Source: Candidatus Pacearchaeota archaeon (lineage in GTDB: Archaea; Nanobdellota; Nanobdellia; Pacearchaeales; UBA284). From it: a stretch of 64,000 bases of DNA. Location of the stretch: positions 80,339-144,338 of the forward strand of contig JAVZYK010000001.1 of the NCBI GenBank assembly GCA_038886195.1, written 5' to 3'. The translations under genes were made by a program, and so were the position numbers. The notes beneath the pieces are model-generated. The model made no database searches and had not been told where the DNA came from. It was given only the letters and a program-made list of their open reading frames with translations. Shown piece after piece: positions 1 to 64,000 of this stretch; positions within the stretch are counted from its first letter, which is position 1, and each line of letters opens with the position of its first letter.

Positions 1-1154
1 AGGTGTCTTTCTACGATATAGCCTATGTCCAATTCTTCAACAAGTTGTTCTCTAAGCTCTTCAGTTATTCTCTTTCTTTTGCCATCTGGTCTTATAATAC
101 CGCTTGCAGCTGGATAATCAATCTTTTTAACAATATCTTTCAATTTTTTTATGTTCTGTGAAGTAACTCTTTCTGGAACTGTTAAGACGCGAGCTATTTC
201 AAATGGTACGCCAACTTCGTTAAGTTCGATATAAGGATCTGGTGATACTACGGTTCTTGAGCTGAAATTTACTCGTTTTCCAGCAAGATTATGTCTTATT
301 CTTCCTTCCTTTCCTTTGATTCTTTCTGTTATCGTTTTTAATGGTTGTCCGCTTCGGTGTCTTGCGGGAGGAATATGAGCAATAGTATTATCAAAGAAAG
401 TTGTCACATGATATTGTAATAGATCCCATAAATCTTCGATAATTACTTCTGGAGCGCCAGCATTAAGATTTTCCCACAATCTTTGATTTGCTCTTACGAT
501 ATCGCTAAGTTTGTGAGTCAAATCATCTTCACTACGTTCTCCCGTTTCTAAAGTGATTGAAGGCCTTACTGTTACAGGAGGTACAAGAAGCAAAGTCAAT
601 ACAGCCCATTCAGGACGACAGAATTTTGGGTTAATGCCAAGCACTTCACAATCTTCATTAGAAATTTTTGCAAGTCTTTCACGGATTTCTATTGGGAATA
701 TTCTTGTTTTTCCTATATAGAAGTTGGTTGGTTTTTCTAATTTTATCTTTTCTTGTTTTGCTCCGCAATGTGGACATTTTTTTACTGTTCTTGCTTTTTC
801 TACCTTTTTTTGTTTTATTTCTTCATCTGTTAAAAGAATTCTGCCGCATTCTTGACAAGTGCTCTTTAGACACAATTCAATAAGTGGAAGGAATTTGATA
901 TGTAAAACAGGCCTTGCTAATTCAATGTAGCCAAAATGTCCTAAACATTCTTTTAATGTTCCACCACAAGTTCTGCATCTAACACCAGGTCCAGAAGCTC
1001 CGAGTCTTAAATCCATTAATCCTCCATCTACTGGGTAGCCATCCATATCGTAAAGTTCTGGAGTTACAATTTTTACTGCCCCAAATTTCTTAATTTGCTC
1101 CGGCGAAAATAATGAAAATTGAATTTCTTTAACTTGCTTGATGATCGGTTCCAT
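1..1154 (-). CDS. rpoA1: DNA-directed RNA polymerase subunit A' (N-terminal part; the gene runs off the window start)
   Basis: Minus-strand ATG at 1154..1152 gives MEPIIKQVKEIQFSLFSPEQIKKFGAV... with the zinc-binding CxxC...CxxC clamp region and LRLG motifs typical of RpoA'/Rpb1 N-terminus. It lies immediately downstream of rpoB' as in the canonical archaeal rpoH-B-A operon. It is not in the supplied ORF track, presumably because it has no in-window stop. Confidence 0.85.
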   Translation of the reverse strand, partial: MEPIIKQVKEIQFSLFSPEQIKKFGAVKIVTPELYDMDGYPVDGGLMDLRLGASGPGVRCRTCGGTLKECLGHFGYIELARPVLHIKFLPLIELCLKSTCQECGRILLTDEEIKQKKVEKARTVKKCPHCGAKQEKIKLEKPTNFYIGKTRIFPIEIRERLAKISNEDCEVLGINPKFCRPEWAVLTLLLVPPVTVRPSITLETGERSEDDLTHKLSDIVRANQRLWENLNAGAPEVIIEDLWDLLQYHVTTFFDNTIAHIPPARHRSGQPLKTITERIKGKEGRIRHNLAGKRVNFSSRTVVSPDPYIELNEVGVPFEIARVLTVPERVTSQNIKKLKDIVKKIDYPAASGIIRPDGKRKRITEELREQLVEELDIGYIVERH

Positions 1155-1168
1155 TTTTTTAATTATTG

Positions 1169-2968
1169 TTAGTCTTCATATTTATTTTTCAATATTAAAC
1201 GAGGCAATAAATGTAATGAAATGAGCTCTTCGAACAAAAGTTTTGAAGCATAAGATATTTCTACAGGCTCTAGTTTGGAATTTCCGCATAAAGGACATAT
1301 TTCTCTTTTTCTTAACTTATCTTTAATGCCAAAGCTCCCGCATTTCGGGCAGATGTTTACTATAACGTTATCTGAACTGAATCTTTCTTTTAGCAGCAAT
1401 GAAGAGCCGTGTGCAACTAATGCATCTTTTTCCATTTCTCCCAATCTTAATGCGCCTCCTTTGGCTCTGCCTTCTACCGGCTGTCTTGTTAAAAGAGTAA
1501 TTTTGCCAGAAGCTCTTGCTTGTATTTTATTTGCTACCATGTATTTCAATTTTAGATAATACATGTTGCCTACAAATATCTTGGCTTCTAAAGGTTTTCC
1601 TGTTAATCCGTCGTAAAGAGTTTCTTTTCCATCAGATCTGAAGCCCAATTCCAATAAGAATTTTTCAAGTTCTTCTATGCTTTGTTCAGAAAATGCTGTA
1701 CCATCTATATTTTCGCCTTTTAAACATCCAACTTTTCCTCCAAGAAGTTCGATAAGATAAGATACAGTCATTCTGCTTGGCAGTCCATGAGGATTGAAAA
1801 TTAAATCTGGCTTAACTCCTTGAGCTGTAAAAGGCAAGTCTTCTTCTGGTGCAATCATTCCGATTACTCCTTTCTGGCCATGCGGAGTAGCGAATTTATC
1901 CCCAAGTTCAGGAATTCTATTGTCTCTTGTCCTTACTTGTACTATTTTTCTACCTTCACCATCTATCGTTATAAAAACAGCATCAACTATGCCCTTTTCA
2001 CTCTGTCTAATAACAGTGCTGTTTTCTTTTTTGGCTCTCGCTAATGAAATTTCTTCCATTTCTAGCAAAAACTTCGGAGGAGAAACTTTGCCTATAACGA
2101 CATCTTCTTCAGAGAGTTCAGCTTCTGGATAAACAATACCGTCTTCTTCAAGATTCCTATAAACTTTTTCAGTTCTATAGCCGCTTACATCTTTTGTTGG
2201 AATGCAAATTTCATCTTTTAAATTACCAGTATAATGAAGTTCTACTGAAGTATATGGCCTAAAATAAGTGCTACGTCCCAAACCTCTTTCTATTGAAGCT
2301 TTATTTATAACTATAGCATCACTCATGTTATAACCTTCGAAAGGCATTATTGCTACCACGACATTTTGTCCGGCCGGATAGAAATTTTTAATAGTGTCAT
2401 AGACGAAACTCTTAACTATTGGTTTCTGAGGGTAATGAAGTATGCTTACATCAGTATCTATTAAGTCAAGATAGTTTGCAGCGTATAAGCCCAAAGCTTG
2501 TTTTTGTGTTTTACTACCTCTGTTAAGTCTAGAACTATGATCGTGATTGGCAAAAGGTACTAAGGCAGTGATTAAACCAAACATGGCTATTGGACTTATT
2601 TCAACATGAGTATGTTCTGGAGTTAATTCATCAGGAGTCATTGCTATTAATAAGTTGTCTTCTTCTGCAGCATCTACATACTCTATTATGCCTAGATTAA
2701 CCAAATCATCCCAGTTTAATTCTCCTTTGATTATTGCTTCTATATGCTCTTGCTTAAGCATTGACTTGCCATCTTTTGCTATAATTAGAGGTCGTAGAAC
2801 TCTGCCGCTATCCGTGGTTAAAAAAATAGTGTTTATTATTTTATCAAATCTTACACTCAATTCTTGAGGAAATTCACCGTTTCTTCTTTTTTCTCGGATT
2901 TGTTGGACAAATGTTTCAGCATTGTCTACTTCGCCTATAAATCTTCCATTATAAAATACATCAACCAT
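1169..2968 (-). CDS. rpoB1: DNA-directed RNA polymerase subunit B' (C-terminal half of split RpoB)
   Basis: 599 aa. GDKFATPHGQKGV catalytic-region motif and a C-terminal Zn ribbon (CPKCGS...CPLCGN). It follows B'' directly, which is the archaeal split rpoB arrangement. Confidence 0.92.
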   Translation of the reverse strand: MVDVFYNGRFIGEVDNAETFVQQIREKRRNGEFPQELSVRFDKIINTIFLTTDSGRVLRPLIIAKDGKSMLKQEHIEAIIKGELNWDDLVNLGIIEYVDAAEEDNLLIAMTPDELTPEHTHVEISPIAMFGLITALVPFANHDHSSRLNRGSKTQKQALGLYAANYLDLIDTDVSILHYPQKPIVKSFVYDTIKNFYPAGQNVVVAIMPFEGYNMSDAIVINKASIERGLGRSTYFRPYTSVELHYTGNLKDEICIPTKDVSGYRTEKVYRNLEEDGIVYPEAELSEEDVVIGKVSPPKFLLEMEEISLARAKKENSTVIRQSEKGIVDAVFITIDGEGRKIVQVRTRDNRIPELGDKFATPHGQKGVIGMIAPEEDLPFTAQGVKPDLIFNPHGLPSRMTVSYLIELLGGKVGCLKGENIDGTAFSEQSIEELEKFLLELGFRSDGKETLYDGLTGKPLEAKIFVGNMYYLKLKYMVANKIQARASGKITLLTRQPVEGRAKGGALRLGEMEKDALVAHGSSLLLKERFSSDNVIVNICPKCGSFGIKDKLRKREICPLCGNSKLEPVEISYASKLLFEELISLHLLPRLILKNKYED

Positions 2969-2971
2969 TTT

Positions 2972-4450
2972 TTATTTGAAAGTTTTCATTCCCATTTTTT
3001 CTAAAGCATTTATGAATTCCTTTTCTTCAAGTTTCACCGTGGTGCTTACTTTGGCTAACATAGATAAATTTTTTCTTAATCCTATGCTTGTTCCTTCTGG
3101 AGTTTCTATAGGACAAAACCTTCCATAATGGGTTGGATGCAAAGTCCTCGCTTTGAAATTTTCCTGTTCAGACGGAAGTAAGCTTACAACTCTTTGTAGT
3201 TGAGATAATACTGCTAAGCCATTTGTTTTATCCATATTCTGTGTTACTCCTGTTCTTTGTCCTATCCATGAACCGGTAGCTAATGCGCTTTCAATTCTAT
3301 GTGAGAATAAAGTTGACTTTGCAAGACTTTTGATCGAATAAAATTTTTTCTTCCTTGCAATTTTTAATAAATTGTGTTGTAAATCTCTAACAAATATAGT
3401 TAAATTCACTCTGAACAAGTCGGTTAACAAATCACCACTTAAACGAACACGTTTATTAGCATAATGGTCTTTATCGCTTTCTAGTTTTAATTCCTTAGCT
3501 ATTAGAAAATGTTTTATTAATTTACATAATGTGAGCGCTTTTTCTTTCCTGTTTTCTGGTTTTGTTCCTATATGCGATAAGAAAGTTGAGTCAAGTCTAG
3601 CTTTAACTCTATCAAGAATTTCTTTTTTCGTTCCTTCTAGTGACATTAGTTGTGCTATTGCAATCATCGCACTTTCTGAATCTTGAATTGAAGCATGTTC
3701 ATATAGATTTACTATAAGCGCTTCAGATTCCTTTCCTATAAGAGATGCAATATCAGAATCTTTTGTTATGCCCAGCGCTTTTATAACAAGAATTGCAGGA
3801 ATGTTCTTGAACCTAGAGAATGAAACATAAATGATGCCTTCTGAAGATTGATTAATTGTTATAGGAATTCTATAAGCTCCGCGGCTTGAAAAAAGTCTTA
3901 AAGCAAGTCCTTTTGGAGTTTCTTCTGTAAATGCTTGATTTTGCGCTAAATCTTCTATCATCACTAAAACTCGCTCGTTTCCATTAATTATAAAGTATCC
4001 TCCTGGATCGTTAGGATCTTCATAATTTTTAATCAATTCTTCAGAAGACATTCCATGAATATTACAATATTTGCTTTTAACCATTATCGGAATTTTTCCT
4101 ATTTCCACTGGAGTATATTCTTTATTTCCTATTCCTATTTCAAGATAGATAGGAGCGGAATATGTTATTTTTCTAAGTCTTGCTTCAATTGGCAAAATGT
4201 TGCGAATGGAACCGTCAGCTTCTACGATTTGCGGCTTACCTACGCTAATTTTTCCTAACCACAATTCTATTTCATCTTTAGGAATTTCTTCATTAATTGT
4301 ATCGATTATTTGTTGTAGTTTATTGTCTATAAAATCATTAAATGAGAGAATGTTAGATTCTATTAAAGAATGTTCTTGAAGATATTTTTTAATTAATATG
4401 TTCATCGTATCTTTTTTCTTTATTTCGTCCTTATTTTCTACATCTGTCAT
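2972..4450 (-). CDS. rpoB2: DNA-directed RNA polymerase subunit B'' (N-terminal half of split RpoB)
   Basis: 492 aa with RpoB N-terminal lobe and protrusion-like sequence. Its position between rpoH and rpoB' matches the canonical archaeal operon. Confidence 0.9.
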   Translation of the reverse strand: MTDVENKDEIKKKDTMNILIKKYLQEHSLIESNILSFNDFIDNKLQQIIDTINEEIPKDEIELWLGKISVGKPQIVEADGSIRNILPIEARLRKITYSAPIYLEIGIGNKEYTPVEIGKIPIMVKSKYCNIHGMSSEELIKNYEDPNDPGGYFIINGNERVLVMIEDLAQNQAFTEETPKGLALRLFSSRGAYRIPITINQSSEGIIYVSFSRFKNIPAILVIKALGITKDSDIASLIGKESEALIVNLYEHASIQDSESAMIAIAQLMSLEGTKKEILDRVKARLDSTFLSHIGTKPENRKEKALTLCKLIKHFLIAKELKLESDKDHYANKRVRLSGDLLTDLFRVNLTIFVRDLQHNLLKIARKKKFYSIKSLAKSTLFSHRIESALATGSWIGQRTGVTQNMDKTNGLAVLSQLQRVVSLLPSEQENFKARTLHPTHYGRFCPIETPEGTSIGLRKNLSMLAKVSTTVKLEEKEFINALEKMGMKTFK

Positions 4451-4461
4451 TTTTAATACAG

Positions 4462-4671
4462 CTATGGAACAACCAAACGATAATAAAAGACTTTTCCAGT
4501 TTTAGTTTTGCGTTCTATTTTAATTATATCTCCAACTTTTGCGTCTTCTGGCAAAGCAGGATCTTTCTTTCTAATTTTTGGCAGCTGTTGTGGAGTAATA
4601 TTAAATTTTTCTAGCAGTGCCTTAGATTCTTCTGGCTTTAGTTTCGTATGCTTTGGCTGTAGAACATGCAT
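4462..4671 (-). CDS. rpoH: DNA-directed RNA polymerase subunit H (Rpb5-like)
   Basis: 69 aa (MHVLQPKHTKL...GDIIKIERKTKTGKVFYYRLVV), typical RpoH/Rpb5 C-terminal-domain sequence. It is the first gene of the rpoH-B''-B'-A' operon. Confidence 0.85.
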   Translation of the reverse strand: MHVLQPKHTKLKPEESKALLEKFNITPQQLPKIRKKDPALPEDAKVGDIIKIERKTKTGKVFYYRLVVP

Positions 4672-4863
4672 TTTTTCGACTATAAAAACAAAAATATCAT
4701 AGATAGTTTTTAAATCTTTTGGTTTCTTGTTTTTTCATTCTTATTGATTATTTTTATTATATATTTTATTATTTTTAATTGTAGCCACTATTTAATAGAT
4801 AAACAATCGAAAGATTTATAAATAATGTTATCTTTGAAAAATAGTAAAAATTTATAACAAAAA

Positions 4864-5652
4864 ATGACATTAAAAAGCGATTTAATAAAAAAAATTAAAT
4901 ATCATTTTGGCTTAAATATTTATGAAAGCAAAGTTTGGCTTGCTCTTTTGAGTAAGTCTATAGCCACAGTTGGCGAGATTGCAGAAATTTCAGGAGTTCC
5001 TAGAAGCAGGGTTTATGATGTTCTAGAAAGTTTAGAAAAGCAAGGTTTTGCTATAGCCAAATTAGGAAAACCTATAAAATATATTGCCGTAAAACCAGCA
5101 GTAGTTATAGAACACCTTAAAAATAATATTTTAAAAAATGCAGAAGAAAAAGCAAAAAATTTGGCTTCTATAAAAGAAACCGAAGAATATAGAGAGTTGG
5201 AGTTATTGCATAGCAAAGGCATTAAACCTGTACAACCAGAAGATCTTAGTTCCGCAATAAAAGGCAAACAGAATATTTATGCTCATATGAAGGAACTAAT
5301 ATCAAATGCAGAAAAAGAAGTGACAATTGTTTCCAATGCAGAATCTCTAAGACAAGAAGCATATTTTTTGAAACCCATATTTGATAAATTAAAAGCACAG
5401 GGTAAGGCAATTCATATAGCAGTAAGCGATAATCCTGAAAGCAAAGTCAATTTATCAGCTTTGTCAAAAGAATTGGGAGTGCCTATTAGAAAGATAAAGA
5501 TTAATGCAAAATTTTGTATAGTTGATAATTCAAAGCTTTTGGTTTTTGTTACGCCAAATGCGGATGATGAAAAAGAATTGGCTGTATGGATAAATAGTCC
5601 ATTTTTCTCTAGAGCTTTAACTACATTTTTATTACCTATTTGGCACGCTTAA
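4864..5652 (+). CDS. TrmB-family transcriptional regulator (paralog 1)
   Basis: 262 aa. N-terminal winged HTH (VWLALLSKSIATVGEIAEISGVPRSRVYDVLESLEKQGF) typical of TrmB. Its N-terminal 80 aa are nearly superimposable on the product of 31970..32788. Confidence 0.7.
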   Translation: MTLKSDLIKKIKYHFGLNIYESKVWLALLSKSIATVGEIAEISGVPRSRVYDVLESLEKQGFAIAKLGKPIKYIAVKPAVVIEHLKNNILKNAEEKAKNLASIKETEEYRELELLHSKGIKPVQPEDLSSAIKGKQNIYAHMKELISNAEKEVTIVSNAESLRQEAYFLKPIFDKLKAQGKAIHIAVSDNPESKVNLSALSKELGVPIRKIKINAKFCIVDNSKLLVFVTPNADDEKELAVWINSPFFSRALTTFLLPIWHA

Positions 5653-5725
5653 ATTTAATTTTTATATTTTCTGTAGAATTATTCAAGAGAAAAAAAGAAA
5701 AAAAACAAAAATAGAAAAAAGAGTT

Positions 5726-6070
5726 TTAACCTTTAGCCATAGAGAATACTGATTTTAGGGCTACGATTATTGTAGCTGGTACGAATAACATCAACATGTT
5801 GTTTAAGATATTCTGCAAGAAAGCTATGTCCCCTATTTTTAACATTGCAAAAACTGAACCACCAAAGTAGCTAACGATTACAAGAATCGCGCCAGCCAAT
5901 AAGAAAGGCTGTACTTCTACATCTGCTATGTTCAATAGTCCTATGATAATACCTATTATCACTAGAAGCCATCCAAGCCATAAGCCATATGCGAAAAATC
6001 CAAAGATTACTGCAAGAATAACTCCAATAAGGAAAGCCCACGCTCCTATTAAATTCTTTTTTTTAGACAT
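5726..6070 (-). CDS. small hydrophobic membrane protein, function unknown
   Basis: 114 aa with 3-4 predicted TM helices. No recognisable motif. Confidence 0.4.
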   Translation of the reverse strand: MSKKKNLIGAWAFLIGVILAVIFGFFAYGLWLGWLLVIIGIIIGLLNIADVEVQPFLLAGAILVIVSYFGGSVFAMLKIGDIAFLQNILNNMLMLFVPATIIVALKSVFSMAKG

Positions 6071-6165
6071 TTTACCTCCTTTTTATTTTAATATTAAATC
6101 TAGAAGACTAATCTCTTTTTAAAGTTTTTGTTTATTTTTTTCTATTATTGAGTGAATTTTAATAG

Positions 6166-6238
6166 AGCGCGGGGTGGGACTCGCACCCACGAATACTCGC
6201 TCTGCAGGCGAGCGCCGTTGCTACTGGGCCACCCGCGC
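6166..6238 (-). tRNA. tRNA-Cys (anticodon GCA)
   Basis: Hand-folded cloverleaf on the minus strand. Acceptor GCGCGGG/CCCGCGC, anticodon stem CTCGC/GCGAG with loop CTGCAGA, T-arm GTGGG-TGCGAGT-CCCAC. 73 nt with no encoded CCA. GC-rich island in an AT-rich background. Confidence 0.85.
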
Positions 6239-6302
6239 TTAAATTATTAATAAAATCATTAAGAATCAGTGCTTTTTAAATTTTTTATTGAATTGTTTAA
6301 TT

Positions 6303-6575
6303 TTATTTGAAAGAAATTTCTTTTAAAAACTCAAGGATTTCTTGTTCTGTTTTATATTCCTTTTTGGTTCTGTTTTTAATGTATAGGGCATGATTATAGC
6401 CAATTATTAATTTAAAATCTCCTTTAAAAATTTCTATCTCTGGATTTTTGTTATATCTTAGAATAAAATTGTAACCTTTATCCAACGCTAGTATTTTTCT
6501 TCCAATTTCTTCTATTGTCATCAATGGGCTTTTAATTTTTTCTTCTATGTTTTTATTTTTTCCAACTTCAGTCAT
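6303..6575 (-). CDS. hypothetical protein
   Basis: The track ORF 6303..6617 would overlap tRNA-Arg. Starting at the internal Met (MTEVGKNK..., about 90 aa) avoids the overlap. No motif recognised. Confidence 0.35.
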   Translation of the reverse strand: MTEVGKNKNIEEKIKSPLMTIEEIGRKILALDKGYNFILRYNKNPEIEIFKGDFKLIIGYNHALYIKNRTKKEYKTEQEILEFLKEISFK

Positions 6576-6587
6576 TTTTATTTTAAA

Positions 6588-6662
6588 CGGGCCCGACAGG
6601 ATTTGAACCTGCGACATCTTGCTTAGAAGGCAAGCGCTCTATCCAGGCTGAGCTACGGGCCC
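6588..6662 (-). tRNA. tRNA-Arg (anticodon TCT)
   Basis: Minus-strand cloverleaf. Acceptor GGGCCCG/CGGGCCC, D-arm GCTC..GAGC, anticodon stem CTTGC/GCAAG with loop CTTCTAA, T-arm GCAGG-TTCAAAT-CCTGT, discriminator G. 75 nt. Confidence 0.85.
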
Positions 6663-6704
6663 ATAATATCTATAAGTATTACAAATTTATAAAGTTTTAG
6701 AAAA

Positions 6705-7394
6705 TTATTTGTTATCTTCAACTGCTTTTTTAATATTCTCTAAAAAAGCATTTTTACAAATTTTACTAAATGCCACTACTTTATTTTTTCCATGCTCTTT
6801 TGCATATCTTAATGCAATATTTGCTTTTTCAAAAAGAGTTTGTTCGTTACTCTTTTCTTTGTTTTTTGGCATAAATCTCTCATAAAGGCTTTTTATTTCT
6901 ACATTTTCTTTTTCTAAAGGTTTGTTTTGAGCCACCCCTATACTAACAGTAACACCATAGTTAAATAAAAATTTGTCCGCCATAATTAAATTACGAAGTC
7001 GTTCGGCCATCTTTTCTGCTTCTTCTTCTTTAGTTTCGGGCATAAGTACTACAAATTCTTCTCCACCGAAACGAGCCGCAATATCTGTTTCACGAATGTT
7101 GCTTTTTATTATAGTAGCAACAAGTTGTAAAATTTCATCGCCTCGAAGATAGCCGTAATTGTCATTTATTTTTTTAAAATCATCTATATCTATAATGATT
7201 AATGAAAGAATTCTACCGTAGCGTTCAGAAATTGCTAGCTCATGTTTAAACTCAGAACTAAAATATCTGTAATTGTAAAGCTGCGTTTTTGTGTCTACAG
7301 TTGCTAGATAGTATAGTTTTGCTATTTTTTGTGCGTCCAATGTTATTTCTTTTTTGTCACTGTTTTGTCCAAGAATTTTTTTAAGCCAATCCAT
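6705..7394 (-). CDS. GGDEF-domain protein (putative diguanylate cyclase, GGEEF variant), no sensor domain
   Basis: 229 aa with the full GGDEF signature set: YNYRYF (the DxLTGLxNRR region), IIIDIDDFKKINDNYGYLRGDEIL, RFGGEEFVV, SIGVA, ALRYAKEHGKNKV. Confidence 0.75.
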   Translation of the reverse strand: MDWLKKILGQNSDKKEITLDAQKIAKLYYLATVDTKTQLYNYRYFSSEFKHELAISERYGRILSLIIIDIDDFKKINDNYGYLRGDEILQLVATIIKSNIRETDIAARFGGEEFVVLMPETKEEEAEKMAERLRNLIMADKFLFNYGVTVSIGVAQNKPLEKENVEIKSLYERFMPKNKEKSNEQTLFEKANIALRYAKEHGKNKVVAFSKICKNAFLENIKKAVEDNK

Positions 7395-7451
7395 TTTTTA
7401 TATATTGTAATTATAAATTATATTTAAAAATCTAACTATTCTCGTCATATT

Positions 7452-8219
7452 ATGATAGATTGTCATTGTCATTTAGAACAAAAGGATTATGATAAAGATC
7501 GCGAACGAATAATAGAACAGTGCAAGCAAAAGCTCAAGGCTTTAGTAACTTGCGCAGCACATCCTAGAGACATTACATTGACATTAGAATTAGTTAAAAA
7601 ATATAAAGGGTTTGTTTTTTGTTCTGTAGGAATACATCCTGAATACATTAAAGAAATCTCAGAAAAAGAAATTAATAAAACAATTAAAGAAATTGAGGAA
7701 AATAAACGAGAGATTTCTGCAATAGGTGAGATAGGTTTAGATTATTATTGGATTAAAGAGCCAGAGTGGAGAGAAAAACAAAAAGAATTGTTTAGGAAAA
7801 TGATTGTTCTAGCTAAAAGATTAAATTTGCCTTTAATAATTCATAGCAGAGATGCAACAGAAGACGCAATAAAAATTTTAGAACAAGAAGGGATGAAAAA
7901 TAAAAGGGTTTTAATGCATATGTTTAATGATCGAAAATTTCTTCAAAGAGTTATTGACAATGATTGGTTCATTTCAATTGGTCCTGGAATAAAAAAATCA
8001 AAAGATATAAAGAAAATCGCAAGAGACACGCCTTTATCAAAGATAATGCTCGAAACAGATTCGCCTTGGTTTGCACAAGAAGGACAGAAATATGGAATGC
8101 CATTGAATGTTAAAATCGCTTGTGAGAAAATTGCCGAAATTAAACACATCTCGATAGAAGAAGTTGAAAAGCAAACAGATTTAAATGCTATTGAGTTTTT
8201 TAATCTTGGGATAAAATGA
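7452..8219 (+). CDS. tatD: TatD-family metal-dependent hydrolase/DNase
   Basis: 255 aa. N-terminal IDCHCHL metal-binding motif, then MHMFNDR and LETDSPW motifs typical of the TatD fold. Confidence 0.8.
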   Translation: MIDCHCHLEQKDYDKDRERIIEQCKQKLKALVTCAAHPRDITLTLELVKKYKGFVFCSVGIHPEYIKEISEKEINKTIKEIEENKREISAIGEIGLDYYWIKEPEWREKQKELFRKMIVLAKRLNLPLIIHSRDATEDAIKILEQEGMKNKRVLMHMFNDRKFLQRVIDNDWFISIGPGIKKSKDIKKIARDTPLSKIMLETDSPWFAQEGQKYGMPLNVKIACEKIAEIKHISIEEVEKQTDLNAIEFFNLGIK

Positions 8220-8476
8220 ATATATTAACAATTATATTAGTGATCATTATTGCTTTGTTAGGCTATCCAACAGGGCTATTAATTGCGAAATTTACAGAAG
8301 AAGAACTTCACACAGGAAGAAAATGGTTTAAGTTGATCATTGTTGTATGTATTTTAGCAATAATTGTTTCGATTTTCATTGCTAAAGCCGAAACTTTGCT
8401 TTTTTTGATTTCAAGTTTTATTTTCATCTTGCTAGTGGCCCTAGCATCTTTAATTAAATCGAGGAAAAAGAAGTAA
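8216..8476 (+). CDS. small membrane protein (2 TM), unknown function
   Basis: 86 aa. Its start overlaps the tatD stop by 4 nt (ATGA-type coupling), and its stop abuts the dph5 start. Strongly hydrophobic with a C-terminal KKK. Confidence 0.4.
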   Translation: MNILTIILVIIIALLGYPTGLLIAKFTEEELHTGRKWFKLIIVVCILAIIVSIFIAKAETLLFLISSFIFILLVALASLIKSRKKK

Positions 8477-8477
8477 A

Positions 8478-9200
8478 ATGCTATATCTCATTGGCCTTGG
8501 ACTTGATTTGAAAGATATCTCATTAAAAGGAATGGAAGCAATAAAAAAATGCCACAAGATTTATTTAGAAATTTACACAACTTTGTTGCCTTACAAAAAA
8601 GCAGCTTTAGAAAAGATTATCGGGAAGAAAGTCATTATAGCTATGCGCGAGGATGTTGAGAATAAAGGAAAAGAATTTGTAAAAGAAGCCCAGAAGAAAA
8701 ATGTCGCACTATTAGTTTATGGCGATCCTCTGGCTGCGACAACACACATCTCGTTACTTCAAGAGGCAAAGAAACTAAAAGTGCCAGTTAAAGTTTTACA
8801 CAATAGCTCAATTTTTAATGCAATCAGCGAAACTGGCTTACATCTTTACAAGTTCGGTAAAACCGCCTCGATTCCAGAATGGCATAAAGGCTATGAACCG
8901 GTTTCTTTTTTTAATGTAGTTAAGGAAAATTTAAGCATTAATGCACATACTTTGTTACTTGTTGATATTGGGTTAAGTTTTGAAAAAGCATTGTATGAGT
9001 TGGAAAAAGCCTCGAGAGGCATGATTGATAATATAATTGTTTGCTCGAGGCTCGGAACAGATGAACAATATATAGTTTATAGCACATTGAAAGAGTTATT
9101 GAAAAATAAAAAGATTCAAGCAAAAGTCAAAGAACCTTTTTGTTTCATTGTTCCTGCTTCGTTGCACTTTACAGAAGCCGAGTTTTTAGAGTTGTTTTGA
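8478..9200 (+). CDS. dph5: diphthine synthase (diphthamide biosynthesis methyltransferase)
   Basis: 240 aa. N-terminal MLYLIGLGL...DI(S/T)LKG...IYLE, the tetrapyrrole-methylase-fold signature of archaeal/eukaryotic Dph5. Consistent with an aEF-2-containing archaeon. Confidence 0.85.
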   Translation: MLYLIGLGLDLKDISLKGMEAIKKCHKIYLEIYTTLLPYKKAALEKIIGKKVIIAMREDVENKGKEFVKEAQKKNVALLVYGDPLAATTHISLLQEAKKLKVPVKVLHNSSIFNAISETGLHLYKFGKTASIPEWHKGYEPVSFFNVVKENLSINAHTLLLVDIGLSFEKALYELEKASRGMIDNIIVCSRLGTDEQYIVYSTLKELLKNKKIQAKVKEPFCFIVPASLHFTEAEFLELF

Positions 9201-9207
9201 ATTGAAT

Positions 9208-9972
9208 TTAAATTTTAATTTCTAATGCTAACCCAAAAATGTTTGTAACATCTTTTCCAGAGGGCCATTTCTGTTCATTATAGAATTCTAATGCTCCAGT
9301 TCTTTTTTTATTTGTAATGCCCAAACCAAGCTTTATGTTTTCATCAAGTTTTTGTCCTATTTGAGTTAGATTTAAGTTTATTAAAGGTTTATAAGAAAAA
9401 TAAAATTGTTTAAAGAATTTATAAAATTCTAACTTCATTCCAGTTTCATAATTTATGTCATAATTCCTTGGATTAATTATTTTTCCAATATAAATCTGCC
9501 AGCAATTTTGAAATTGAGAAAAGGGGTTTTTAGTTAGGGTAATTTTTTCTAAATTATAAGATTTTATTTCAGCTTCGTTTTTATTATCAACTAAATGCTG
9601 GCACCAGTGTTGGTGTGAAATTGATAATTCTATATTTTTACCAAGGGAGTGGCTTAAAGAAGCATTCCATTTGTAGAATTCATATTTCGGAGAATGAGAA
9701 GCGTAAAATGAAGCGAAAGGATTTACTTCTTTCATTAAAGTCCCTTTGGAACAATTAAAATTAAATGAAATGCCTTTGTATTTTAAAAGTTGAGATTCAA
9801 GTCCAAGTTCGACGGTTCTGTCTGTGTTCGTTATGTCTGTTATCTTCTGAATGATGATGCCTGAATTGAAATTGAATTTTGCTTTTGGCAACAACTCCAG
9901 AGAACTTGAAGTATTTAAAGAATTAGCAATTATTAAAGAAGCAAGTGAAGCGACTAAAGGAATGATTGACAT
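9208..9972 (-). CDS. secreted hypothetical protein (Sec-type signal peptide)
   Basis: 254 aa. N-terminal hydrophobic signal (MSIIPLVASLASLIIANSLN). Rich in N/K/F/Y, with no catalytic motif recognised. Confidence 0.45.
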   Translation of the reverse strand: MSIIPLVASLASLIIANSLNTSSSLELLPKAKFNFNSGIIIQKITDITNTDRTVELGLESQLLKYKGISFNFNCSKGTLMKEVNPFASFYASHSPKYEFYKWNASLSHSLGKNIELSISHQHWCQHLVDNKNEAEIKSYNLEKITLTKNPFSQFQNCWQIYIGKIINPRNYDINYETGMKLEFYKFFKQFYFSYKPLINLNLTQIGQKLDENIKLGLGITNKKRTGALEFYNEQKWPSGKDVTNIFGLALEIKI

Positions 9973-10093
9973 TTTGTTTTTATTTATTAAATTTAATTTT
10001 CAAATTTTTAATTTTTTAGTTTCGTTTATTTTTAAAATTTCCTCAATAAACAAACATAAAATTTTATAAAGAAAAAGAAGGGAAAAATAAAAA

Positions 10094-10166
10094 TAGGTAT
10101 AAAAAATACCTAAAAATAGGTAAAATATTTAAAATAAAAAGATTTAAATACCTAAAAATAGGTAAA
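10094..10166. promoter_or_regulatory. repeated palindromic operator-like elements upstream of the HEPN/MNT pair
   Basis: Half-sites TAGGTA(10094-99), TACCTA(10107-12)-AAAA-TAGGTA(10117-22), TACCTA(10149-54)-AAAA-TAGGTA(10159-64). The 20-nt unit AATACCTAAAAATAGGTAAA occurs twice, at 10105-10124 and 10147-10166, 42 bp apart. The second copy ends 6 bp before the ATG at 10172. Confidence 0.6.
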
Positions 10167-10171
10167 TATCT

Positions 10172-10705
10172 ATGAAAAGAGACGCTGAGAGCACATTTCT
10201 CGAATTATTAAAAATAAAAGCAATAGTTAAACTAACTGATATAGAAAGAGAAGACTATTTAAGATTTTTTGAGTCTACTTATAAAGATAATCTAGAAACT
10301 GCCATAGATAATTTAAGAAAACACCCTAGATGGAGTATTATCTCGGGCTATTATGCAATGCATGATTTGGCCAAGTTATTTCTTGCTAAAAAATATAGTT
10401 TAAAGATTGTCGATAGAGTGCATTTTGCAACTATTATTGCCTTGTCTAGCGTCTTGAAAGAAAATGAACAACAAATATCAGAAGCGATAGCTCTATTAAA
10501 AAAAGCAAAAGAAATTTTTGATGAAAATATTATTGGCATTAAACCAACAGAATTAGTTTCTTATTTAAGAAAGGGGAAAAGTGAAAGAGAAAAGGCCCAA
10601 TACTATCATCCAAAAATAGATTTAAAGGAAATTTCTGAAAAAGCTTCGTACTTTCTTGATGGCGTTGTTAAACCTTTTATTAAACTAATGGAGAAAATAA
10701 TATAG
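10172..10705 (+). CDS. putative HEPN-domain protein (toxin-like partner of the adjacent nucleotidyltransferase)
   Basis: 177 aa, predicted all-helical. C-terminal R-x6-H (SEREKAQYYH) fits the HEPN Rx4-6H motif. Directly upstream of a minimal nucleotidyltransferase gene and directly downstream of a repeated palindrome. Confidence 0.45.
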   Translation: MKRDAESTFLELLKIKAIVKLTDIEREDYLRFFESTYKDNLETAIDNLRKHPRWSIISGYYAMHDLAKLFLAKKYSLKIVDRVHFATIIALSSVLKENEQQISEAIALLKKAKEIFDENIIGIKPTELVSYLRKGKSEREKAQYYHPKIDLKEISEKASYFLDGVVKPFIKLMEKII

Positions 10706-10743
10706 ATAAAAAATGAAAAATAAAGAAATGCAAAAATAATAAA

Positions 10744-11313
10744 ATGTTAAGTACAATTTTATCATCAAAGTCAAATTTCAAAGTTTTAAAACTATTCTCT
10801 CTTGCACCAGGCAAACCATTAACAAGAAAGACAATTAAAGAATTTACAAAATTGCCCAATGTTTCTTTAGATATGGCTTTAAATAAATTAATTAAAGAAG
10901 AAATTTTAGAAGAAGAAAAAAGGCTTTTAAAATTAAATTTATCTAATGAAAAAACGATAGCAATTCTTGAACTACTAAAAAAAGAATCAAAAATGTTAAG
11001 GGAGATTCCTTACAAGATATGGTTGCTTTTATTTGATTTTACAATGGCGGCACAAAAAACAAGATTTAAGAAAGCATTTTTATTTGGCTCGTGGGCAAAA
11101 CACATTGCTAGAGAAGATTCTGATGTTGATATAGCATTAATAATAGAAAAAAAAGACATAAAACAAGAAATGCTTGTTGAAAAATTGGCTGAACACTTAG
11201 AAGATAAATACAAAAGAAAGATCCAGCTGCATTTTTTTGAAGAAGAACAATTCAAAAAAGCCAGAACCACTTTAGCAAAAGAGATACAAAAAGAAGCAAT
11301 TGAGATTTTTTAG
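10744..11313 (+). CDS. nucleotidyltransferase (MNT/Pol-beta superfamily) with N-terminal winged-helix domain
   Basis: 189 aa. LFGSWAKHIAREDSDVDIALI is the hG[GS]x9-13Dh[DE]h minimal nucleotidyltransferase signature. The N-terminal about 90 aa look like a wHTH. Confidence 0.65.
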   Translation: MLSTILSSKSNFKVLKLFSLAPGKPLTRKTIKEFTKLPNVSLDMALNKLIKEEILEEEKRLLKLNLSNEKTIAILELLKKESKMLREIPYKIWLLLFDFTMAAQKTRFKKAFLFGSWAKHIAREDSDVDIALIIEKKDIKQEMLVEKLAEHLEDKYKRKIQLHFFEEEQFKKARTTLAKEIQKEAIEIF

Positions 11314-11406
11314 GAAAAATCAATCAAAGCAAATAACAAAAAGCAAATAAAACATAAAATTTTATAAAGGCAAAAATCTTAAAAGTTAAGGAAAAAAGAA
11401 GGGAAA

Positions 11407-12819
11407 ATGGTGAAAAGAGGAGCGTTGTTATTAGCTGGCATTATAATCTTCTTTATTTTTGCAAGCTCATTAACATCTGCAGCAAGTTGTTATTGTGATT
11501 CTTGTGCAGATTGTACAAGTAAATTGAATAATTCTTCTTGCACAGAAGTAAAATTAACAGCAAACATAATAAACTTTGTAGGCACTTGCATTGATAATCC
11601 TGCAGGTTTCAATAACAAAGTGTTTGATTGCCAAGGATATAAAATAGATGGAGATGATCTGAGATATAATTATGGAATTTACTTAAATGGCAAGCAAAAC
11701 AATACAATAAAAAATTGTGTAATTACTGACTTTTATGTTGGAATTTATTTATGGTTTTCATGGGAAAACACCCTAACAAACAACACTGCAAGCTCAAATA
11801 ATTTTGGAATTTATTTATATTATTCATCAGACAACGAGATAACAAATGCAAATGTAAGAGAAAATGAGGAGATTGGAATTGTGTTATCCTCTACTAATAA
11901 TACTAAAATTAAAAATTGTATAATTAAAGGAAATCCTTGCGATAAGTGTATATTTGTCAAAGGAAGTGGGGCGCGTCATAACTATATTACTAAAACTGAA
12001 ATTCATTCTTGTGCAACAGGAATTTTAATTTATGATTATGGTATAGGTTCTTATGCTAGTTTAACAGTTAATCAAAGCTATATTCACGACAATACTGACC
12101 AAGGCATTAGGATTTATGGCGGTAATGAAATGGGTTTAGTTTTAATAGATAGCGTAATAACTGCCAACGGAAAAGGAGTGTATTTGGATCATCGATGGGG
12201 AGCACATAAAGATCCTAAAGGATTTCTTTACAATTCCACAATCTGTAATAATACACTTGATTTGCAAATAGATACTAAAGATAATTATGATAAAGATTGT
12301 GCTGGAAGCTATGCTAAGACAATTGGTGGCACTAACGCTAATTGTCCTAATCTTAATAATTTTTGTCCAACCTTTCCTTCTTCAGGTTGTGTTTGGCAAG
12401 GAGTTTGTTCAAGATACGTACCGGCAAAAGGTGCTTCTAGCACTTTTGAATTCCCTAACATAAATTTTTGTCCTGCAATTCCAGACGAGTGCAAAAATCA
12501 ATCACCGGATCACATTGTTTGCCGCAATAACGAGGCTTATAATTGTCAGGGTTGCGGCGGATGGTATCGTGATGTTAGTTTAGATTATATATGTAAACCA
12601 AATTATTGTTTAGGGAACTATTCGACGGGATGGGTAAAATATAGAAATCATGAGAATTGCACTTCAATTAACGATTTTTATTCGGGCTGTGTAATTGACA
12701 TTACTGGAGATGGGATTTATGATAAACTTTGTTGTCCTGTTTATGATAGTCTAAATTACAATATAGCTTTGTTTGAGCCAACATCTGATATGTACTCCTT
12801 TTGTCGAAGTGTAAAATGA
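11407..12819 (+). CDS. secreted cysteine-rich protein with right-handed parallel beta-helix (PbH1/NosD-like) repeats
   Basis: 470 aa. The N-terminus MVKRGALLLAGIIIFFIFA could be either a Sec or a class III signal peptide (KRG|A). Repeated NNxxGIYL and NxIxNC rungs, many Cys. Paralogous to the partial ORF at 62904..64000 (shared DC[QN]GYKI[DQ]GDD...KNC[VI] block). Confidence 0.65.
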   Translation: MVKRGALLLAGIIIFFIFASSLTSAASCYCDSCADCTSKLNNSSCTEVKLTANIINFVGTCIDNPAGFNNKVFDCQGYKIDGDDLRYNYGIYLNGKQNNTIKNCVITDFYVGIYLWFSWENTLTNNTASSNNFGIYLYYSSDNEITNANVRENEEIGIVLSSTNNTKIKNCIIKGNPCDKCIFVKGSGARHNYITKTEIHSCATGILIYDYGIGSYASLTVNQSYIHDNTDQGIRIYGGNEMGLVLIDSVITANGKGVYLDHRWGAHKDPKGFLYNSTICNNTLDLQIDTKDNYDKDCAGSYAKTIGGTNANCPNLNNFCPTFPSSGCVWQGVCSRYVPAKGASSTFEFPNINFCPAIPDECKNQSPDHIVCRNNEAYNCQGCGGWYRDVSLDYICKPNYCLGNYSTGWVKYRNHENCTSINDFYSGCVIDITGDGIYDKLCCPVYDSLNYNIALFEPTSDMYSFCRSVK

Positions 12820-15800
12820 GAAATATGAAAAAAATAAAAATAGAGAGAAAAATAAAAACAGAGGAATTATTTATGCTAACTTTTTTCGTGATAGCTTTTT
12901 TATTTGTCTCTTCGTTTTCAAAAGCCAATGGACTACTACACTGTACTGGTTGGGGTTTTCGGAATATTACAAATTATTGGGGCTGTTGTAATGGTAGTCA
13001 TTTTGATGGCACTAAAGGAATAGCGATGCCTTATGTGATGCAACAAACAGTTTTTTACAGCTACCATTGTTGTGGAGATAATGATGGCGTTTGTCCAGAA
13101 GATTTTAATAGCTCGCATGCTGGCGGGCGTATAAGTTGTGCTCCTAATGGAGACCCTGATTGTGGCTCGCTGCCGCTCCAATGCAACCTAACTTCTGCGA
13201 CGATAACTCCGAACTGTAGGGGCATTCCTGGGAACACTCAGGGATGTGATGTTGGAGATAATATAACTGTGACAGCGACCTTTGCGGGAAATTGTCAGGA
13301 AGTTAAGGCTCTTGAAACTAAGATTAAAGATACAAATTGTGAATTGTCTTTAGAAATTCCTTGCACAGTTAGTAGCAGTGGAAGCTGTAGTGGCGTTGCT
13401 ACTATTCGAGTAGTGCCAGATGGTTGTGAAAATAAAATAGTATATTTAAGAAATGCGACTGCATGGAATGAAACTCTTGCCGGTGCAGGACAAGTGAGGA
13501 TGGTTGTTACTTATAACGACACCCAACAACATCTTAACGGAGGTTTCAAGTTCTCTGAAAAAATTTTAAAGTTTATTGATTTGATTATATGGCCGCCGAG
13601 CGCGCTGATCCAAGTTGGAAACTTGTTTGAATGGAACTTGACAGCAGTGTTTTTCAATCAAACGAGCGGTGAGAATGTCACAAAGTATGTTGCAAATGAC
13701 GACCCTTACTCGCAGTTTTTTTATTCTAATCCGAATGTCGCGCATCATCCTGGCTCGCCTTATCCTAACAGAATCTCCAAAGGATTCTCTGCAGGCGAAA
13801 CCAATGTTGTAGGAACGTGGCCATGGCCTTGGAATTACAAACAAGACACTGCCCTATTAAAAGTTATCAATCCAACAGGTTGTGTCATATCTTTAGCAGC
13901 AATAATACCTTACTGCAGGCCTGGCGGCTGTAATGTTAGCGACAAGATCAATTTGAATGTAAAAGTCAATAGCCCTAGCTGTGATCCTGATTCAAATCCT
14001 TCAAGAATAGTTATGAAAGGACATGATTCTTCGCTTTTGTGCAATGTGGAGCTGAGTGTTGATGGAATCTATTGCGATGGCCTTGGCAACTGCAACAAAA
14101 ATTATACTATAAATTCAATTTCTGATGATTGTGCTGGCAAGACTGTCATGATTAAAGTGACTGAACTTTATAATGCAACCGGTCCTTTAGCGAGCTTGCA
14201 GGGCAACTTCGGCTCATTTCAGTTTTGGGCGCCGGCGCCTGAAGAACCGAGCTATATTACATTATGGCCTAGAGATTGGCATGCTAAAGTTGGCGATAGT
14301 GTTTCTTATGACGTTTGGGCCCATTATCCTACCAATCCTCCTAAAAATGTAACAACTGATGAATATACAAATTATAGTTCGAGCAATAACGTGGTTGCTT
14401 ATCAAATTAGTCCTAAAAACGTGTTTTATGGCAACAGTACTGGCACTACAACAATAACTGCAAGATATCCTAAAGGCTATAATTATGCTAAAGAAAATAG
14501 CACTTCACTTTATGTTTATCCTCATACTGATTGCGAGATTTTGGATGCTAATATGAGTTTTAATTGTGATGATAGTATTGGCGGCATTCCTCAATGTAAT
14601 AATGGCGACACAATTGATTTAGGAGTTGTTGTTAATCAACAATGTTATAATTTGAATATTGCAAAAATACAAATGAGAGCTCATGAAAAGTTTAATCAAG
14701 CAAATCATGGCTCTTGCAGTTTTGATATGAATGCGAGCTTTACTCAACAAGCCTGTTCCTATAATGATGGAAATTATTTCTGCCATGGAACATGGACTGT
14801 TGGAGTTCCTCCAAGTTGTCAAGGTAAAAACGTTATTGTTGATGGAGTTATAGTTTATAATTATTCAGGTAATTTTTTAGATTCAAGACAAGGCTATATA
14901 GGAAACTTTAGTTTTGTTGAAACGCCTCAGTCATTAAGAGCGATTATTGTTACTCCAAATGAAGGCGCAACATTTAATCTCTCTGAAAACCCTGTTGCTA
15001 ATTTTACACAAGCAAGCATTGGCCAGATAACTAATTGGACATGGCTTTATAGAAAGATAACAATTCCACAATCACCTTGGACAGTTCTTAGATCAACTTC
15101 AAACCCGAATGAAGCAAACATAACTAATTACGATTTTAGTTATTATGGTTGGAAAGGGGGCAATTATGATATAAACTTGACTGTTAGCAATTTAAGCTTA
15201 AGTGATGATGATATTGTTGAGATAACTTTAATTGACAACTATACGCCAATTGCCAATATAACTCGACCTTTGTGGCATGTCATACTTTATAACAATAGCG
15301 TAGTTTTTGATTCTGAATGCTTTGATCCTAACAATAATCCTTTAAACGTTACATGGTATTTTGATGATAATACTAATGTTAGCGGTCCTTATTTACAATT
15401 CAAAAATGTAACTCATATTTTTGGCCAAGCAAAACCCAATTTCTTTAGAGCATGGCTTAATGTGACTGATGGTCAAAATTCGTCAGTAGATTATGTTGAA
15501 TTTAAAATAGCTTATTGTTATCATAACAACAATTATTATTTTGCAGGTTCTTGTATTGGGCAAAATAATTTGTATTGTAATAAGAATGATTGTAATGAAT
15601 TTGGTGAATGCAATGTTGTTGCTGATTGTAGAAAATGTAATAACTGTCCAAGCAGCTATTATTGTGATGGGATGACTGGCAATTGTAGTCAAGGACCAGG
15701 ACCACAAGGCTGTCAACAATATGATCAGCAACAGTGTAACGCTCAGATAGGTTGTTATTGGGACGCTTGTAAAGCTTGTAATGATCCACAAAAACCAATT

Positions 15801-16292
15801 CGCTCTTGTTCTGATTATACTAGACCAAGTGCTTGTAATAATGACAGTACTAATTGTCAAGTAGGAATGCCTAATCATGGTTTAGGAACAGAAATTTGTG
15901 ATACATTGATTGAAACTCCTCCTGGAAGTGGCAATTATTCTTTAGTTAATAATTGTCACTGTGAATGGAATTCAAATATTAATAATTGTACTTTAGCTTA
16001 TACTTTAATTCCACAAAACCAAAATGGCGGAGGCCAGCCGCAACCAGAAGATTGCCAGTATCAAATAATAGCAGAAGATTGTGGAAGCTGTCAAGTTAGT
16101 GGAAGGGAGGGAAGAAATGTTAGTTACAAAAGAGTTTTTGGCGATCCTAATGTTTGTGTTGATCGTTCATGGTGTCAGCCTTGTGGCTTGTTGTTCAGAC
16201 CATTACCATTCTTTGAATGGTGGCAAGCCATTGTTGTAGTTGGATTGGTTGTTGTAGTTTATGCCTTTATGCTTAGAAGAAAATATTTATAA
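12816..16292 (+). CDS. giant cysteine-rich surface protein (about 1158 aa) with N-terminal signal peptide and C-terminal TM anchor
   Basis: The track start at 12801 is a TTG. ATG at 12816 overlaps the upstream stop (ATGA), with a further ATG at 12825. Signal peptide LFMLTFFVIAFLFVSSFSKANG, more than 70 Cys, many N-x-S/T sequons. The C-terminal WWQAIVVVGLVVVVYAFMLRRKYL is a single TM with a short basic tail. No enzymatic motif. Confidence 0.7.
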   Translation: MRNMKKIKIERKIKTEELFMLTFFVIAFLFVSSFSKANGLLHCTGWGFRNITNYWGCCNGSHFDGTKGIAMPYVMQQTVFYSYHCCGDNDGVCPEDFNSSHAGGRISCAPNGDPDCGSLPLQCNLTSATITPNCRGIPGNTQGCDVGDNITVTATFAGNCQEVKALETKIKDTNCELSLEIPCTVSSSGSCSGVATIRVVPDGCENKIVYLRNATAWNETLAGAGQVRMVVTYNDTQQHLNGGFKFSEKILKFIDLIIWPPSALIQVGNLFEWNLTAVFFNQTSGENVTKYVANDDPYSQFFYSNPNVAHHPGSPYPNRISKGFSAGETNVVGTWPWPWNYKQDTALLKVINPTGCVISLAAIIPYCRPGGCNVSDKINLNVKVNSPSCDPDSNPSRIVMKGHDSSLLCNVELSVDGIYCDGLGNCNKNYTINSISDDCAGKTVMIKVTELYNATGPLASLQGNFGSFQFWAPAPEEPSYITLWPRDWHAKVGDSVSYDVWAHYPTNPPKNVTTDEYTNYSSSNNVVAYQISPKNVFYGNSTGTTTITARYPKGYNYAKENSTSLYVYPHTDCEILDANMSFNCDDSIGGIPQCNNGDTIDLGVVVNQQCYNLNIAKIQMRAHEKFNQANHGSCSFDMNASFTQQACSYNDGNYFCHGTWTVGVPPSCQGKNVIVDGVIVYNYSGNFLDSRQGYIGNFSFVETPQSLRAIIVTPNEGATFNLSENPVANFTQASIGQITNWTWLYRKITIPQSPWTVLRSTSNPNEANITNYDFSYYGWKGGNYDINLTVSNLSLSDDDIVEITLIDNYTPIANITRPLWHVILYNNSVVFDSECFDPNNNPLNVTWYFDDNTNVSGPYLQFKNVTHIFGQAKPNFFRAWLNVTDGQNSSVDYVEFKIAYCYHNNNYYFAGSCIGQNNLYCNKNDCNEFGECNVVADCRKCNNCPSSYYCDGMTGNCSQGPGPQGCQQYDQQQCNAQIGCYWDACKACNDPQKPIRSCSDYTRPSACNNDSTNCQVGMPNHGLGTEICDTLIETPPGSGNYSLVNNCHCEWNSNINNCTLAYTLIPQNQNGGGQPQPEDCQYQIIAEDCGSCQVSGREGRNVSYKRVFGDPNVCVDRSWCQPCGLLFRPLPFFEWWQAIVVVGLVVVVYAFMLRRKYL

Positions 16293-16344
16293 AAAAGACT
16301 AACTTGACTGGGTAAAAAGAGGTTAATTAAAAACGAGAAAAAAA

Positions 16345-19095
16345 ATGAAAAGAAAAGAGACAAGTATGGCAATGGCAGCAATTGTGCTGTCACTTTTTAT
16401 TTTATTGTTTTCATTTAGCTTTAGTTCTGCAACTGTTACGCCAGGAACGCCATTTTTTAATTTATCTCAAACAAGTTTTGGGCCAGGGCAAGTTATTGAA
16501 GGTTTCTTAAATTTTTCTTTAACCGATCATCCTGGCAATACAATTGTTAGAGCAACTATAAATCCTGGAGCTGTGACAAAAGAAACTACTCTTTTGAATT
16601 TCTTGAAAAATGCAACCGTGACTTTCAATTGTAATCCAACCGACTGTAATATAACTTATAATGCAACTAATGCTGGAACAACAAAAACAATATCTTTAAG
16701 TCAAGAAACTGAAGCTTATTATAGTTTGGTCGCTTTTGGTTCGAATGTTCAAGTTCAGAATTTAAGTTTTACAATGCAAGGTTCTAGCAATGCGCAGCCT
16801 GTTTGTTATGAAACTCCTTTTAAAGTTGATTTGCTTGATGATGGTATTATTGATTTTGAATATAAGGAAGTTTCGGGCTATTGTCCTCAGCGTGCGAGTA
16901 ATTGTTTTGATCCCAGTGTGGCAACACAAGTTGGTTTGTTAAGCACTACGCCTTCCTGTCAGAAAATATGGCTCAACAAGACTGGTAAGGTTAATGTTAG
17001 TGCTGTGTTAAAGCGAGAGGGCGAGCCTCAAAACCACGATATTGAATTTTTAATTTATGATTCTAATGGATTATTAAAAGGTAGCTGCAGTGTTAGTGGC
17101 TGGGAAGTTCAAGAAAATTTTGCTCCTGTAAGCTGTATTATAGGCGAAGATGAATACGGACAGCCAACCGGTTTTTATATTAGTAAAGCAGATAATTATT
17201 TTGTCTGTGTTAAGGCCTTAGGCAATATTTATTCAATAAAAAAGGAATCTCAAGGAGAGATTTGTGGTTTTTATGGTAATCCGCCTTCATCTGTTTTTAC
17301 AGAAGATTATGCAATTTATGTTTCAGAAGGTAAGTTTGCACCTTTCAATGGCGAGGCTTTTTTCAATGAAACTACAGCAATAGGAACACAAAATTTAATT
17401 GCCGCAATTCAAAGCTATCTTCAAACAAAATATAGCAATAATTGTTCTAGTGGTTGTGTAATTCCAATGAGATTTATTTCATTAGCAAGCCAACAAGTTA
17501 CACTTAATAATTTAAATTTTATTTATGCTCCAGGCCCTGGGCAAAGCGGTACAATCGACCATTATTTTTATGATCTAACTGTTGTTCCGCCCAAACTTAA
17601 TATGACTCAACAACTGGTTCAATTGCGAGCATTAAATACTACTGCACCACAACAACAAGGAAGCTATAGCATTAGTGTAATGATCATTGGCGGGCCTTCA
17701 GGGTCAGCGACTTTTAGAGTTGAGCCGGTTCCTCAAGTTCATAGCGTTTATCCTTTAACAGTTATTCCAGGTCAATCAACAACGTTCCATGTTGTAGCAA
17801 CAGCTCCTGCTGGAAGACAAATTGTAAGTTACATTTGGAATTGGGGTGATGGGTCTGGTGAAATAACTACTACTGAGCCAACTGCTTCACACATTTATAA
17901 TCAAGGAAGCTATACTTTAACTGTGAAAGTCCAAGATAATGCTTCGCTTGTCGGAAGCAAAAGTTTCACTATTGTTGCCAATATAACAAAGGAATTGTTA
18001 AACACAACGATAAATTCATTACTCGCTCGAGTTAATGCAATAACTTTACAGTTCAATGCTTTAGAGCCATGGTATAGAGACGCATTGGGTTTAAACTTAT
18101 CAAATATTAATTCAACTTTGCTAACTTTCAAAACACAATTGTCAACAGCAACTCAAACACAATTGGCCTCGATGTTTGAAACAGTTAATCAATACAAGAA
18201 TCAAGTTCCTTTAAATATAACTGACTCGTTGATCTTGAGAGAGTCGCCTTATTTCGTAAACTTAGAAAATATAAATCCTCAGTATATTTCTGAAATCACT
18301 GATGAAACTTATAGCTCGAACTTGGAAGAGCAATATAAAAATACCATTGTTTTATGGCAAGAAGAAAATTTAGACTTAACTCTTAGCGGTCAAATCAAAA
18401 CATTTGTTTATGAAACAACTTCTGAAGACAAGTTAACTGTTGTTAATATAAAACTTGCTCCTAAGACAAGTTTAAACGAAGTTTATCTTGTTTTCTCTTT
18501 GCCGAGTGGCGTTAGTTATAGTAATGTTAAAATTAAGCAAGGAAATTTTGAAACAAGCGACTTGAATGATGCGATTGGCTTTACATTTTCGGATTTAAGC
18601 TCGAGTGAAACTATAAGTTTGGCATTGCCAGGCAAGCACGATTTTTCACAATTAACATTTTATGCTTCTCCAAAGCTTGCAGAATTGAAAGTTGAAAGTG
18701 GCACGATTATGCCTGGAAAAGAAAAAAAGGCGCCTTGGGGTTTGGCTATATTTTTAATGATTGTGATCGTTTTGGTTGTCATTGCTGTTTTGTGGTTTTT
18801 ATGGCGTGGTTACAGTGAAAAGCTTGAAAAAAAATTGTTTAAGAGCCCTATGGATTTATATAATTTAATGAGTTTTATTTCAGGAGCTAAGGCAAAAGGT
18901 TTGAGAAAAGATGAAATTGAAGAACAACTTTTGAAAGCAGGATGGAATAAACAACAAATTAATTACGCATGGAAAAAATTAGAAAAGCAAGAAAAAGCAA
19001 AAGGCAAGAAGGGAAAAGAAAGAGAGATTCGACCATTGGGCGTGGGCGAAGAAGTTTTTCCTTATAAAAGCATTTACAAAAGAATTAAGCACTAG
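16345..19095 (+). CDS. large secreted/surface protein (916 aa) with C-terminal TM anchor and cytoplasmic tail
   Basis: Sec-type signal peptide (MAMAAIVLSLFILLFSFSFSSA). Thr/Ser/Asn-rich with many sequons. C-terminal TM LAIFLMIVIVLVVIAVLWFLW followed by an approximately 90 aa K/E-rich tail. Confidence 0.7.
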   Translation: MKRKETSMAMAAIVLSLFILLFSFSFSSATVTPGTPFFNLSQTSFGPGQVIEGFLNFSLTDHPGNTIVRATINPGAVTKETTLLNFLKNATVTFNCNPTDCNITYNATNAGTTKTISLSQETEAYYSLVAFGSNVQVQNLSFTMQGSSNAQPVCYETPFKVDLLDDGIIDFEYKEVSGYCPQRASNCFDPSVATQVGLLSTTPSCQKIWLNKTGKVNVSAVLKREGEPQNHDIEFLIYDSNGLLKGSCSVSGWEVQENFAPVSCIIGEDEYGQPTGFYISKADNYFVCVKALGNIYSIKKESQGEICGFYGNPPSSVFTEDYAIYVSEGKFAPFNGEAFFNETTAIGTQNLIAAIQSYLQTKYSNNCSSGCVIPMRFISLASQQVTLNNLNFIYAPGPGQSGTIDHYFYDLTVVPPKLNMTQQLVQLRALNTTAPQQQGSYSISVMIIGGPSGSATFRVEPVPQVHSVYPLTVIPGQSTTFHVVATAPAGRQIVSYIWNWGDGSGEITTTEPTASHIYNQGSYTLTVKVQDNASLVGSKSFTIVANITKELLNTTINSLLARVNAITLQFNALEPWYRDALGLNLSNINSTLLTFKTQLSTATQTQLASMFETVNQYKNQVPLNITDSLILRESPYFVNLENINPQYISEITDETYSSNLEEQYKNTIVLWQEENLDLTLSGQIKTFVYETTSEDKLTVVNIKLAPKTSLNEVYLVFSLPSGVSYSNVKIKQGNFETSDLNDAIGFTFSDLSSSETISLALPGKHDFSQLTFYASPKLAELKVESGTIMPGKEKKAPWGLAIFLMIVIVLVVIAVLWFLWRGYSEKLEKKLFKSPMDLYNLMSFISGAKAKGLRKDEIEEQLLKAGWNKQQINYAWKKLEKQEKAKGKKGKEREIRPLGVGEEVFPYKSIYKRIKH

Positions 19096-21436
19096 GCTTC
19101 GGAACTTTTGGGGCTGGAGACAATTTTTTCTTTACTATTGTTTTAACAGCTGTTTTTTGTGGCATTGCCGGTTTTGCCATTGCCATGGGTTTGGGCATTG
19201 GCTTTATAGGAGCTTGAGCTGTTTGAGGCATTGTTCTAGTAGTAATTGATGGCAATCCTCTTGGCGGCATGCCTCTAGGTGGAATTCCAAAACCATATTC
19301 AATTGTTGGAGGAGCCGCTTTTGGCTTGCCTTTAATTTTTATTTTGCCTGTTTTGATAAGATAGAACAGTGCTAAAATAATTACGACGATAATTATTATA
19401 ATTAAAATTGTTGTTGGAAAACCACCTTTTTTCTTGCATTCGCCCAAGCAGCATCTTGAAACATCAGATGCTTGTTTAATTGTGCCTTTACAAGTCATGC
19501 TAGCATTACATGGCACACCTCTTTGTGCTGAACATGATTTTAAACATTGACCTTCACAACATTTCAATGCATCGCTTGTTTCATAACTATTGCCACCAAC
19601 ACAATTTTCATCTGTTTCACATTTATTATAATTACAAGTTTTAGGAATGCACCTGCCGCCTTGTATGCAACAAGTGGTTAAGCCATTGGTGTCAGAGGCA
19701 TTTACAAGAACGCCATCTTTACAATCTTCATCACTAGAACAAATTTCGCCACCTTTTTGCTGGCAAGTTTGTGGTGCTTCAGTACAATAGGCTGTTTGAC
19801 AACAATATAAAGTATCGCTTGCTTGAATCCATTTATCTTGCAAGCAAGAATAGCCAGAATTAGGATCACAATAGGAGCCATTAGCTTGCTGGCAAGTTAA
19901 TGTTGCTGTCGAGCAAATTCCTTTACAACAATAAGGCGAGTCACTGGAATAGATGAAAGGAACTATTCTTCCTTGACTTGTACATTCTTGGCCAAGTCCA
20001 CAAACTGTGCCGCCTATTTCGCTAACACATAATGAAATGCTATAGTTTTTACAACAAACTCCGCTTTGGCAACTATAAGGAACTTGGGCTTCTGTGTTTG
20101 AGCAACTTTGTTTGCATTCTCCATATTTCATTTCACAATTAAAGCTTGAAGTTAAATTACAGCACTCTAAAGTTTCAGAACAATAATAGCTTAAAATTGA
20201 TCCATTTAAAACACTACAGTTTGAGACACAATTGAAGCCATAGATTTCACATTCGGTGCGCCATTCGAAATTTGGCCAAACTCCATAAAGCAAAATGGCT
20301 GTTTCTCTAATGTTATCACAACCAGGACATTCCCATGAACCGGCATTAGTTCCAGTTTTTATCTGTTGCTGTAATAATTTTTCTTTAAGTTTTGTTATAT
20401 TTGCATTGATTGTAGAGCCGGTAATTGAAGCAAGGCCCGTGTCATGATATTTATTGTATGCTGTATTGTTAGCAACTATTAAGCCATCTGTACCTTGCAA
20501 TAAAGCAATTGTTTCAGCATAGTTTTGCTGAGAAGTTAATTTATAAAGAATTGCTTCTGGAAGGAATTTTTTATTTTCATTTGCTTTCATAACAAGATAA
20601 GGAATAAAAATTCTTGAAATACTGGGTTGATTAGCAAAAGCATAAGCTGTCCATAAAGTCGCTTCATAATCACAATTGCCCATATTAGCAATACATTTTG
20701 TTATTAGCTTTAATGAAATCACCTCTAAAGGTTGAGCACTTAAGGTTGAACTTACGACATAATATTCTTTTTGTACTCCTGTTTTTTCAAAAAGAAAATT
20801 TCCCATAAAACTGTCGTTACAAGTTATATTGAATTCTTTTTCAAAACATTGTTGGCTCGGGTTTAATTGAAGCCAATACGTTGCATTACTAAAACATTCT
20901 GTGCTACTTAAACTAGAAACTTGGCCTTTTTTATCAAACTCGACAGAAATTTCTGTTGTATCATAGCGGATCATACAGAGTAGATTATTGTTTTGTGGCT
21001 GTGTTAACTGCAAAAGCCAATTACCTCCGATTGCTATTGTAGGTGTAATTGTATTGTTCAGAAGCCATTCGCTTGCTTTGCTTGAATCTTTATTTACAGA
21101 ATCAAGAACAATTTTGGCAAGAGCTGTGTCGAAGGCATTACAACCTGAAGAGGGCCAGCAAGTTCCATTATTATAAGATTTTTGTAATAAAGATCTTATA
21201 GAAGCATCGATTTGATTTTGTGTCAGCTTTTCTTTTAAAGCAAGAAAAGAAAAAACATGTTGTTGTAAATTTAAATTTTGCCATCTTCCGACTGCTTTGC
21301 CTTGAAGCCATGTGTAAGCTTTCTTTATTTGTAAGGTTTCGTCTTGCTGCTGAGCTAAAACTGAAATAGAAAAAATAAAAAAAGAGATGAGAATTATTGC
21401 TATAAAAATTAATGAAATTCCTCTTTTCGAAACCAT
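19085..21436 (-). CDS. large cysteine-rich surface protein (783 aa) with possible class III signal peptide, C-terminal TM and Pro-rich tail
   Basis: N-terminus MVSKRGISLIFIAIILISFFIF. The C-terminal third has tandem Cys-rich modules (xSDxxxCCxGxC repeats). TM (TTILIIIIIVVIILALFYLI) followed by a Pro/Met/Lys-rich tail (PPRGMPPRGLP...KPMPKPMAMAKPAMP). The 3' end overlaps the 3' end of the convergent 916-aa gene by 11 nt. Confidence 0.7.
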   Translation of the reverse strand: MVSKRGISLIFIAIILISFFIFSISVLAQQQDETLQIKKAYTWLQGKAVGRWQNLNLQQHVFSFLALKEKLTQNQIDASIRSLLQKSYNNGTCWPSSGCNAFDTALAKIVLDSVNKDSSKASEWLLNNTITPTIAIGGNWLLQLTQPQNNNLLCMIRYDTTEISVEFDKKGQVSSLSSTECFSNATYWLQLNPSQQCFEKEFNITCNDSFMGNFLFEKTGVQKEYYVVSSTLSAQPLEVISLKLITKCIANMGNCDYEATLWTAYAFANQPSISRIFIPYLVMKANENKKFLPEAILYKLTSQQNYAETIALLQGTDGLIVANNTAYNKYHDTGLASITGSTINANITKLKEKLLQQQIKTGTNAGSWECPGCDNIRETAILLYGVWPNFEWRTECEIYGFNCVSNCSVLNGSILSYYCSETLECCNLTSSFNCEMKYGECKQSCSNTEAQVPYSCQSGVCCKNYSISLCVSEIGGTVCGLGQECTSQGRIVPFIYSSDSPYCCKGICSTATLTCQQANGSYCDPNSGYSCLQDKWIQASDTLYCCQTAYCTEAPQTCQQKGGEICSSDEDCKDGVLVNASDTNGLTTCCIQGGRCIPKTCNYNKCETDENCVGGNSYETSDALKCCEGQCLKSCSAQRGVPCNASMTCKGTIKQASDVSRCCLGECKKKGGFPTTILIIIIIVVIILALFYLIKTGKIKIKGKPKAAPPTIEYGFGIPPRGMPPRGLPSITTRTMPQTAQAPIKPMPKPMAMAKPAMPQKTAVKTIVKKKLSPAPKVPKPSA

Positions 21437-21505
21437 GTTTTTTTAAAGTTATTAAGCTTTAAAAAACTTTTTAAATATCAAAAGCTTGGGATATTGACGA
21501 AAAAA

Positions 21506-22303
21506 ATGTTAAGCAAAAGAGGCAATAATCAAGACAAAAAAGGCCAAGTCACTTTGTTTATAATTATTGCTATTGTCATTGTGGCCATAATTATTCTTGC
21601 CTTGATTCTTGTGCCGAAACTTTTTCCTAAAAAAATTCCAGCTGCGAAAATAACTGATCCTGAAGCTTACATTCAAGATTGTATAAATCTTGCGCTAGAG
21701 CCCATGGTTGAAACTCTCGCAAGCCAAGGAGGTTATCTTGAATTAGGCAATTGTATTTTTTATAAAAATGTTTGCAGACATTATTTATGTTATGTTACAA
21801 TTCCTTACACAGCCTGTGTTAATCAAGAACCATTACTTAAAGAAAAAATTGAATCAATTTTAAAACAAAAATTGCAGCAAGATAATGTTGTTTCGAATTG
21901 CATTAATAAATTTCAAGAAGCTGCCTCGAAACAAGGCTATGATGTTTCAACATGCAGCTCGCCAACATTTTCAGTAAATTTGACAGAAGGCAAAGTTAAT
22001 GTGCCAATTAAATGTGAAATGACTTTAGTTAAGGGCGAAGAAGTCAAGAGAATAGAAAAAATTAATCCTTATTTGCAATGGCCTTTATATGAGTTTGTGC
22101 TGCTTGCTAAAGAAATCATAAATGACGAGATTACAAACACTGATTTTGATCAAGTTGCTTATATGTTAAGACATTATTGGGTTGAAATTGAAAAGTTCAG
22201 AACAAGCGATGATTCAAAAATTTATACTCTTCGCGAGAGAGCGAGTGGCAAAGAATTTGTCTTTGCTGTGAGAAACTATGTATTGCCGCCTGGACTGATG
22301 TAA
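21506..22303 (+). CDS. pilin-like protein with archaeal class III (prepilin-type) signal peptide
   Basis: The track start at 21494 is a TTG. The first ATG at 21506 gives MLSKRGNNQDKKGQVTLFIIIAIVIVAIIILALILV, i.e. a charged leader, then KG|Q, then a 24-residue hydrophobic stretch, which is the FlaK/PibD substrate pattern. About 265 aa, with a Cys-containing globular domain after the hydrophobic segment. Confidence 0.55.
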   Translation: MLSKRGNNQDKKGQVTLFIIIAIVIVAIIILALILVPKLFPKKIPAAKITDPEAYIQDCINLALEPMVETLASQGGYLELGNCIFYKNVCRHYLCYVTIPYTACVNQEPLLKEKIESILKQKLQQDNVVSNCINKFQEAASKQGYDVSTCSSPTFSVNLTEGKVNVPIKCEMTLVKGEEVKRIEKINPYLQWPLYEFVLLAKEIINDEITNTDFDQVAYMLRHYWVEIEKFRTSDDSKIYTLRERASGKEFVFAVRNYVLPPGLM

Positions 22304-22336
22304 AATGAAAAATAAAAAAAAGAAAAAGAAAACAAC

Positions 22337-25300
22337 ATGTGGAAAGGAAAAACTCTAAAAATGATAAAGAATAAAAAGAAGATAAAAGAAATTGATTTAA
22401 TAATTTCATTATTTCTTATAGTTTTGACAATTTTGATGCCAATAACCTTTACAGCTTTACAACCTGAAATTGATCTTGTTAAAGGAGAGATAAAACCAAA
22501 TCCTGTTATTGATTCTTTTGCTTCTGTTTTTTCAAAAGTCATTGGATTTTTTGATGTTGTGCCGAGTGTTATGGCACAAGATCTGGGTTGTTGTGAAATT
22601 ATGAAAAATGGAGCAAAATGTCAAATTAGTACTGAAGATGAATGTCAATCACAATGGCATCAAGGCCAGAGTTGTGATACAATTTGTCAAATTGGTTGTT
22701 GTATTGATTCACAAGGCTTTTGTTCTAAGCAAGCGATTTCAACACAATGTCTTGTTCCGCCTGCATTAAAATTTGTTCAAAATGATCCAAATTGTCAACA
22801 AGACATTCTATGTAAAATGGGTTGTTGTACTGTTGGTTATCAAAAAATTTGGACAACTAACTTAACTTGTTCTAATATTTATCATGGTGTCTGGGACGGG
22901 AATGTTCCTGACGAATTGACATGCATTCAACAAGCTTCTCAAGAACAAAGAGGTTGTTGCAGAAGTTATGCTGGCTGTGAATACATTACGGGAGCTGAAT
23001 GTTCAAGCAAATCAGGAAGTTTCTTTCCTAATATGAAATGTTATAGTGGCGTTCCTGGATGCAATTGCCAATTAAATTCTGAAGGAAAATGTGTTGAAGG
23101 ATTTCCTGATTTATACAAAGCCGATAGTTGCGGAAATGCTTATATTGATGAAATTAAAGAGCAATGCTCTGCAAACGGAGGATTTTGCAATGCAAGTTCA
23201 AACAAATGTCAATCTGGAACCTGTTTTGATGTTTATGATAATTACAACAAAAACAATGGAGATTTTACAGCGCTGCCTGGAAGACATGGACAATTAAGAG
23301 AGAGCGGGGAGTCATGGTGTGTTTATGACAGGCCGGATTTGGTTTGGGGAAATGGGACAGAGCCAGCCGGTTCAAGGCATTGGAGATGTTACTGTGTGAA
23401 TGGTATTGAAACATGCGAACCTGCTTCTGATTACAGACAGGAGATATGCGCTGAGACCTTGTTTGATATAAATAAAGGGAAATTAGAAGATATAAATTAT
23501 ACACAAAGATATTCTAGTTCAAATTATAGAAGTGTAGCGGTTTTTGTTGGCAATCCATGGAGAACGTGTATTTTACTTAATGACGAGGAAAAATGCAATG
23601 CAAATCCTGGCTGTTTTTGGATTACTGGTTTTGCGCCCCTTATAGGGAAAAACGCAGTAGATATCTTTAGGATTGAAGATGGCAAAGAGAAGGGGTGGGC
23701 CGGAGTAAGGGCGGATAGTTTAGCAGAAATCGACAGCGGAGACCCACAATTGGGCACTGTAGTTGGGCCGCCTAGATGCCTTCCAAAAATTCCACCAGGG
23801 CTTGATGTTGGTTTTTTTACTCAATTCCAAAACAAAGAGACTGTCTGCAAGCTGGGGAGTTATTCTTGCACAGTCAAAGACAGACTTTCAGGTGGAGATG
23901 AAAATCCAGAATGTGATGACAATGAATGGATGGAGTTGATGGCTCACAGATGCAGAGCAATTGCAGATTGTGGTGTTTGGTTTAATTATTTACATGCTCC
24001 TTCCGCGAGTCCTCCAGTATACACTGCAACGCAAGATGGAATTCTTATAGCTGAAGTGACTCCTGAATATGATTCCGAAGGAAACGTTAGTGCAAAAGAG
24101 ATTGAAATAAACTATAAACTGTTAGATAATAATTTTACAAAGTTTGAAGAATATAGGGAGATAATAAATGATCCTTCCAAAACTTTTGATATGAAAAGGG
24201 AAAAGGGGGGAGAAGGCGGTTGGGGTTGGGCATTGTTGGTTGATGTTATAGGTTACCTGGTGGCGGCGTTATTTCCAGGAGAGTCGGGTTGGGGTTTGGG
24301 TTTAAGTTTTGAGAAGTTCCGCTTGGTTGGTGCTTGGTGGAGCGGAGAAGAAGTTGGTTTACTTAATGCATACACAGGTATCGCTATTATCTGTTTCGTT
24401 ATTGCGTGGGTTATTCCGGGCCCTCAGTGGGCTAAAGAAACTTTCAGAACATTGGGTTATGGCTTTGCAGCCAAAGGCATTGCAACAGCGCTTGGAGCTT
24501 CAACTCCAGTAGGATGGATTATAGGGGCAGTAGCACTGATTACTTATGCTTTGTTCTTCGCGGTTTGGGATGTTGATCATATGGTTGTTGAATGCTATCC
24601 TTATATGCCGCCTGTGGGCGGAGATGATTGCGAAAAATGCAATGATGATCCAATGAGGCCTTGTTCTAAGTACAGATGCGAATCACTTGGAACTGCTTGT
24701 GTTTGGAAGGGCACAACAGCTGATGGAGTTCCTTGCGAACAGAGCCCTGAACAAGAGTGCGGAATTTGCCAGAAAGAAAATAATGATGGAGCACCTCCTT
24801 TGATTACAAAAGTCTCTGTAAAAGAAGAAGGTTATAGTGTTTCGCCTTCACAGCCAGGAATGCCTCCATCAACAATAGTTATTTCAAAAAATGGCGGCAT
24901 TGATCCCTGGAGTTCTTTCACCGTTACACTTGAGTTTAACGAAAGAGCAGTTTGTAAATGGTATAATAAGCACACTTTGAGCTTCAGTGACATGCCTCCG
25001 GTTTGGTTTGATAGTAATACTTGGAAATACAGTCAGACAATGACAATCCCTGTAGGACAATTGCTTCAAGGCTATAATACTGTTCAGATTTATTTGAGAT
25101 GCGCCGATAGCTATATGAATGCTAATATTGGTGAATATATTTTGCAATTTAACGTTTCAACAACTGACTTAACACCGCCGGTTGTTTTGGGCACAGATAG
25201 AGATTATTATAATAAATTTTCATATGGCGTGACTGAATTGCCTTTATCGATTTATGTTAATGAGATGGCTAAATGCAGATGGGCGAAGCAAGATGTTGAC

Positions 25301-26047
25301 TATAGCTTGATGGGCGGCGAGTGCAGTACAACATTAACACAAACTGGCTTTAAGTGTAACACAACTTTAACTGGCTTACAATCAGAGCCGCCTGGAATTG
25401 CAAATACCTTTTATATTAGATGCAATGACACTTCAGGCAATGTTATGCAGCAATCTTATCAATTAATTCTTTATCCTACTTTGCCTTTAAAAATTATCAA
25501 TATTATACCAGAAAACGGCGCTCACGTTAAAGGTTGTGAGATTAGTGGCGTGGAGCTTGAAGTTGAAACAGCTGAAGGAGCCGAGAATGGCAAGGCAATA
25601 TGCTACTGGCAAAATGGCACTCAATGGCAAAGATTTACTGTTACGAATGATGTTGTTCATTTAACTAATTTATCTGCTGTGAGCCAGACTGTAAATATTA
25701 AATGTTATGATTCTGCATTGAATGTTGCTCAGAATTCAACAAGCTTTACAGTTGAGGCAGATCAAACACCGCCAACCATAACAAGAATCTTTAAAGATGG
25801 CTCGCAACTTGTTATAAGGACTGATGAAGATGCTACATGTGCTTATCATTATGCTTGGGGACAGAAAATTAATAATTGTAATTTTGTTGCTAACAATACA
25901 ATGCAAGCAAGAAAATTTACTACAACTGGCGGAACTGAACATAGGACAGAATGGGACGACGAGCCTTGGTATGTTAAGTGTTATGACAGTTGTGGCAATG
26001 GAATAAACAATCCTTGCACAATAGTTTATCCTTCTGAACTTGAATAA
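22337..26047 (+). CDS. giant cysteine-rich membrane protein (1236 aa) with a central multi-TM segment
   Basis: N-terminal signal anchor, then an approximately 600 aa Cys-rich region with repeated GCC/CxxxxxxC modules. A central hydrophobic block (GWGWALLVDVIGYLVAALF..., IAIICFVIAWVIPG, IIGAVALITYALFFAVW) predicts 3-4 TM helices. A further approximately 480 aa Cys-containing domain follows. Confidence 0.7.
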   Translation: MWKGKTLKMIKNKKKIKEIDLIISLFLIVLTILMPITFTALQPEIDLVKGEIKPNPVIDSFASVFSKVIGFFDVVPSVMAQDLGCCEIMKNGAKCQISTEDECQSQWHQGQSCDTICQIGCCIDSQGFCSKQAISTQCLVPPALKFVQNDPNCQQDILCKMGCCTVGYQKIWTTNLTCSNIYHGVWDGNVPDELTCIQQASQEQRGCCRSYAGCEYITGAECSSKSGSFFPNMKCYSGVPGCNCQLNSEGKCVEGFPDLYKADSCGNAYIDEIKEQCSANGGFCNASSNKCQSGTCFDVYDNYNKNNGDFTALPGRHGQLRESGESWCVYDRPDLVWGNGTEPAGSRHWRCYCVNGIETCEPASDYRQEICAETLFDINKGKLEDINYTQRYSSSNYRSVAVFVGNPWRTCILLNDEEKCNANPGCFWITGFAPLIGKNAVDIFRIEDGKEKGWAGVRADSLAEIDSGDPQLGTVVGPPRCLPKIPPGLDVGFFTQFQNKETVCKLGSYSCTVKDRLSGGDENPECDDNEWMELMAHRCRAIADCGVWFNYLHAPSASPPVYTATQDGILIAEVTPEYDSEGNVSAKEIEINYKLLDNNFTKFEEYREIINDPSKTFDMKREKGGEGGWGWALLVDVIGYLVAALFPGESGWGLGLSFEKFRLVGAWWSGEEVGLLNAYTGIAIICFVIAWVIPGPQWAKETFRTLGYGFAAKGIATALGASTPVGWIIGAVALITYALFFAVWDVDHMVVECYPYMPPVGGDDCEKCNDDPMRPCSKYRCESLGTACVWKGTTADGVPCEQSPEQECGICQKENNDGAPPLITKVSVKEEGYSVSPSQPGMPPSTIVISKNGGIDPWSSFTVTLEFNERAVCKWYNKHTLSFSDMPPVWFDSNTWKYSQTMTIPVGQLLQGYNTVQIYLRCADSYMNANIGEYILQFNVSTTDLTPPVVLGTDRDYYNKFSYGVTELPLSIYVNEMAKCRWAKQDVDYSLMGGECSTTLTQTGFKCNTTLTGLQSEPPGIANTFYIRCNDTSGNVMQQSYQLILYPTLPLKIINIIPENGAHVKGCEISGVELEVETAEGAENGKAICYWQNGTQWQRFTVTNDVVHLTNLSAVSQTVNIKCYDSALNVAQNSTSFTVEADQTPPTITRIFKDGSQLVIRTDEDATCAYHYAWGQKINNCNFVANNTMQARKFTTTGGTEHRTEWDDEPWYVKCYDSCGNGINNPCTIVYPSELE

Positions 26048-26159
26048 AGAAAGACAGCAATTTATTTTTTATCGTCTGTAAATTAAAGATATTTTTCAGT
26101 AACGTAATGTTTAAATAGTGGATAAAAGATAAAATAATAAAGTTAAAGGTAAAAGAAAG

Positions 26160-26798
26160 ATGGCAAATCCATTCAATTTTTTAATAAGGCTTTTTAATGA
26201 TGTTTTCGGAACAAAGAAAAACATAAAATTAGGTTTTTATGGCCCTCCAAATAGCGGCAAGACAACTTTGGCTAATAGAATTTGCAAAGATTGGACTGGC
26301 GAAGAATTGGGAGAAGTATCGAAAATTCCTCATGAAACAAGAGAGGTTCAATTTAAAGAAAAAGTTGATATTAACTTCAATAATAAAAAAGCTACATTTA
26401 AGATTATCGATACTCCAGGTATAGCTACAAAAATAGATTATGAAGAATTTTTACACTATGGTTTGAATGTTAAAGAGGCAAAAAAAAGAGCTAAAGAAGC
26501 TACACAAGGAGTTATTGAAGCAATAAAATGGTTAGATGATATGGACGCTGTTGTTGTGGTTCTTGATTCTACAAAAAATCCTTATACACAAGTTAATATT
26601 ACAATCATAGGCAATCTTGCAGCAAGAAAAATTCCTGTTTTAATTGCAGCTAATAAAATAGATTTAAGAGGTTCTAAAGTTAAAAAAATTGAAGCAGCGT
26701 TTCCAGAGTACAAAGTTGTTGGCATTAGCGCAAAACAAGGCCACAATATGGATTCATTTTATGCTTCGCTTTTCGATTTAATAAAAAAGAGGAAATAA
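26160..26798 (+). CDS. small P-loop GTPase (MMR_HSR1/Era-like, archaeal)
   Basis: 212 aa. G1 GPPNSGKTT, G3 DTPG, G4 NKID. First gene of a tightly spaced three-gene cassette. Confidence 0.7.
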   Translation: MANPFNFLIRLFNDVFGTKKNIKLGFYGPPNSGKTTLANRICKDWTGEELGEVSKIPHETREVQFKEKVDINFNNKKATFKIIDTPGIATKIDYEEFLHYGLNVKEAKKRAKEATQGVIEAIKWLDDMDAVVVVLDSTKNPYTQVNITIIGNLAARKIPVLIAANKIDLRGSKVKKIEAAFPEYKVVGISAKQGHNMDSFYASLFDLIKKRK

Positions 26799-26800
26799 AA

Positions 26801-27187
26801 ATGGGGAAAAATATAACTTTACAATTTTTACCATATGCTGAAATAGCTTATCTTTCTAGTTATCAAAGAGTTAAGAAACTTGTGGAATTGGCTTCTCAAG
26901 AAAAAATTTTGTTAATTCAAGGAAAGTTGGCGCCAGAAGAAGAAGCTGATTTAATTTCAGAAACAATGAAAGCAATAGGCAAGAAAAGTTCAAAGTTTAA
27001 AGGAATTGAACTTGCAAGCTTTGTTCCTAAAGTTAAAAATGTGTCTTTTGGGCAGACAGTGAAAGAAAGCATTGCTCGAGCTTTATTAGGAAGCGATAGA
27101 GACGTCTTTACTGTGATTGGACCAGCAACAATTGTTCGCGAAATAAAGAAGGATCCTACAAAAATACAATTGTTATTAAGAAAATAA
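26801..27187 (+). CDS. conserved-looking archaeal hypothetical protein (partner of the GTPase)
   Basis: 128 aa. Its start is 3 nt after the GTPase stop, preceded by AAGAGGAAA (SD-like). No motif recognised. Confidence 0.45.
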   Translation: MGKNITLQFLPYAEIAYLSSYQRVKKLVELASQEKILLIQGKLAPEEEADLISETMKAIGKKSSKFKGIELASFVPKVKNVSFGQTVKESIARALLGSDRDVFTVIGPATIVREIKKDPTKIQLLLRK

Positions 27188-27219
27188 AAAAGAGAAAAGA
27201 ATAAATACTATGAATTTTT

Positions 27220-27600
27220 ATGTTATTTATGGCTCATCGATGTGTTCGTTGCGGAAAAATTTACAATTCTACCGCTCCCGAGATTTTGAAAGGTTGTAGT
27301 TGTGGTTCTCATTATTTTTTCTTTTTTCGCGACGAGGATATTAAGTTAAAGGAAGAAACTGAAAAATTAACTAGGGAAGAAAGAGAAGAGATAATGCAAG
27401 ATATTAAAGAGATTATTGGGGTGGAAGTAGAAAAGCCAGTCATTCTTGATTTGGAATCAATCAGAATAACAAAGCCTGGGAAATTTGAAATTGATCTCGT
27501 TAGTTTGTTCAAGAGAAAACCAGTAATTTATAAAGTTGCAGAAGGAAAATATATCATAGATATTCCATCTACATTTCATTTTACAATGAAAAAAGAATAA
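27220..27600 (+). CDS. Zn-ribbon-containing small protein (partner of the GTPase)
   Basis: 126 aa. The N-terminal CVRCGKIY...CSCGS is a four-Cys ribbon. Third gene of the cassette. Confidence 0.45.
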   Translation: MLFMAHRCVRCGKIYNSTAPEILKGCSCGSHYFFFFRDEDIKLKEETEKLTREEREEIMQDIKEIIGVEVEKPVILDLESIRITKPGKFEIDLVSLFKRKPVIYKVAEGKYIIDIPSTFHFTMKKE

Positions 27601-27667
27601 AATAGAAAGATTTATATATTGGTTTTTATTAGTTTTTCTACAATAAAATAGTGACAAATTATTAAAA

Positions 27668-28018
27668 ATGATCAATTATAAAGAATTTAAAAATAAAGAT
27701 GTTCTTGCAATTATAAGAGATGCCCAATTAGCTATATCTGATTTGCTTGAACAAGATAGTTGGAAAAAATATGAAAATTCTGTTAGACAAGGAAATAATG
27801 AACCAGAAAAAACATTCATTACTCAAATTAGAAATTTCGCAGATAATAGGACTTCTAGAGATTTAATTTATAAATTAGCCGAAGATGCTGATAACTTAAG
27901 AAAACGATTAAGAAAAGGAGATTTGAATTTTAAAATTGACGATCAATTAAAAAAGAATATTTACAGGGCACTTTCAACTTATGTTGGACTAATAACTTTA
28001 ATAGAGGGAGAAAATTAG
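27668..28018 (+). CDS. hypothetical protein
   Basis: 116 aa. Helical and charged, no motif recognised. Confidence 0.35.
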   Translation: MINYKEFKNKDVLAIIRDAQLAISDLLEQDSWKKYENSVRQGNNEPEKTFITQIRNFADNRTSRDLIYKLAEDADNLRKRLRKGDLNFKIDDQLKKNIYRALSTYVGLITLIEGEN

Positions 28019-28021
28019 TTA

Positions 28022-28732
28022 TTAACCCATATAGCTCAATTGTTTCTTTTCTTTTTCTGTTTTGACTTCAGCGAGTTTTGTAAATAAATCCCGTAATTTT
28101 TCTTCGAATTCTTTGGCTTTTTGGAAAAGCGGTTTAGGATCGATTGTCAAGCCAAGATATTTATCAAGAATTTCTATTAGCTTTGCAGCTCCTTTGTTGT
28201 CGGGAAGTTCAGAATGAGTTTCAACAAAAAAACATGTCAATGGAGTTTCTTTCATTTTCATTAATAATGCTCCAGTTACTCCTATTATTATACCTTCATC
28301 TAAAGGCTTAACTTTCATTGCTTGAATCGCTTTCTTTTTTTCTTCTCTATTGGTATAAAAAAATGTCTGCGGTTCTTTTATCTGGACTGTTGATGCAACG
28401 CCCTCTAATCCAATAAACTCTTTAGCTTTCAATTCTTTGGCCAACCTCACTAAAGTGTCGGCAATCTCCCATTCTAAGCCATCAACTGGAGTTACTGCTT
28501 GAACAAGCAAAATGTTTGTTTTTTTATCATAAAAAATTTCTAAAGGATATATTAAAGAAGATTTGTGAATTGCAGCAACGGGCATTATTTTCTCACTAGT
28601 TATTCTACCTATTGGCTTTGCGCCAAGATGCCTTATAAGAAACTCTGTCGCAATAGTTGAAACAAAACCGAAACCAGGAAAGCCTTCTATAATTATAGGT
28701 CTTTCAGGCCTTTCATCAAGTTCAATTCTCAT
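28022..28732 (-). CDS. PAC2-family (proteasome assembly chaperone-like) protein
   Basis: 236 aa. N-terminal IIIEGFPGFGFVSTIA matches the G(F/L)PGxGxVG motif of archaeal PAC2/PbaA-like proteins. Confidence 0.6.
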   Translation of the reverse strand: MRIELDERPERPIIIEGFPGFGFVSTIATEFLIRHLGAKPIGRITSEKIMPVAAIHKSSLIYPLEIFYDKKTNILLVQAVTPVDGLEWEIADTLVRLAKELKAKEFIGLEGVASTVQIKEPQTFFYTNREEKKKAIQAMKVKPLDEGIIIGVTGALLMKMKETPLTCFFVETHSELPDNKGAAKLIEILDKYLGLTIDPKPLFQKAKEFEEKLRDLFTKLAEVKTEKEKKQLSYMG

Positions 28733-28812
28733 TTTTCCTCTTTTTTATTAGTGCTAAAAGTTGATAAGGTTTATAAAGCTTTTTGCTTTTTTACAGAACA
28801 GAAAAATTAAAA

Positions 28813-30504
28813 ATGGAAGTAGAATATAAGCTAAAAGAGGTGCTGAAAAAAATAACCGGTTTGAAGGAAATAAGTTTAGAAATTCCTAAACCTGAATTTG
28901 GAGACTACGCCTTTGCTTGTTTTTCTTTAGCTAGAGAACAGAAAAAAAATCCGAATAATGTTGCTAAAGAGCTCGTCGAAAAATTGCAATCACAATTACC
29001 TAAAGAAATCTCTAAAATTGAAGCAGTTAATGGTTATATAAATTTTTCAGTTGATAAATCTAATTTTTTAAAAGCTGTTATTGAAAAAATTCTTAAAGAT
29101 AAAGAAAAATTCGGTTCGTTGAATTTAAAAGGAAAAGCATTAATTGAGCATACTAGTATTAATCCGAACGCATCACCTCATGTTGGCAGGATAAGGAATG
29201 CGATAATTGGCGATATTCTAGCAAGGCTCTTAAGATTTCACGGCTATAAAACAGAGGTACATTATTATGTTAATGATGTCTCAAAACAGATGGCTTTGCT
29301 TGTGCTTGGCTCAAAAGGGAATGAAACTTTTGATGATTTGTTGAAACTTTATGTTGAAATGTCAAAAAAAATGGAATCGGATCCTGAAATTGAAAAGAAA
29401 GTTTTCGAAATTTTAGAAAAAATAGAAAAGAAAGATAAAGAAACTATTGCTAAATTAAATAGGCTTGTTAAAATAGCCATTGAGGGTCAAAGAAATATTT
29501 TAGCTAAATTAGGAATATTTTATGATTCGTTTGATTATGAATCAAAATATCTTGAAAAAGGAAAGTTAAAAGATGTTTTAAAACAGTTTGAAAAAACTAA
29601 GAGGTTAGAAAAAGATGTAGAAGGCCGTTATGTTTTAAATCAAAGCAACATGAAATGGCAATTTGAAAAAGAGATGAAATCGCCTATTCTAGTTTTGACC
29701 AGAAGCGATGGTACTGGACTTTATGTTTTAAGAGACATTGCCTATACTATTGACAAAATGAAAAAAGCTCCAGTCAACATCATTGTTCTCGGCGAAGATC
29801 ATAAACTTTATTTTAAACAACTAACAGCCGCTTTGGAATTGCTTGGTTACAATGCTCCTAGAGTGGTGCATTATTCTTTTATTCTTCTTAAAACAAAAAA
29901 AGGTGTCAAAAAAATGTCTACAAGGAGAGGAGAGATCATTCTTGTGAGTGATTTTGTTGAGGAGGCTATAAAAAAAGCTGAGAAAGAAATTAAAAAAAGG
30001 AAAAGAGAAAACAAGATTGATTTGAAAAAAGTAGCGGAAGCAATTGCAATAGGGGCAATTCGTTATAGTATTGCAAAGGTTGAACAAGATAAAGGAATTT
30101 TATTTGATTGGAATGAAGCTTTGAATTTTGAAGGCAATTCAGGACCTTATTTACAATACGTTTATGCTAGAGCTTCGAATATTTTGAAAAAATTAGAAGA
30201 AAAAAAAGGAAAGTTAAAAGAGGCAAGTTATAATGATATTAATGATAAAGAATATACTCTTGCTAAAGAACTTTCTTTATTTCCAGAAATAACTAAAATT
30301 TCTTTAGAACAATTAAAACCTTATTTGCTTTGTAATTACGCTTATAAGTTAGCCCAACTGTTTAACGATTTTTATGAATCTTGTCCTGTAATCAATGCTG
30401 AAGCAGGAATCAAAGAACGGAGAGTTTCATTGGTTAGAGCTACAAAACAAGTTTTAGCCAATGTTCTTAATATTATTGGAGTCCCAGTTCTTGAGGCAAT
30501 GTAA
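28813..30504 (+). CDS. argS: arginyl-tRNA synthetase
   Basis: The track start at 28783 is a TTG. ATG at 28813 gives MEVEYKLKE.... Class I HIGH-type motif (NPNASPHVGRIRNAIIGD), KMSK-like MSTRRGE region, C-terminal DALR anticodon-binding region. Confidence 0.85.
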   Translation: MEVEYKLKEVLKKITGLKEISLEIPKPEFGDYAFACFSLAREQKKNPNNVAKELVEKLQSQLPKEISKIEAVNGYINFSVDKSNFLKAVIEKILKDKEKFGSLNLKGKALIEHTSINPNASPHVGRIRNAIIGDILARLLRFHGYKTEVHYYVNDVSKQMALLVLGSKGNETFDDLLKLYVEMSKKMESDPEIEKKVFEILEKIEKKDKETIAKLNRLVKIAIEGQRNILAKLGIFYDSFDYESKYLEKGKLKDVLKQFEKTKRLEKDVEGRYVLNQSNMKWQFEKEMKSPILVLTRSDGTGLYVLRDIAYTIDKMKKAPVNIIVLGEDHKLYFKQLTAALELLGYNAPRVVHYSFILLKTKKGVKKMSTRRGEIILVSDFVEEAIKKAEKEIKKRKRENKIDLKKVAEAIAIGAIRYSIAKVEQDKGILFDWNEALNFEGNSGPYLQYVYARASNILKKLEEKKGKLKEASYNDINDKEYTLAKELSLFPEITKISLEQLKPYLLCNYAYKLAQLFNDFYESCPVINAEAGIKERRVSLVRATKQVLANVLNIIGVPVLEAM

Positions 30505-30548
30505 TATTTAACTGTAATGTTTTTATATTTTGTCTTTTTAATTATTTT

Positions 30549-31865
30549 ATGTCTTATAATGTTTATGTTGAAACTTATGGCTGTAGTGCGAATCAGAGCA
30601 ATTCAGAAATAATGAAGGGAATTCTAGCCAGTCATGGCTTTAATATAGTTAGCAATGAAAATATCGCTGACGTTGTAATTATAAACAGTTGCATAGTTAA
30701 AGGACCAACACTCAAGAAAATGGAAGAAAGAATAAAGCATTTTTCTATAAAAAAAGCAAAATTAATTGTTGCCGGTTGTATGCCTGAAGTTTTTTTAGAC
30801 CGAATTAAGAAGTTTGCTCCAGAAGCTTCTATTGTAAGCGTTCATCATATTAAAGATATTATAAAGGCTGTGAAAGGTATTTTAGAGAATAAACGTTTAG
30901 AATTTGTTGGAAAAACTAAAGAAATAAAATTAAATTTGCCTAGAATTTCTGAAAATAAAACAATTGGAATAATTCAGATTGCTCAAGGCTGCATAAATGA
31001 TTGTAGTTATTGTATTGTTAAACGGGTTAAAGGCAATTTGTTTTCTTATCCTATAGAAAGTATTATCAAAGATGTTAAAAATGCTTTAGCGCAAGGATGT
31101 AAAGAGATATGGTTGACAAGTCAAGATAATGCCTGTTATGGAGTAGATAGAGGGAATAATGAATTGTCTTTATTATTAAAAGAAATTTTAAGTTTAAAAG
31201 GCAGGTTTTTTGTTCGTTTAGGAATGATGAATCCTTCGTCTCTTTTGCCGATCGTAGATGATATTATAGAATGTTATAAAAGCGATAAAATGTTTAAATT
31301 TTTACATTTACCTGTTCAAAGCGGTTCAGACAGAATATTGAAATTAATGAATAGGAATTATAAAGTAAAAGATTTTTTATTTATAGTTAATAAATTTAGG
31401 AATACATTTCCTGAACTAAATTTGAGCACAGATATAATAGTTGGTTTTCCCGGCGAGACTAGAGAAGATTTTAGAAAAACTTTAGAACTTGTTGAAAAAA
31501 TTAGGCCAGATATAATTAATGTTTCAAAATTCTGGCCAATGCCAGGAACTAAAGCAGCTACATTGAAACAAATCGATGAAAAAGAAAAAAAGAAAAGAGC
31601 AACTAAATTAATGAAATTGCATAACAAAATAGCTCTTGAGAAAAATAAAGAATTCGTTGGAAAAAAGATGAAAATTCTAATTGATGAAAAAGGTTTTAAT
31701 GATAAAAACAGCAAAAGTTTTTTAGGAAGGAATGAAAGTTATAAACTTGTTGTGGTTAAGTTTTTAGAGAACTGCAGAGAAAATTTAATTGGAAAATTTG
31801 TTAATGTTAAAATTACAGATTATAGAAATCATTACCTAATTGGAACTTTAGAGACTAAAAGATAG
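30549..31865 (+). CDS. radical-SAM methylthiotransferase, MiaB/MtaB (e-MtaB, CDKAL1-like) family
   Basis: 438 aa. N-terminal MTTase domain (VETYGCSANQ), radical SAM CxxxCxxC (GCINDCSYC), C-terminal TRAM-like region. Confidence 0.8.
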   Translation: MSYNVYVETYGCSANQSNSEIMKGILASHGFNIVSNENIADVVIINSCIVKGPTLKKMEERIKHFSIKKAKLIVAGCMPEVFLDRIKKFAPEASIVSVHHIKDIIKAVKGILENKRLEFVGKTKEIKLNLPRISENKTIGIIQIAQGCINDCSYCIVKRVKGNLFSYPIESIIKDVKNALAQGCKEIWLTSQDNACYGVDRGNNELSLLLKEILSLKGRFFVRLGMMNPSSLLPIVDDIIECYKSDKMFKFLHLPVQSGSDRILKLMNRNYKVKDFLFIVNKFRNTFPELNLSTDIIVGFPGETREDFRKTLELVEKIRPDIINVSKFWPMPGTKAATLKQIDEKEKKKRATKLMKLHNKIALEKNKEFVGKKMKILIDEKGFNDKNSKSFLGRNESYKLVVVKFLENCRENLIGKFVNVKITDYRNHYLIGTLETKR

Positions 31866-31969
31866 AGACTAAAAAATAAATTTTAAATATAAAAACAAGT
31901 ATAATTATTTCTTCGTTCTACCTCTTTTTTGTTCTTGAGCAGGCCCGCTTTATTGCGGCAGCGGTTCTT

Positions 31970-32788
31970 TTATTGTAGTTTAACTTTATTCAAAGGAGTC
32001 ATCTTTTCCCATGATGAATCAAAAATTTGTGCTATTGCGTTAGCGAAGAATGGACTATTGATCCAAACTCCTACATCGTAATTTGGATGTACCTCTTCAT
32101 CGTCTAAGATTAAAAACATAAGTTCTTTGTTGTCTGTTAGCGCGAATCTTGCCTTTATTTTGCCGTGTTTCACTTCTGCTATTTTGCTAAGTTCTTTAGC
32201 AATCTTATAGTTTTTTGGTGTTATGGGCGCCGCTATTCTTACACTCACTCCTCTTTTTTTTGCTCTTTCTATGGCAGCTTTCAAACTTTCAAATTTTCTA
32301 TTTAAACCATCTGCTGTTGTAGCTATTGTTACATTCTTTGTGGCATTTCTAATCATCATATCTAAATGATTGTAAATGTTGTGTCTACCCCTGATAGCAC
32401 CACTCAAGTCTGTAGGTTCAATATATTTTATTCCTGTCGTATATAGTTGATTTAATTCTTGAAGTACGTCGCTGTTTTTTAGTTCGTCTAATCTTTTTGA
32501 CATATCTTGCGCTTCTCTTACAACATTTCTCTTAACTCTCTCAACAACTTCGTCTGGTTTTAATGCTACAAATTTTATTGGCTTGCCCAATTTCATCACT
32601 ACAAAACCTTTTTTCTCCAAAGATTCAAGAATGTCATAGGTTCTTGATCGAGGCACTCCAGAAATATCGCTTAACTCGCCTGCTGTTGAAACGCCTCTAG
32701 AAAGCAAAGCAGTCCACACCTTTACTTCGTAGAGATTTAAACCGAAAATCTTGCGAAGTCTGCTCAAAAACTCTTCTTTAACAACCAT
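31970..32788 (-). CDS. TrmB-family transcriptional regulator (paralog 2)
   Basis: 272 aa. N-terminal wHTH nearly identical in pattern to 4864..5652 (VWTALLSRGVSTAGELSDISGVPRSRTYDILESLEKKGF), with a divergent C-terminal domain. Confidence 0.7.
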   Translation of the reverse strand: MVVKEEFLSRLRKIFGLNLYEVKVWTALLSRGVSTAGELSDISGVPRSRTYDILESLEKKGFVVMKLGKPIKFVALKPDEVVERVKRNVVREAQDMSKRLDELKNSDVLQELNQLYTTGIKYIEPTDLSGAIRGRHNIYNHLDMMIRNATKNVTIATTADGLNRKFESLKAAIERAKKRGVSVRIAAPITPKNYKIAKELSKIAEVKHGKIKARFALTDNKELMFLILDDEEVHPNYDVGVWINSPFFANAIAQIFDSSWEKMTPLNKVKLQ

Positions 32789-32869
32789 TTTTATTTACTT
32801 TAGCATAACGATTTTATAGTCATTAGTGTTCTTAATATAGAGTAGTATTTAAAGTTTTCTATACTGAAT

Positions 32870-35773
32870 TTATATTACATCAAAAGATATTTTGACTATT
32901 TTATTTTTTATTTTTTCTTCATAATTATATTTATATTTTTTTGATGATTTTTCGAGTTTTATTTCTACAGCATTGACTTTTTCTTTTATTATTTTTTCAG
33001 AATTTTTAACATATTTTTGCAATAATTCATCTAAGTCTAAAGTAAGCATTATTTTTTGCTCTTTTGTTAACCCTGCTTTTTTTCTTGTTTCTTGTATTGC
33101 TCTCATTAGTTCGCGAACATAGCCTTCGGCTTCAAGTTCTGGAGTTAGCTTTGTTTCAAGTTCTACTTCTATACCTTCTTTCTTAGTTAGTTTAAACTCA
33201 ATTCTTTTAACATTAACTTGTCTCATTATTATTTCCTGTAGTTCTTTACTTATTTTCTTATTTATTTTAATTGTAAGCAGCGGTAGAGGCCATCTTAATC
33301 CTAGAGATGCAGCTGATCTTAAAGCCAAAGCTTTTTCGATTATTTCTAGCGCTACGGAAAATTCTTTTTCAAGTTGAACATCTATAGCTTTTTCATTTAC
33401 TTTTGGCCATTCGGCCATATGAATCGATTCTTCTTTTAGTCCAAAAGCATTTTTCATTTCTAGGAAAATCGCTTCTGTTATATAAGGACAAACAGGTGCA
33501 AACAGTTTAATTATATTTATCATTGATTCGTAAATCGTATAGAGAACTGCTTCCTTTTCTTTTTCTGAACCTAACGAAGATTTTTCTCGAACAAATTGAA
33601 TATACACTCTACTAAGTTCTAAAAATAAAGTTTCTATTTTTGCAACAATTTCGTCAAGTTTATAATTTTCGTAAAGCTTCGTAACTTCTTTTATTGTTGA
33701 ATTTAGACGTGAAAGAATATATTTTTCTTCAATCGAAAGTTCTGGTTTAATTTTTACAGGATTTTTATTGATTAGTTTGGCGAGTTCAAGCAAATAATTT
33801 TTAATATTCCAAAGAACGTTTATATTTCTTTGCTTTTGTTTCATTCCTTCCCATGAAAAATTAAGATTCTCTCCCGCCCTACATTCAGTCATATAATAGC
33901 GGAATAAATCGACACCATATTTGTTAATAACTTCATAAGGAGAAACAACATTGCCAAGAGATTTTGACATTTTCATGCCTTGCCAATCAAGAATCATGCC
34001 ATGAACATATACTGCTTTATAGCAAGATTTTTTTAAAGCTATAAAACTACATATTTGAAGCATAGAAAACCATAATCTAATTTGTTCATTTGCTTCTAGA
34101 ATAAAATCTGCTGGGAACCATTTTTTAAAAAAATCTTTTCTTGAAGGATAATATAAACAATTCCAAGAAGTAGTTCCAGAATCTAACCAAACATCAAGAA
34201 CATCCGGAATTCTAGTCATTGAATTTTTACATTTAGGACAATTTAACTTTACAGAATCAATCCAAGGTCTATGCAAATCTTCTGGCAATTTATTTTGAGA
34301 TTTTTCTTTAAGTTCTTCAATAGAGCCTATAACTTCTATTGTTTTACAATTAGGATTAGAACATTCCCATATAGGCACAGGGGTTCCCCAAAATCTTTGT
34401 CTTGTAATACTATTATCTTTTAATGATTTTATCCATGAATCGAAAGCATCTTTAGCCCATTTCGGAACCCATCTAACTGATTGATTCGCTTTTATTATAT
34501 CTGGAATTAAATCTTCTATTTTTAGAAACCATTGTTCTGTTGCTCTAAAGATTACGGGATTGTGGCATCTCCAGCACAGAGGATATTCGTGTTCAACTTC
34601 TGTGGTGGCAAGTAAGGATCCTTTGACTTTTAACATGTTTATTATTTTATCATCATCTTTTTTTGCTGTAAAACCCTTTAAGAAATTAATTTCAGTTAAA
34701 CATCCTTTTTCATCTAAAGTATTAAAAGGAGGAATGTCATATTTTTGTCCAACTTCAAAATCTTCAGGCCCACATCCTGGAGCACAATGAACAAGGCCCG
34801 TACCAGCATCTGTCGTTACATATTCTTCGCTTAATACAACTGTATGAACGTTTTTGTGTTTTTTCTTTAAGTCATCAAAAATATTTTTCATTTCTTGATA
34901 AAATGGATGTTCATATTCAATACCTTCAAGTTCTTTACCTTTTATTTCTTCAATTATTTTAAATTTCTTTTCAAAAACACTAGTCATAACAACATTTGCT
35001 AAAGCCTTGGCCAGAATCCAAATTTCGCCCTTTTCTTCTCCTTCTTCAATCTGAACTTTTACATATTCAATTTCGGGATTAACCATTACAGCAAGATTAT
35101 AAGGAATTGTCCAAGGAGTTGTTGTCCATATTATTAGATATTCTTTAGATTTGTTTTTTAGTTTAAATTTTAGGAAAATGCTTTTGTCTTTAACGCTTTC
35201 ATATTCAAGTTCATGTTTTGCGAGAGCTGTTTCACAACTTGCACACCAATGCATAATTTTCTTTCCTTTGTAAAGTCTTTTTTGTTCCCAAGCTTTTTTG
35301 ATAAGAAACCATTCATTGCTCATGAACTCATTATCTATTGGTTTATAAGCATTCTTGAAATCCATCCAGACCGCAAGTTTCCACAAGTCTCGGTTCATTT
35401 CAGCCAATCTTGCTAAGGAGTAGTTTTTACATTCTATGTTAAATTTGTCTAAACCGAACTTCAGAATTTCTTTTTTATCTTTAAGTTTGAGTAGTTTTTG
35501 AACGGCATTTTCTGTTGGCAAGCCATGCATATCGTAGCCGGCACGATCCCAAACATTAAAACCTTGCATTCTTTTGAATCTTAAAACAGTATCTTTTAAG
35601 CAATTATTCCAAGCATGTCCTATATGAAGATAACCTGATGTGTAAGGAGGGCCTTGTAAGAAATAAAATTTCTTTCCTCTTTTGTTTTTTTCTTTAACTT
35701 TTTCATATATTTTATTTTTATTCCAAAATTCCAATATTTCTTCCTCTTTAGTTTTAAAGTCATATATAGTCAT
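32870..35773 (-). CDS. ileS: isoleucyl-tRNA synthetase
   Basis: 967 aa. HIGH region (PPYTSGYLHIGHAWN), GYDMHGLPTE, CWRCHNPVIFRATEQWF, ITRQRFWGTPVPIW, Zn ribbon CPKC...DVLDVWLDSG, KMSKS. This motif combination matches IleRS better than ValRS or LeuRS. Confidence 0.85.
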   Translation of the reverse strand: MTIYDFKTKEEEILEFWNKNKIYEKVKEKNKRGKKFYFLQGPPYTSGYLHIGHAWNNCLKDTVLRFKRMQGFNVWDRAGYDMHGLPTENAVQKLLKLKDKKEILKFGLDKFNIECKNYSLARLAEMNRDLWKLAVWMDFKNAYKPIDNEFMSNEWFLIKKAWEQKRLYKGKKIMHWCASCETALAKHELEYESVKDKSIFLKFKLKNKSKEYLIIWTTTPWTIPYNLAVMVNPEIEYVKVQIEEGEEKGEIWILAKALANVVMTSVFEKKFKIIEEIKGKELEGIEYEHPFYQEMKNIFDDLKKKHKNVHTVVLSEEYVTTDAGTGLVHCAPGCGPEDFEVGQKYDIPPFNTLDEKGCLTEINFLKGFTAKKDDDKIINMLKVKGSLLATTEVEHEYPLCWRCHNPVIFRATEQWFLKIEDLIPDIIKANQSVRWVPKWAKDAFDSWIKSLKDNSITRQRFWGTPVPIWECSNPNCKTIEVIGSIEELKEKSQNKLPEDLHRPWIDSVKLNCPKCKNSMTRIPDVLDVWLDSGTTSWNCLYYPSRKDFFKKWFPADFILEANEQIRLWFSMLQICSFIALKKSCYKAVYVHGMILDWQGMKMSKSLGNVVSPYEVINKYGVDLFRYYMTECRAGENLNFSWEGMKQKQRNINVLWNIKNYLLELAKLINKNPVKIKPELSIEEKYILSRLNSTIKEVTKLYENYKLDEIVAKIETLFLELSRVYIQFVREKSSLGSEKEKEAVLYTIYESMINIIKLFAPVCPYITEAIFLEMKNAFGLKEESIHMAEWPKVNEKAIDVQLEKEFSVALEIIEKALALRSAASLGLRWPLPLLTIKINKKISKELQEIIMRQVNVKRIEFKLTKKEGIEVELETKLTPELEAEGYVRELMRAIQETRKKAGLTKEQKIMLTLDLDELLQKYVKNSEKIIKEKVNAVEIKLEKSSKKYKYNYEEKIKNKIVKISFDVI

Positions 35774-35864
35774 TTTACAATCAAATATTATAAATTAAAT
35801 TCCTCTTTTTAAATTTTATTTTTAAAATAAAAAAGAGATAAAAATAAAAATAAAAGAAAAAACT

Positions 35865-36050
35865 TTACCAATCTTCATCAATATCTTCTTCTACCTCTTC
35901 ATCCATTTCTTCATCATCAACGTCTTCTGAAAATTCTTCATCTTCTATATCTTCTTCATCTTCTGTTTCTTCCTCTTCTTCATCGAAATCTTCATCTTCT
36001 TCTTCAAAATCTTCTTCATCTTCAATCTCTTCCTCTTTCTTTTTTGACAT
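35865..36050 (-). CDS. highly acidic small protein (D/E about 70%), uncertain
   Basis: 61 aa, essentially poly-D/E, ending in W. GGAGGT lies about 14 nt upstream of the ATG. Could be a real acidic protein or a low-complexity artefact. Confidence 0.3.
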   Translation of the reverse strand: MSKKKEEEIEDEEDFEEEDEDFDEEEEETEDEEDIEDEEFSEDVDDEEMDEEVEEDIDEDW

Positions 36051-36151
36051 CTTAACTTGTAACCTCCATTTAATCAGTTGTTTTTAACAAAAATAAGGGC
36101 TTTATAAATTTTGCTGTTTTCAACGAATCTTATAGAAAAATTTAAAATTTT

Positions 36152-36664
36152 TTATTTAAAGTTTCTAGTGTTAAATACTTTGTTTTTTTCAATTAAAGTT
36201 ATTGCTGCTTTGTCTCCAATTATTTCTACTTTAATAATTTTGTCAGGATTACTTAGATCTACTTTTGGCTTATTGACTACGTCTGTTAGTTTTATGATAA
36301 GGTCTTTAGGATATTCTTTTTTTGTTTCTCTTTTAGCAAGTTCCATTTTCCATTTTTCTTCATTTTTTATTCCTTTTTGAATTTCTGCTATCGTTTTTTG
36401 CATTTCTTTAATTTCTGCTTTACACCAGGCATCAACAGGCCACCAGCTGAATGTATAGTTAAATTTCTCTACATCTTTTTTAATAATTTCAAAAAGCTTG
36501 TCGATTAATTTTCTTGCGTCTTTAACTTTTAGTTGTGCTAAACCGTTGCTTATTTTCATTATTTTTCCACTTTTATCTATTTCTTCTAATAATGCTTCAA
36601 TTTCTTTTTTAGCACTTTCTTGGTGCACTGGGTCAAAAGTAACCAATAAGTTAATTTCGGCCAT
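36152..36664 (-). CDS. predicted RNA-binding protein, THUMP-domain-like
   Basis: 170 aa. The N-terminal MAEINLLVTFDP...E...A..EI and the C-terminal VDLSNPDKIIKVEIIGDKAAITL resemble the stand-alone archaeal THUMP family (COG1818-like). Confidence 0.45.
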   Translation of the reverse strand: MAEINLLVTFDPVHQESAKKEIEALLEEIDKSGKIMKISNGLAQLKVKDARKLIDKLFEIIKKDVEKFNYTFSWWPVDAWCKAEIKEMQKTIAEIQKGIKNEEKWKMELAKRETKKEYPKDLIIKLTDVVNKPKVDLSNPDKIIKVEIIGDKAAITLIEKNKVFNTRNFK

Positions 36665-36739
36665 ATTATTTCTTTAACACCTCCTTATTTAAAATAAAAA
36701 ATATCTATATATAGTTTTCTATATTTTTAAATACTAGTT

Positions 36740-36862
36740 TTTAATCTAAACGGCAGCCATTCTTCTTAGTTTTCTTTTTCTTTTCTCTCGTTTCATGCGC
36801 TTGCGCTGCCACTTCCATCTCATTTGCCTCTTTTTTTTCCAGCGTCTAGATGAGCGCTTCAT
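36740..36862 (-). CDS. very basic K/R/W-rich 40-aa peptide, ribosomal protein L41e-like
   Basis: Absent from the track (under 60 aa). ATG 2 codons after the rpoL stop. MKRSSRRWKKKRQMRWKWQRKRMKREKKKKK... resembles L41e ([25 protein letters not shown]). Confidence 0.35.
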
Positions 36863-36868
36863 TTTAAT

Positions 36869-37141
36869 CTACTTATTTTTCATAGCTTTTTTAAATTCTG
36901 CAAGAAGTTCTTGATTTGTTTTTTTAATTTTTTCTATTGTTTCAAGCAATACCTTTTTAGCTTCTTTTCCGTTAGTTCTTAAGATAAGATGAGGATTCTT
37001 GCTCGGATGTTCGCGCTTCCATGCCGCAAGCTCGGTTGCTTTATCTTGCCATAACATATCTCGCATTAATTCTGCTATCGTAAGATTGTCTATTTCAATT
37101 TCAATAAAATTCTTTTCCTTTTTGATTACTTTAACTTCCAT
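36869..37141 (-). CDS. rpoL: DNA-directed RNA polymerase subunit L (Rpb11-like)
   Basis: 90 aa. FIEIEIDNLTIAELMRDML...ELAAWKREHPSKNPHLILRTNGKEAKKVLLETIEKI fits the RpoL/Rpb11 dimerisation-domain pattern. Confidence 0.7.
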   Translation of the reverse strand: MEVKVIKKEKNFIEIEIDNLTIAELMRDMLWQDKATELAAWKREHPSKNPHLILRTNGKEAKKVLLETIEKIKKTNQELLAEFKKAMKNK

Positions 37142-37172
37142 TTTAATTTATATAGAAGTTTTTTATCGTTAT

Positions 37173-37847
37173 TTAAATCTTTTCTTCATGCTGTTCCTTT
37201 TTTTCTTTATTTTCTTCAGTTAATTCTGTATCAATTTTTTCTTCTATTTCTTTTGTTTCTTTTTTTGATATCAGCTTCATTCTTTCTAGAATATCTCTTA
37301 TAGTGATTCTTTTTGTAGCTTCTGAACTGAAATCTAAAGGAATGTCAGAAACTTCCTCTTGGGAAGGTTGTGAAATTTGTGATGACAATTGAGTTAATGA
37401 TCGCGTAGTTGCTTGAGATTGCGACTGGAAATCTTTAAAATTTTTTTCTACATATTCTTTAAATTCATCTTCATCGAGAACTTCAAATTTTTTTCTTTCT
37501 GTTTTGAAAGATTCTAAAGGCTCTATCGTTGAGGATGTTATTTTGGCTTTTTTTTCTTCATACCTTTTTCTTAAATCTTCAAGTTTAACTGGTTGAGGCC
37601 TCTCGATTCTTTTCGGCATTATTCCTGTCAACCTTCTCATTACATCGCTGACTGTAGTCTTTTCCATCTTTTCAATATTGATATGAGAAGGTTTTTTTAG
37701 AACAATAGCGTTGTTTGCTATAACACATCTGTTACATATTCTTTTAGCTTTTCCGTCTACAATAGCATCTACAAGAAAATCTTTTGTAAGGCATTCTTCG
37801 CATTCTTCTTCAGGTTCATTTCTAAAAGATTTTAAAGACTCAAACAT
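37173..37847 (-). CDS. hypothetical Zn-ribbon protein
   Basis: The track start at 37913 would overlap the divergent GT2 start codon. The internal ATG at 37847 (MFESLKSF...) is more plausible. CEEC...CNRC four-Cys ribbon, then a charged, S/Q-rich region. Confidence 0.4.
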   Translation of the reverse strand: MFESLKSFRNEPEEECEECLTKDFLVDAIVDGKAKRICNRCVIANNAIVLKKPSHINIEKMEKTTVSDVMRRLTGIMPKRIERPQPVKLEDLRKRYEEKKAKITSSTIEPLESFKTERKKFEVLDEDEFKEYVEKNFKDFQSQSQATTRSLTQLSSQISQPSQEEVSDIPLDFSSEATKRITIRDILERMKLISKKETKEIEEKIDTELTEENKEKKEQHEEKI

Positions 37848-37902
37848 TTTTTTTTTTAAGAAAGAAATAAAATTTATAACTTTTAATATTTTTCTATATT
37901 CT

Positions 37903-38961
37903 ATGATATCCATTGTAATTCCTACATTAAATGAAGCTCAGAATATTGAGATTCTTTTGAGAAGGATTATAAAATTGAGAAATAAGTTAAAAGATTATGA
38001 AATAATTGTTGCGGACAGCAATAGCAAAGACAATACAGTCACTATAGCTAAGAATCTCGCTTCTAGATATAAATGGCCAATAAAAGTTATACAAACAGGA
38101 AATGCTGATTTAAGTAATGCGATTGTTAGAGCTTTGTTTTCTGTACGAGGAGATGTTGTTGTAATTATGGACGCAGATCTACAGCATCCTCCCGAACTTT
38201 TACCAAAAATGTTACAAATTTTAGAAAAAGGAAACGATATTGTGATAGCTTCTAGATTTGTGAAAGGTTCTAAAATTAATTTTGGTTTTTCTCGCATTCT
38301 AGTATCAAAAACTTATAGATTTTTGGCTCATTTGTTTGTTCCTAAAACTAAAGGAATTAAAGATCCTGCTTCTGGTTTTTTTGTTTTTAGAAAAAAAATT
38401 TTAAAGAACGTTAGACTTAAACCTTTGGGATTTAAAATACTTTTAGAAATTTTGGCCAAAGGAAAATATGATGGTGTTGTAGAAATTCCGTTTAATTTTA
38501 AAAATAGAGAAAAAGGTAAAAGCAAATTTAATTTTAAACAAACAAGTTTGGCTTTTAAACATTTGTTAAAGTTAGCAAAGCATAACAAAGAACATTTGAG
38601 ATTTTTAAAATTTCTTATTGTTGGTGCAAGCGGCATAGTTGTTAATGAAGGATTGCTTTGGCTTTTGACAGAGTCTGGTTTATTTTATCTTTTTTCAAGT
38701 TTAATCGCTATAGAAGCTTCAATTGTTTCAAATTTTATATTAAATGATTTGTGGACATTTAGAAAAGATAGAAAAGGTTTGTTTTTTACAAGATTTTTGA
38801 AATTTAATTTATCAAGAGCAATGGCTTCTTTAGTAATTAATTTTATAGTTCTATGGCTCTTAACTGTTTTTGGTTTACATTATTTAATATCTAATTTAAT
38901 TGGAATTGTAGTTGCGACTATTTTGACTTATCTTACTAGCTTGTGGTGGGTTTGGAAATAA
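37903..38961 (+). CDS. GT2 glycosyltransferase, dolichyl-phosphate mannose/glucose synthase-like, with C-terminal GtrA-like TM domain
   Basis: The true start is the internal ATG (MISIVIPTLNE). The track ORF starts upstream at 37711. IVIPTLNE, DSNSKDNT and MDADLQHPP (DxD-type) motifs are typical of DPM-synthase-like GT2. The C-terminal 4 TM (FLIVGASGIVVNEGLLWLL...) are GtrA-like. Confidence 0.8.
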   Translation: MISIVIPTLNEAQNIEILLRRIIKLRNKLKDYEIIVADSNSKDNTVTIAKNLASRYKWPIKVIQTGNADLSNAIVRALFSVRGDVVVIMDADLQHPPELLPKMLQILEKGNDIVIASRFVKGSKINFGFSRILVSKTYRFLAHLFVPKTKGIKDPASGFFVFRKKILKNVRLKPLGFKILLEILAKGKYDGVVEIPFNFKNREKGKSKFNFKQTSLAFKHLLKLAKHNKEHLRFLKFLIVGASGIVVNEGLLWLLTESGLFYLFSSLIAIEASIVSNFILNDLWTFRKDRKGLFFTRFLKFNLSRAMASLVINFIVLWLLTVFGLHYLISNLIGIVVATILTYLTSLWWVWK

Positions 38962-38964
38962 AAA

Positions 38965-40452
38965 ATGAAAAAGAGAAAATTTAAAGATTGGTTTAAAAAT
39001 AAAAATGAATTAATTATTTTTCTAATTTCATTTTTTATAGCTTTGACTTTCTTTTTATGGCAACGCAGATTCTTTTCATGGGATTTTTCGGTTTATATGA
39101 TGAATGCAGAATATGCTTTGGGTTTAGGTAATGGTTATGGAAATTATTTTGAGTGGCTCAGGCCTCCTTTTGTTCCTTTCTTACTGATGATTTTTAGGCC
39201 TCTTGGAAGAACTTTTGCGGCCTACTTCTTTGTAATTTTTTCTACATCTCTTTATTTTTTCTCTTTAAAGTTATTTCATGATAAGTTCCTAAAGAATATA
39301 GATAATTCGTGGATTTTTTATATTTTTGCTATTAATCCTTTTGTGCTCGGCTATGGCTTAGGCATTGGTACAGAATTGATTTCTTTATCTTTAATCATTC
39401 TTTTTGTTGTTTTTTCTTTTTCTCCTGTTGGCTTTGTTTTTTTAGGATTGTCTATTTTAACAAGATATTCTAATGCTATTTTATTTCCATTGGTTTTTTT
39501 ATCCAAGAATATTAAGAAAATATTAATGGGATTTGTAATTATTTTAATGGTGTTTTTACCATGGTTTTTTATAAATTATGTGTTTACGGGCCATTTTTTT
39601 ACTAGCGTTGGTGATTATTATGCTTTAAATTCTCTTGAGCAAGCGCCAGCAAAATTTGACTTATGGTTGTTATCTTATCATTTATTACTTGCTTTAAACG
39701 CATGTTTGCCTTTCTTAATTCTTGGAATTTTTAAAAAAAATAAGAATGAAAGAAAAAACAAAGAATTGTTTATAATTATGATTTCCATTGTTATTTTGAC
39801 TTTGTTAATGTACTCAATTAATTCTATAAAAGAACCTAGATTTCTTTTCAATCTTGCATTGCCCGCTTGTTATTTTTCTGTTTTAGGTTTTAATTCTATC
39901 GAAAAATTAAAAGGTGAAAAAAGGACAATAGTAAAAACTGTTCTGATAATTTTTCTTTTAGTTTTATCTCTTTTTACATTTGTTTTTGCAGAAAATACTA
40001 GCAAAGGATTTATTGGAGAAGAAGAAATGACAAAACAAATAATTAAAAAAACAGACAATTGTACTATAGCGAGCGATTTATGGATTTATTTTAATTGGTA
40101 TGGAAAGAAGGCAATTCCTGCCCCGATGGCGCTGAATTTAGTTGAAACAAACGAACCAGAAATTTTTTCAATGATAGATCAAGGTTACAATATAATTTTA
40201 TTTAAAAATTCAGAATCATTTACTAAAAATAAAAATTTCGTAGAAGATCTAAAAAATTATTTAGTAGAGGATAATGAAAAGTACATTTGGCTTAGAAATA
40301 AAGAAAAATGTAAAATTGACGAAAAAATAAACAGAACATATATAGATTCTTTGAAACCTTTTGGCGAATTTTCTAAAGACTTCAGTGGCTGCGATGCTTT
40401 AATGACTAGATTAAACTTGAGGAAAGTATGTGAAATGTTTAAATTTTTATAA
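38965..40452 (+). CDS. polytopic membrane protein, possible GT-C type glycosyltransferase
   Basis: 495 aa. At least 10 predicted TM helices followed by an approximately 130 aa soluble C-terminal domain. Its start is 4 nt after the DPM-synthase stop. Assignment is by topology and context only. Confidence 0.35.
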   Translation: MKKRKFKDWFKNKNELIIFLISFFIALTFFLWQRRFFSWDFSVYMMNAEYALGLGNGYGNYFEWLRPPFVPFLLMIFRPLGRTFAAYFFVIFSTSLYFFSLKLFHDKFLKNIDNSWIFYIFAINPFVLGYGLGIGTELISLSLIILFVVFSFSPVGFVFLGLSILTRYSNAILFPLVFLSKNIKKILMGFVIILMVFLPWFFINYVFTGHFFTSVGDYYALNSLEQAPAKFDLWLLSYHLLLALNACLPFLILGIFKKNKNERKNKELFIIMISIVILTLLMYSINSIKEPRFLFNLALPACYFSVLGFNSIEKLKGEKRTIVKTVLIIFLLVLSLFTFVFAENTSKGFIGEEEMTKQIIKKTDNCTIASDLWIYFNWYGKKAIPAPMALNLVETNEPEIFSMIDQGYNIILFKNSESFTKNKNFVEDLKNYLVEDNEKYIWLRNKEKCKIDEKINRTYIDSLKPFGEFSKDFSGCDALMTRLNLRKVCEMFKFL

Positions 40453-40485
40453 AATTTTTGTAAGAATCGTAAAATTATAAAAGCA

Positions 40486-41157
40486 TTATAAAAGTTCTTC
40501 CAATTCAGATTTGACAAGGTAACTGTATTTTTCTCCATTTATGATTAAAGTCGGTAGGCCAGTTATGTTGTATTTTAAGATCAAAGCTTTAGTCGCTTGA
40601 TTTTTTGAATTTGCATCAAATGCAAAAACATAAACAGGAGCGCCTTTCTTTTGTTCATTATGTTCATAAACAACTTGATCAAGAATTTTGCCTTGGTCTT
40701 CACAGCCATCAACACTGCCCTTCGGATCTGCTTTTTTGTTTGTATAAAAAAATAAAACTATATTGAATTCCTTGCCACATTCATATTTAATCATTTCAAG
40801 CTGTTGCAAGGTTTTTATTTCTATAAGTTCGTATATTTCTTTTTTTGCCATAACTTCTTCATTTTCTTTCCCAAGTCTTTTTTCAAGTTCTGTTAGCATT
40901 TTTCCTAAAGAAGCCTTTTCTTCAAATAAATCCTCTATATCTAAATTACAAACGTCACGTTCTAAAACAGAATCTCTTACTTCTAATGCCACTAAGTCGA
41001 CAAGAAATCTTTCTTCTGTTTGCTTGAATTCTTCTAATTGAGTCATTGCTATGTAATTTCCAAGAAGCAATCCAAATAAAAAAATTATGGTTGCTAAAAT
41101 TAATGCTGTTATTAACAGCCATAAATTGGTAGATTTAGATCTTTTAATCGAACTCAT
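40486..41157 (-). CDS. membrane-anchored protein with possible thioredoxin-like C-terminal region (no CxxC)
   Basis: 223 aa. N-terminal TM, a coiled middle. The C-terminal ...NITGLPTLIINGEKY resembles the thioredoxin/DsbA-fold strand-turn, but no CxxC is present. Confidence 0.3.
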   Translation of the reverse strand: MSSIKRSKSTNLWLLITALILATIIFLFGLLLGNYIAMTQLEEFKQTEERFLVDLVALEVRDSVLERDVCNLDIEDLFEEKASLGKMLTELEKRLGKENEEVMAKKEIYELIEIKTLQQLEMIKYECGKEFNIVLFFYTNKKADPKGSVDGCEDQGKILDQVVYEHNEQKKGAPVYVFAFDANSKNQATKALILKYNITGLPTLIINGEKYSYLVKSELEELL

Positions 41158-41179
41158 TTTAAACTATTCTTTTATTATT

Positions 41180-42457
41180 TTACCAACTCACTTTTAATTT
41201 AAAAACATATTTTATTACTCCTTCTAGACAAAAAAGTATTAAAATCCACCCATAAATAAATACAAAAACAAGGTAATCTAATAAGTTGATTTTTTCTTTT
41301 AGTTTTGTTAATGCGAAAGAAAAAAAGAGAACTGAAAGCAATAAAGCAAAAATGCTTAGGATGATTCTTGGATCAGAGATAAAAAGTAATGCTTTGAATA
41401 GATTAATTTCAAATTCCAGTCGAAAACGTACTCCTAGTAAAAAATCATAAATTAAGTTATAAGCATTATATACTAATCCATATAAAACTATCGATGCAGC
41501 AGCAAGCATTATGGCAGTTCCTAAAATCACTGTAACTGGCAAAAAAAATGTTCCTAGCGCGCCATATTTCGGAGAAATGAGATGTTTATATTTTACCATA
41601 TTTTGGAAAGTTCCATGCCACCATCTTATGCGCTCTTTTCGCAATTTATTAAATTTTTCTGGGACTATTGTAGTAATTTTTTTGTCTAAAAAAACTATAT
41701 TATAACCTAAGGATTTTACTCTAAGAGCTATTTCAAAATCTTCTGTTAAAGTTTTTTCATCATAGTAGCCGGCCTTTCTGAAAAATTCAGATTTAAATAT
41801 AGTAAAAGCTGGGGCAATACATACCGCATCGACCCTGCCAAGCAAATATCTATAGAAAGAAGTCATCAAATATTCTATCTTCTGCATCCTTGCAAGAAAT
41901 TTTTTTTCGTTGTAGGGCATCATCCAAGAGGTAACTGCCATTACATTTTCATCTTGGAAAAATGGAATGGCCTCTTTTAGCAAGTTTCTTGGGATAAAAG
42001 TATCTGCGTCAAGATGCGCTATTAATAAAGATTTTTGATTTTTTGTTAAATTTTGTCCTTTTTTTGAAAATAAATATCTTAAACCGAAATTAAGAACATG
42101 AGATTTATATCCTGTACTTTTTTCTCTTTGTAATAATATTATTTTTCTGTTTTTTTTAGAATATTTTTTAATTAAATCTTGTGCAACCTTTGGAGTATTG
42201 TCGGTGCTGGCATCATTTATAATTATTGTTGTGATTTTTCCTTTATAATCTTGGTTAATTATTCTTTTTACACACTCTTCTAGAACTTCTTGAACGTTTT
42301 TGGCTGGAATCAAGAAAACCACATTTGGAAAAATATTTGTTGTTTTTGGTTTTTGCTCTTTCTTAAAAAGTATAAGTAAGTAGAATATGGCTATAAAAAA
42401 TCCAATAAATAATATAGGATATAAAACCCATATAGGCAATTGAGGAAGTGCCGCCAT
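41180..42457 (-). CDS. membrane-bound GT2 glycosyltransferase (processive synthase-like)
   Basis: 425 aa. N-terminal TM, IINDASTDNT, HLDADT (DxD), QRIRWWHG-like (QxxRW) motif, several C-terminal TM helices. Confidence 0.75.
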   Translation of the reverse strand: MAALPQLPIWVLYPILFIGFFIAIFYLLILFKKEQKPKTTNIFPNVVFLIPAKNVQEVLEECVKRIINQDYKGKITTIIINDASTDNTPKVAQDLIKKYSKKNRKIILLQREKSTGYKSHVLNFGLRYLFSKKGQNLTKNQKSLLIAHLDADTFIPRNLLKEAIPFFQDENVMAVTSWMMPYNEKKFLARMQKIEYLMTSFYRYLLGRVDAVCIAPAFTIFKSEFFRKAGYYDEKTLTEDFEIALRVKSLGYNIVFLDKKITTIVPEKFNKLRKERIRWWHGTFQNMVKYKHLISPKYGALGTFFLPVTVILGTAIMLAAASIVLYGLVYNAYNLIYDFLLGVRFRLEFEINLFKALLFISDPRIILSIFALLLSVLFFSFALTKLKEKINLLDYLVFVFIYGWILILFCLEGVIKYVFKLKVSW

Positions 42458-42528
42458 AAGATAAAAAAGCCGGAAATGATATAAAAAGATTATCCTATTT
42501 TAATGCAATCTTTTTTAGATTGTTTTTA

Positions 42529-43374
42529 TTATGCTAGAGCTCTAGTTGCTGTAACTATTAGATATGTTATTATAAGCAAAATTGTGCTGTGTTTTATTCC
42601 ATATTTTATTGAACCTTCGCTGAGTTTGCCAATTACTAAGCCGGCAAACAGAGCTTGCATTAACAAAAGAATGAAAAAAGAACGTTCAATAAGTTCTTGG
42701 GAGGCTTGTTGTCCGAAAGAAATTCCTATGCCTTCTACTTTAGCACTTTCTAGGCCTGTGGTGCCAAGGGCTCCTGTAATCATGGGTATGAATTTTAATT
42801 CTACAAAAAGCATGATGATAATAAAAATAAAGAAAATTATGTAGCCCTGTACAACCATACTATAAACTCTAGAAGCCCTTTCTTTTTTTAAATCTTCAAT
42901 TTCTGTAACATTCTTTACTACCGCAGTAAGAACATTTCCTATTTCGCCACCAGAAGTTTCAGCTTCTATGATAAGTTCAATACTCCTCGATACAACTTTG
43001 TTTTTAACTTCAGATGCAAAAGTTCTTAATGCCTGTTTTAAAGGAATGGCTAACAAGATTTGATTTGCAAGTTTTTTAATATGGGGTGTTAAACTTCCAT
43101 AATCTTTTGCAGATACATGAACTATGCTTCTAGAGATGGAGCTTCCTGCTTTAACGCTTTCTACTAAATCTCGAACAAATTCAAGGAACATCTCTTCTTT
43201 TTCTTTTTCACGACCAGTTTCGGTAATTATAGATATTAAGAATGGAATGACTGCAATCACTACTGCCAAACCTATTAAAAAGAGCAAGAGTTTAGTTTTA
43301 GCAAAAAAAATTAAACTCAGGATTATTAAAACAATTCCTATTACAATGCTTATTATTTGTATTTTTTTTACCAT
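42529..43374 (-). CDS. type II secretion system F-domain membrane protein (TadC/FlaJ-like), short form
   Basis: 281 aa, 3-4 TM with a central soluble T2SSF-like helical domain. Adjacent to a second TadC-like gene and a secretion ATPase. Confidence 0.6.
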   Translation of the reverse strand: MVKKIQIISIVIGIVLIILSLIFFAKTKLLLFLIGLAVVIAVIPFLISIITETGREKEKEEMFLEFVRDLVESVKAGSSISRSIVHVSAKDYGSLTPHIKKLANQILLAIPLKQALRTFASEVKNKVVSRSIELIIEAETSGGEIGNVLTAVVKNVTEIEDLKKERASRVYSMVVQGYIIFFIFIIIMLFVELKFIPMITGALGTTGLESAKVEGIGISFGQQASQELIERSFFILLLMQALFAGLVIGKLSEGSIKYGIKHSTILLIITYLIVTATRALA

Positions 43375-43395
43375 TTTTGATTCTTTATTTAATTT

Positions 43396-44670
43396 TTAAA
43401 CTTCTGGTTGAGTCATTTTTAGAAAAACTAAAAATGCTATATTTAATACTGCAATTGCAACAACGCCTAAATTAGCCAATACCGAAATGTTCATCGCTAA
43501 GAAAGTAGTTCCAAGGACAGACATTATTGCTAGGATCAACATGAAAATTAAAGGTGCAGCTATTAGTAACGCAGTGTAAATGTCAGAGTACATTCCTATG
43601 ACAGCAGTATAACGTTCTCTGCTTAATTTATAATCCAACAACAAGTTTTTTGCCTTTTCATTTAAATAAGTAGTTAAGTCACCTCCTGTTGTTATTGTTG
43701 TGGCCATGCCATTAAGTAAATCGCTTAATTTTCTACTTGAAGTTATCTTAGCTACATTTCTTAATGAAGTAGTTAAATCATAGCCGTAGATATTTATTTG
43801 GTTAACTATTTTTCTTATTTCAACGCTAAACGCTCTATATTCTTTAGTTAAAGCTATGATCGAGAATATTTTTGAAGGTTCAACCTTGCTAGAAGCAATT
43901 GCTGCCATATGAGAGACAGCAAAAGGCAATTCAGCTTCTATTTTTTTTCTTGTTGATGATGCAACATTTGCAGGATAACTTAAGGCAAGGAAAAATACTA
44001 TTGAAGTTACAATTAGGGCTATAACAAGATTTCTTATTACCGCAACAATTGTTCCTTCTAGAGCAAATGCGAGTGCTAAAGCCATAGTAACTGAAAGGAT
44101 TAAAGTAATGAATGTTATAAAAACAATTAATGAAATGTAGGCTGTTAGCATATATGGCATATTTGCTTTTTTCAAGTCATTGCCAAGGCTTTTGAATAAT
44201 TTTCTTTTAGAAAGTTTATAGGAAAATTCTCCGAAGATTTTGCTGGCAAATATAGCAAAAGCAGAAGGTTTTGTAATGATGAGATATTCTTCTTTTTCTT
44301 CAACTTTCTTTTTAAGTCTTGCTTTCATATCTTTAATCGCTTTTTCACTTAAGTTCAATTCTTCCATAAATTTTTTCTTGCTCTCGTCTTCTATATAAAC
44401 GGGCCCGGTTGCTGTAACTATCCTTTGAATTTTTAGAGGCAAACTTTCTTTTTTTTCAGCTTTTACAATTTCAAACCTTAAATTTGGTAAAAAAGCCGTT
44501 ATTGAATTATTGATTAACATTATTTGTTTTATTAAAGATTGAGAAGTTTCTTCTAGGATTTTTTTTTCATCTTCTTTTGCTGTTTCGTATGCAAGAGCTA
44601 TTGAGTTGAGTTCTTCTAGTATATTTCTTATTTTTTGAATATTTGCTCTAACTTTATCTATTTCTTCCAT
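43396..44670 (-). CDS. type II secretion system F-domain membrane protein (TadC/FlaJ-like), long form
   Basis: 424 aa. An N-terminal soluble coiled region, then a polytopic domain with paired T2SSF-like repeats. Immediately downstream of the ATPase and the 58-aa ORF. Confidence 0.6.
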   Translation of the reverse strand: MEEIDKVRANIQKIRNILEELNSIALAYETAKEDEKKILEETSQSLIKQIMLINNSITAFLPNLRFEIVKAEKKESLPLKIQRIVTATGPVYIEDESKKKFMEELNLSEKAIKDMKARLKKKVEEKEEYLIITKPSAFAIFASKIFGEFSYKLSKRKLFKSLGNDLKKANMPYMLTAYISLIVFITFITLILSVTMALALAFALEGTIVAVIRNLVIALIVTSIVFFLALSYPANVASSTRKKIEAELPFAVSHMAAIASSKVEPSKIFSIIALTKEYRAFSVEIRKIVNQINIYGYDLTTSLRNVAKITSSRKLSDLLNGMATTITTGGDLTTYLNEKAKNLLLDYKLSRERYTAVIGMYSDIYTALLIAAPLIFMLILAIMSVLGTTFLAMNISVLANLGVVAIAVLNIAFLVFLKMTQPEV

Positions 44671-44678
44671 TTTTTTAT

Positions 44679-44855
44679 TTAACTTAAACTTTTTATTTCT
44701 GCATTTATTTCATTATTTATTTTTTCAAGTTCCTGTCTCAGCTCATTAAATTTCTTTTCATCTCCTAGTTGTTTTGATTGTTCTAAATCAAATAATATTT
44801 GTTCTGCAGAAACAACAAGTTGCATTAAAAAAGTTATTTTTTGTAAAGAGATCAT
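44679..44855 (-). CDS. 58-aa coiled-coil ORF translationally coupled to the secretion ATPase
   Basis: Absent from the track (under 60 aa). Its ATG overlaps the ATPase TGA stop (ATGA). It translates to MISLQKITFLMQLVVSAEQILFDLEQSKQLGDEKKFNELRQELEKINNEINAEIKSLS, with no TM. Its stop lies 8 nt before the TadC ATG. Confidence 0.4.
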   Translation of the reverse strand: MISLQKITFLMQLVVSAEQILFDLEQSKQLGDEKKFNELRQELEKINNEINAEIKSLS

Positions 44856-46438
44856 TTTTTAATTAATTTTGGCGGCAAATATTTTGTTAGAACCTCGCTA
44901 GGATTTTTATAATAATCATTTATTATTCTTTGCACTTCTGTAAAATCAAAAATTTTCTTTTTATAAAGTTCAAAAATGAGTCGTGTTCTTAAACGAAATT
45001 CTTCTAACAATTGCTCTTTGCTTAAACCATATCTTTTCATTATTTTTTCAAAAACTTTACTTTCTGTTTTGAAGAAAAAGGCATCTTTTGCAGGATCCCA
45101 TATAAAAGGGGTGTTAGTAACTGCAATTCCTTCCGGAGTAACTTCAACAATTTCAACTATTTCTCGAAGCCTTCTTGTTTCTTGTTTTTTAACTATTGCA
45201 TGAGTCATAACTGCGACAGCATCTAAAGTATTGACTAAAGTTGGTGAAAGATTTATTGGAGGCGTCTCTAAACGTCTTATAACTGCTTCAACCGAGTCGG
45301 CATGCATTGTACTTAAAGAAGGATGACCTGATGCCATCGCTTGAAATAATACAAATGCTTCTTTACCTCTAACTTCACCAACAATAACGTAATCAGGATT
45401 TTGCCTGAACGATTCTTTTAATAAAGTAAACATATCTATTTCACCAATTCCACTTATGCCGGTTCTTGCAACGCTTGGCAGCCAGTTTTCTCTTGGCAAG
45501 TTTATTTCTCTGGTATCTTCTACTGAGACAACACGCGCTTCAGGAGGAATAAAAAAAGCCAAAGCATTTAGCATCGACGTCTTTCCGGATCCGGTTCCTC
45601 CAGCGACTAAAACATTACATTTGTATTGCATCAATATCCAAAAATAAGCCAACATTTCTGGTGAAAGAGTATTCATTGATATTAGTTGAATAGGAGTCCA
45701 AGGAATTTTCGTGAATTTTCTTATAGTAAAAGTAGGTCCTTTACTAGTGACTTCTGTTGTATAGGTTGCATTCACTCTTGAACCATCAGGAAGAGTTCCA
45801 TCAAGAAGAGGCGAGGCATAAGAAACATACCTCCCACATCTTTGTGCTAATTTTTCTACAAAACTGGCAAGTTTATTCATATTTTTATATATGAGATTGG
45901 TTCTCATATTTCTGTAGATTCTATGTACAATATAAACAGGAGTTCCTACTCCATTACATTCTATGTCTTCAATAAAGAAATCTCTTATTAAAGGTTCTAT
46001 TTCATTTAAACCGATAAAATCTCTATAAATATAATAAAAAAGCCTGTTATAACTATCTTCACTGACATTTCTGCCCAATTCTTTTAAAAGAACCTTTGTC
46101 ATTTTATCAAGATACTCTAAGATAGCTTCCTGTGTTTTTTCAGTTACTGCTCCAAGATTGATTAGTTCTAACATTCCTGCTTCAAGTTCTTCAAGAATTT
46201 TGGTTTCAAAATCATTCAACAAAGGTTCTTCTATATCATAAACTACTTCTCCAATGTTGGGATTCCAGTAAATGTGAGCTGTAACATAAGGCGAAATTAA
46301 AACATATCTAACATTAATTTTAGTTTTATCTTCTATTCTTGGTAAAGAAGGTATTTCTGGTGTGAGATTTATTGCGGGGTGCTTTGGTTTAGGTAATCCG
46401 GGAGGTTTTGGTATTGAAGGTGGTAATGGAAAAGGCAT
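44852..46438 (-). CDS. type II/IV secretion system ATPase (archaeal TadA/FlaI/VirB11-like)
   Basis: 528 aa. Walker A GGTGSGKTS, Asp box/Walker B (IVGEVRG), His-box region, N-terminal PAS-like region. P-rich extreme N-terminus. Confidence 0.8.
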   Translation of the reverse strand: MPFPLPPSIPKPPGLPKPKHPAINLTPEIPSLPRIEDKTKINVRYVLISPYVTAHIYWNPNIGEVVYDIEEPLLNDFETKILEELEAGMLELINLGAVTEKTQEAILEYLDKMTKVLLKELGRNVSEDSYNRLFYYIYRDFIGLNEIEPLIRDFFIEDIECNGVGTPVYIVHRIYRNMRTNLIYKNMNKLASFVEKLAQRCGRYVSYASPLLDGTLPDGSRVNATYTTEVTSKGPTFTIRKFTKIPWTPIQLISMNTLSPEMLAYFWILMQYKCNVLVAGGTGSGKTSMLNALAFFIPPEARVVSVEDTREINLPRENWLPSVARTGISGIGEIDMFTLLKESFRQNPDYVIVGEVRGKEAFVLFQAMASGHPSLSTMHADSVEAVIRRLETPPINLSPTLVNTLDAVAVMTHAIVKKQETRRLREIVEIVEVTPEGIAVTNTPFIWDPAKDAFFFKTESKVFEKIMKRYGLSKEQLLEEFRLRTRLIFELYKKKIFDFTEVQRIINDYYKNPSEVLTKYLPPKLIKK

Positions 46439-46490
46439 TTTCTTTTTTACCTCTTTTATTACTTAAATAGAAGAATTTGTTATTTAAATC

Positions 46491-46658
46491 TTACTTCTTC
46501 TTTTCTTTAGTTATCCATTTTTGTTTTCTACTTCTATTCATATTGAAATGTTTTCTACATTTGCTAGAACAAAAATGAAGTATTTTGCCTTCAAGAGTTA
46601 CAAACATGATTCCTCTACCAGGTTCAATTTCTTTTGAACAAAAAAAACATTTTGTCAT
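46491..46658 (-). CDS. rpl24e: ribosomal protein L24e
   Basis: Absent from the track (55 aa). Translates to [55 protein letters not shown], the classic L24e C4 zinc-ribbon sequence. Downstream of rps28e as in the conserved L7Ae-S28e-L24e cluster. Confidence 0.85.
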
Positions 46659-46664
46659 TTTTCA

Positions 46665-46964
46665 TTAAGTGAAAGCTCCTTTCATAACTTTTGTTTTTAT
46701 TCGTCTTGCTTCAATTTGTGTTTCACGTAACATTAAAATATCTTTCAGACGTATTGGACCTTTAACATTCCTTCTTATGGTTTTGCCTTTTTCAGGGCCT
46801 TGCAGTATTTTTACTTTAACTTGAGTTAATTCACCCCTAAAACCCGTTCTTCCCAATATTTCTTCGACAACGGCCGGAACTGCTTCATTGTAAATTATTT
46901 TTTCTATACCTTTCATTTCTGTAGCTCCACCTTCTCGTAACCTTTGCTGTTTTTTGCTTCCCAT
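46665..46964 (-). CDS. rps28e: ribosomal protein S28e
   Basis: [55 protein letters not shown] matches S28e. The true start is probably the internal Met (MKGIEKI...), near 46916. Confidence 0.85.
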
Positions 46965-47007
46965 TCTTATATAACTACTTGTTTAATTTTTTATTAAATA
47001 TAGTTTT

Positions 47008-47337
47008 TTATTTTTCCTTTTTGATTAATTGTGCAATCTGTGAAGCCGCATCACCAGCATCTACGATTGCAACGGCAGATGCCGCTACATTAATTCCTGC
47101 TGAAGCTCCTAACTTTTTCTTTGAATCCACTGTAACGAAAGGAATGCCTTTTTCTTTACATAGAGCAGGCAAATGTTGTGTTATTTCTGCAGGTTGGACA
47201 TCTTCTGCTATTACTACTAATTTTGCATTGCCACGCTCAATTGCTTTAGTAGTTTCATTAATGCCTTTTTCTATTTTTCCACTCTTTCTTGCAGTTTCTA
47301 CGATTTCATAGACAGAAACCATTTTAACCTCCCTCAT
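47008..47337 (-). CDS. rpl7ae: ribosomal protein L7Ae (also sRNP/RNase P subunit)
   Basis: 109 aa. SGKIEKGINETTKAIERGNAKLVVIAEDVQPAEI...LPALCKEKGIPFVTVDSKKKLGASAGI is a near-canonical L7Ae. Confidence 0.9.
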   Translation of the reverse strand: MREVKMVSVYEIVETARKSGKIEKGINETTKAIERGNAKLVVIAEDVQPAEITQHLPALCKEKGIPFVTVDSKKKLGASAGINVAASAVAIVDAGDAASQIAQLIKKEK

Positions 47338-47396
47338 ATTTAATTAAATCAGTCATATGGTTAAAAGAATTAATGAAAATTGCTTTAAAAAGATTT

Positions 47397-48092
47397 CTAA
47401 AAACAAGCCATAATTTTTCTAATGTTTGATTGTATCGTTTGTGTCAAAGCATAAGTATCAAAATCTTTTCCTCTTATAAAATCGTTTGGATTTATTTGTT
47501 TATCATAAATTATAATATACTCTTTTCTTTTTTTATTTATTTTCATTAATTCTACAGATGGAACAATTATTGAATTGAATCTTGTTTTATTTTTCTTTAA
47601 ATTGTTTTTTAATCTAATTTTATAAGCTAAAGCTAAACCTCTTTTTGCTATGAATTCTTCAGGATTGTCTGTATTAAAATTTCCAGAAACTGCTATTAAT
47701 ACATACCTTGGCTCATTTTTGTTTAGATCCTCGGTATCAATCACTTCTGCTATAGTTTCTAAATCTTTTTTAGCACATCTTGTCTCGTTACCTTCAATCC
47801 ATTTTCCATTTAACAATCTTATAAATGGTTCTAACCACCATCTTTTAAGATACCACCTGGGCATTTCTTTTTTTATTATTAAATAAAACTGTTCTTTCAA
47901 AGCAAGCCCTATCGGAATAGATCTTTCTATATTTGTATGCGTGGTTGCTATTACTATTCTATAACTATTGGGCACTTTTTCTAAGTTCTCTTTACCATAA
48001 GTTTTTATGTCTCCTAAAAATGAATATATGGGCGTAAGAACAAAATTAGATATAAAATTATAGAATCCTTTTTTAATGCTTTCATATGCCAT
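47397..48092 (-). CDS. hypothetical protein (possibly degenerate acyltransferase-like)
   Basis: 231 aa. No clear motif. A weak HxxxxE stretch (IATTHTNIE) gives only a vague resemblance to PlsC-type acyltransferases. Confidence 0.3.
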   Translation of the reverse strand: MAYESIKKGFYNFISNFVLTPIYSFLGDIKTYGKENLEKVPNSYRIVIATTHTNIERSIPIGLALKEQFYLIIKKEMPRWYLKRWWLEPFIRLLNGKWIEGNETRCAKKDLETIAEVIDTEDLNKNEPRYVLIAVSGNFNTDNPEEFIAKRGLALAYKIRLKNNLKKNKTRFNSIIVPSVELMKINKKRKEYIIIYDKQINPNDFIRGKDFDTYALTQTIQSNIRKIMACF

Positions 48093-48283
48093 TTTTCCTT
48101 TTTAAGCCATATAAATTTATAATTATTTTTGCTTTTAAATATATAAATAAAAAAAGAAAAAGATAAAAATAAAAAAGAAAAAACAAAGGGTTCAAATAAA
48201 ATAAAATAATTTTCCCTTGTTTTTTATTTGGCCTTTCGTTTTCTTCGGCTGGTCTCCGATTGGCTTTTTCGTGTTTGCCTTTT

Positions 48284-49651
48284 TTAGTAGTAGCTTTCAA
48301 GTTCTGGTTTTTCTTCAGTTGTTTTGTTTTGCTTTATCAATGTGATAACAAGTAAAACAATGATCACTACTGCAAGCACTATTCCTACTATCATTAAGAA
48401 AATTTTCCAATCAAATGCAGTTCCTGAAACATTGGCAGAGAAGTTATATTGCTTAGCTTCATTGCCATATTTAACACGAACTGTGAAAGGATAAATTCTT
48501 GATTCTGCATCTTTGTCAATCTCTAAGTTGATTGTAACAATCTTGCTTTCACCGTTGTTAAGTCTGAAAGTCGCAGGAACAACTGTTGCAGTTGCCCAAC
48601 CTTCTGTTCCCAAAACCTCGATTATGAAGTTTTCAGAAGTTTCTCCTATGTTGGTTATAAACAAACTGTAAGTTGCAGTTGAACCTTTGTTAGATTTAAC
48701 TTCTGTAATTTGAGGCATTATCTGGATGTTTCTTTCTAGTTGCTTTTCAACAACAATTGTTCTCGTTTCCTTGTCACTGACTTCAGTATTGTAAGCTTTT
48801 ATTTCAAGAGTGTAAGTTCCTTCAGTGTTTGGTAATGGAAGAGCTATTGTAACTTTTTCAGTATCTTCAACTTTACCATAACCATCGTAAGCTTCAATAT
48901 CACCAACATAGACATTTCTTGAAATGCCAAGTTCTGGTATGCTTACTTTGAGATAAACGTCTTCTGCTTTGTGATTGCCTCTGTTCTTAACAACAACATC
49001 AACGTATAAAGTGCTTCCAGCATTGAAAGTGCTGGTGCATTGGCCGCAGACACCTCTGTAATAGTTTTGATGGTCATACAAGTCAATGCTTAGGATGTCA
49101 AGAACATTGGCAATTCTTTGAACACTCATGTCTATCTTGGCTTCATCAACACCAGTTAACTCGTGGTTGCTTTCAATTTTGGCATACAAAGTGTAAAGAA
49201 CTCGAGCATCAATGTCATGAGGAATGTCTAAGACCAATGTCTTAGAGTAAAGATTTCCTCTGAAAACATCGAATTCAGTTGTTCTTGCTTCTATTTCCTC
49301 ACGATAACCATTAAGCCATACATGTAACTTAACATTGCTCAAGTCTTTGTTGCTTTTGAAAACAACCTTCACAGAAAGTTGTGAGTCTCTCTCTAGAGCT
49401 GGAGTTGAATACTGGTAAGTATAACATCTCCATCTCACAATGGTCGCTTCAGTTGTTGGAATTGTTGGATCGTAAGGAGGCCAAGAGTATTGATAGCAAA
49501 AACCATGCCATACAGCGTTACCTTCAACATAAACAGTCATTTCTTTTATATCTGGCATGCTAGGTTCTTGCCATGAATCTGCTAAAACAGTTGTAACTGC
49601 AAAAATTGCTACTAAGGCCATAACAAAAAACAAGCCAAGTTTGTTTTTCAT
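48284..49651 (-). CDS. secreted surface protein with C-terminal TM anchor (beta-rich, CARDB/DUF11-like repeats suspected)
   Basis: 455 aa. Sec signal peptide (MKNKLGLFFVMALVAIFAVTTVLA), beta-strand-rich middle, C-terminal TM IFLMIVGIVLAVVIIVLLVITLI plus a short tail. Confidence 0.6.
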   Translation of the reverse strand: MKNKLGLFFVMALVAIFAVTTVLADSWQEPSMPDIKEMTVYVEGNAVWHGFCYQYSWPPYDPTIPTTEATIVRWRCYTYQYSTPALERDSQLSVKVVFKSNKDLSNVKLHVWLNGYREEIEARTTEFDVFRGNLYSKTLVLDIPHDIDARVLYTLYAKIESNHELTGVDEAKIDMSVQRIANVLDILSIDLYDHQNYYRGVCGQCTSTFNAGSTLYVDVVVKNRGNHKAEDVYLKVSIPELGISRNVYVGDIEAYDGYGKVEDTEKVTIALPLPNTEGTYTLEIKAYNTEVSDKETRTIVVEKQLERNIQIMPQITEVKSNKGSTATYSLFITNIGETSENFIIEVLGTEGWATATVVPATFRLNNGESKIVTINLEIDKDAESRIYPFTVRVKYGNEAKQYNFSANVSGTAFDWKIFLMIVGIVLAVVIIVLLVITLIKQNKTTEEKPELESYY

Positions 49652-49889
49652 TTTGTTTTGTTTATTTTTAATTTAGTTATTTAAATTCAGCGATTTATCA
49701 CGATTAAGATCATTTAAATCGCCTAATTATTACTATTTTATAGTTAAAACACCTTTATAAACTTTTCGTTTTTCGGTTTTTTGATACTACTTATAAGAAA
49801 TTACATTATCTTAAAAAAAGAATGTAAAAAAATTTAAAATGTTTTATAAATCGACGATAAAAAGCGTTAGGATAAGTTGGTGGTAACAT

Positions 49890-50906
49890 TCATTTGAGCC
49901 ACTTAACATCAACATCATCAGTTCGCTCATAAGGCTTGATGTCCGCTTTGTCAGGCGAAATTGTTTGGCCCGCTTTAAACATAAGTATGCCTGTCCAAGC
50001 TATCATTGCAGCATTATCAACAAGAACATCATTAGGAGGCCAAAAGGCTTTAGCCCCTCGCTCTTTGCACATTATGCTTGCCATTTCCTGAAGCCTTTTA
50101 TTGCAAGCAACACCACCACCAAGCAACAGTTCATTTTTCTTGAGATGAGCCATGGCTCTTTCGCTTACTTCAATCAACATAGCAAAAGCATATTCTTGTA
50201 AAGAAAAAGCCAAATCCTCAAGCTTAAAACCTTTATCATATTTTTGTTTCAAGTTAGTAAGTAAGCCAGAAAAAGCAACATCCATGCCTTTAACAGTGTA
50301 AGGCAATTCTATCAGATTGTTGCTTTTGCTAGCCAATTCAGCAATTTTTGGGCCGCCTGGAAAGCCCAAACCAACATAGCGAGCAAAAGAATCAATAAAA
50401 TTTCCTATACCAATGTCAAGGGTTTCTCCAAAAATCCTATACTTTCCAGCAGCATAACTTATTATTTGTGTATTGGCGCCTGAACAATAAAGCAGTACAG
50501 GATCTTTGCATTTGCATAACTTTCTTCCTATTTCAAGATGAGCAATACAATGATTTACTGGCACGAGGGGCTTTTTTGTCTTTCGAGCCAGTTCTTTGGC
50601 AAGATACAAGCCTCTCAACAAGCATGGAGCCAAGCCAGGGCCTTGAGAATAAGCTATAATGTCTATATCGTTAAGCGATAAGCCGGCCTCATTCAGCGCC
50701 TGATTTAAAACCTTGTCCTTTACAGCATCGTGATGCTTGGCAGCTTCAACAGGAATTATGCCTCCTTTTTCTGTCGTGTATGTGTCTTTTACATTGCTCA
50801 AGATTTTGCAATCCGAATCAACAATAGCCACACCGAATGTGTGAGCAGTGGCTTCGATGCCCAAACATAATAATTTTTTCACCATCTTATTTTCTCTTTT
50901 TTTCAT
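49890..50906 (-). CDS. kae1: tRNA N6-adenosine threonylcarbamoyltransferase Kae1 (KEOPS catalytic subunit)
   Basis: 338 aa. LCLGIEATAHTFGVAIV N-terminal ASKHA motif, metal-binding HxxxH region (HCIAHLEIG), GGGVACN. An alternative start is at the second Met (50885). Confidence 0.85.
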   Translation of the reverse strand: MKKRENKMVKKLLCLGIEATAHTFGVAIVDSDCKILSNVKDTYTTEKGGIIPVEAAKHHDAVKDKVLNQALNEAGLSLNDIDIIAYSQGPGLAPCLLRGLYLAKELARKTKKPLVPVNHCIAHLEIGRKLCKCKDPVLLYCSGANTQIISYAAGKYRIFGETLDIGIGNFIDSFARYVGLGFPGGPKIAELASKSNNLIELPYTVKGMDVAFSGLLTNLKQKYDKGFKLEDLAFSLQEYAFAMLIEVSERAMAHLKKNELLLGGGVACNKRLQEMASIMCKERGAKAFWPPNDVLVDNAAMIAWTGILMFKAGQTISPDKADIKPYERTDDVDVKWLK

Positions 50907-51082
50907 GAATAATTCAGCAAGAAGGGATTTTTATATTTTTATAATAAAAAGAAAGAGGCTTTTAGCGCCCAAAATCTCTCATATGACTGGAGCAATTGTT
51001 GGTCCAATTGGAGAAATAGTTTGTATAAGGAATAAAAACAATTTTAGAAGACCAATTAAAACAGAAAAAAACGATTCTTGTT

Positions 51083-51418
51083 TTGGGAGCACAAGGAAAG
51101 TTTAAAAAACTTTTTGAATATTATTGGGAGCAATGGAACAGAAGAAGAGAAAAATTAAAGATACCAATTAAGGTAATCTATAATGCAAGTCTAAAAGAAG
51201 AAAAACTTAAGCAAAAAGAAATTTTTAAATTGAAACTTGCTACTATTAAATTTTTGACAAAAGATTTTGATTTTCCGTCTACTATAAATATATGGCATGA
51301 CAAGGTTGCTACAATTTTATGGACAGAACAACCACTTGCCTTTGTGTTTGAAAGTAAGGAAGCTACAAAAAGTTATACAATTTTTTTTGAACTTCTATGG
51401 AATTTAGCAGAATTTTGA
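51083..51418 (+). pseudogene. possible remnant of a TrmB-family C-terminal domain (ORF with no ATG anywhere)
   Basis: The 111-aa frame starts with TTG and contains no internal Met. Its tail (INIWHDKVATILWTEQPLAFVFESKEATKSYTIFFELLW) loosely resembles the C-terminal domains of the two TrmB paralogs (…AVWINSPFF…F…W). It sits in an unusually gene-poor stretch. Confidence 0.25.
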
Positions 51419-51647
51419 ATTTTTTTGGCTTTATAATTTTAATGATTTTACATTTTTTATGCGTGTGGAACCAAGATTACTCCTATTTCGTTACGTCCCG
51501 TCGGCTCTCGCCTTCAACTCTCGGTCTTCGCTAACGCTCAGAGGACTTAACAACGATACTCAGAGTCTTTCAAACTTCCTAGATACAAAACTCTTATATT
51601 CATATTTTCATAAAAATTAGAAACTCTGCTTTGAAAAAGAAATAAAT

Positions 51648-52652
51648 CTATTTGAGATACATCATATCAAATTTTGCTTGTTTGCCCTTTATTGTTAAGA
51701 TTCCTGCCATTCCATTATAAATTTTTCCATCTAAGTTTTGCCATATCTCGAGTGTACCAAAATTAGCAGTAAATTGCTTTGCCCATTCTCCTTGTTTAAT
51801 TAGTTTTCCATCATATGTTGCAGCATATCCGCCAGCTTCGTGAATATGTCCGACAACTGCAAACGGAATATTATTTTCTCTCATCATTTCAGTTGTAGTT
51901 ACATCACCAACATCATTTCCAGAATAAATAGTTGCAGGACCTGCTCTTCCATCGGTTTTAGTTTTGCCTGCACCATGAGCAATTAACACGACTGCATCAT
52001 CCAATCCTTCACGAAATTTTCCTGTTGCTCTAATGAAATCAGGTTTTGCCCAATAGCCATCATCTGGAATAAGTTGCCTTCCAGGAATTTTAAATGTTTG
52101 ATAACCAGGCAGACTTACAAAATCAACATCATCTCCATCAAAAACTCTAAACTGCGTCATATCAATGACATTTTTATATTTTGCAGTTACTTCAGCAAGA
52201 GCCGATTCATAATCTTTTTTTCTTTCATGATTTCCAGGAATTACAAATACAGGCAAACCAGTTTCAGCAACTACTTCCAAAACTTGTTTTATTTTATCTT
52301 TATCTGAGTTAGAATCTCTTTGACCATATCTTATTGTTTCATTAATTGCCAAATCTCCAGGCATAATAATTCCATCTACTCCCATTTCCTTGAATTTTTG
52401 TGCAAACGCTCTTGCTTTCTCGACCTCTCCATGAGCATCAGAAATAACACCATATCTTGCTTCATTATCCTCATCAGAATTTAATTGAGAAACCTTATTT
52501 CCATCAAATCTGTATTCCCCCCCATTGATTGTTCTGACTATTGGAGTTGTCTGACTTACCTTAGACTCTAAATCATTTTTACCTTTACATCCAACCACGC
52601 CTAAAGCAAGAGTTCCTAGTAGTCCATATAATATTAAATTTTTACATTTCAT
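51648..52652 (-). CDS. calcineurin-like metallophosphoesterase with lipoprotein-type signal peptide
   Basis: 334 aa. The N-terminal MKCKNLILYGLLGTLALGVVGC has a lipobox (VVGC). GDLAI, GNHE and VVGHIHE metallophosphatase motifs. Confidence 0.7.
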   Translation of the reverse strand: MKCKNLILYGLLGTLALGVVGCKGKNDLESKVSQTTPIVRTINGGEYRFDGNKVSQLNSDEDNEARYGVISDAHGEVEKARAFAQKFKEMGVDGIIMPGDLAINETIRYGQRDSNSDKDKIKQVLEVVAETGLPVFVIPGNHERKKDYESALAEVTAKYKNVIDMTQFRVFDGDDVDFVSLPGYQTFKIPGRQLIPDDGYWAKPDFIRATGKFREGLDDAVVLIAHGAGKTKTDGRAGPATIYSGNDVGDVTTTEMMRENNIPFAVVGHIHEAGGYAATYDGKLIKQGEWAKQFTANFGTLEIWQNLDGKIYNGMAGILTIKGKQAKFDMMYLK

Positions 52653-53123
52653 AACATGACTAAAGAGGCATTTACTTATAAAGCTTTCGGTAGATTTACT
52701 ACTAAATAATTACTATGATAAAAACTACTGCCCCCCAACTTTTTAGTCCTTCGGACATTTTGTCTGCTTCGCAGTTATTCTATAAACCGACGATAATCCA
52801 AAATATTATCTTTAACTCTAAAATTTTGCCTTTGGCATCGTTACACTAAAGATTAGGTCTTCCCTTTCGTCAGACGCGTACAATATTATGAGCCAAGAAG
52901 AAACATTGATTTAGAAGAAGTCTGAATTTTGTTCTTAAAAAATATAAGAAAAGATTAGAGGAAGATTCCTAAAGAATTTGCGGGATTTGAAGCTTTCTTA
53001 AATTTTTTGATGATCTAATTTTTCTTTTTCATAAACTTCAAACTCTCGAAAAAATCTGTTATTTCAGTTCCTGGATACTCCGACCAGCCTATCCCCCCAT
53101 TTTTTCAACAAATTTAAATATAA

Positions 53124-53708
53124 ATGAATTCTAACGAATTTATGCTTGAACCATTAATTGTTACTTTCGCATTAGTACTAATTTCAGAGATTGCCGATAA
53201 ATCCCAATTAGTAATCCTTGGGCTGGCGTTGAAATACAAATCCCCTCTTAAGATTTTTCTTATCGGATTATCTGCTCAGGTTTCAATGGATTTGCTTGCT
53301 ATTCTTGCTGGCGCTTTTTTTAGTTTTTATTTGCCATTCAACCTGATTAAGATATTGATTGCTATTTTGTTTATTCTTTTTGGGCTATGGATTTTCGCTC
53401 AGCCATATTTCATCAAAGCCAAAAACGGCGGTAAAAAACTTTCAACTAAAATGCCCTTAGCAAGCTTATTTCTAACTGTTTTTCTTAGTGAATTTGGGGA
53501 TAAAACACAGATAACATCGGGCTTATTGACTGCCAAATACCAATCTCCTGTTCTTGTCCTAATAGGATTGACTTCAGCTCTTGCAGTAGTGATTGCGATA
53601 TATGTTTTAATAGGTACAAAACTTGCTGAAAAAATCCCAAGCAAGGCGATAAACGTAGTTACATCTGTTCTATTTATTCTGTTTGGTTTATTCAGTTTGT
53701 TAAGTTAA
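53124..53708 (+). CDS. UPF0016/GDT1-family membrane protein (putative Mn2+/Ca2+:H+ transporter)
   Basis: 194 aa, 6 TM. Two copies of the family signature E-x-[GA]-D-K-[ST] (SEIADKSQ and SEFGDKTQ). Confidence 0.7.
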   Translation: MNSNEFMLEPLIVTFALVLISEIADKSQLVILGLALKYKSPLKIFLIGLSAQVSMDLLAILAGAFFSFYLPFNLIKILIAILFILFGLWIFAQPYFIKAKNGGKKLSTKMPLASLFLTVFLSEFGDKTQITSGLLTAKYQSPVLVLIGLTSALAVVIAIYVLIGTKLAEKIPSKAINVVTSVLFILFGLFSLLS

Positions 53709-53836
53709 TTGCTAACGCTCCTCCCTTGACTACATTCCCTGAAAAGATATATTTTTAAATCCTTTAAAATAATTTGAAATATGAAAGAGTTACAAAAACG
53801 AATCAAAGAATTTTGTAAGTTTCGCTGGCTCCGAAA

Positions 53837-54076
53837 ATGATAGTTAATAAATCTCAATTTTCTATGTGCAAACGCTGTGAATTTGATGCCAAATGTTGTA
53901 AAATTGTGCCTCCCATGATTTTTGAATTTGAACGAATAAATTTTCAAAATCACATAATTTTTGATAAATTTAAAGGTAAACAAATTCCTTTATTAAAAAA
54001 ACATGGCAAGACTTGCATTTTTTTGAAAAATAATAAATGTCAGATTTATAAAAAAAAAGACCATTTAATTGTATAA
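53837..54076 (+). CDS. YkgJ/UPF0153-like Cys-cluster protein fragment (possibly frameshifted; continues in 54181..54423)
   Basis: 79 aa with CKRCEFDAKCCK and C...CQIY motifs like the CxxCxxCC family, but truncated. A second ORF of 80 aa follows in another frame after a 100-nt gap. Confidence 0.25.
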   Translation: MIVNKSQFSMCKRCEFDAKCCKIVPPMIFEFERINFQNHIIFDKFKGKQIPLLKKHGKTCIFLKNNKCQIYKKKDHLIV

Positions 54077-54468
54077 TATTTCCTTTTGATATTAGAAAAA
54101 TTAAAGGAAAACTATATTCTAAAGTAAAATCCATTACATCCATTACGACAGTTGAAAAGTTTAAAGAAGTTATTGAGAAAATGAGAAAATGTGACAAAAT
54201 ATATGGCAAAGTTATAATATCTGATTTTTATGACTTGCCGGAAAACCAAAAATTTGATTGTATAATTGGAGATATTTGGCCAGATATAGATGCAAGATTT
54301 TTAAAAGATTATGTAAAATTTAAAAATAAAGCTCAAAAACTTCTAAAAAAGAACGGTAAAATTTTGGCTTGGGGTAAAGACTATTTTGAATTTTTATTGA
54401 AGAAGAGAAAGCTAGCTTATTAATTCCTAATAAATTTCTAGTGTGTGCGCCCAAGACAAGATTATATT

Positions 54469-55125
54469 TTATCGGCTTCTTTTCACTCCAACTTTTTTAC
54501 AATAACGCGCTATAGGGCATTTGCTGCACAGGGGTGAGATTGGCTTACATATAGTTTTGCCGAACAAGACAAAGATAGCATTAAACTCTCGCCAGTAACG
54601 TTTTGGCAAGATTGACTCGAGAGCTTTTTCTGTTTGTTCTGGTGTTTTTGTTTTGACCCAGCCAAGGCGATTAGGAATTCTGTGGCAATGGGTGTCTATA
54701 GGCAATACATTCTGACAAAAAGCAAATGATAAAACTATGTTTGCTGTCTTAGGACCGATGCCTTTTATTGATAGCAATTCTTGTTTGTTGTTTGGGACTT
54801 TTCCTTTGTATTTTTCAAGTAAGACTTTTGAAACATACTTGAGTGTGCGGGCTTTCTTTTTATAATGGCCAGAACTATAGATAAGCTTTTCTAATTTCTT
54901 AAGAGGCATGTTCGCTATAGCTTCTGGAGTAACAGCAACTGCAAATAATTGTTTTGAAACTTTTTCAGTGTTTTTGTCTTGGGTTCTGAGCGAGAGAAGG
55001 CAAGAAATAAGAATTTTGAAAGGATCTTCTTTTTGGCAGCGCATCCTGTTGAGAGTGGTTTTCTCGCTGTAGTTAAAATATCTTGCAAGAATGTTCATTA
55101 CCTTATCGATATTTTTTGTTTTCAT
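54469..55125 (-). CDS. nth: endonuclease III (HhH-GPD DNA glycosylase with 4Fe-4S cluster)
   Basis: The track start at 55143 is a TTG. ATG at 55125 (MKTKNIDKV...). HhH motif LLSIKGIGPKTANIVL, catalytic D (PIDTHCHRI), C-terminal CKPISPLCSKCPIARYC cluster ligands. Confidence 0.8.
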   Translation of the reverse strand: MKTKNIDKVMNILARYFNYSEKTTLNRMRCQKEDPFKILISCLLSLRTQDKNTEKVSKQLFAVAVTPEAIANMPLKKLEKLIYSSGHYKKKARTLKYVSKVLLEKYKGKVPNNKQELLSIKGIGPKTANIVLSFAFCQNVLPIDTHCHRIPNRLGWVKTKTPEQTEKALESILPKRYWREFNAIFVLFGKTICKPISPLCSKCPIARYCKKVGVKRSR

Positions 55126-55209
55126 GTTTGTTATAAATATCAATTAGATTTAAAAAATTTTAGAATAAAATAAAAAGAAAAAAGAAAGAACAGAAAAAGA
55201 TATGAGTTT

Positions 55210-55335
55210 TTACTTCTTTTTCTTTTTTCGTCCGCCACGAGCCATCTTTGCTTCACAGACATTACCTTTTGCATCTACATAGTATAAGTATCCTGGTTTT
55301 CTCTTCACTGCATTCTTTATAAGGACTTTTCCCAT
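55210..55335 (-). CDS. 41-aa basic small protein with strong Shine-Dalgarno, unknown function
   Basis: Absent from the track. AAGGAGGTAAAA lies 5 nt upstream of the ATG. Translates to MGKVLIKNAVKRKPGYLYYVDAKGNVCEAKMARGGRKKKKK. Looks like a genuine small gene but I could not place the family. Confidence 0.4.
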   Translation of the reverse strand: MGKVLIKNAVKRKPGYLYYVDAKGNVCEAKMARGGRKKKKK

Positions 55336-55415
55336 TTGTTTTACCTCCTTTTAATTTAGTAGGCTAATTATAACCTTAGCCTTTTTAATTTAAATTTTAA
55401 AAGACAAGGTTATAT

Positions 55416-55832
55416 TTAAATGTTTTGTTCGACGATATTTTTACTTTCTAGCGACGAATTTGAAAGCTTTTTGAACTTGTTATAAAGTTTGTCTATCTTG
55501 GCTCTTGTCACGACATTATGATGTAAAAAGCCACCACCAAAAGTTTTAGGAATGTGTAAGAGCTCATGGATAAGAGTCTTGATTTGCTCTTCTTCTTTTT
55601 GCTTGTCATAAGTTTCAGAAATAACTTCAATAACATAAGCAGGCTCCATTGCTAAAACTTGTTGCATTATCTTTGGTAAAGCATGGCATCGGGCAATAAT
55701 TCCTTTTGAATTTGAACCATAGCTCCTTACACAATAAACTCGTTCTGGATTGATGTGATTCAATTCAAGAACTTTAACAATTAACTCAATTCTTTTCTTT
55801 ATGTCTGGTGCGTCTTGATATTTTATTACCAT
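55416..55832 (-). CDS. predicted zinc metallopeptidase (HExxH)
   Basis: 138 aa. HELLHIPKTFGGGFLHH contains an HExxH plus a third His, resembling the small archaeal predicted-metallopeptidase / SprT-WLM-like fold. Confidence 0.4.
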   Translation of the reverse strand: MVIKYQDAPDIKKRIELIVKVLELNHINPERVYCVRSYGSNSKGIIARCHALPKIMQQVLAMEPAYVIEVISETYDKQKEEEQIKTLIHELLHIPKTFGGGFLHHNVVTRAKIDKLYNKFKKLSNSSLESKNIVEQNI

Positions 55833-55844
55833 TTTTTATAATGT

Positions 55845-56054
55845 TTATCTTATTTCTATAATTTTTTCTTTTGAGCTTAGGCCTTTTACTATTCTTATTT
55901 GAGAGCTTGAAACTTTATAATGTTTTGCTAATGTTTTGATTAACTCGATATTGGCTTTATTTTTCTCTGCCGGCGCCTTTATATAAGCAATATTTTCTTT
56001 TTCTACAAATTTGCTTTCAGGAGAATTGGGTTTTATTTTCAATTTTAACAACAT
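55845..56054 (-). CDS. DUF167/YggU-family small protein
   Basis: 69 aa. [14 protein letters not shown]...[44 protein letters not shown] matches the UPF0235/YggU pattern. Confidence 0.5.
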
Positions 56055-56114
56055 ATTTCGATAAAGAGAAAAACATTTATAAAGTTAGTTGTGAACTTTA
56101 ATCTATTGTTTAAA

Positions 56115-56537
56115 ATGGGATTGATGAGTGCAAGAAAGTTGAAAAAGAAGCGCAAGAAGGCGCGCTGGGCTGATTGGAACTATAGAAAAAGAATGTTGCG
56201 TTTAAAAGAAAAGAGCGATCCTCTTGAAGGTGCAAGTCAAGCAAGAGGAATTGTTTTAGAAAAAGTTCAATTTGAAGCAAAACAGCCCAACTCTGCAATG
56301 CGTAAATGTGTTAGAGTTCAGCTCATCAAAAATAACAAACAAGTTACTGCTTTTATTCCAGGAAATCTTGCTCAAAGATTTATTGATGAACATGACGAGG
56401 TTATTATAGAGTCGATTGGTGGCAAACAAGGTCGTGCTAAGGGCGACATTCCTTGTGTTAGATATCAAGTTATAAAAGTCAATGATCAGCCATTACAAAT
56501 GCTTGTAAAAGGCAAGATTGAAAAGGGAAGAAGATAA
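56115..56537 (+). CDS. rps12: ribosomal protein S12 (uS12)
   Basis: The track start at 56091 is a GTG. ATG at 56115 or 56124. [59 protein letters not shown] is canonical archaeal S12. Confidence 0.9.
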
Positions 56538-56539
56538 AA

Positions 56540-56758
56540 ATGGATGTAAGAAAATTTTTTAAAGATTTTATTGATACAGAAAAAAATTTGTGTGAAGCTC
56601 AAGGAATAACTGAAATTTTAAAACAGGAATATGGAATTCAATTTGGTAAAGGTTATGTTTTTTATTTATTAAGATCAATAGAGAATAAGAGAGTTATGCA
56701 TAATGAAGCTGAAGACTCTTTTTTAGTGTTAAAATGTAAGGAGGAGTTTGGTGAATAA
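56540..56758 (+). CDS. hypothetical 72-aa protein inserted between rps12 and rps7
   Basis: Its start is 3 nt after the S12 stop and its stop is 2 nt before the S7 ATG. No motif recognised. Confidence 0.4.
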   Translation: MDVRKFFKDFIDTEKNLCEAQGITEILKQEYGIQFGKGYVFYLLRSIENKRVMHNEAEDSFLVLKCKEEFGE

Positions 56759-56759
56759 A

Positions 56760-57344
56760 ATGAAAATTTTTGGCATTTATGATGTTTCTGAAGTAAAAGT
56801 CGAAGATCCTGGATTAAAAAGATATATTAATCTAGACGCCAAGTTATTACCGAAAACAAAAGGAAAAGCTAGAGAAAAATTCGGAAAAAGTAAAGTGAAT
56901 ATTGTTGAAAGACTGATTAATGTTTTAGCGACACCAGGGCATAGAGGCAAAAAACACAAAATCATAACTAGAGTTTCTGGCAAATATTCACAAGAAGCAA
57001 AAGTTGTTTTAAAAGCATTTGAAATAATTAAAGAAAAAACACAACAAAATCCAATACAAGTTTTAGTAAAAGCAATTGAGAACGCAGCTCCTAGAGATGA
57101 AATAACTACAATAGAATATGGAGGTGCTCGTTATCCTCAGGCTGTTGATGTTTCTCCTTTACGGAGAGTCAATCTAGCCTTGCATAATATAGTTCATGGA
57201 GCTCATGATAAAGCTTTTGATTCCAAGAAAAAGCTTCCAGAAACTTTGGCTAATGAAATAATACTTGCAAGTCAAAACAATAGCGAGAGTTTTGCTATAA
57301 CCAAAAAAATAGAAATGGAAAAACAAGCAGACTCTGCAAGATAA
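56760..57344 (+). CDS. rps7: ribosomal protein S7 (uS7)
   Basis: The track start at 56748 is a TTG. ATG at 56760 with GGAGG 14 nt upstream. MKIFGIYDVSEVKVEDPGLKRYINL... and ...IEYGGARYPQAVDVSPLRRVNLAL match archaeal S7. Confidence 0.9.
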   Translation: MKIFGIYDVSEVKVEDPGLKRYINLDAKLLPKTKGKAREKFGKSKVNIVERLINVLATPGHRGKKHKIITRVSGKYSQEAKVVLKAFEIIKEKTQQNPIQVLVKAIENAAPRDEITTIEYGGARYPQAVDVSPLRRVNLALHNIVHGAHDKAFDSKKKLPETLANEIILASQNNSESFAITKKIEMEKQADSAR

Positions 57345-57368
57345 TTTGTGAAAATTAAAAAGTTAAAA

Positions 57369-57722
57369 ATGGATTTGAAGGAGACTATAGAGAACGATAC
57401 TAAAATAAGAAAAGATAAATTTGGAAAAAAGATAGCCCCATATGTAGATATAAAAATAGAAAATGTGAGACTAATTAGAAGCTCTGATCCAGATTTGAAA
57501 CAAATAAAAATCGATTTTTCAAAAAGTTATGATAATAAAATTAGAATTCCTTTTTCAGATGTTATTTCTGTTGAAGGAGAAGATATTAGTTCAAGAGAAA
57601 AAATAAAAAATTGTGCCATAAATTATTTTGATAAAGTTGTTAAAAGTGTTGAAAAAGAAGGAATAATTAGTATTAAATATTCCGAAAATCGCTATGTTTT
57701 TCATAGAGAGCTGAAAGAATAA
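57369..57722 (+). CDS. hypothetical 117-aa protein inserted between rps7 and aEF-2
   Basis: The track start at 57348 is a GTG. First ATG at 57369. Its stop is 2 nt before the EF-2 ATG. No motif recognised. Confidence 0.4.
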   Translation: MDLKETIENDTKIRKDKFGKKIAPYVDIKIENVRLIRSSDPDLKQIKIDFSKSYDNKIRIPFSDVISVEGEDISSREKIKNCAINYFDKVVKSVEKEGIISIKYSENRYVFHRELKE

Positions 57723-57723
57723 A

Positions 57724-59913
57724 ATGGCAAAAGAATCCAGAATAGAGAAATTTAAAAAATTGATGTATAAACAGAGCAATATTAGAAATATTTGTACAAG
57801 TGCGCATATCCATCATGGCAAAACTGCTATGACTGACAATTTACTTGCAGCAGCAGGAATGATGGCCGCAAAATATGCTGGCGATTTAGATAAAGGAATG
57901 CTTACTTGGCAACACGAAGATGAACAAACAAGACTATTGACAGTAGATGCAGCAAACGTCTCTATGGTTCATGAATATGAAGGTGAAGAGTATCTTATTA
58001 ACTTAATAGACACTCCAGGACACGTAGATTTTTCAGGAAATGTGACAAGGGCAATGAGAGCTGTCGACGGTACAATAGTTCTTGTTTGTGCAAGCGAAGG
58101 AATAATGCCTCAAACAGAAACTGTAATAAGACAAGCACTAAGGGAAAGAGTAAAACCAACCTTGTTTATTAATAAGTTTGATAGACTAATTACAGAACTG
58201 AAACTTAGTCCTGAAAAGATGCAAGAAAGAATTATAAAAATAATTAGAGATTTCAATAAATTAATTGAGAAATATGCTGAGCCAGAATATAAAGAAAAGT
58301 GGAAGGTAAATATAAACGATGGAAGTGTTGCTTTCGGTTCTGCAGTTGATAATTGGGCGTTATCGGTTCCATTTATGAAGAAAAGAAACGTTACTTTTAA
58401 GGACATAGTTAAAATCTATGATATGAATGAAGCTGAAAGGAAGGAATGGGTTTGGCAAAATGCTCCGTTATATGAGGTTGTGCTTGACATGGTTATAAAG
58501 CATCATCCATCACCTTTAGAAGCTCAGAAATATAGAATTCCAAAAATATGGCATGGCGATCTTGATAGCGAGATGGGTAAAGATCTATTGTCTTGTAATC
58601 CTAACGGAAAAGTGGCATTTATTATAACGAGAGTTATTGTTGATCCTAGAACAGGAAAAGAAATATCTGTAGGAAGGCTTTTTTCAGGAACACTTAGAGA
58701 AGGTATGGAAGTTTATCTAAACACAGCAAAAATAAGACAAAAAATTCAACAGGTAATGATTTATGATGGTATTAAAACAGAGCCTGTAGAAGAAATACCT
58801 GCAGGAAATGTTTTAGCAATAGCGGGAATATCTGGCAATGCTAGCGAAACTATAACAACCGAACCCGAAACTACATTTGAAGAAATAACTCATATTTTTG
58901 AGCCAGTCGTTACTCAAGCAATAGAAGCTAAAAAACCCACTGATTTACCGAAACTAATAACTGTATTAAAACAAGTTGCAAAAGAAGACCCAAGTATTAA
59001 AGTACAAATTAATGAAGAGACAGGACAACATTTATTAAGTGGTATGGGCGAATTGCATTTAGAAATTATTGCTAATAGAATAAGAACAGAAAAAGGTGTT
59101 GAAATCAAAACAAGTGAACCAATTGTTGTCTATAGAGAAACTGTTACTAAAGCTTCGAAAGAATTTGAGGGACGATCTCCTAATAAACACAATATATTTT
59201 ATTTAAAAGTAGAGCCTTTAGAAGATGCTGTTTATCAAGCAATTAAATCAGGAGAAATTCCAGAAACAAAGATAAAGAAAAAAGATGAGGCACTTTGGAA
59301 AAAACTAGTTTCTTTAGGAGTTAGTAATGAGGAAGCAAGACAATATCGAGAAATTTATAGAGACTCAGTTCTTCTTGACAAAACGAGAGGTATTGTAGCT
59401 ATAGGGGAAGTGATAGAATTAGTTATGGCCGCATTCGAACAAATATGTGAGCAAGGAATACTTGCAAGAGAACCTTGTATGAAATTAAAAGTTTCGTTAA
59501 TTGATTGTAAGTTACACGAAGATGCAATTCATAGAGGTCCTGCACAAGTCATTCCTGCAGTAAGGGATGCTATAAAAGCAGCCATTCTTGATGCGAAACC
59601 TGTTTTATTTGAACCCGTACAATTGCTTAAGTTTGAAGGTCCTATGAAGTTTATGTCGGAAATGACTTCTCTTATACAAAGTAAAAGAGGGCAGATACTT
59701 AATGTAGAGCAAGAAGATGAACATATTAGTATCGAAGCTAAAATGCCCGTTAACGAAATATTTGGTTTAAGTAATGAATTGCGTTCCGCTACTGAAGGCA
59801 GAGCTACTTTTTTCCTTGTAGATCAACTTTTCGAACAAGTTCCTAGAGAGCTTCAAGACAAAATTATAAGGCAAATAAGACAAAGAAAAGGCCTAACTGA
59901 AACTCAAATTTAA
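57724..59913 (+). CDS. fusA: translation elongation factor 2 (aEF-2)
   Basis: 729 aa. G1 AHIHHGKTAMTD, DTPGHVDF, NKFD. Full EF-2 domain set including the diphthamide-loop region. Confidence 0.9.
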   Translation: MAKESRIEKFKKLMYKQSNIRNICTSAHIHHGKTAMTDNLLAAAGMMAAKYAGDLDKGMLTWQHEDEQTRLLTVDAANVSMVHEYEGEEYLINLIDTPGHVDFSGNVTRAMRAVDGTIVLVCASEGIMPQTETVIRQALRERVKPTLFINKFDRLITELKLSPEKMQERIIKIIRDFNKLIEKYAEPEYKEKWKVNINDGSVAFGSAVDNWALSVPFMKKRNVTFKDIVKIYDMNEAERKEWVWQNAPLYEVVLDMVIKHHPSPLEAQKYRIPKIWHGDLDSEMGKDLLSCNPNGKVAFIITRVIVDPRTGKEISVGRLFSGTLREGMEVYLNTAKIRQKIQQVMIYDGIKTEPVEEIPAGNVLAIAGISGNASETITTEPETTFEEITHIFEPVVTQAIEAKKPTDLPKLITVLKQVAKEDPSIKVQINEETGQHLLSGMGELHLEIIANRIRTEKGVEIKTSEPIVVYRETVTKASKEFEGRSPNKHNIFYLKVEPLEDAVYQAIKSGEIPETKIKKKDEALWKKLVSLGVSNEEARQYREIYRDSVLLDKTRGIVAIGEVIELVMAAFEQICEQGILAREPCMKLKVSLIDCKLHEDAIHRGPAQVIPAVRDAIKAAILDAKPVLFEPVQLLKFEGPMKFMSEMTSLIQSKRGQILNVEQEDEHISIEAKMPVNEIFGLSNELRSATEGRATFFLVDQLFEQVPRELQDKIIRQIRQRKGLTETQI

Positions 59914-59914
59914 A

Positions 59915-60406
59915 ATGATACAAAGAACTTTGGTTTTGTTAAAACCAGATGCGGTACAAAGAGGCCTAACTGGCAGGATTCTCGAAAGATTTGAAAATGC
60001 TGGTTTAAAAATTGTGGCAATGAAAATGGTTTGGGCTGATGAGAAACTTGCGGACGAGCATTATAAAGACTTAGGAGAAAGACGAGGTCCGGAAGTTAAG
60101 AGAAGAATGGTTGAATTTTTGACAAAAACAGGACCAGTAATAGCTTTAGTTTTAGAAGGAGTCGAAGCAGTAGAAGTGGTGAGAAAACTTGTTGGCGGCA
60201 CAGAGCCCAAAACAGCTCTGCCAGGAACGATTCGTGGCGATTTCGCACATCTTAGTTTAGTTTACGGCGATAAAAAAAACAAAGGTGTGCCTAATTTAAT
60301 CCATGCTTCTGGTTCTGTTGAAGAGGCAAAAAAAGAAATTTCGTTATGGTTCAAGCCTAATGAAATTCATAGTTATAAGCTTAGTTATGAAGATCATGTT
60401 TTATAA
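59915..60406 (+). CDS. ndk: nucleoside diphosphate kinase
   Basis: 163 aa. TLVLLKPDAVQRGL, GTIRGDF, NLIHASGSVEEAKKEISLWF (active-site His). Confidence 0.85.
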   Translation: MIQRTLVLLKPDAVQRGLTGRILERFENAGLKIVAMKMVWADEKLADEHYKDLGERRGPEVKRRMVEFLTKTGPVIALVLEGVEAVEVVRKLVGGTEPKTALPGTIRGDFAHLSLVYGDKKNKGVPNLIHASGSVEEAKKEISLWFKPNEIHSYKLSYEDHVL

Positions 60407-60452
60407 TTAAAATTTTTTAAAAGAGGTAAAAAATAGAAAAGAGTTAATAAAA

Positions 60453-61067
60453 ATGGTTAAAGAAAAAGAAGAAAAGTTAAAATTAACCTTTAAGCCAATT
60501 GTTTTAGGAATTTCTGGAACAATTGCTAGTGGTAAAGATTTTGCTGCAAACTATATTGTTAAAGCCTATGGTTTTAAGAAAATAACTCTTAGCGATTATC
60601 TTAGAGCAGAAGCATTGAAACGAGGAAAAAAACCAAGTCGTGATTATTTAAGAAAATTACAAGCAGAACTCAGAAGAGAATATGGGGACGATTACCTTAT
60701 TTCTAAAGTTATTGAAACAATTTTGAAAAAAGATCATATGAGAATGAAGAATGTTGTTATAGTTGGTTTAAGAACTCCTCTAGAGACAAAGCTTGCTAAA
60801 GAAAAATTGAAAGCAAAATTAATTTTTGTAGATGCAAAACCTTTTATTCGTTATATGAGACAGAAAAAAAGACACAGAGCTTCTGGATTTTCTAAAACTT
60901 ACGAACAATTTTTGCATGAAGAAGCTTTAGAAAATGCGGCTTTTGATTTTCATAAAGTTAAAAAAATGACTAATTTTAAGATTGATAACAGCGGAACAAT
61001 TGATGAAATGAAAAAACAAATTGACATTATTATGAAAAAATTGAAATTAAAAAAATTAAAGAAATAA
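60453..61067 (+). CDS. P-loop nucleotide/nucleoside kinase family protein (CoaE/uridine-kinase-like fold)
   Basis: 204 aa. Walker A GISGTIASGKDF near the N-terminus. Exact substrate not inferable. Confidence 0.4.
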   Translation: MVKEKEEKLKLTFKPIVLGISGTIASGKDFAANYIVKAYGFKKITLSDYLRAEALKRGKKPSRDYLRKLQAELRREYGDDYLISKVIETILKKDHMRMKNVVIVGLRTPLETKLAKEKLKAKLIFVDAKPFIRYMRQKKRHRASGFSKTYEQFLHEEALENAAFDFHKVKKMTNFKIDNSGTIDEMKKQIDIIMKKLKLKKLKK

Positions 61068-61178
61068 AATTATAAATGATCTCATTTTATAGAAAAATTT
61101 TTAAACCCTAACCTCTCAAAAACTTATAGTTAAGGGGATTTTTAAAATTAATTAAAAATAAAAAGATTTTATTGAAAA

Positions 61179-62807
61179 ATGACTGAAAAACAACCCATAT
61201 ATATCTTGCCAGAAAATGTTCAAAGAATACTGGGTAGAGATGCTCAAAGAAACAATATTCTAGCTGCAAGAATCGTAGCAGAAACAGTTAAAACAACTTT
61301 AGGGCCTAAAGGCATGGACAAAATGCTTGTTGATAGCATTGGCAATATAACTGTTACTAATGATGGTGTCACAATTCTTGAAGAAATGGAAATCGAACAT
61401 CCTGCAGCAAAAATGATGGTAGAAATCGCTAAAACTCAGGAAGCAGAAGTAGGTGATGGAACAACTACTGCTGTAATAATTGCAGGCAAATTGCTAGAAA
61501 ATGCTGAAAAATTGCTCGATGAAAAAATTCATCCAACCGTCATAACAAGAGGTTATAAAATAGCTGCTGAGCGAGCACAACAAATAGCTAAAGAATTATC
61601 TGTTAAAGTTTCTCTTGAAGATGAAAATTTATTGAAACAAATAGTGATGACTGCAATGACTGGCAAAGGCGCGGAGTCAGCAAAAGAAAGATTAAGTGAA
61701 ATAGTAGTTAAAGCAGTAAAACAAGTAGTTGAGCAAAATGATTCTGGTTTATATATAGATAAAAATAATATAAAGTTAGAAAAGAAAAAAGGAGAAGGTA
61801 TAGAAGATACAGAGCTTATTAATGGTATTGTAATTGATAAAGAAAGGGTTTCTCCAGACATGCCTGCTACGGTTAAAAATGCAAAAATAGCCTTATTAGA
61901 TATGGCAATGGAAATAAAAGGTCCTGAAACTGAAGCTAAAATTCAAATTACAGCTCCAGAACAGCTTCAGGCTTTTATTGATCAAGAAGATAGAATTTTA
62001 AGAGAGATGGTTGAAAAAATAAAGAAAGTTGGAGCCAATGTTGTGCTATGCCAAAAGGGAATTGATGATGTTGCTCAATATTATCTTGCTAAAGCAGGAA
62101 TTTATGCAGTAAGAAGGATAAAAAAGAGCGACATGGAATTAATTGCTAAAGCAACTGGTGCAAAAATAATTAGTAATTTAAATGAATTAACTCAGGAAGA
62201 TTTGGGCAAAGCAAAACTTGTAAAAGAAGTTAAAGAAGGTGAAGAGGAAGGCATGACTTATATTACTGGTTGTGATAATCCTAAAGCCATTACAATTTTA
62301 ATTAGAGGCGGTACAGAACATGTAATTGATGAAGTTGAGAGGGCTATAAAAGATGGTATCGGCGATGTTGCTGTTGCTCTTGAAAAAGGCTACGTTGTTG
62401 CGGGCGGAGGCGCATTTGAGATGGAATTGGCAAAAAGGCTTGACGAGTTTTCACAAACCATTAAAGGAAGAGAACAATTGGCTATCAAGGCATTTGCGGA
62501 GTCTCTCGAAATAATTCCAAGAACCTTGGCTGAAAATGCTGGTTTAGATCCTATAGACATTTTAACAGAGCTTAAAGCAAGACATGACAGAAAAGAGTTT
62601 AATGCTGGCTTAGATTTGACGAGCGAGTCTAAAGAACAAGCAATATGTAATACTCTCGACAAAGGCATTATCGAACCTCTTGAAATTAAGAATCAAGCCA
62701 TTAAGAGTGCAACTGAAGTAGCAACAATGATTTTAAGAATTGATGATGTAATAGCCGCTGGAAAAAGTTCAACAAAAATGCCTGAAGCATCTGAGGAAGA
62801 ATATTAA
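61179..62807 (+). CDS. ths: thermosome subunit (group II chaperonin)
   Basis: 542 aa. [34 protein letters not shown], and the C-terminal GGGA...IEPL motifs are canonical. Confidence 0.9.
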
Positions 62808-62903
62808 TCTTTTTTTATTCTTAATGTTTTTTTGTTGAATTAAAAAAAATTATAAACCATCTTTTCCTCTAAGAAAGTAATAAAATAGAAAAAAAGAGGT
62901 AAG

Positions 62904-64000
62904 ATGAAACGAGCAATTTTGTTTATTTTTCTCGCCACTTTAGCTTTATTTTTCCTAAGCTTTAATGATGTCAAGGCAGACTGTATCGGCACGACAAAAA
63001 ATTTCAGTTGTGCTGACAGAACAGTTAATATAACTGAATCTTGCTATTTGAATGAAAGTATCAAGATTAGTGGCCATTCTTGTTTCGAGATTCACGGAAA
63101 CATGTTTAATGATATTAATGTTGATTGTAATGGCTATAAAATCCAAGGCGATGATGCTCAAGACACTTACGCTTTTGGTATTTTCGGGCAGAGAGTTGGG
63201 GTAAAAAATTGTATTGTTGAGGATTTTGACAAGGGGATTTATAGTGAAGGAGTTCAAAGCATAGGGATATTTAACAATACAGCCAGAAGCAATAAAAACG
63301 GATTTTACTTTAAGAATGCTAACCGTAACAACGTGGCTGGCAATATAGCTTACAACAATGAATTGGGCTTTTATGCGCAAGACTCAAACAATCTTGATTT
63401 TTATCACAATATTGTATATAATAATTTTGTAGGATTTTATTTAGAATCGAGCAACAACAATAAAATCTTTAATTTAACTGCATATAATAACAGTCAAAGA
63501 GGAATAAGATTCGAAAGAGCATCTAATAACACAATAAATCAGAGTATAGTAAATAATAATTTTGGCGATGGTATATTTTTCTGGAGTAGCGATTATAATG
63601 TTATTAGCAACACAGTCGCTAACTTAAATACTGGGCAAGGAATTTATTTATCTGGTTCTTCGCACAATATTATAAGTAACCTTACCATTTTACGCAATGA
63701 AGATAATGGGATTTATATTAATGAAAGTCAATCGGAAAACAACACAATAAGAAACAGCTATTTTGAAGATAATGATAGAGAATGTATTTTTATTGACGCA
63801 GGACATAATAATAGAATAGAAGGAAACGATCTTAATAATTGTACTAATGGGTTAAGCTTGTCAAATTCAGAAAATAACACAATTCTTTATAATGTAGCCC
63901 GCGCTTCTTCTAGAAACGGTTTTTTCGTTAGCTCCAATTCTAACAATAATTACCTTGCGCACAACATTGCTTATGATAATGATTTTGGTTTGTCGGTTAA
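62904..64000 (+). CDS. secreted parallel beta-helix repeat protein (partial, runs off window end), paralog of 11407..12819
   Basis: ATG at 62904 gives signal peptide MKRAILFIFLATLALFFLSF, then DCNGYKIQGDD...KNCIVEDFDKGIY, then more than 12 consecutive about-22-aa rungs (NNxxGIYL/GFYL). The track shows only a spurious antisense ORF (62955..63380) here. Confidence 0.65.
   Translation, partial: MKRAILFIFLATLALFFLSFNDVKADCIGTTKNFSCADRTVNITESCYLNESIKISGHSCFEIHGNMFNDINVDCNGYKIQGDDAQDTYAFGIFGQRVGVKNCIVEDFDKGIYSEGVQSIGIFNNTARSNKNGFYFKNANRNNVAGNIAYNNELGFYAQDSNNLDFYHNIVYNNFVGFYLESSNNNKIFNLTAYNNSQRGIRFERASNNTINQSIVNNNFGDGIFFWSSDYNVISNTVANLNTGQGIYLSGSSHNIISNLTILRNEDNGIYINESQSENNTIRNSYFEDNDRECIFIDAGHNNRIEGNDLNNCTNGLSLSNSENNTILYNVARASSRNGFFVSSNSNNNYLAHNIAYDNDFGLSV

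Follow-up and report, generated by a model that had tools for sequence, protein, structure and literature searches.

An intact GGDEF gene at a conserved site in Pacearchaeota probably encodes a minimal, sensor-less diguanylate cyclase

Publications up to 2023 regard archaea as essentially lacking the GGDEF domain and c-di-GMP (PMC5847659, PMC10249747). A 2018 census detected a single GGDEF domain in any archaeon, CAJ37382 of Methanocella arvoryzae (PMC5847659), c-di-GMP itself has never been detected in an archaeon (PMC10249747), and reviews up to 2023 hold that archaeal GGDEF matches still need confirming as genuinely archaeal (PMC5847659, PMC10086821, PMC10249747). The locus described here, in a 64-kb window (the whole stretch of DNA that was analysed, 64,000 nucleotides) from a Candidatus Pacearchaeota archaeon, supplies that confirmation for one lineage. 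Its GGDEF gene is probably a genuine, vertically inherited gene of Pacearchaeota (DPANN) for a minimal diguanylate cyclase without a sensor domain. The enzyme is ordinary and its host lineage unusual; what is new concerns phyletic distribution and evolution, not mechanism, as the enzyme is conventional and the automatic annotation in GenBank already labels it GGDEF.

Domain, active site and predicted product

The protein encoded by the GGDEF gene (Table 1) matches PF00990 over residues 31-167 (E=3.2e-39; 134.7 bits against a cut-off of 23.8) and TIGR00254 (E=7.3e-43; 146.2 bits against a cut-off of 37.4). Its translation holds IDIDDFKKINDNYGYLRGDEIL, RFGGEEF, SIGVA and AKEHGKNKV, the strings from which a sequence-only reading of the window had recognised a full set of hallmark motifs in a stand-alone GGDEF gene, and the profile scores, far above their cut-offs, bear that reading out. 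The same reading saw no sensor, receiver or membrane domain. Indeed, the Pfam scan of the protein found no second domain besides GGDEF, and its 19-residue Kyte-Doolittle hydropathy peaks at only 1.26, so that the protein is soluble and has no membrane segment. An identical protein (P0001; MEM4152588.1, MEM4215281.1) is annotated as 'GGDEF domain-containing protein [Candidatus Pacearchaeota archaeon]' and lies on a 620,194-bp Pacearchaeota contig.

Table 1. Features of the GGDEF locus, with positions in the window
Feature	Positions	Strand	Basis
tRNA-Cys(GCA)	6165..6238	-	ARAGORN, Rfam
tRNA-Arg(TCT), directly downstream of GGDEF gene	6587..6663	-	ARAGORN, Rfam
GGDEF gene	6705..7394	-	229-aa ORF, ATG start; stop codon 6705-6707; Pfam and TIGR00254 matches
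C-terminal extra helix, residues 209-229, beyond GGDEF domain	6708..6770	-	AF2 helix 209-228
GGDEF catalytic domain, residues ~26-208	6771..7319	-	AF2 model, Foldseek, alignment to PleD 292-454
Subfamily insertion, residues ~158-186, between strand SIGVA and last catalytic helix	6837..6923	-	alignment, pLDDT
Secondary I-site residue R132 (PleD R390)	6999-7001	-	PleD alignment, A1
Active-site hairpin G110-G111-E112-E113-F114 (PleD 368-372)	7053..7067	-	sequence reading, A1, PleD alignment
Primary I-site R101-E-T-D104 (PleD R359-A-I-D362, R359xxD362)	7083..7094	-	PleD alignment, A1
N-terminal amphipathic peptide MDWLKKILGQ	7365..7394	-	conserved in P0001-P0030; AF2 helix 2-7
Divergent intergenic region common to tatD and GGDEF gene, 57 bp	7395..7451	.	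alignment A2
tatD (TatD-family metal-dependent nuclease), divergent neighbour	7452..8219	+	Pfam TatD_DNase E 1e-68
86-aa membrane protein and TP_methylase-family gene, rest of synteny block	8216..9200	+	Pfam TP_methylase E 9e-22

A PDB sequence search matched the protein to 51 solved GGDEF structures. The AF2 model has a mean pLDDT of 84.6, with averages above 90 in most 10-residue blocks of the core, and a Foldseek search of the PDB places it with WspR, 3ign, DgcB and PleD (E~1e-16, TM up to 0.87), with TM values of 0.8-0.87 to 3ign, 6tts and 5euh.

Residues were mapped by alignment to PleD 292-454, the PleD fragment being checked against PDB 2wb4/1w25, and conservation was read from an alignment of 32 family members of 41-100% identity (A1). 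D69, K74, N77, D86, R108, K199 and K203 are equivalent to PleD D327, K332, N335, D344, R366, K442 and R446, and GGEEF110-114 to PleD 368-372, so that the metal-binding, guanine-specific and phosphate-binding positions of a diguanylate cyclase are present and none of the key catalytic residues is missing on careful alignment. D69, K74, N77, D86, R101, D104, R108, GGEEF, R132 and K199 are invariant in the 32 relatives, as is the whole of R108-F-G-G-E-E-F114, while K203, a lysine where PleD has R446, is nearly invariant. Residue-by-residue identity with PleD/WspR-type enzymes suggests a mechanism in which two GGDEF domains, each binding one GTP-Mg2+, would meet antiparallel and form c-di-GMP and 2 PPi. 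The metal would be held by D69 and E112/E113, the guanine read by N77 and D86, and the phosphates held by K74, R108, K199 and K203.

The sequence-only reading had allowed for a different nucleotide product. Such a product (3',3'-cGAMP as made by a Hypr-GGDEF, c-di-AMP or a linear nucleotide), or activity mainly as an NTPase, would fit the best PDB sequence match, the Geobacter GGDEF domain 6d9m (E 1.7e-27), which we take to be a Hypr, that is cGAMP-making, enzyme, as well as the lack of canonical c-di-GMP partners in the window and the insertion unique to the family. However, 6d9m has Ser at the position of PleD D344 ('GHLVGSQVL'), whereas Asp (D86), along with N77, is found in this protein and in every one of the 32 aligned relatives; the Hypr/cGAMP reading was rejected on this ground, and the invariant site for intercalated c-di-GMP would be sensible only if c-di-GMP is the product. 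An alternative product is thus quite improbable, and c-di-GMP is the product expected from the specificity residue.

That site, the RxxD I-site, had been described as not obvious in the protein. The alignment places R101-E-T-D104 exactly at PleD R359-A-I-D362; the site is thus present, lies five residues upstream of GG(D/E)EF and is accompanied by the secondary arginine, both being invariant in A1. The pattern RxxD-x3-4-R[FYW]GG[DE]EF is kept in 115 of the 122 sequences retrieved for the Pacearchaeota family and its nearest bacterial matches, and in all but one of 118 members of the sister family described below. Binding of c-di-GMP back at the I-site (R101xxD104 and R132) would shut the enzyme off and set a ceiling on c-di-GMP.

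The intact I-site, the lack of a sensory domain and the short predicted stalk helix ahead of the GGDEF domain (residues 21-32), through which dimerisation would occur and whose shortness counts against the cyclase reading, would also suit a protein that is chiefly a c-di-GMP receptor or adaptor, for example one sensing the c-di-GMP of a bacterial partner, rather than a synthase; in bacteria, GGDEF proteins with an I-site do serve as receptors (PMC7996900). Receptor-type GGDEF domains, however, normally have degenerate active sites, whereas every catalytic residue here is invariant over deep divergence, which points to selection on catalysis. The receptor role is therefore unlikely, and a working cyclase remains the favoured reading.

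Family-specific parts and possible control

Three parts set the subfamily apart. The insertion, a 20-residue gap opposite PleD and 20-45 aa long across the subfamily, carries a conserved K-S-x-Y-x-x-F-M-P-K motif and has pLDDT below 50 at residues 163-168 and 176-182 of the AF2 model; in A1 it is found in P0001-P0037, being longer in P0032-P0037, and is absent from P0038, P0040, P0041, P0044, P0047 and P0048. The C-terminal helix has a pattern, SK-x-SFLE-x-IEK, that is conserved in close family members and absent from the sister group. The N-terminal peptide has a hydrophobic moment of 1.98.

Five orthologous intergenic regions (A2) share a TTA(G/A)AT(T/A)TTTAAA element, at 7423-7435 of the window, ~27 nt before the ATG of the GGDEF gene and ~20 nt before that of tatD. 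From its position, we take it to be a putative archaeal TATA-type promoter giving near-leaderless transcripts. A scan for sigma-70 promoters, the wrong model for archaea, and for intrinsic terminators gave results no better than shuffles. Since the protein has no sensor domain, control would likely come through expression from the promoter region common with tatD and through product inhibition, and further through oligomerisation or partner binding by way of the N-terminal peptide, the insertion and the C-terminal helix.

Genomic context, family and origin

Pfam annotation of the window identifies RpoA', a split RpoB, RpoH, TrmB, a Dph5-like TP_methylase, thermosome, EF-2, S28e and Kae1. The GGDEF gene sits between RpoH/RpoB and the Dph5-like gene, presumably a Dph5-type diphthine synthase, with tatD within 60 bp and an archaeal tRNA within 45 bp; its placement between a tRNA pair and tatD in the sequence-only reading proved correct by ARAGORN, Rfam and Pfam. 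The literature warns that archaeal GGDEF matches may be contamination (PMC5847659, PMC10086821), as would be the case if assembly or binning had chimerically joined a bacterial fragment to an archaeal contig. Here, however, archaeal genes lie on both sides, base composition is uniform across the window, and the same junctions and synteny recur in independent assemblies from NCBI, Logan, ENA and JGI, among them CP061211.1 (710,724 bp), which we take to be a finished genome. With at least six independent assemblies, mis-assembly of the tatD-GGDEF junction is unlikely. An artefact has a negligible probability and is refuted for practical purposes; by the taxonomy of its flanks the contig is archaeal.

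The arrangement of divergent tatD, GGDEF gene and following tRNA-Arg is kept in relatives at 67%, 65%, 48% and 41% protein identity in independent assemblies. Among the related loci, L001, L002, L003, L085/L086 and L088 have tatD next to the GGDEF gene in divergent orientation, tRNA-Arg follows the gene in L003 and L088, and tRNA-Cys lies downstream in L001, L002 and L003. The pair of 86-aa membrane protein and TP_methylase genes adjoins the locus in L001, L003, L085 and L088, and is also found at the sister-family loci L091 and L092. A small ORF between the two tRNA genes (6303-6575) has a marginal match to its L003 counterpart (31% identity, E 0.017) and was not treated as a partner. Only synteny speaks for a functional link with TatD, for example in pGpG or c-di-GMP turnover, and the sister family has no tatD at its locus; this candidate was rejected.

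The sequence-only reading regarded the site as a typical tRNA-adjacent insertion position, and the gene as possibly acquired horizontally from bacteria. Recent acquisition within a tRNA-linked island would be in line with the two adjoining tRNA genes, with a tyrosine integrase just beyond tRNA-Cys in L003, so that integration does take place at this tRNA pair, and with the overwhelmingly bacterial distribution of GGDEF (474,357 matching representatives, nearly all of those listed being long multi-domain proteins). However, the GGDEF gene lies 5' of tRNA-Arg; the island of L003 is at the opposite end of the pair, past the 3' side of tRNA-Cys. No att-like or tRNA-derived direct repeats were found flanking the gene, Pfam found no integrase within the synteny block, and the site is occupied in all relatives examined. 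Composition is native: the GC of the gene is 0.304, compared with 0.325 +/- 0.034, and both GC and GC3 are within 1 sd of the window's genes. The codon-usage distance (0.18 against a median of 0.13; 37th of 42 genes) points the other way, but only weakly because the gene is short. The nearest bacterial proteins are only ~40-45% identical, as against an archaeal family of ~40 clusters. Thus, recent import is largely refuted and very unlikely, and the site is no typical insertion; because the arrangement is conserved down to 41% identity, any bacterial origin would be ancient and date back to the ancestor of these Pacearchaeota or earlier.

The neighbourhood might also hint at anti-virus defence, with the protein as a signal-generating cyclase like the Cas10 Palm domain or CBASS cyclases, since PADLOC matches the adjacent TatD to QatD (E 1.7e-29) and, at a distance of 3 kb, there is a HEPN-like/MNT nucleotidyltransferase pair. 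Yet the GGDEF protein itself has no PADLOC match, and none of its neighbours is a QatABC, Cas or effector gene. TatD belongs to the housekeeping families, and different genomes show the locus fixed, not variable. A defence role is extremely unlikely.

The ~40 clusters of the GGDEF subfamily occur in Pacearchaeota/Nanoarchaeia; among ~474,000 GGDEF representatives, they fall into 2-4 clusters when clustered at 50% identity. P0059 and P0077 were left out of the archaeal family, their contexts being bacterial or ambiguous (alanine racemase, IS1595 transposase). A search of genome contigs with family patterns (ARFGGEEF, DIDDFKKIN) proved too generic, the matches listed being bacterial GGDEF genes. 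The sister family (P0041, P0123-P0240) consists of ~196-aa stand-alone GGDEF proteins in at least 118 clusters named Pacearchaeota, Nanoarchaeota or Nanoarchaeia, includes a protein of Pacearchaeota archaeon RBG_19FT_COMBO_34_9, and keeps GG[DE]EF in 118 of 118 members. The earlier statement that GGDEF domains and c-di-GMP signalling are essentially absent from archaea agrees with the literature up to 2023 but is outdated in view of these two families. In a neighbour-joining (NJ) tree, the phylogenetic check proposed in the sequence-only reading, the subfamily is monophyletic in 116 of 200 bootstraps and forms a joint clade with the insertion-less sister group in 158 of 200, apart from the nearest bacterial matches; support for monophyly is moderate and the bacterial sampling comprises only the sequences most similar to the query.

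Output and comparison with known systems

In the 64-kb window, about 10% of the ~0.6-Mb genome, no EAL, HD-GYP/HD or PilZ domain turned up when every non-overlapping ORF of 60 aa or longer was scanned with Pfam, in agreement with the sequence-only reading. Nor did the window yield a c-di-GMP riboswitch, Rfam finding two tRNAs only, or MshEN-like or PilZ-like motifs in a motif scan of its ORFs, and at the Pacearchaeota loci retrieved the Pfam annotations list no c-di-GMP partners. Since no bacterial receptor is visible nearby, the locus may point to receptors of other kinds. An episymbiotic lifestyle is generally inferred for DPANN archaea; this and the analogy with bacteria make surface or adhesion functions, such as pilus-type ATPase/T2SSF genes or GT2 glycosyltransferases, our best guess for the output of c-di-GMP. 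Candidate receptors in the window are the T2SSE ATPase (44852-46438) and two GT2 synthases (41180-42457, 37711-38961).

Deeply diverged Pacearchaeota have this gene for an intact, I-site-bearing cyclase at one and the same place in the chromosome, and their genomes measure only ~0.6-0.7 Mb, a size at which dispensable genes are rarely kept. Because the gene is old and vertically inherited, and neither contamination nor a recent import, it is probable that at least one group of Archaea has c-di-GMP signalling. More tentatively, such signalling may be a core trait that Pacearchaeales have from their ancestor, with one sensor-less cyclase and with receptors and degradative enzymes that are not related to PilZ, EAL and HD-GYP. 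If true, no bona fide c-di-GMP system would have been described in Archaea before this one, and the nucleotide might control attachment to host cells or pass to a bacterial partner as a cross-domain signal. The question of whether any archaea use c-di-GMP is now directly testable with a named enzyme.

Among described proteins, Methanocella arvoryzae CAJ37382 is likewise an archaeal GGDEF domain, likened here by description only, and its host is a methanogen, not a DPANN archaeon. The Geobacter domain 6d9m has the same fold as the Pacearchaeota protein, which does not belong to the Hypr class because it has Asp, not Ser, at the specificity position. The 196-aa sister family comes from the same lineage and has the same active site, I-site and nearby Dph5/small-membrane-protein cluster, but it has no insertion or C-terminal helix, a different N-terminus and many more clusters, and directly beside it lies a D-aminoacyl-tRNA deacylase or ASCH gene, not tatD. 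Minimal bacterial GGDEF proteins, among them Marinobacter 3ign (TM 0.87, 34% identity) and chains 4urs/4urg, presumably Thermotoga tDGC, are of similar size with a short N-terminal helix and an I-site, but lack the KSxYxxFMPK insertion and the C-terminal helix. Cyclases of the PleD/WspR/DgcB type have REC or coiled-coil input, which the archaeal protein does without, whereas the latter has the 20-residue insertion, the C-terminal helix and Lys in place of R446; the two are alike in fold, in metal, guanine and phosphate residues, in GG(D/E)EF, and in an I-site of RxxD plus an R390-type arginine.

Archaeal setting of the GGDEF gene

The window encodes a GGDEF protein whose ORF is as the sequence-only reading described it, and every motif quoted there is found in its translation. 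The GGDEF domain matches PF00990 (E 3.2e-39) and TIGR00254 (E 7.3e-43), both far past curated thresholds, and the sequence matches 51 solved GGDEF structures. Pfam detected no second domain, and the 19-residue hydropathy average peaks at 1.26; thus, the protein is soluble and stand-alone.

The contig is archaeal on both flanks of the gene, a point that the sequence-only reading had wished to see confirmed. Among the window's products are RpoA', an RpoB split into 599 and 492 aa, RpoH, two TrmB regulators, a thermosome subunit, EF-2, ribosomal proteins S28e, S12 and S7, Kae1, the origin-associated proteins OapB and OapC, ArgRS, IleRS and a TP_methylase-family protein that we read as a Dph5-type diphthine synthase. 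GC content is uniform and low throughout: the GGDEF gene has a GC of 0.304 and a GC3 of 0.204, against 0.325 +/- 0.034 and 0.234 +/- 0.044 for 42 window genes. In GenBank, a 620,194-bp contig carries an identical protein (P0001, MEM4152588.1) under the label 'GGDEF domain-containing protein [Candidatus Pacearchaeota archaeon]'. In the NCBI taxonomy, Pacearchaeota belong to Archaea; Nanobdellati, commonly known as DPANN. The row of MMR_HSR1 GTPase, OapB and OapC genes hints at a nearby replication origin; the GC-skew trend of the window switches sign near 32 kb.

Features of the window and of related loci (L handles, loci fetched from other assemblies)
Feature	Position	Strand	Remark
tRNA-Cys(GCA)	6165-6238	-	downstream of GGDEF gene
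Small ORF	6303-6617		104 aa; starts within tRNA-Arg
tRNA-Arg(TCT)	6587-6663	-	downstream of GGDEF gene
Stand-alone GGDEF gene	6705-7394	-	ORF, ATG start, 229 aa
tatD	7452-8219	+	divergent from GGDEF gene, 57 bp between
254-aa ORF	9208-9972		no Pfam or PADLOC match
Direct repeat AAATACCTAAAAATAGGTAAA	10104-10124, 10146-10166		exact, 21 nt; each copy itself an inverted repeat
177-aa ORF	10172-10705		no Pfam match
MNT-type nucleotidyltransferase	10744-11313
Giant Cys-rich, presumably surface proteins	11407-26047, 62904-64000		470-1236 aa; signal peptides; NosD/beta-helix and PKD domains
Two large proteins	19085-21436, 22337-26047		no Pfam match
MMR_HSR1 GTPase, OapB, OapC	26160-27600		in a row
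GT2 glycosyltransferase	37711-38961
GT2 glycosyltransferase	41180-42457		multi-pass
T2SSE-type secretion/pilus ATPase, two T2SSF-like membrane proteins	42529-46438
138-aa ORF	55416-55832		PF18894 'Putative phage metallopeptidase', E 3.5e-22
~196-aa GGDEF genes (P0041, P0123-P0240)	L087 1789-2382; L091 7001-7597; L092 7001-7603
252-aa unannotated gene	L003 2307-3065		beside Dph5-like gene
Tyrosine integrase, phosphatase and methylase genes	L003 7232-8525		integrase directly after tRNA-Cys

The first ~14 codons of the small ORF are tRNA sequence; translation probably begins at the ATG at 6575, which would leave 90 aa. Pfam gives no match for this ORF, and its counterpart by position in L003 is only marginally similar (31%, E 0.017). 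TatD matches the PADLOC QatD model (E 1.7e-29), a family resemblance only, and no QatA, QatB or QatC lies near tatD. The AAATACCTAAAAATAGGTAAA copies lie just upstream of the 177-aa ORF and the MNT gene and look like the operator of a toxin-antitoxin pair; L001, L003 and L085 keep this gene pair beside the Dph5-like gene, and in L003 and L085 the positional counterparts of the 177-aa ORF are HEPN/HepT. The 252-aa gene of L003 lies at a position comparable to that of the 254-aa ORF. The PF18894 ORF is flanked by HhH-GPD glycosylase and DUF167 genes.

Conservation and origin of the locus

A search of 5.8 billion proteins with the window protein as query found ~40 clusters of stand-alone GGDEF proteins of 225-250 aa (41-87% identity), in which all organism-named members are Pacearchaeota; bacterial multi-domain proteins (GAF-, FHA- or REC-GGDEF) start lower, at ~40-45% identity. 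The gene is divergent to tatD, with the small membrane protein and Dph5-like genes next in order, in relatives of 65% (CP061211.1, 710,724 bp, which we take to be a finished genome, and a Logan assembly), 67% (192-kb contig of an NCBI MAG), 48% (NCBI and ENA) and 41% identity (JGI). Downstream of the GGDEF gene lie both tRNA-Arg(TCT) and tRNA-Cys in the 67% relative, tRNA-Arg(TCT) in the 41% relative and tRNA-Cys in the 65% relative. Archaeal genes surround these loci (RpoH, split RpoB, TrmB, thermosome, TFIIE-alpha). A TTA(A/G)AT(T/A)TTTAAA element is retained in the divergent intergenic region, ~20-30 nt away from each start codon, consistent with a putative archaeal TATA-type promoter for near-leaderless mRNAs.

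A second search, with the shorter protein P0041 as query, revealed a much larger sister family, in which stand-alone GGDEF proteins of ~196 aa form at least 118 clusters (at least 68% identity), named as Pacearchaeota, Nanoarchaeota or Nanoarchaeia. GG[DE]EF is kept in 118/118 members and the RxxD I-site motif in 117/118. Their loci are also archaeal, but a D-aminoacyl-tRNA deacylase or ASCH gene takes the place of tatD. Because the Dph5/small-membrane-protein pair lies a few genes away, as it does near the window gene, the two families are suggested to be positional orthologs; the simplest reading is a single ancestral Pacearchaeota locus that later split into two GGDEF subfamilies. In a neighbor-joining tree of the GGDEF core with the nearest bacterial sequences, the window subfamily, which bears an insertion, is monophyletic (116/200 bootstraps) and forms with the shorter proteins a clade (158/200) apart from those bacterial sequences.

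The position beside tRNA genes had suggested a recently inserted island gene. The tRNA pair is indeed used as an integration site, as the integrase right after tRNA-Cys in L003 indicates; that island lies beyond tRNA-Cys, and the GGDEF block is outside it. The window gene keeps its position over deep divergence, is native in composition, has no flanking tRNA-derived direct repeats and lies 5' of tRNA-Arg, all of which count against its being island cargo. A bacterial origin in the deep past is likely because GGDEF domains, with 474,357 representatives matched in a representative search, are overwhelmingly bacterial. The gene is genuinely archaeal, and it is quite probably a vertically inherited Pacearchaeota gene for what is predicted to be a minimal, sensor-less diguanylate cyclase.

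Predicted catalysis and product

A GGDEF fragment of the bacterial diguanylate cyclase PleD, checked against the PDB (2wb4, residues 292-454), aligns to the window protein without gaps across the catalytic core. Matched residues are those for metal binding (D69, PleD D327), phosphate binding (K74, K199 and K203; PleD K332, K442 and R446) and guanine recognition (N77 and D86; PleD N335 and D344), the active-site hairpin G110-G-E-E-F114 (PleD 368-372) and R108 preceding it (PleD R366). The feedback-inhibition I-site, which had not been obvious at first reading, is present by alignment as R101-E-T-D104 (PleD R359-A-I-D362), with R132 at the secondary site (PleD R390). Across 32 aligned relatives (41-100% identity), all these catalytic and I-site residues are invariant except K203, which is nearly so. 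The AlphaFold2 model (mean pLDDT 84.6; most 10-residue core blocks >90) superposes on WspR, Marinobacter 3ign, DgcB and PleD (Foldseek E~1e-16, TM up to 0.87). The protein shows every sequence and fold feature of the family and, judged by these, would be a textbook GGDEF cyclase.

The top PDB sequence match, the Geobacter GGDEF domain 6d9m, is presumably a cGAMP-making Hypr enzyme. However, 6d9m has Ser at the PleD D344 position, where the window protein and all relatives have Asp; a Hypr identity was therefore rejected, and c-di-GMP is the expected product. The invariant I-site, too, would only make sense with c-di-GMP as product, so the earlier suggestion of a different nucleotide finds no support.

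Unlike PleD and the ~196-aa family, the window subfamily has three additional parts: at the N-terminus, a conserved amphipathic peptide with a hydrophobic moment of 1.98 (MDWLKKILG); an insertion that separates the SIGVA strand from the final catalytic helix, of 20 residues in the window protein and 40-45 in its relatives P0032-P0037, with a conserved K-S-x-Y-x-x-F-M-P-K motif and low model confidence; and a modeled C-terminal helix at 209-228. Because the protein lacks a sensor domain and its N-terminal stalk has only ~12 residues, these parts are candidates for dimerization, localization or partner control.

Previous reports and comparison with bacterial systems

A 2018 census accepted one GGDEF domain as archaeal, that of Methanocella arvoryzae, and raised the question of contamination for others (PMC5847659). 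A 2021 paper remarked in passing on >300 BLAST hits, many in Asgard and DPANN archaea (PMC8646023), a 2022 essay held that archaeal presence 'needs to be confirmed in archaeal contigs' (PMC10086821), and a 2023 review stated that c-di-GMP is not described in archaea (PMC10249747). The literature searched contained no paper linking c-di-GMP with Pacearchaeota, and a single retrieved paper brought DPANN archaea and c-di-GMP together, only in passing. The window gene belongs to a known enzyme family, is automatically annotated though so far undescribed, and is of interest for its phyletic position and deep conservation; the genomic evidence is good that one DPANN order has the predicted capacity to make c-di-GMP.

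As first noted, the 64-kb window, about a tenth of the genome, shows no EAL, HD-GYP/HD or PilZ partner (Pfam, all non-overlapping ORFs of at least 60 aa); MshEN-like and PilZ-like motifs were sought by regular expression in its ORFs, including the T2SSE-type ATPase, with no match, c-di-GMP riboswitches are absent by Rfam, and no EAL, HD-GYP or PilZ-type domain is listed among the genes of the related loci. Of the PADLOC defence models, none fits the GGDEF protein, and an identity as a defence cyclase was rejected. The multi-pass GT2, the two T2SSF-like proteins and the T2SSE-type ATPase are clustered (41180-46438), and the large Cys-rich proteins are presumably surface or adhesion proteins. 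Secretion and pilus machines of the T2SSE/T2SSF type are classic c-di-GMP targets in bacteria; by analogy, the T2SSE/T2SSF, GT2 and large Cys-rich proteins of the window may be machinery of the kinds that c-di-GMP controls there.

Follow-up and report, generated by a model that had tools for sequence, protein, structure and literature searches.

We identified a two-gene, toxin-antitoxin-like pair, consisting of a HEPN protein and a minimal nucleotidyltransferase (MNT), in the genome of a tiny DPANN archaeon, and find that it represents a variation on a module type already known. The host is Candidatus Pacearchaeota archaeon (GTDB Pacearchaeales; UBA284; assembly GCA_038886195.1). We analyzed a stretch of 64,000 nt from contig JAVZYK010000001.1 (positions 80,339 to 144,338 of the forward strand; hereafter, the window), in which the module occupies positions 10094 to 11313 on the + strand. 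It has open reading frames of 177 amino acids (10172 to 10705) and 189 amino acids (10744 to 11313), in agreement with a preliminary description of this DNA. Our analysis establishes both protein folds, an obligate pairing of the two genes, and an operator architecture that co-varies with the recognition helix of the second protein. DNA binding, repression, RNase toxicity, and nucleotidylation are activities that we infer for the module. It is probably an autoregulated HEPN/MNT operon, in which gene 2 represses its own transcription and the HEPN protein is neutralized by the nucleotidyltransferase domain.

Gene 1 encodes a divergent HEPN protein

Gene 1 (10172 to 10705, + strand) encodes a 177-amino acid divergent HEPN protein of the AF0298/UPF0332-like HEPN-T type, as indicated by its structure and by profile links. 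Scanned directly against Pfam and NCBIfam, gene 1 returned noise only, a profile of 86 gene-1 homologs found nothing among PDB sequences even at an E value of 10, and a PHROGs search gave nothing useful. The AlphaFold model (pLDDT 91.3, pTM 0.89) has the all-alpha, up-down four-helix core of the HEPN fold. Its best Foldseek matches in the PDB are all HEPN proteins (2hsb, 1ufb, sacsin HEPN 3o10, and HepT 7bxo), with probabilities of 0.97 to 1.0 and TM scores of 0.47 to 0.63 on the target, at modest E values (best 0.011). Sequence homology to PF05168 was found through a transitive link. Weak direct PF05168 matches occur in 8 of the 86 homologs, and the gene-1 family profile retrieves distant relatives that pass the PF05168 gathering score. 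These relatives align with the family profile at 99.3% probability in hhalign (E = 1.3e-20) and match 2hsb at E = 6.8e-12. The model, its top structural matches, and the profile links to PF05168 and AF0298 thus bear out the earlier assignment of this protein to HEPN.

The family is small and self-contained, forming 141 clusters at 50% identity among 1.84 billion representatives. We collected 368 gene-1 homologs, and the invariant residues are W54, Y60, Y61, H64, K68, H84, R139, Q143, and Y144-Y145. Among 86 sequences, H84 (codon at 10421 to 10423), R139 (10586 to 10588; conserved in 85 of 86), Q143, and Y144-Y145 (10601 to 10606) are invariant or nearly so. The preliminary description had based its HEPN call on a C-terminal R-x6-H. 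This motif is present in gene 1 as R139-x6-H146, but the family does not keep H146 (His in 5 of 86 sequences, Thr in 51, and Ser in 21). We therefore regard R-x6-H as a coincidence of one sequence, the family signature being R-x3-Q-Y-Y, of AF0298 type, together with an alternative histidine, H84, located in the insert that separates helices 2 and 3.

The canonical Rx4-6H catalytic motif is likewise absent from the family, in which position R+7 is rarely His (the same 5 of 86 sequences) and R+5 is an invariant Tyr. Nor is there an RX4HXY motif with its acceptor tyrosine, which in HepT is the NMP acceptor (PMC11586414); the corresponding stretch reads R-E-K-A-Q-Y-Y-(T/S/H), with hydroxyl residues nearby. 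Because the family lacks both the canonical His and the acceptor Tyr of RX4HXY, RNase toxicity and Tyr-AMPylation are not simply transferable from HepT. AF0298-like HEPN proteins keep the Arg and use an alternative His (PMC3710099), and by analogy the putative active site of gene 1 consists of R139 and H84 rather than a canonical Rx4-6H.

Gene 2 fuses a winged helix-turn-helix to a minimal nucleotidyltransferase

The preliminary reading of gene 2 as a winged helix-turn-helix (wHTH) joined to an MNT domain agrees with Pfam, the structural model, and Foldseek. Residues 1 to 66 (10744 to 10941, + strand) form the wHTH, modeled at a pLDDT of 95.5 with an H-H-H-beta-beta wing topology and matching MarR, Sso10a, TubR, and HlyU in Foldseek. 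Its recognition helix spans residues 39 to 51 (10858 to 10896).

Residues 90 to 189 (11011 to 11313, + strand, stop codon included) form the MNT domain, with support from Pfam, the PDB, and Foldseek. The GSWAKHIAREDSDVDIALI motif noted earlier is indeed present, in a region that matches Polbeta/NTP_transf_2. The domain has both the hG[GS]-x9-13-DxD motif and the alpha-beta-alpha-beta-alpha-beta core that define MNT proteins. Its GS...DxD residues are intact, with G115-S116 at 11086 to 11091 and D127-x-D129 at 11122 to 11130, and G115, S116, and D129 are conserved in 66 of 66 homologs (D127 in 65 of 66). Pfam matches to Polbeta (PF18765; 7e-12) and NTP_transf_2 (PF01909; 1e-6) are both above the gathering cut-off. 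The match to NCBIfam MntA (NF047752; 3e-11) scores 43.2 bits, short of the 60-bit cut-off, which marks gene 2 as a homolog and not an equivalog. Among PDB sequences, gene 2 matches MntA 5yep (1.3e-6) and 9xbd_E (8.6e-8); we found no literature on PDB 9xbd, nor on UPF0332 together with HEPN. Foldseek matches of the domain include the MNT antitoxins 8xeo (TM 0.76, rmsd 2.4) and 7bxo.

The two genes are paired across diverse archaea

We compared 160 related loci from DPANN lineages and Methanocella. A gene-1 homolog is directly followed by a wHTH-MNT homolog in 134 of the 139 informative loci, usually with an overlap of 4 to 11 nt. Loci that had appeared to lack the MNT gene were contig-end cuts or misses of the open reading frame rule; tblastn recovered the partner in all of these exceptions except one, where it is truncated. 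The HEPN-then-MNT order is kept in every informative locus. This orientation had been described as the less common one, a statement supported by PMC3710099.

The exception is the closest relative (L001; JAIMAW010000035). There, the HEPN gene is intact and gene 2 is reduced to its wHTH part, with the MNT domain missing. Because this locus keeps the HEPN gene without the enzyme, HEPN would not be lethally toxic on its own, unless the contig is misassembled.

The module is patchily distributed, and some genomes have more than one copy. Almost every locus has flanks unlike those of the others, and no neighboring gene family is common to more than 11 of the 160. PIN, HEPN, and AAA-ATPase genes recur as neighbors. 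Within Pacearchaeota, the module occupies the same chromosomal site after dph5. The window module had been proposed to mark the 5' edge of a surface-protein island. This link is unsupported, because in L001 the module is at the same site, next to dph5, but that island is missing; there, cmk follows the module instead. In Methanocella sp. MCL-LM (NZ_CP187259.1, about 1,527,087 to 1,528,135), the neighbors of the module include a canonical PDC-M05 pair and a large gene resembling SF1 helicases. IMG/VR viral contigs yielded no relative, which we consider neutral.

Duplicated palindromes surround the promoter

Upstream of gene 1 are two exact copies of the 20-mer AATACCTAAAAATAGGTAAA (10105 to 10124 and 10147 to 10166), 42 bp apart from start to start, as first described. 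With up to three mismatches allowed, these are the only copies in the 64-kb window, and two matches were obtained in 0 of 100 shuffles. Each copy contains a perfect inverted repeat, TACCTA-N4-TAGGTA, with arm centers 10 bp (one helical turn) apart, and no further occurrence exists in the window with up to two mismatches. The duplicated palindrome is almost certainly the operator of gene 2's own wHTH domain. Operator O1 (10107 to 10122; TACCTA-AAAA-TAGGTA) is centered at -57 from the ATG, and we assign it to the family cluster at -55 to -41. The identical operator O2 (10149 to 10164) is centered at -15.5, and we assign it to the cluster at -15 to -1. The second 20-mer ends at 10166, leaving five bases (TATCT) before the ATG at 10172.

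The additional upstream half-site that had been reported, TAGGTA, lies at 10094 to 10099 (+ strand). It is a putative remnant of a third operator, with a footprint of approximately 10084 to 10099 and a degenerate left arm. By itself, the hexamer shows no enrichment in the window (14 occurrences versus 18 expected), so the half-site is meaningful only through its position: Its center lies about 22 to 23 bp upstream of O1, which is the second spacing class of the family. Relatives, too, have a cluster of distal operators, at about -75 from the ATG.

Two candidate TATA-like elements, both possible, were recognized on the + strand by eye and by comparison with related promoters. The first, TTTAAAAT (10128 to 10135), abuts O1, which lies directly upstream of it, as in most relatives (GGTAAAGTATTTAAATAAA). 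The second, TTTAAATA (10143 to 10150), starts 29 nt before the ATG and shares 2 nt with the left arm of O2, which places O2 between this element and the start codon. At this distance, the mRNA is predicted to be leaderless or nearly so, the transcription start being deduced from the sequence.

Operator sequence tracks the recognition helix

Promoters of the relatives carry two or three dyad-symmetric sites around the TATA box. Direct repeats of at least 10 nt occur in the upstream 110 nt of 47% of 130 unique regions, compared with 5% in shuffles and upstream regions of other genes, and inverted-repeat arms of at least 8 nt occur in 26%, compared with 5 to 7% in controls. Two or three full dyads were found in 75 of 97 classified loci. 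Relative to the ATG, dyad centers are concentrated in three zones (-15 to -1, -55 to -41, and about -75); the TATA element starts at -26 to -32 from the start codon (mode, -29 to -32). Adjacent operators are spaced by 41 to 42 bp in 62 of 98 pairs, by 22 to 23 bp in 21, and by 63 to 64 bp in 5.

These operators fall into five classes: TACC-N8-GGTA, TACT-N8-AGTA, CACTNNAGTG, ATCA-N6-TGAT, and ACAG-N4-CTGT. Signatures at the N terminus of the recognition helix (NNVPLD, GNKVLxKF, GGNSLF, and GNEAVN) are each tied to an operator class. For example, proteins of class A (NNVPLD) go with TACC-N8-GGTA, and those of class C (GNKVLxKF) go with CACTTAAGTG. Residues 38 to 44 of gene 2 are specific to each operator class, column 40 is the most informative of the whole protein, and helix H3 is its most informative region, although the correlation between helix and operator is confounded by phylogeny. 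Dyad density is approximately 10 to 15 per kb in promoters and approximately 0.01 to 0.08 per kb in the other 518 kb of flanking DNA, an enrichment that is partly circular because the operator classes were defined from promoters.

The earlier suggestion of autoregulation through the palindromes gains support from this comparison, as position, 41- to 42-bp spacing, and dyad symmetry are kept in about 100 divergent loci while the sequence of the sites tracks the wHTH helix. The module thus has the layout of an autoregulated toxin-antitoxin operon, with a wHTH on one partner and palindromes over the core promoter to which it is predicted to bind.

A model for the module

We propose that gene 2 acts as a dimer-forming wHTH/MNT fusion, the wHTH domains of which would bind TACCTA-N4-TAGGTA dyads. 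Three sites would be available at fixed distances: the degenerate half-site, O1 23 bp downstream of it, and O2 42 bp further on. Together they would flank the TATA box and span the point where transcription starts, on what is probably a leaderless bicistronic mRNA, so that occupancy would block TBP/TFB or RNA polymerase. Repression of its own operon by gene 2 is the most likely outcome. The nucleotidyltransferase domain would bind HEPN and nucleotidylate a hydroxyl residue in R-x3-Q-Y-Y-[T/S]; enzymatic neutralization of this kind is most likely by analogy with type VII HepT/MntA.

A more elaborate proposal is tentative and, taken as a whole, rather doubtful. It holds that the loci represent a distinct, DPANN-centered HEPN-T/wHTH-MNT system, also present in Methanocella, with three features in combination. 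wHTH-MNT dimers might sit on dyads two and four helical turns apart, bridged by a HEPN oligomer, in a complex of fixed geometry at a leaderless promoter that shows conditional cooperativity. Operator specificity might have diversified by way of a few residues where the recognition helix begins, giving at least five insulated classes. Last, the HEPN protein (R139/H84) might be switched by nucleotidylation at Y144/Y145 or T/S146, and not at an RX4HXY tyrosine.

Alternative explanations

The palindromes might instead act as RNA hairpins (a 5'-untranslated region structure or a terminator) or be a generic AT-rich repeat, which we consider highly improbable. The region does fold better than shuffles (-14.7 kcal/mol; z = -3.7), trivially from the palindromes themselves, but each stem has only 6 bp, with two G-C pairs, and an Rfam search of 9900 to 11450 found no RNA family. 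O1 and the distal site precede the TATA elements and would therefore be absent from the mRNA, and no terminator is expected here because the upstream gene runs divergently. Fixed spacings of 41 to 42 and 22 to 23 bp, and a tie between operators and residues of the recognition helix, are properties of a DNA-protein complex; furthermore, the dyad is confined to these sites within the 64 kb, and the family's dyads are about 1000-fold depleted outside promoters. We reject the hairpin or terminator reading on position, spacing, and helix co-variation. It is also unlikely, if considerably less so, that the pair is no toxin-antitoxin system at all but a two-subunit nucleotidyltransferase or ligand-sensing regulator, with the wHTH coupling the state of the complex to its own transcription. 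HEPN would then be the subunit that binds a substrate or nucleotide, a role put forward for HI0073/HI0074 and the C-domain of kanamycin nucleotidyltransferase. Catalytically lost HEPN domains have been described as exapted substrate-binding domains (PMC3710099), and the missing Rx4-6H histidine, the L001 locus with an intact HEPN gene beside only the wHTH part of gene 2, and a shared site after dph5 that fits vertical inheritance would all suit such a role. Against it, the conserved H84, R139, Q143, Y144, and Y145 fit an AF0298-like alternative active site (PMC3710099), and the patchy spread, multiple copies, and unrelated flanks are expected of mobile toxin-antitoxin or defense modules. In the window and in the flanks of the related loci, operator copies are essentially absent outside the module's own promoter, which suggests that it regulates only itself.

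A third reading, possible but less probable than autoregulated toxin-antitoxin function, is antiviral abortive infection of the PDC-M05 type: MNT would hold a HEPN RNase inactive until infection releases it, and the operators would only set the expression level. Each of the 66 gene-2 homologs has a full-length match to PADLOC PDC-M05A (best E = 9.5e-15), archaeal enrichment of PDC-M05 has been described (PMC12988326), the Methanocella module has a canonical PDC-M05 pair as its neighbor, and the recurrence of PIN, HEPN, and AAA-ATPase neighbors is in keeping with this. PDC-M05 itself, however, is without experimental validation (PMC12988326), and the M05B models match neither the window protein nor more than 1 of its 86 family members. 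This reading concerns biological role and not mechanism and is compatible with an autoregulated HEPN/MNT operon, which remains our preferred explanation.

Significance and comparison with known systems

Few small modules are as abundant in archaea as HEPN/MNT pairs, and the family described here supplies a DNA-binding domain in cis. With about 100 natural promoter variants, a readable link between helix and operator, and a strict 42/23-bp spacing rule, it offers a compact model for repression at leaderless promoters and for the insulation of specificity among paralogous modules. It also extends the AF0298-type noncanonical HEPN into genome-reduced DPANN archaea, where defense and addiction modules are poorly known. 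Experiments are feasible because one member occurs in a cultured methanogen, Methanocella sp. MCL-LM, and the family could yield orthogonal archaeal repressor/operator pairs for biotechnology.

Type VII HepT/MntA systems (Shewanella SO_3166/SO_3165; HEPN-MNT of Aphanizomenon and Legionella; 5yep, 7bxo, 7ae9, and 8xeh) share a small HEPN protein and an MNT with GS...DxD, and their antitoxins are the best structural and sequence match to the gene-2 MNT domain. Gene order is opposite: HEPN comes first here, and MNT is not upstream. Shewanella MntA binds palindromes in its own promoter (PMC4621449). It does so without a recognizable DNA-binding domain, whereas gene 2 has an N-terminal wHTH and a linker helix. 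Type VII HepT carries RX4HXY, whereas gene 1 is of the AF0298/PF05168 type, with R-x3-Q-Y-Y-[T/S] and an alternative His.

In PDC-M05, an archaea-enriched PADLOC candidate defense system consisting of the nucleotidyltransferase M05A and the HEPN protein M05B, M05A is matched by gene 2 over the full length, wHTH and MNT together (7.6e-14). Gene 1 has no M05B match (the single family member with one reaches 0.0018), and PADLOC would not call the window module as a system. The sole canonical PDC-M05 pair that we examined (L073, in Methanocella) has MNT followed by HEPN, the reverse of the order here.

Among AF0298/UPF0332 HEPN-T proteins (PF05168), 2hsb is the best structural match of gene 1 (E = 0.011, probability 1.0). 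Both have W..YYAM(H/Y), a conserved His in the insert that separates core helices 2 and 3, and R-x4-Y where helix 3 ends, a variant described in PMC3710099. Gene 1, which has an N-terminal extension and an insert of two helices, is the longer protein by about 50 residues and has diverged too far to give a direct match to Pfam or to PDB sequences.

The module also resembles MqsRA and HigBA, autoregulated type II toxin-antitoxin systems of reversed order, in having the toxin gene first, the DNA-binding domain on the antitoxin, and two similar palindromes over the promoter. The protein folds are unrelated, and here the antitoxin candidate is an enzyme and the promoter is archaeal (TATA/BRE).

Predicted operators of a HEPN-nucleotidyltransferase operon

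In a metagenome-assembled genome of Candidatus Pacearchaeota (DPANN), two identical palindromic repeats precede a pair of forward-strand genes, which encode a HEPN protein (gene 1; 10172-10705, 177 aa) and a fusion of a winged helix-turn-helix to a minimal nucleotidyltransferase (wHTH-MNT, gene 2; 10744-11313, 189 aa). We predict that these repeats are operators of their own operon. Both ORFs and both repeats are as the preliminary description had them: exact copies of the 20-mer AATACCTAAAAATAGGTAAA lie at 10105-10124 and 10147-10166, with 5 bases between the end of the second copy and the ATG (10172). Each copy contains a perfect dyad, TACCTA-N4-TAGGTA (O1, 10107-10122; O2, 10149-10164), and the further TAGGTA lies upstream at 10094-10099. 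No third copy of the 20-mer was found in the 64-kb window (32% G+C) at up to three mismatches, and no shuffled sequence gave two matches. The dyad is also unique within the 64 kb and thus not a generic repeat there. The TAGGTA hexamer alone is not enriched in the window, so the distal half-site is meaningful only by its position.

Dyad-symmetric repeats were present in almost every promoter of the 160 related loci that we collected from genomes and metagenomes. Within the upstream 110 nt, exact direct repeats of at least 10 nt occurred in 47% of 130 unique promoters, compared with 5% in shuffles and 5% upstream of other genes in the same loci. Inverted-repeat arms of at least 8 nt were found in 26% of module promoters versus 5-7% in controls. 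The dyads form five classes (TACC-N8-GGTA, which is that of the window, TACT-N8-AGTA, CACTNNAGTG, ATCA-N6-TGAT and ACAG-N4-CTGT), with two or three full copies in 75 of the 97 classified loci. Across the other 518 kb of these loci they were ~1000 times less frequent than in the promoters, a comparison with some circularity in its promoter count, since promoters were used to define the classes.

Position and spacing are also constrained. Measured from the start codon, dyad centers concentrate in three zones (-15 to -1, -55 to -41 and about -75), with the TATA start at -26 to -32. Spacing between adjacent dyads is quantized: among 98 pairs, 62 were 41-42 bp apart, 21 were 22-23 bp apart and 5 were 63-64 bp apart. 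The layout in the window (half-site, 23 bp, O1, 42 bp, O2) matches this plan exactly. Two TATA-like elements are located at 10128-10135 and 10143-10150; the second begins 29 nt upstream of the ATG, the family mode, which would imply a leaderless mRNA. Note that nearly all loci have a dyad spacer rich in A on the coding strand (e.g., TACC-AAAAAAAT-GGTA), an asymmetry that a site for a purely symmetric dimer would not be expected to show. We also considered that the repeats might act in RNA, as a hairpin or a terminator. We rejected both RNA readings because the mRNA cannot include sites that lie upstream of TATA, the gene preceding the module runs divergently and a search at the module gave no match in Rfam.

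Protein identity and the recognition helix

The gene 1 product matches NCBI protein QXK80_00520 from a Pacearchaeota MAG at 100% identity and has no direct match in Pfam or NCBIfam. Its 368 homologues are nearly all unnamed proteins of DPANN archaea, two of which carry the JGI label UPF0332. When 1.84 billion representatives were searched exhaustively with a profile, only 141 clusters were found. The distant tail of this search reaches the gathering score of Pfam PF05168 (HEPN), has the pattern W..YYAM..H..R-x3-QY in common with the family and aligns with it by profile-profile comparison (99.3% probability, E = 1.3e-20). Against the PDB, the tail matches "UPF0332 protein AF0298" (2hsb, E = 6.8e-12) and, second to it, HEPN chain A of 9xbd (E = 9e-11). 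A confident AlphaFold model built from the alignment (pLDDT 91.3) has HEPN structures as its best Foldseek PDB matches (AF0298 2hsb, TT1696 1ufb, sacsin HEPN 3o10, HepT 7bxo/6m6u and 4nqf), at modest E-values (best 0.011).

Ten residues are invariant across 86 sequences (W54, Y60, Y61, H64, K68, H84, Q143, Y144, Y145 and F161), and R139 is kept in 85. A HEPN assignment had initially been drawn from a C-terminal R-x6-H; the assignment stands on the structural and profile matches, but the motif does not, as H146 is His in only 5 of the 86 and Thr or Ser in 72. AF0298-like HEPN-T proteins retain the Arg but not the canonical His, and an alternative His is conserved in them (Anantharaman et al., PMC3710099). 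The gene 1 model shows the same arrangement, with R139-Y144 at the end of core helix 3 and H84 in an insert between core helices 2 and 3. Together, the Foldseek matches, profile links and R139/H84 arrangement identify the product as a predicted divergent AF0298-type HEPN protein.

Both halves of the gene 2 product bear out its earlier reading as a wHTH-MNT protein. Pfam matches for the C-terminal half are Polbeta (7e-12) and NTP_transf_2, and gene 2 scores 43 bits against the NCBIfam MntA antitoxin model, under its 60-bit cut-off. PDB sequence matches include MntA (5yep, 1.3e-6) and the nucleotidyltransferase chain E of 9xbd, the best solved match for the family (8.6e-8). In the model (pLDDT 95.5), helices 9-20, 28-35 and 39-51 and a beta hairpin at 55-64 are predicted to form a winged helix-turn-helix, followed by a long helix (69-84) and the nucleotidyltransferase. 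Foldseek matched the N-terminal half to MarR, Sso10a, TubR and HlyU and the C-terminal half to the MNT antitoxins 8xeo, 8xeh and 7bxo (TM 0.76 on target). G115, S116 and D129 are invariant in 66/66 homologues and D127 is kept in 65/66, so the enzyme looks active.

Each operator class has its own recognition-helix start (NNVPLD, NNLSLD, GNKVLxKF, GGNSLF or GNEAVN). Helix 3 is the region most informative for operator class, and of all columns in the protein, none is more informative than position 40. This is the pattern that a specificity determinant would show, although phylogeny confounds it. The proposal that the palindromes are operators thus gains from promoter enrichment, fixed positions and spacing, and classes matched to the recognition helix.

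Gene pairing and genomic context

The two genes form an obligate pair. A wHTH-MNT homologue directly follows the gene 1 homologue in 134 of 139 informative loci, usually overlapping it by 4-11 nt, and tblastn recovers gene 2 in the seeming exceptions. The sole real exception is the closest relative of the window locus (L001, JAIMAW010000035.1), in which gene 2 (4100-4348) ends after residue 72, keeping the wHTH without the MNT domain. There, the HEPN gene (product 80% identical to the window's) and both operators are intact, and a cytidylate-kinase-like gene (cmk) follows the remnant. L001 may represent a natural state of HEPN with the wHTH alone; otherwise, its contig is chimeric.

Hosts are Pacearchaeota, Woesearchaeota, Nanoarchaeota, Aenigmatarchaeota, Micrarchaeota, Nanohalarchaeota and Altiarchaeota and, outside these lineages, Methanocella, including the complete genome of Methanocella sp. 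MCL-LM. Flanks are not conserved (the commonest neighbor family is present at 11 of the 160 loci), and recurrent neighbors include other HEPN proteins, a PIN protein and an AAA ATPase. This distribution is that expected of a mobile addiction or defense module. Two genomes carry two copies each, with operator classes that differ within the genome: CACT..AGTG with ACAG..CTGT in JAHJRD01, and CACT..AGTG with TACC..GGTA-like in JASEIA01. These differences are consistent with insulation between paralogues, in two cases only. In Methanocella sp. MCL-LM (NZ_CP187259.1; positions counted within the related locus, 92-6320), the module (3983-5031) has a TTG start and the promoter layout half-site, O1, TATA, O2. 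It adjoins a canonical minus-strand pair of PDC-M05 (wHTH-MNT 5790-6320, then HEPN 5352-5789) and a 987-aa SF1-helicase-like gene, in what looks like a small defense island.

Within Pacearchaeota, the window and L001 have the site after dph5 in common. A 229-aa GGDEF-domain protein (6705-7394, reverse strand; PF00990 E = 3e-39, GGEEF motif) has a conserved syntenic counterpart in L001 (783-1484); in archaea, domains of the diguanylate-cyclase type are uncommon. A 254-aa ORF with a hydrophobic N-terminus (9208-9972, reverse strand), divergent from the module and without a Pfam match, is missing from the otherwise syntenic L001 locus and is therefore probably a lineage-specific insertion. Downstream, 11407-16292 (forward strand) holds a 470-aa secreted beta-helix/NosD-like protein directly after the module (PF13229, 2e-21) and a Cys-rich protein of 1163 aa, whose C-terminal hydrophobic segment is possibly membrane-anchoring. 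The module had been taken for the 5' edge of this surface-protein island; L001 has cmk in place of these genes, so the module is not tied to the island.

Proposed mechanism

We propose that wHTH-MNT dimers bind O1 and O2. The arm centers of a dyad are one helical turn apart, and O1 and O2 are four turns apart on the same DNA face; such constant spacing suggests bridging between bound dimers, for which the HEPN partner is a plausible candidate. Occupancy of O1, O2 and the distal half-site would occlude the TATA/BRE region and start site, repressing the operon. By analogy with type VII systems, the MNT may neutralize the HEPN by nucleotidylation. The HepT acceptor is the Tyr of RX4HXY (PMC11586414), whereas the homologous gene 1 segment is R-x3-Q-Y-Y-[T/S], so the acceptor, if any, differs from that of HepT. 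L001, with HEPN intact and MNT gone, argues against lethality of the putative toxin, provided that its contig is not chimeric.

Comparison with known systems

The initial observation was real and its interpretation essentially right. What our analysis adds is a family-wide operator architecture (a spacing rule, positional classes and helix-operator classes) that is directly testable, with an experimentally accessible member in a cultured methanogen, Methanocella sp. MCL-LM. The module is the same kind of pair as HepT/MntA, the type VII toxin-antitoxin system, but has a reversed gene order, an added wHTH and a HEPN of another clade. It has been suggested that MNT-HEPN modules might rely on a DNA-binding protein supplied in trans (Makarova et al. 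2009, PMC2701414), and Shewanella MntA binds its own promoter without a recognizable DNA-binding domain (PMC4621449); here, the MNT carries such a domain in cis, as a fusion. An unpublished complex of a HEPN protein and a nucleotidyltransferase is deposited as PDB 9xbd (chains A and E); our literature search found no paper for it. PDC-M05 is an archaea-enriched candidate defense system of a nucleotidyltransferase and a HEPN protein (PADLOC, PMC12988326). Its nucleotidyltransferase model, M05A, is matched full-length by 66/66 gene 2 homologues, whereas its HEPN model, M05B, is not matched by the gene 1 family; the canonical pair beside the module in Methanocella runs MNT then HEPN. Given the M05A matches and this neighboring pair, the wHTH-MNT fusion is not unique to the module's family, and what sets the family apart from PDC-M05 is its HEPN partner and gene order.

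What the first reader, a model, noticed from the sequence alone, without database searches (positions are those of the whole stretch)
11407..26047. About 14.6-kb accessory island of six large cysteine-rich surface proteins with no recognisable enzymatic domains
Six consecutive genes of 470, about 1158, 916, 783, about 265 and 1236 aa all carry N-terminal signal or anchor sequences. Most carry C-terminal single TM anchors with short cytoplasmic tails. They are extraordinarily Cys-rich, with tandem CxxxC/GCC modules and dense N-x-S/T sequons, and the 1236-aa protein has a central TM bundle. I recognised no catalytic motifs. The island sits between housekeeping blocks and is immediately preceded by a HEPN/MNT pair. 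In a small-genome DPANN-type archaeon, this much coding capacity on surface proteins suggests a host-attachment/adhesion apparatus that has not been described as a system. Composition also looks somewhat GC-richer than the flanking genes; this may simply reflect Cys/Gly/Pro/Trp codons.
Basis: partly seen in the sequence, partly recalled or inferred. Interest (0 to 1): 0.85.

Follow-up and report, generated by a model that had tools for sequence, protein, structure and literature searches.

The report
Conserved Pacearchaeota surface-protein and prepilin cluster
The six genes do encode large, mostly cysteine-rich cell-surface proteins of a tiny Pacearchaeota archaeon, but they are a vertically inherited block whose core is a prepilin-like protein paired with a giant membrane protein, a pair found in at least 577 related species-representative genomes and never characterised.

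Summary
Six intact ORFs lie at 11407-26047. Four have 5.3-6.6% Cys against 0.98% in flanking genes. One (916 aa) is not Cys-rich, and one is on the minus strand.

"Accessory island" is not supported. Related Pacearchaeota/Woesearchaeota genomes keep g3-g6 in the same order (g2 in most), beside the same GTPase and OapB genes. The extra GC lies at codon position 2, so it reflects amino-acid composition; GC3 matches the flanks.

The conserved core is g5 plus g6, usually with g4 nearby. At least 577 matches in species-representative genomes encode g6 relatives. The usual form of the cluster also carries a second g5, a split g6 and four small proteins.

g5 and those four small families share a conserved [KR][G/A/S]-Q motif followed by a hydrophobic helix. 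This is the archaeal class III (prepilin) signal pattern. The window also encodes a type IV filament ATPase and two platform proteins 16.5 kb away, with no pilin genes beside them.

My best reading is a type-IV-filament-related surface apparatus that presents the disulfide-rich g6 ectodomains, surrounded by anchored glycoproteins (g2-g4). Attachment is plausible but untested. No Pfam, NCBIfam or PDB relative explains g5 or the g6 N-domain. I rate it a new variant of a known kind, with moderate to high interest.

The parts
11407..12819 (+). g1: 470-aa secreted protein. It has a right-handed beta-helix (residues ~72-212) and a Cys-rich C-terminal half. It is a peripheral, non-conserved member.
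   Evidence: Pfam Beta_helix E 2e-21 and NosD E 2e-20. TIGR03804 parallel beta-helix repeat. 6.4% Cys. Only the beta-helix part has relatives, and these are never next to g2-g6.
12816..16292 (+). g2: ~1158-aa heavily N-glycosylatable surface protein. It has repeated Cys-bearing modules, a sub-threshold PKD-like domain, a Cys-rich stalk, a C-terminal TM anchor and a 5-aa tail. It is the fastest-evolving member.
   Evidence: ORF. The start ATG overlaps the g1 stop. 41 sequons against 16.1 expected, z = 7. PKD_4 E 8e-5, below cut-off. TM at 1140-1158. About 29% identity to the L003 ortholog.
16345..19095 (+). g3: 916-aa PKD-domain surface protein with only 1.3% Cys, a C-terminal TM (800-818) and a ~98-aa cytoplasmic tail.
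   Evidence: PKD E 1.7e-10 at residues 471-543. TM. 40-49% identical orthologs at the same position in L001 and L003.
19085..21436 (-). g4: 783-aa protein. It has a Sec-type signal and a ~370-aa helical domain with weak terpene-cyclase-like (alpha/alpha toroid) repeats. About seven 6-Cys modules follow (396-667), then a TM (676-694) and a Pro/Lys-rich tail. It is transcribed divergently from g5.
   Evidence: ORF. Family alignment A5. Profile against PDB: tick carboxypeptidase inhibitor (two beta-defensin-like domains) E 0.009, and squalene-hopene cyclase E 0.04; both are weak. g4-like genes lie upstream of the cluster in most loci.
21494..22303 (+). g5: 265-269-aa prepilin-like protein. Its N-terminus is KKG|QVTLFIIIAIVIVA, followed by a compact alpha+beta ectodomain with no solved-structure relative. 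It is the most conserved member and lies directly upstream of g6.
22337..26047 (+). g6: 1228-1236-aa membrane protein. In order: signal or anchor; four GCC Cys modules (85-250); a beta-rich Cys core (251-560) with motifs GESWCVYD, VGSRHWR and EPCADYRQ; a four-helix TM bundle (~629-743); a CxxC-containing knot (746-815); and four or five Ig-like domains (816-1236). In other lineages a second copy is split into an N-half and a C-half.
   Evidence: 43 homologs, all 'hypothetical'. A1 has 31 invariant Cys. AF2 pLDDT 75.5. Foldseek PDB hits only tandem Ig/Fn3 proteins. PDB profile search finds nothing. Split paralogs. 577 or more matches in species-representative genomes.
42529..46438 (-). Type IV filament machinery: ATPase (44852-46438) and two platform proteins (43396-44670, 42529-43374). 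No pilin genes lie next to it. It is the inferred assembly engine for g5-type prepilins.
   Evidence: Pfam T2SSE E 4.7e-33; T2SSF E 2.2e-13 and E 3.6e-13. The neighbouring ORFs lack class III motifs. The link to g5 is an inference, not shown.

Best explanation
The block is a native, vertically inherited cell-envelope gene cluster of a Pacearchaeota archaeon.

Shown:
- Its conserved core is the g5-g6 pair, with g4 nearby.
- The pair belongs to a cluster found across Pacearchaeota, Woesearchaeota and 'Nanoarchaeota' MAGs. The usual form is g4(-) | PCNA | g5 g6 g5' g6N' g6C' pA pB pC pD.
- g5, g5' and pA-pD all carry the archaeal class III (prepilin) signal pattern.
- g6 has two large Cys-rich ectodomains joined by four TM helices.

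Inferred mechanism:
- A prepilin peptidase cuts g5 between G17 and Q18.
- The type IV filament ATPase and platform encoded at 42.5-46.4 kb extract g5 from the membrane and assemble it, together with pA-pD-type subunits where these are present. The product would be a short pilus or pseudopilus.
- g5 pairs 1:1 with g6. It positions or presents the disulfide-stabilised g6 ectodomains at the cell surface.
- g2, g3 and g4 are C-terminally anchored, N-glycosylated coat or adhesin proteins around this structure. g1 is a lineage-specific beta-helix accessory.
- The likely role is contact with other cells or surfaces. The ligand is unknown.
For: - Native origin and synteny.
- Breadth: 577 or more g6-positive places in species-representative genomes, the best 78 loci all labelled Pace-, Woese- or Nanoarchaeota or unclassified archaeon apart from one short contig labelled Bathyarchaeota. 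The g5 family has 8077 clusters at 50% identity. The pB family has 1235 proteins.
- Prepilin motif: [KR][GAS] directly before the helix in g5 130/136 (Q at +1 in 121), pA 28/29, pC 19/20, pD 17/19 and pB 16/20. Controls: g4 11/40 and g6 43/91, with no consistent +1 residue. The -1 residue is restricted to G, A or S, as prepilin peptidase substrates require (established knowledge; Makarova 2016, PMC4858521).
- Tight g5-to-g6 coupling: median gap 1 bp, and each g6 or g6N copy has its own g5.
- An ATPase and two platform genes lie in the window without cognate pilins. This two-platform layout is reported for archaeal TFF system 1/4A in DPANN (bioRxiv 10.64898/2026.04.22.720090).
- Makarova 2016 noted that cognate pilins of nanoarchaeal ATPases were not identified. 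The same paper describes Thermoproteales T4P loci with Cys-rich, C-terminally anchored S-layer-like proteins plus large adhesin-like proteins.
- Extracellular placement: signal sequences, conserved Cys, sequon enrichment, and Ig/PKD/beta-helix domains.
Against: - No pilin HMM (Pfam or NCBIfam) matches g5 or pA-pD.
- PDB sequence hits to archaellin and pilin N-termini are not significant (E 0.34 and 0.53).
- No ATPase or platform gene lies within 10 kb of the cluster in any of 83 loci.
- No prepilin peptidase is in the window.
- pA-pD are absent from the 64-kb window and from the flanks of all window-type loci.
- The g6 ectodomains are fairly conserved (49-61% among close relatives). That is not typical of host-specific adhesins.
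- There are no experimental data of any kind.
Confidence: 0.5

Rival explanations
1. This is a plain cell-envelope coat (S-layer-like) with no filament. g2-g4 and g6 are the structural wall glycoproteins of this lineage. g5 is an uncleaved, membrane-anchored partner or chaperone of g6, and its conserved G-Q is a packing or interaction motif.
For: - Core, vertically inherited and broadly conserved.
- C-terminal TM anchors and sequon enrichment, as in archaeal S-layer glycoproteins.
- The g6 ectodomains are conserved rather than hypervariable.
- No pilin HMM or fold match.
- The secretion ATPase is never adjacent.
Against: Five or six neighbouring families share the same [KR][G/A/S]-Q-hydrophobic N-terminus, while g4 and g6 do not. 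That is hard to explain without prepilin processing. The genome also keeps an ATPase and two platform genes that otherwise have no substrates nearby.
Confidence: 0.25
2. This is an extracellular scavenging or enzyme set. The beta-helix of g1 acts as a polysaccharide lyase or hydrolase, and the alpha/alpha-toroid of g4 binds or processes a substrate. The other proteins tether these activities to the cell.
For: Beta-helix/NosD match in g1. Weak terpene-cyclase-like repeats in g4. DPANN depend on scavenged compounds, and large extracellular lytic proteins are reported in Pace- and Woesearchaeota (Castelle 2021, PMC8204110).
Against: No catalytic family passes threshold. The match to Pect-lyase_RHGA_epim is sub-threshold (E 0.064). 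The g4 hits have E 0.04-4. g1 is not conserved with the cluster. This reading does not explain g5 and g6, which are the core.
Confidence: 0.1
3. This is a horizontally acquired accessory adhesion island.
For: GC is higher than in the flanks. A toxin-antitoxin-like MNT gene lies at the left edge. g1 and g2 are poorly conserved.
Against: The same order and flanks recur in seven related genomes. GC3 (0.22-0.28 against 0.228±0.039) and four-fold-site GC are native. There are no repeats, tRNA or integrase at the edges. The core genes are present across the whole clade.
Confidence: 0.05
4. This is a remnant of an integrated virus or plasmid that encodes envelope or fusion-like glycoproteins.
For: Large Cys-rich membrane glycoproteins resemble viral envelope proteins in a general way. 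In other lineages RHH and HVO_A0114-like small genes flank the cluster.
Against: No relative in 2.9 million viral contigs. No PHROG hits. There are no replication, integrase or capsid genes. The chromosomal position is fixed across deep divergence.
Confidence: 0.02

Closest known systems
Archaeal type IV filament (TFF) loci with minor pilins, Cys-rich S-layer-like proteins and large adhesin-like proteins (Thermoproteales clades 4B/4D/4E; Epd/system 1 pili; Makarova 2016, PMC4858521; bioRxiv 10.64898/2026.04.22.720090)
   Same: Several neighbouring proteins carry class III-type N-termini. Large surface proteins with a signal peptide or C-terminal anchor have many conserved cysteines. An ATPase and two platform genes are in the genome.
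   Different: The prepilin-like cluster is never next to the ATPase or platform genes. None of its families matches known pilin arCOG/Pfam-type models. The giant four-TM g6 protein and the g5 ectodomain fold have no counterpart. The cluster is restricted to Pacearchaeota, Woesearchaeota and 'Nanoarchaeota' MAGs.
Bacterial type IVa pilus minor-pilin/PilY1 tip module and the type II secretion pseudopilus (GspH-K)
   Same: A set of about four or five small prepilin-like proteins is encoded beside a ~1200-aa non-pilin surface protein. This implies a priming or tip complex rather than a major filament.
   Different: g6 has a TM bundle and no vWA or beta-propeller domain. There is no sequence or fold similarity. 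The signal type is archaeal, with Q at +1 and no conserved E5 except an EE in pD.
Sulfolobus bindosome (surface proteins with class III signals assembled by BasEF)
   Same: Globular extracellular proteins of several hundred residues carry prepilin-type signals. They probably stay close to the cell surface rather than forming long fibres.
   Different: There are no solute-binding domains or ABC transporter genes, and the partner protein g6 is unrelated.
Archaeal S-layer and surface glycoproteins with C-terminal TM anchors
   Same: g2, g3 and g4 have a Sec signal, Ig/PKD-like domains, enriched N-glycosylation sequons and a single C-terminal TM.
   Different: Cys content is extreme. g3 and g4 have long cytoplasmic tails. 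There is no match to known S-layer families, and no lattice evidence.
Tick carboxypeptidase inhibitor / beta-defensin-like 6-Cys domains
   Same: The g4 repeats follow a C-x6-C-x5-C-x12-C-x5-CC-type spacing and align with both TCI domains (E 0.009).
   Different: The match is dominated by compositional bias (bias 18.4 of 17.7 bits). There are about seven tandem copies in an archaeal membrane protein. No function can be transferred.

Membership tests
Archaeal class III signal peptide (type IV prepilin-like) proteins - g5 | A short basic N-region, a small residue (G/A/S) at -1, then a ~20-residue hydrophobic helix starting at +1 | tested here: met
   KKG|QVTLFIIIAIVIVA. 130/136 family members have [KR][GAS] before the helix, with Q at +1 in 121. 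AF2 predicts a helix at 16-43.
Archaeal class III signal peptide (type IV prepilin-like) proteins - g5 | Match to a curated pilin or archaellin N-terminal model, or significant similarity to a solved pilin | tested here: not met
   No Pfam or NCBIfam pilin family. Archaellin 9eq7 E 0.34 and pilin 6w8u E 0.53.
Archaeal class III signal peptide (type IV prepilin-like) proteins - g5 | Pilin fold: a long alpha-1 helix packed on an antiparallel beta-sheet | tested here: inconclusive
Archaeal class III signal peptide (type IV prepilin-like) proteins - g5 | Cleavage by a prepilin peptidase (PibD/FlaK/EppA) | not testable with these tools
   No peptidase gene was found among the window ORFs scanned against Pfam.
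Type IV filament system (ATPase + platform + pilins + peptidase) | Secretion ATPase and platform protein present | tested here: met
   T2SSE at 44852-46438; T2SSF at 43396-44670 and 42529-43374.
Type IV filament system (ATPase + platform + pilins + peptidase) | Pilin genes genomically or functionally linked to the machinery | tested here: not met
   The gap in the window is 16.5 kb. No T2SSE or T2SSF lies within 10 kb of the cluster in 83 loci. A functional link is not testable here.
Horizontally acquired genomic island | Atypical synonymous composition, patchy presence among relatives, and mobility genes or repeats at the borders | tested here: not met
   GC3 and four-fold-site GC are native. 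Synteny is conserved. There are no tandem repeats, no tRNA or integrase at the edges, and no viral hits.
PilY1-type pilus tip adhesin - g6 | vWA-like N-domain and C-terminal beta-propeller; no membrane span | tested here: not met
   No Pfam or PDB match. The model shows Cys knots, four TM helices and Ig-like domains.
Archaeal S-layer/surface glycoprotein - g2, g3, g4 | Sec signal, extracellular beta-rich domains, N-glycosylation sequons and a C-terminal membrane anchor | tested here: met
   g4 family N-termini are Sec-like rather than class III.
Archaeal S-layer/surface glycoprotein - g2, g3, g4 | Forms a 2-D lattice, or is the dominant envelope protein | not testable with these tools
   This needs cryo-ET or proteomics.

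The most novel reading that the evidence does not exclude
g5, g6 and, in most lineages, g5', the split g6 and pA-pD make up an undescribed organelle derived from the type IV filament. It would be specific to the Pacearchaeota/Woesearchaeota radiation. A short pseudopilus of clade-specific prepilins would carry or operate a giant four-TM, disulfide-rich protein. These prepilins would be the 'missing' cognate pilins of nanoarchaeal secretion ATPases, and the structure would be the cell-contact or host-contact machine of the most widespread uncultured DPANN lineages.
Probability: 0.3. Interest if true: 0.8.

Novelty: new variant of a known kind. Interest (0 to 1): 0.6.

Why it matters
Pacearchaeota and Woesearchaeota are among the most abundant uncultured archaea. 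Nothing is known about how they touch hosts or surfaces.

This cluster takes up about 2% of a ~0.6-Mb genome and is kept across the whole radiation. Its families have no Pfam or NCBIfam model and no solved-structure relative. The g5 family alone has more than 8000 clusters at 50% identity.

Recognising g5 and pA-pD as prepilin-like gives three things:
- concrete candidate substrates for the orphan type IV filament ATPases of these genomes;
- specific targets (g5, g6) for proteomics, cryo-ET labelling and enrichment-culture work;
- a marker gene pair for the clade.

It also corrects the "accessory island" idea: this is core envelope biology.

Tried and rejected
- Pfam, NCBIfam, PHROGs and PADLOC scans of all six proteins gave only beta-helix (g1) and PKD (g3; g2 below cut-off).
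- The PDB profile search with the g6 family found nothing.
- Foldseek of the full g6 model was dominated by generic tandem Ig/Fn3 hits with TM-scores of 0.13 or less.
- A profile of the mature N-terminus of g5 against PDB did not discriminate pilins from other TM helices.
- The FlaFind-like hits in g1 and g4 were rejected as class III signals. The KRG is not conserved in the g4 family, and the N-termini look Sec-type.
- HMMs of pA-pD found nothing in the window.
- The pB profile search could not show whether the window's genome carries pA-pD elsewhere, because only the top 120 of 1235 hits were listed.
- The exact-sequence look-up of g6 failed because the deposited protein starts 8 residues later.
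- The viral-contig scan was negative.
- The metagenome scan with g1 found only partial beta-helix relatives.
- The HEPN identity of the 177-aa upstream protein could not be confirmed.
- There are no tandem DNA repeats in the block.
- Five literature searches found no description of this cluster. The nearest statements are generic (PMC6393860, PMC8204110, PMC4858521).
Full report
**What is there.** The window is archaeal and AT-rich, about 30% GC. It carries split rpoB, TrmB regulators, OapB/OapC, PAC2 and aminoacyl-tRNA synthetases. The 1236-aa protein is 100% identical to a 'Candidatus Pacearchaeota archaeon' MAG protein on a 620-kb contig, so the DPANN assignment is right.

Six intact ORFs fill 11407-26047. 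I call them g1 to g6:
- g1: 470 aa, plus strand.
- g2: 1158-1163 aa, plus strand.
- g3: 916 aa, plus strand.
- g4: 783 aa, minus strand.
- g5: 265-269 aa, plus strand.
- g6: 1228-1236 aa, plus strand.

The g2 ATG overlaps the g1 stop codon as ATGA. g3 and g4 converge and overlap by 11 nt. g4 and g5 diverge from a 57-69-nt AT-rich spacer. g5 and g6 are 33 nt apart.

**Checking the observation.** Cys content is 6.4% (g1), 5.3% (g2), 6.6% (g4) and 5.4% (g6), against 0.98% in 27 flanking genes. g5 has 3.0% and g3 has 1.3%.

g6 has four GCC modules. g4 has seven CC pairs arranged in about seven 6-Cys repeats.

N-glycosylation sequons exceed composition-matched shuffles strongly in g2 (41 against 16, z = 7) and modestly in g3 and g4 (z = 2.7). 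They do not in g1, g5 or g6.

C-terminal anchors exist in g2, g3 and g4. Only g2 has a short tail.

The g6 TM bundle is real. AlphaFold2 on a 33-sequence alignment (pLDDT 75.5) gives four helices at about 629-645, 678-692, 697-718 and 725-743. They lie between a beta-rich Cys-knotted N-domain and four or five Ig-like domains.

Recognisable domains are few: a right-handed beta-helix in g1, a PKD domain in g3, and a sub-threshold PKD-like match in g2. No enzyme, phage or defence family matches the six proteins.

The upstream MNT is confirmed. Its partner is not recognisable as HEPN.

**Not an accessory island.** The GC excess (0.33-0.39 against a flank mean of 0.32) lies at codon position 2: 0.39-0.44 in five of the six genes, against 0.307±0.033 in the flanks. 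GC3 is 0.22-0.28 against 0.228±0.039, and GC at four-fold sites is also within the genome's range apart from the short g5 (0.36). The excess follows from more Cys, Gly, Ser, Thr, Asn and Pro, and fewer Lys, Ile, Leu and Glu.

Related genomes keep g3-g4(-)-g5-g6 in the same order and strands: loci L001/L010 (complete genome CP061211.1), L003, L006, L007, L009, L011 and L044. Four of them also show g2. Where the contig extends further, GTPase and OapB follow directly; OapC, PAC2 and ArgRS were also seen in the two loci read in full. Identities in L001 and L003 are g5 58-67%, g3 40-49%, g4 47%, g6 35-44% and g2 about 29%.

There are no tandem repeats, no relatives in viral contigs, and no tRNA or integrase at the edges.

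g1 is the exception. Only its beta-helix part has relatives, and these are never beside g2-g6.

**The conserved core and its wider context.** The 78 loci kept are labelled Pacearchaeota, Woesearchaeota, Nanoarchaeota or unclassified archaeon. One short contig is labelled Bathyarchaeota and is probably mis-binned.

I called ORFs in 83 loci and labelled them with family HMMs. This shows a recurrent arrangement:

g4-like(-) | PCNA | (RHH) g5 g6 g5' g6N' g6C' pA(~165 aa) pB(~310) pC(~175) pD(~165) | HVO_A0114-like(-)

Here g6N' and g6C' are the two halves of g6 as separate genes. The N-half has a Sec signal and the Cys-rich ectodomain. The C-half has the TM bundle and the Ig domains. g6 therefore consists of two modules that also occur as separate genes.

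A g5-like gene ends less than 400 bp upstream of at least 104 of 133 g6/g6N genes, with a median gap of 1 bp. The window's sublineage has a reduced form, with one g5-g6 pair plus g2 and g3. It lacks pA-pD nearby.

**Prepilin-like proteins.** The g5 family alignment has an invariant Q18 and A26 and a nearly invariant G17, in the motif KKG-QVTLFIIIAIVIVA.

Counts of [KR][G/A/S] directly before the hydrophobic helix:
- g5: 130/136, with Q at +1 in 121.
- pA: 28/29.
- pC: 19/20.
- pD: 17/19; its mature end would be QEEMVGF.
- pB: 16/20.
- Controls: g4 11/40 and g6 43/91, with no consistent +1 residue.

A basic residue, a small residue at -1 and a hydrophobic helix from +1 define the archaeal class III signal that prepilin peptidases cut (established knowledge; PMC4858521). 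Five or six adjacent genes sharing it is the usual signature of a type IV filament locus.

The same window encodes a secretion ATPase and two platform proteins at 42529-46438, with no pilin genes beside them. A two-platform layout is described for archaeal TFF systems 1 and 4A in DPANN. Makarova et al. 2016 noted that cognate pilins for nanoarchaeal ATPases could not be found. The same paper describes Thermoproteales T4P loci with Cys-rich, C-terminally anchored S-layer-like proteins and large adhesin-like proteins.

**Limits of that inference.**
- No curated pilin model matches g5 or pA-pD.
- The best PDB sequence hits of g5 profiles are an archaellin (E 0.34) and a pilin (E 0.53). Neither is significant.
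- The ATPase and platform genes are never within 10 kb of the cluster.
- No prepilin peptidase is in the window.

**Other domain clues.**
- The g4 family profile weakly matches tick carboxypeptidase inhibitor, which is two beta-defensin-like domains (E 0.009, with heavy Cys bias).
- In its N-terminal ~370 residues it weakly matches squalene-hopene and terpene cyclases (E 0.04-4). This suggests an alpha/alpha-toroid domain followed by about seven small disulfide modules.
- The g4 modules resemble the g6 GCC modules only weakly (E 0.001).
- The g6 ectodomains are better conserved than its TM and linker region: 49-61% against 30% among close relatives. This points to a conserved partner or structural role rather than a rapidly diversifying adhesin.
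- g2 is the fast-evolving, most glycosylated member, and probably the most exposed.

**Mechanism.** Three things are shown: a native and widely conserved surface-protein cluster, a tight g5-g6 pairing, and prepilin-type N-termini in g5 and four neighbouring families. The mechanism below is inferred.

I propose that a prepilin peptidase processes g5. The type IV filament ATPase and platform then assemble it into a short pilus or pseudopilus, together with pA-pD-type subunits where these are present. This structure pairs with and presents the disulfide-rich g6 ectodomains. g2, g3 and g4 form the surrounding anchored glycoprotein coat.

The function is probably contact with cells or surfaces. Confidence in this model is about 0.5.

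The main rival is a filament-free envelope coat in which g5 is an uncleaved partner of g6 (0.25). Minor rivals are enzyme scavenging (0.1), a horizontally acquired island (0.05) and a virus remnant (0.02).

**Novelty.** I found no paper describing this cluster. The closest statements are generic. Castelle 2021 describes a module of 51 Pace/Woese-specific families, mostly of unknown function. Makarova 2019 suggests that DPANN dark-matter proteins with signal peptides located next to FlaI/TadC are diverse pilins.

The families are large and unmodelled. g5 has 8077 clusters at 50% identity, and pB has 1235 proteins. I rate the finding a new variant of a known kind, namely type-IV-filament-associated surface protein clusters. 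Its giant four-TM partner protein and the g5 ectodomain fold have no known relatives. Interest is 0.6.

Noticed in passing
window 6705-7394 (-): A 229-aa protein with a full GGDEF diguanylate-cyclase domain (Pfam E 3e-39) in a Pacearchaeota genome. To my knowledge c-di-GMP signalling is rare in archaea, so this may be a bacterial acquisition.
   Followed up: no
window 42529-46438 (-): A type IV filament operon with one secretion ATPase and two T2SSF platform genes. No pilin genes lie next to it.
   Followed up: partly
window 26801-27600 (+); loci L002, L004, L012-L015 and others: The cluster always sits beside replication genes. In the window's lineage these are the origin-associated OapB/OapC. 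In most other lineages they are PCNA and, in the loci read in full, primase. This conserved neighbourhood is unexplained.
   Followed up: partly
window 10172-11313 (+): The MNT nucleotidyltransferase (10744-11313) matches PADLOC candidate systems PDC-S09 and PDC-M05A. Its 177-aa upstream partner is not recognisable as HEPN by any library. Makarova 2019 notes that HEPN-MNT genes sit in housekeeping contexts in DPANN.
   Followed up: partly
window 48284-49651 (-): Another surface protein of 455 aa, with a Sec signal, an NPCBM_assoc/FixG_C-type Ig-like domain and a C-terminal TM anchor. It lies about 1.8 kb from the filament ATPase gene.
   Followed up: no
window 37711-42457: A run of membrane glycosyltransferases (GT2-GtrA fusion, an Alg9-like GT-C protein, GT2) lies between the surface-protein block and the filament operon. 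These are candidates for glycosylating g2-g4.
   Followed up: no
window 55416-55832 (-): A 138-aa protein matches the 'putative phage metallopeptidase' family (Pfam PF18894, E 1e-23), next to ribosomal protein genes.
   Followed up: no
L001 13512-14324 (+); L011; L004: The cluster varies between lineages. A DUF7847 multi-TM gene follows g6 in CP061211.1. L011 has two tandem g5-g6 pairs. L004 has two full g6 paralogs in tandem.
   Followed up: partly
L009 (JAIMAA010000075.1): An 8.9-kb contig carrying g3-g6 (g5 81% identical to the window's) is deposited as 'Candidatus Bathyarchaeota archaeon'. It is probably a mis-binned Pacearchaeota contig.
   Followed up: no
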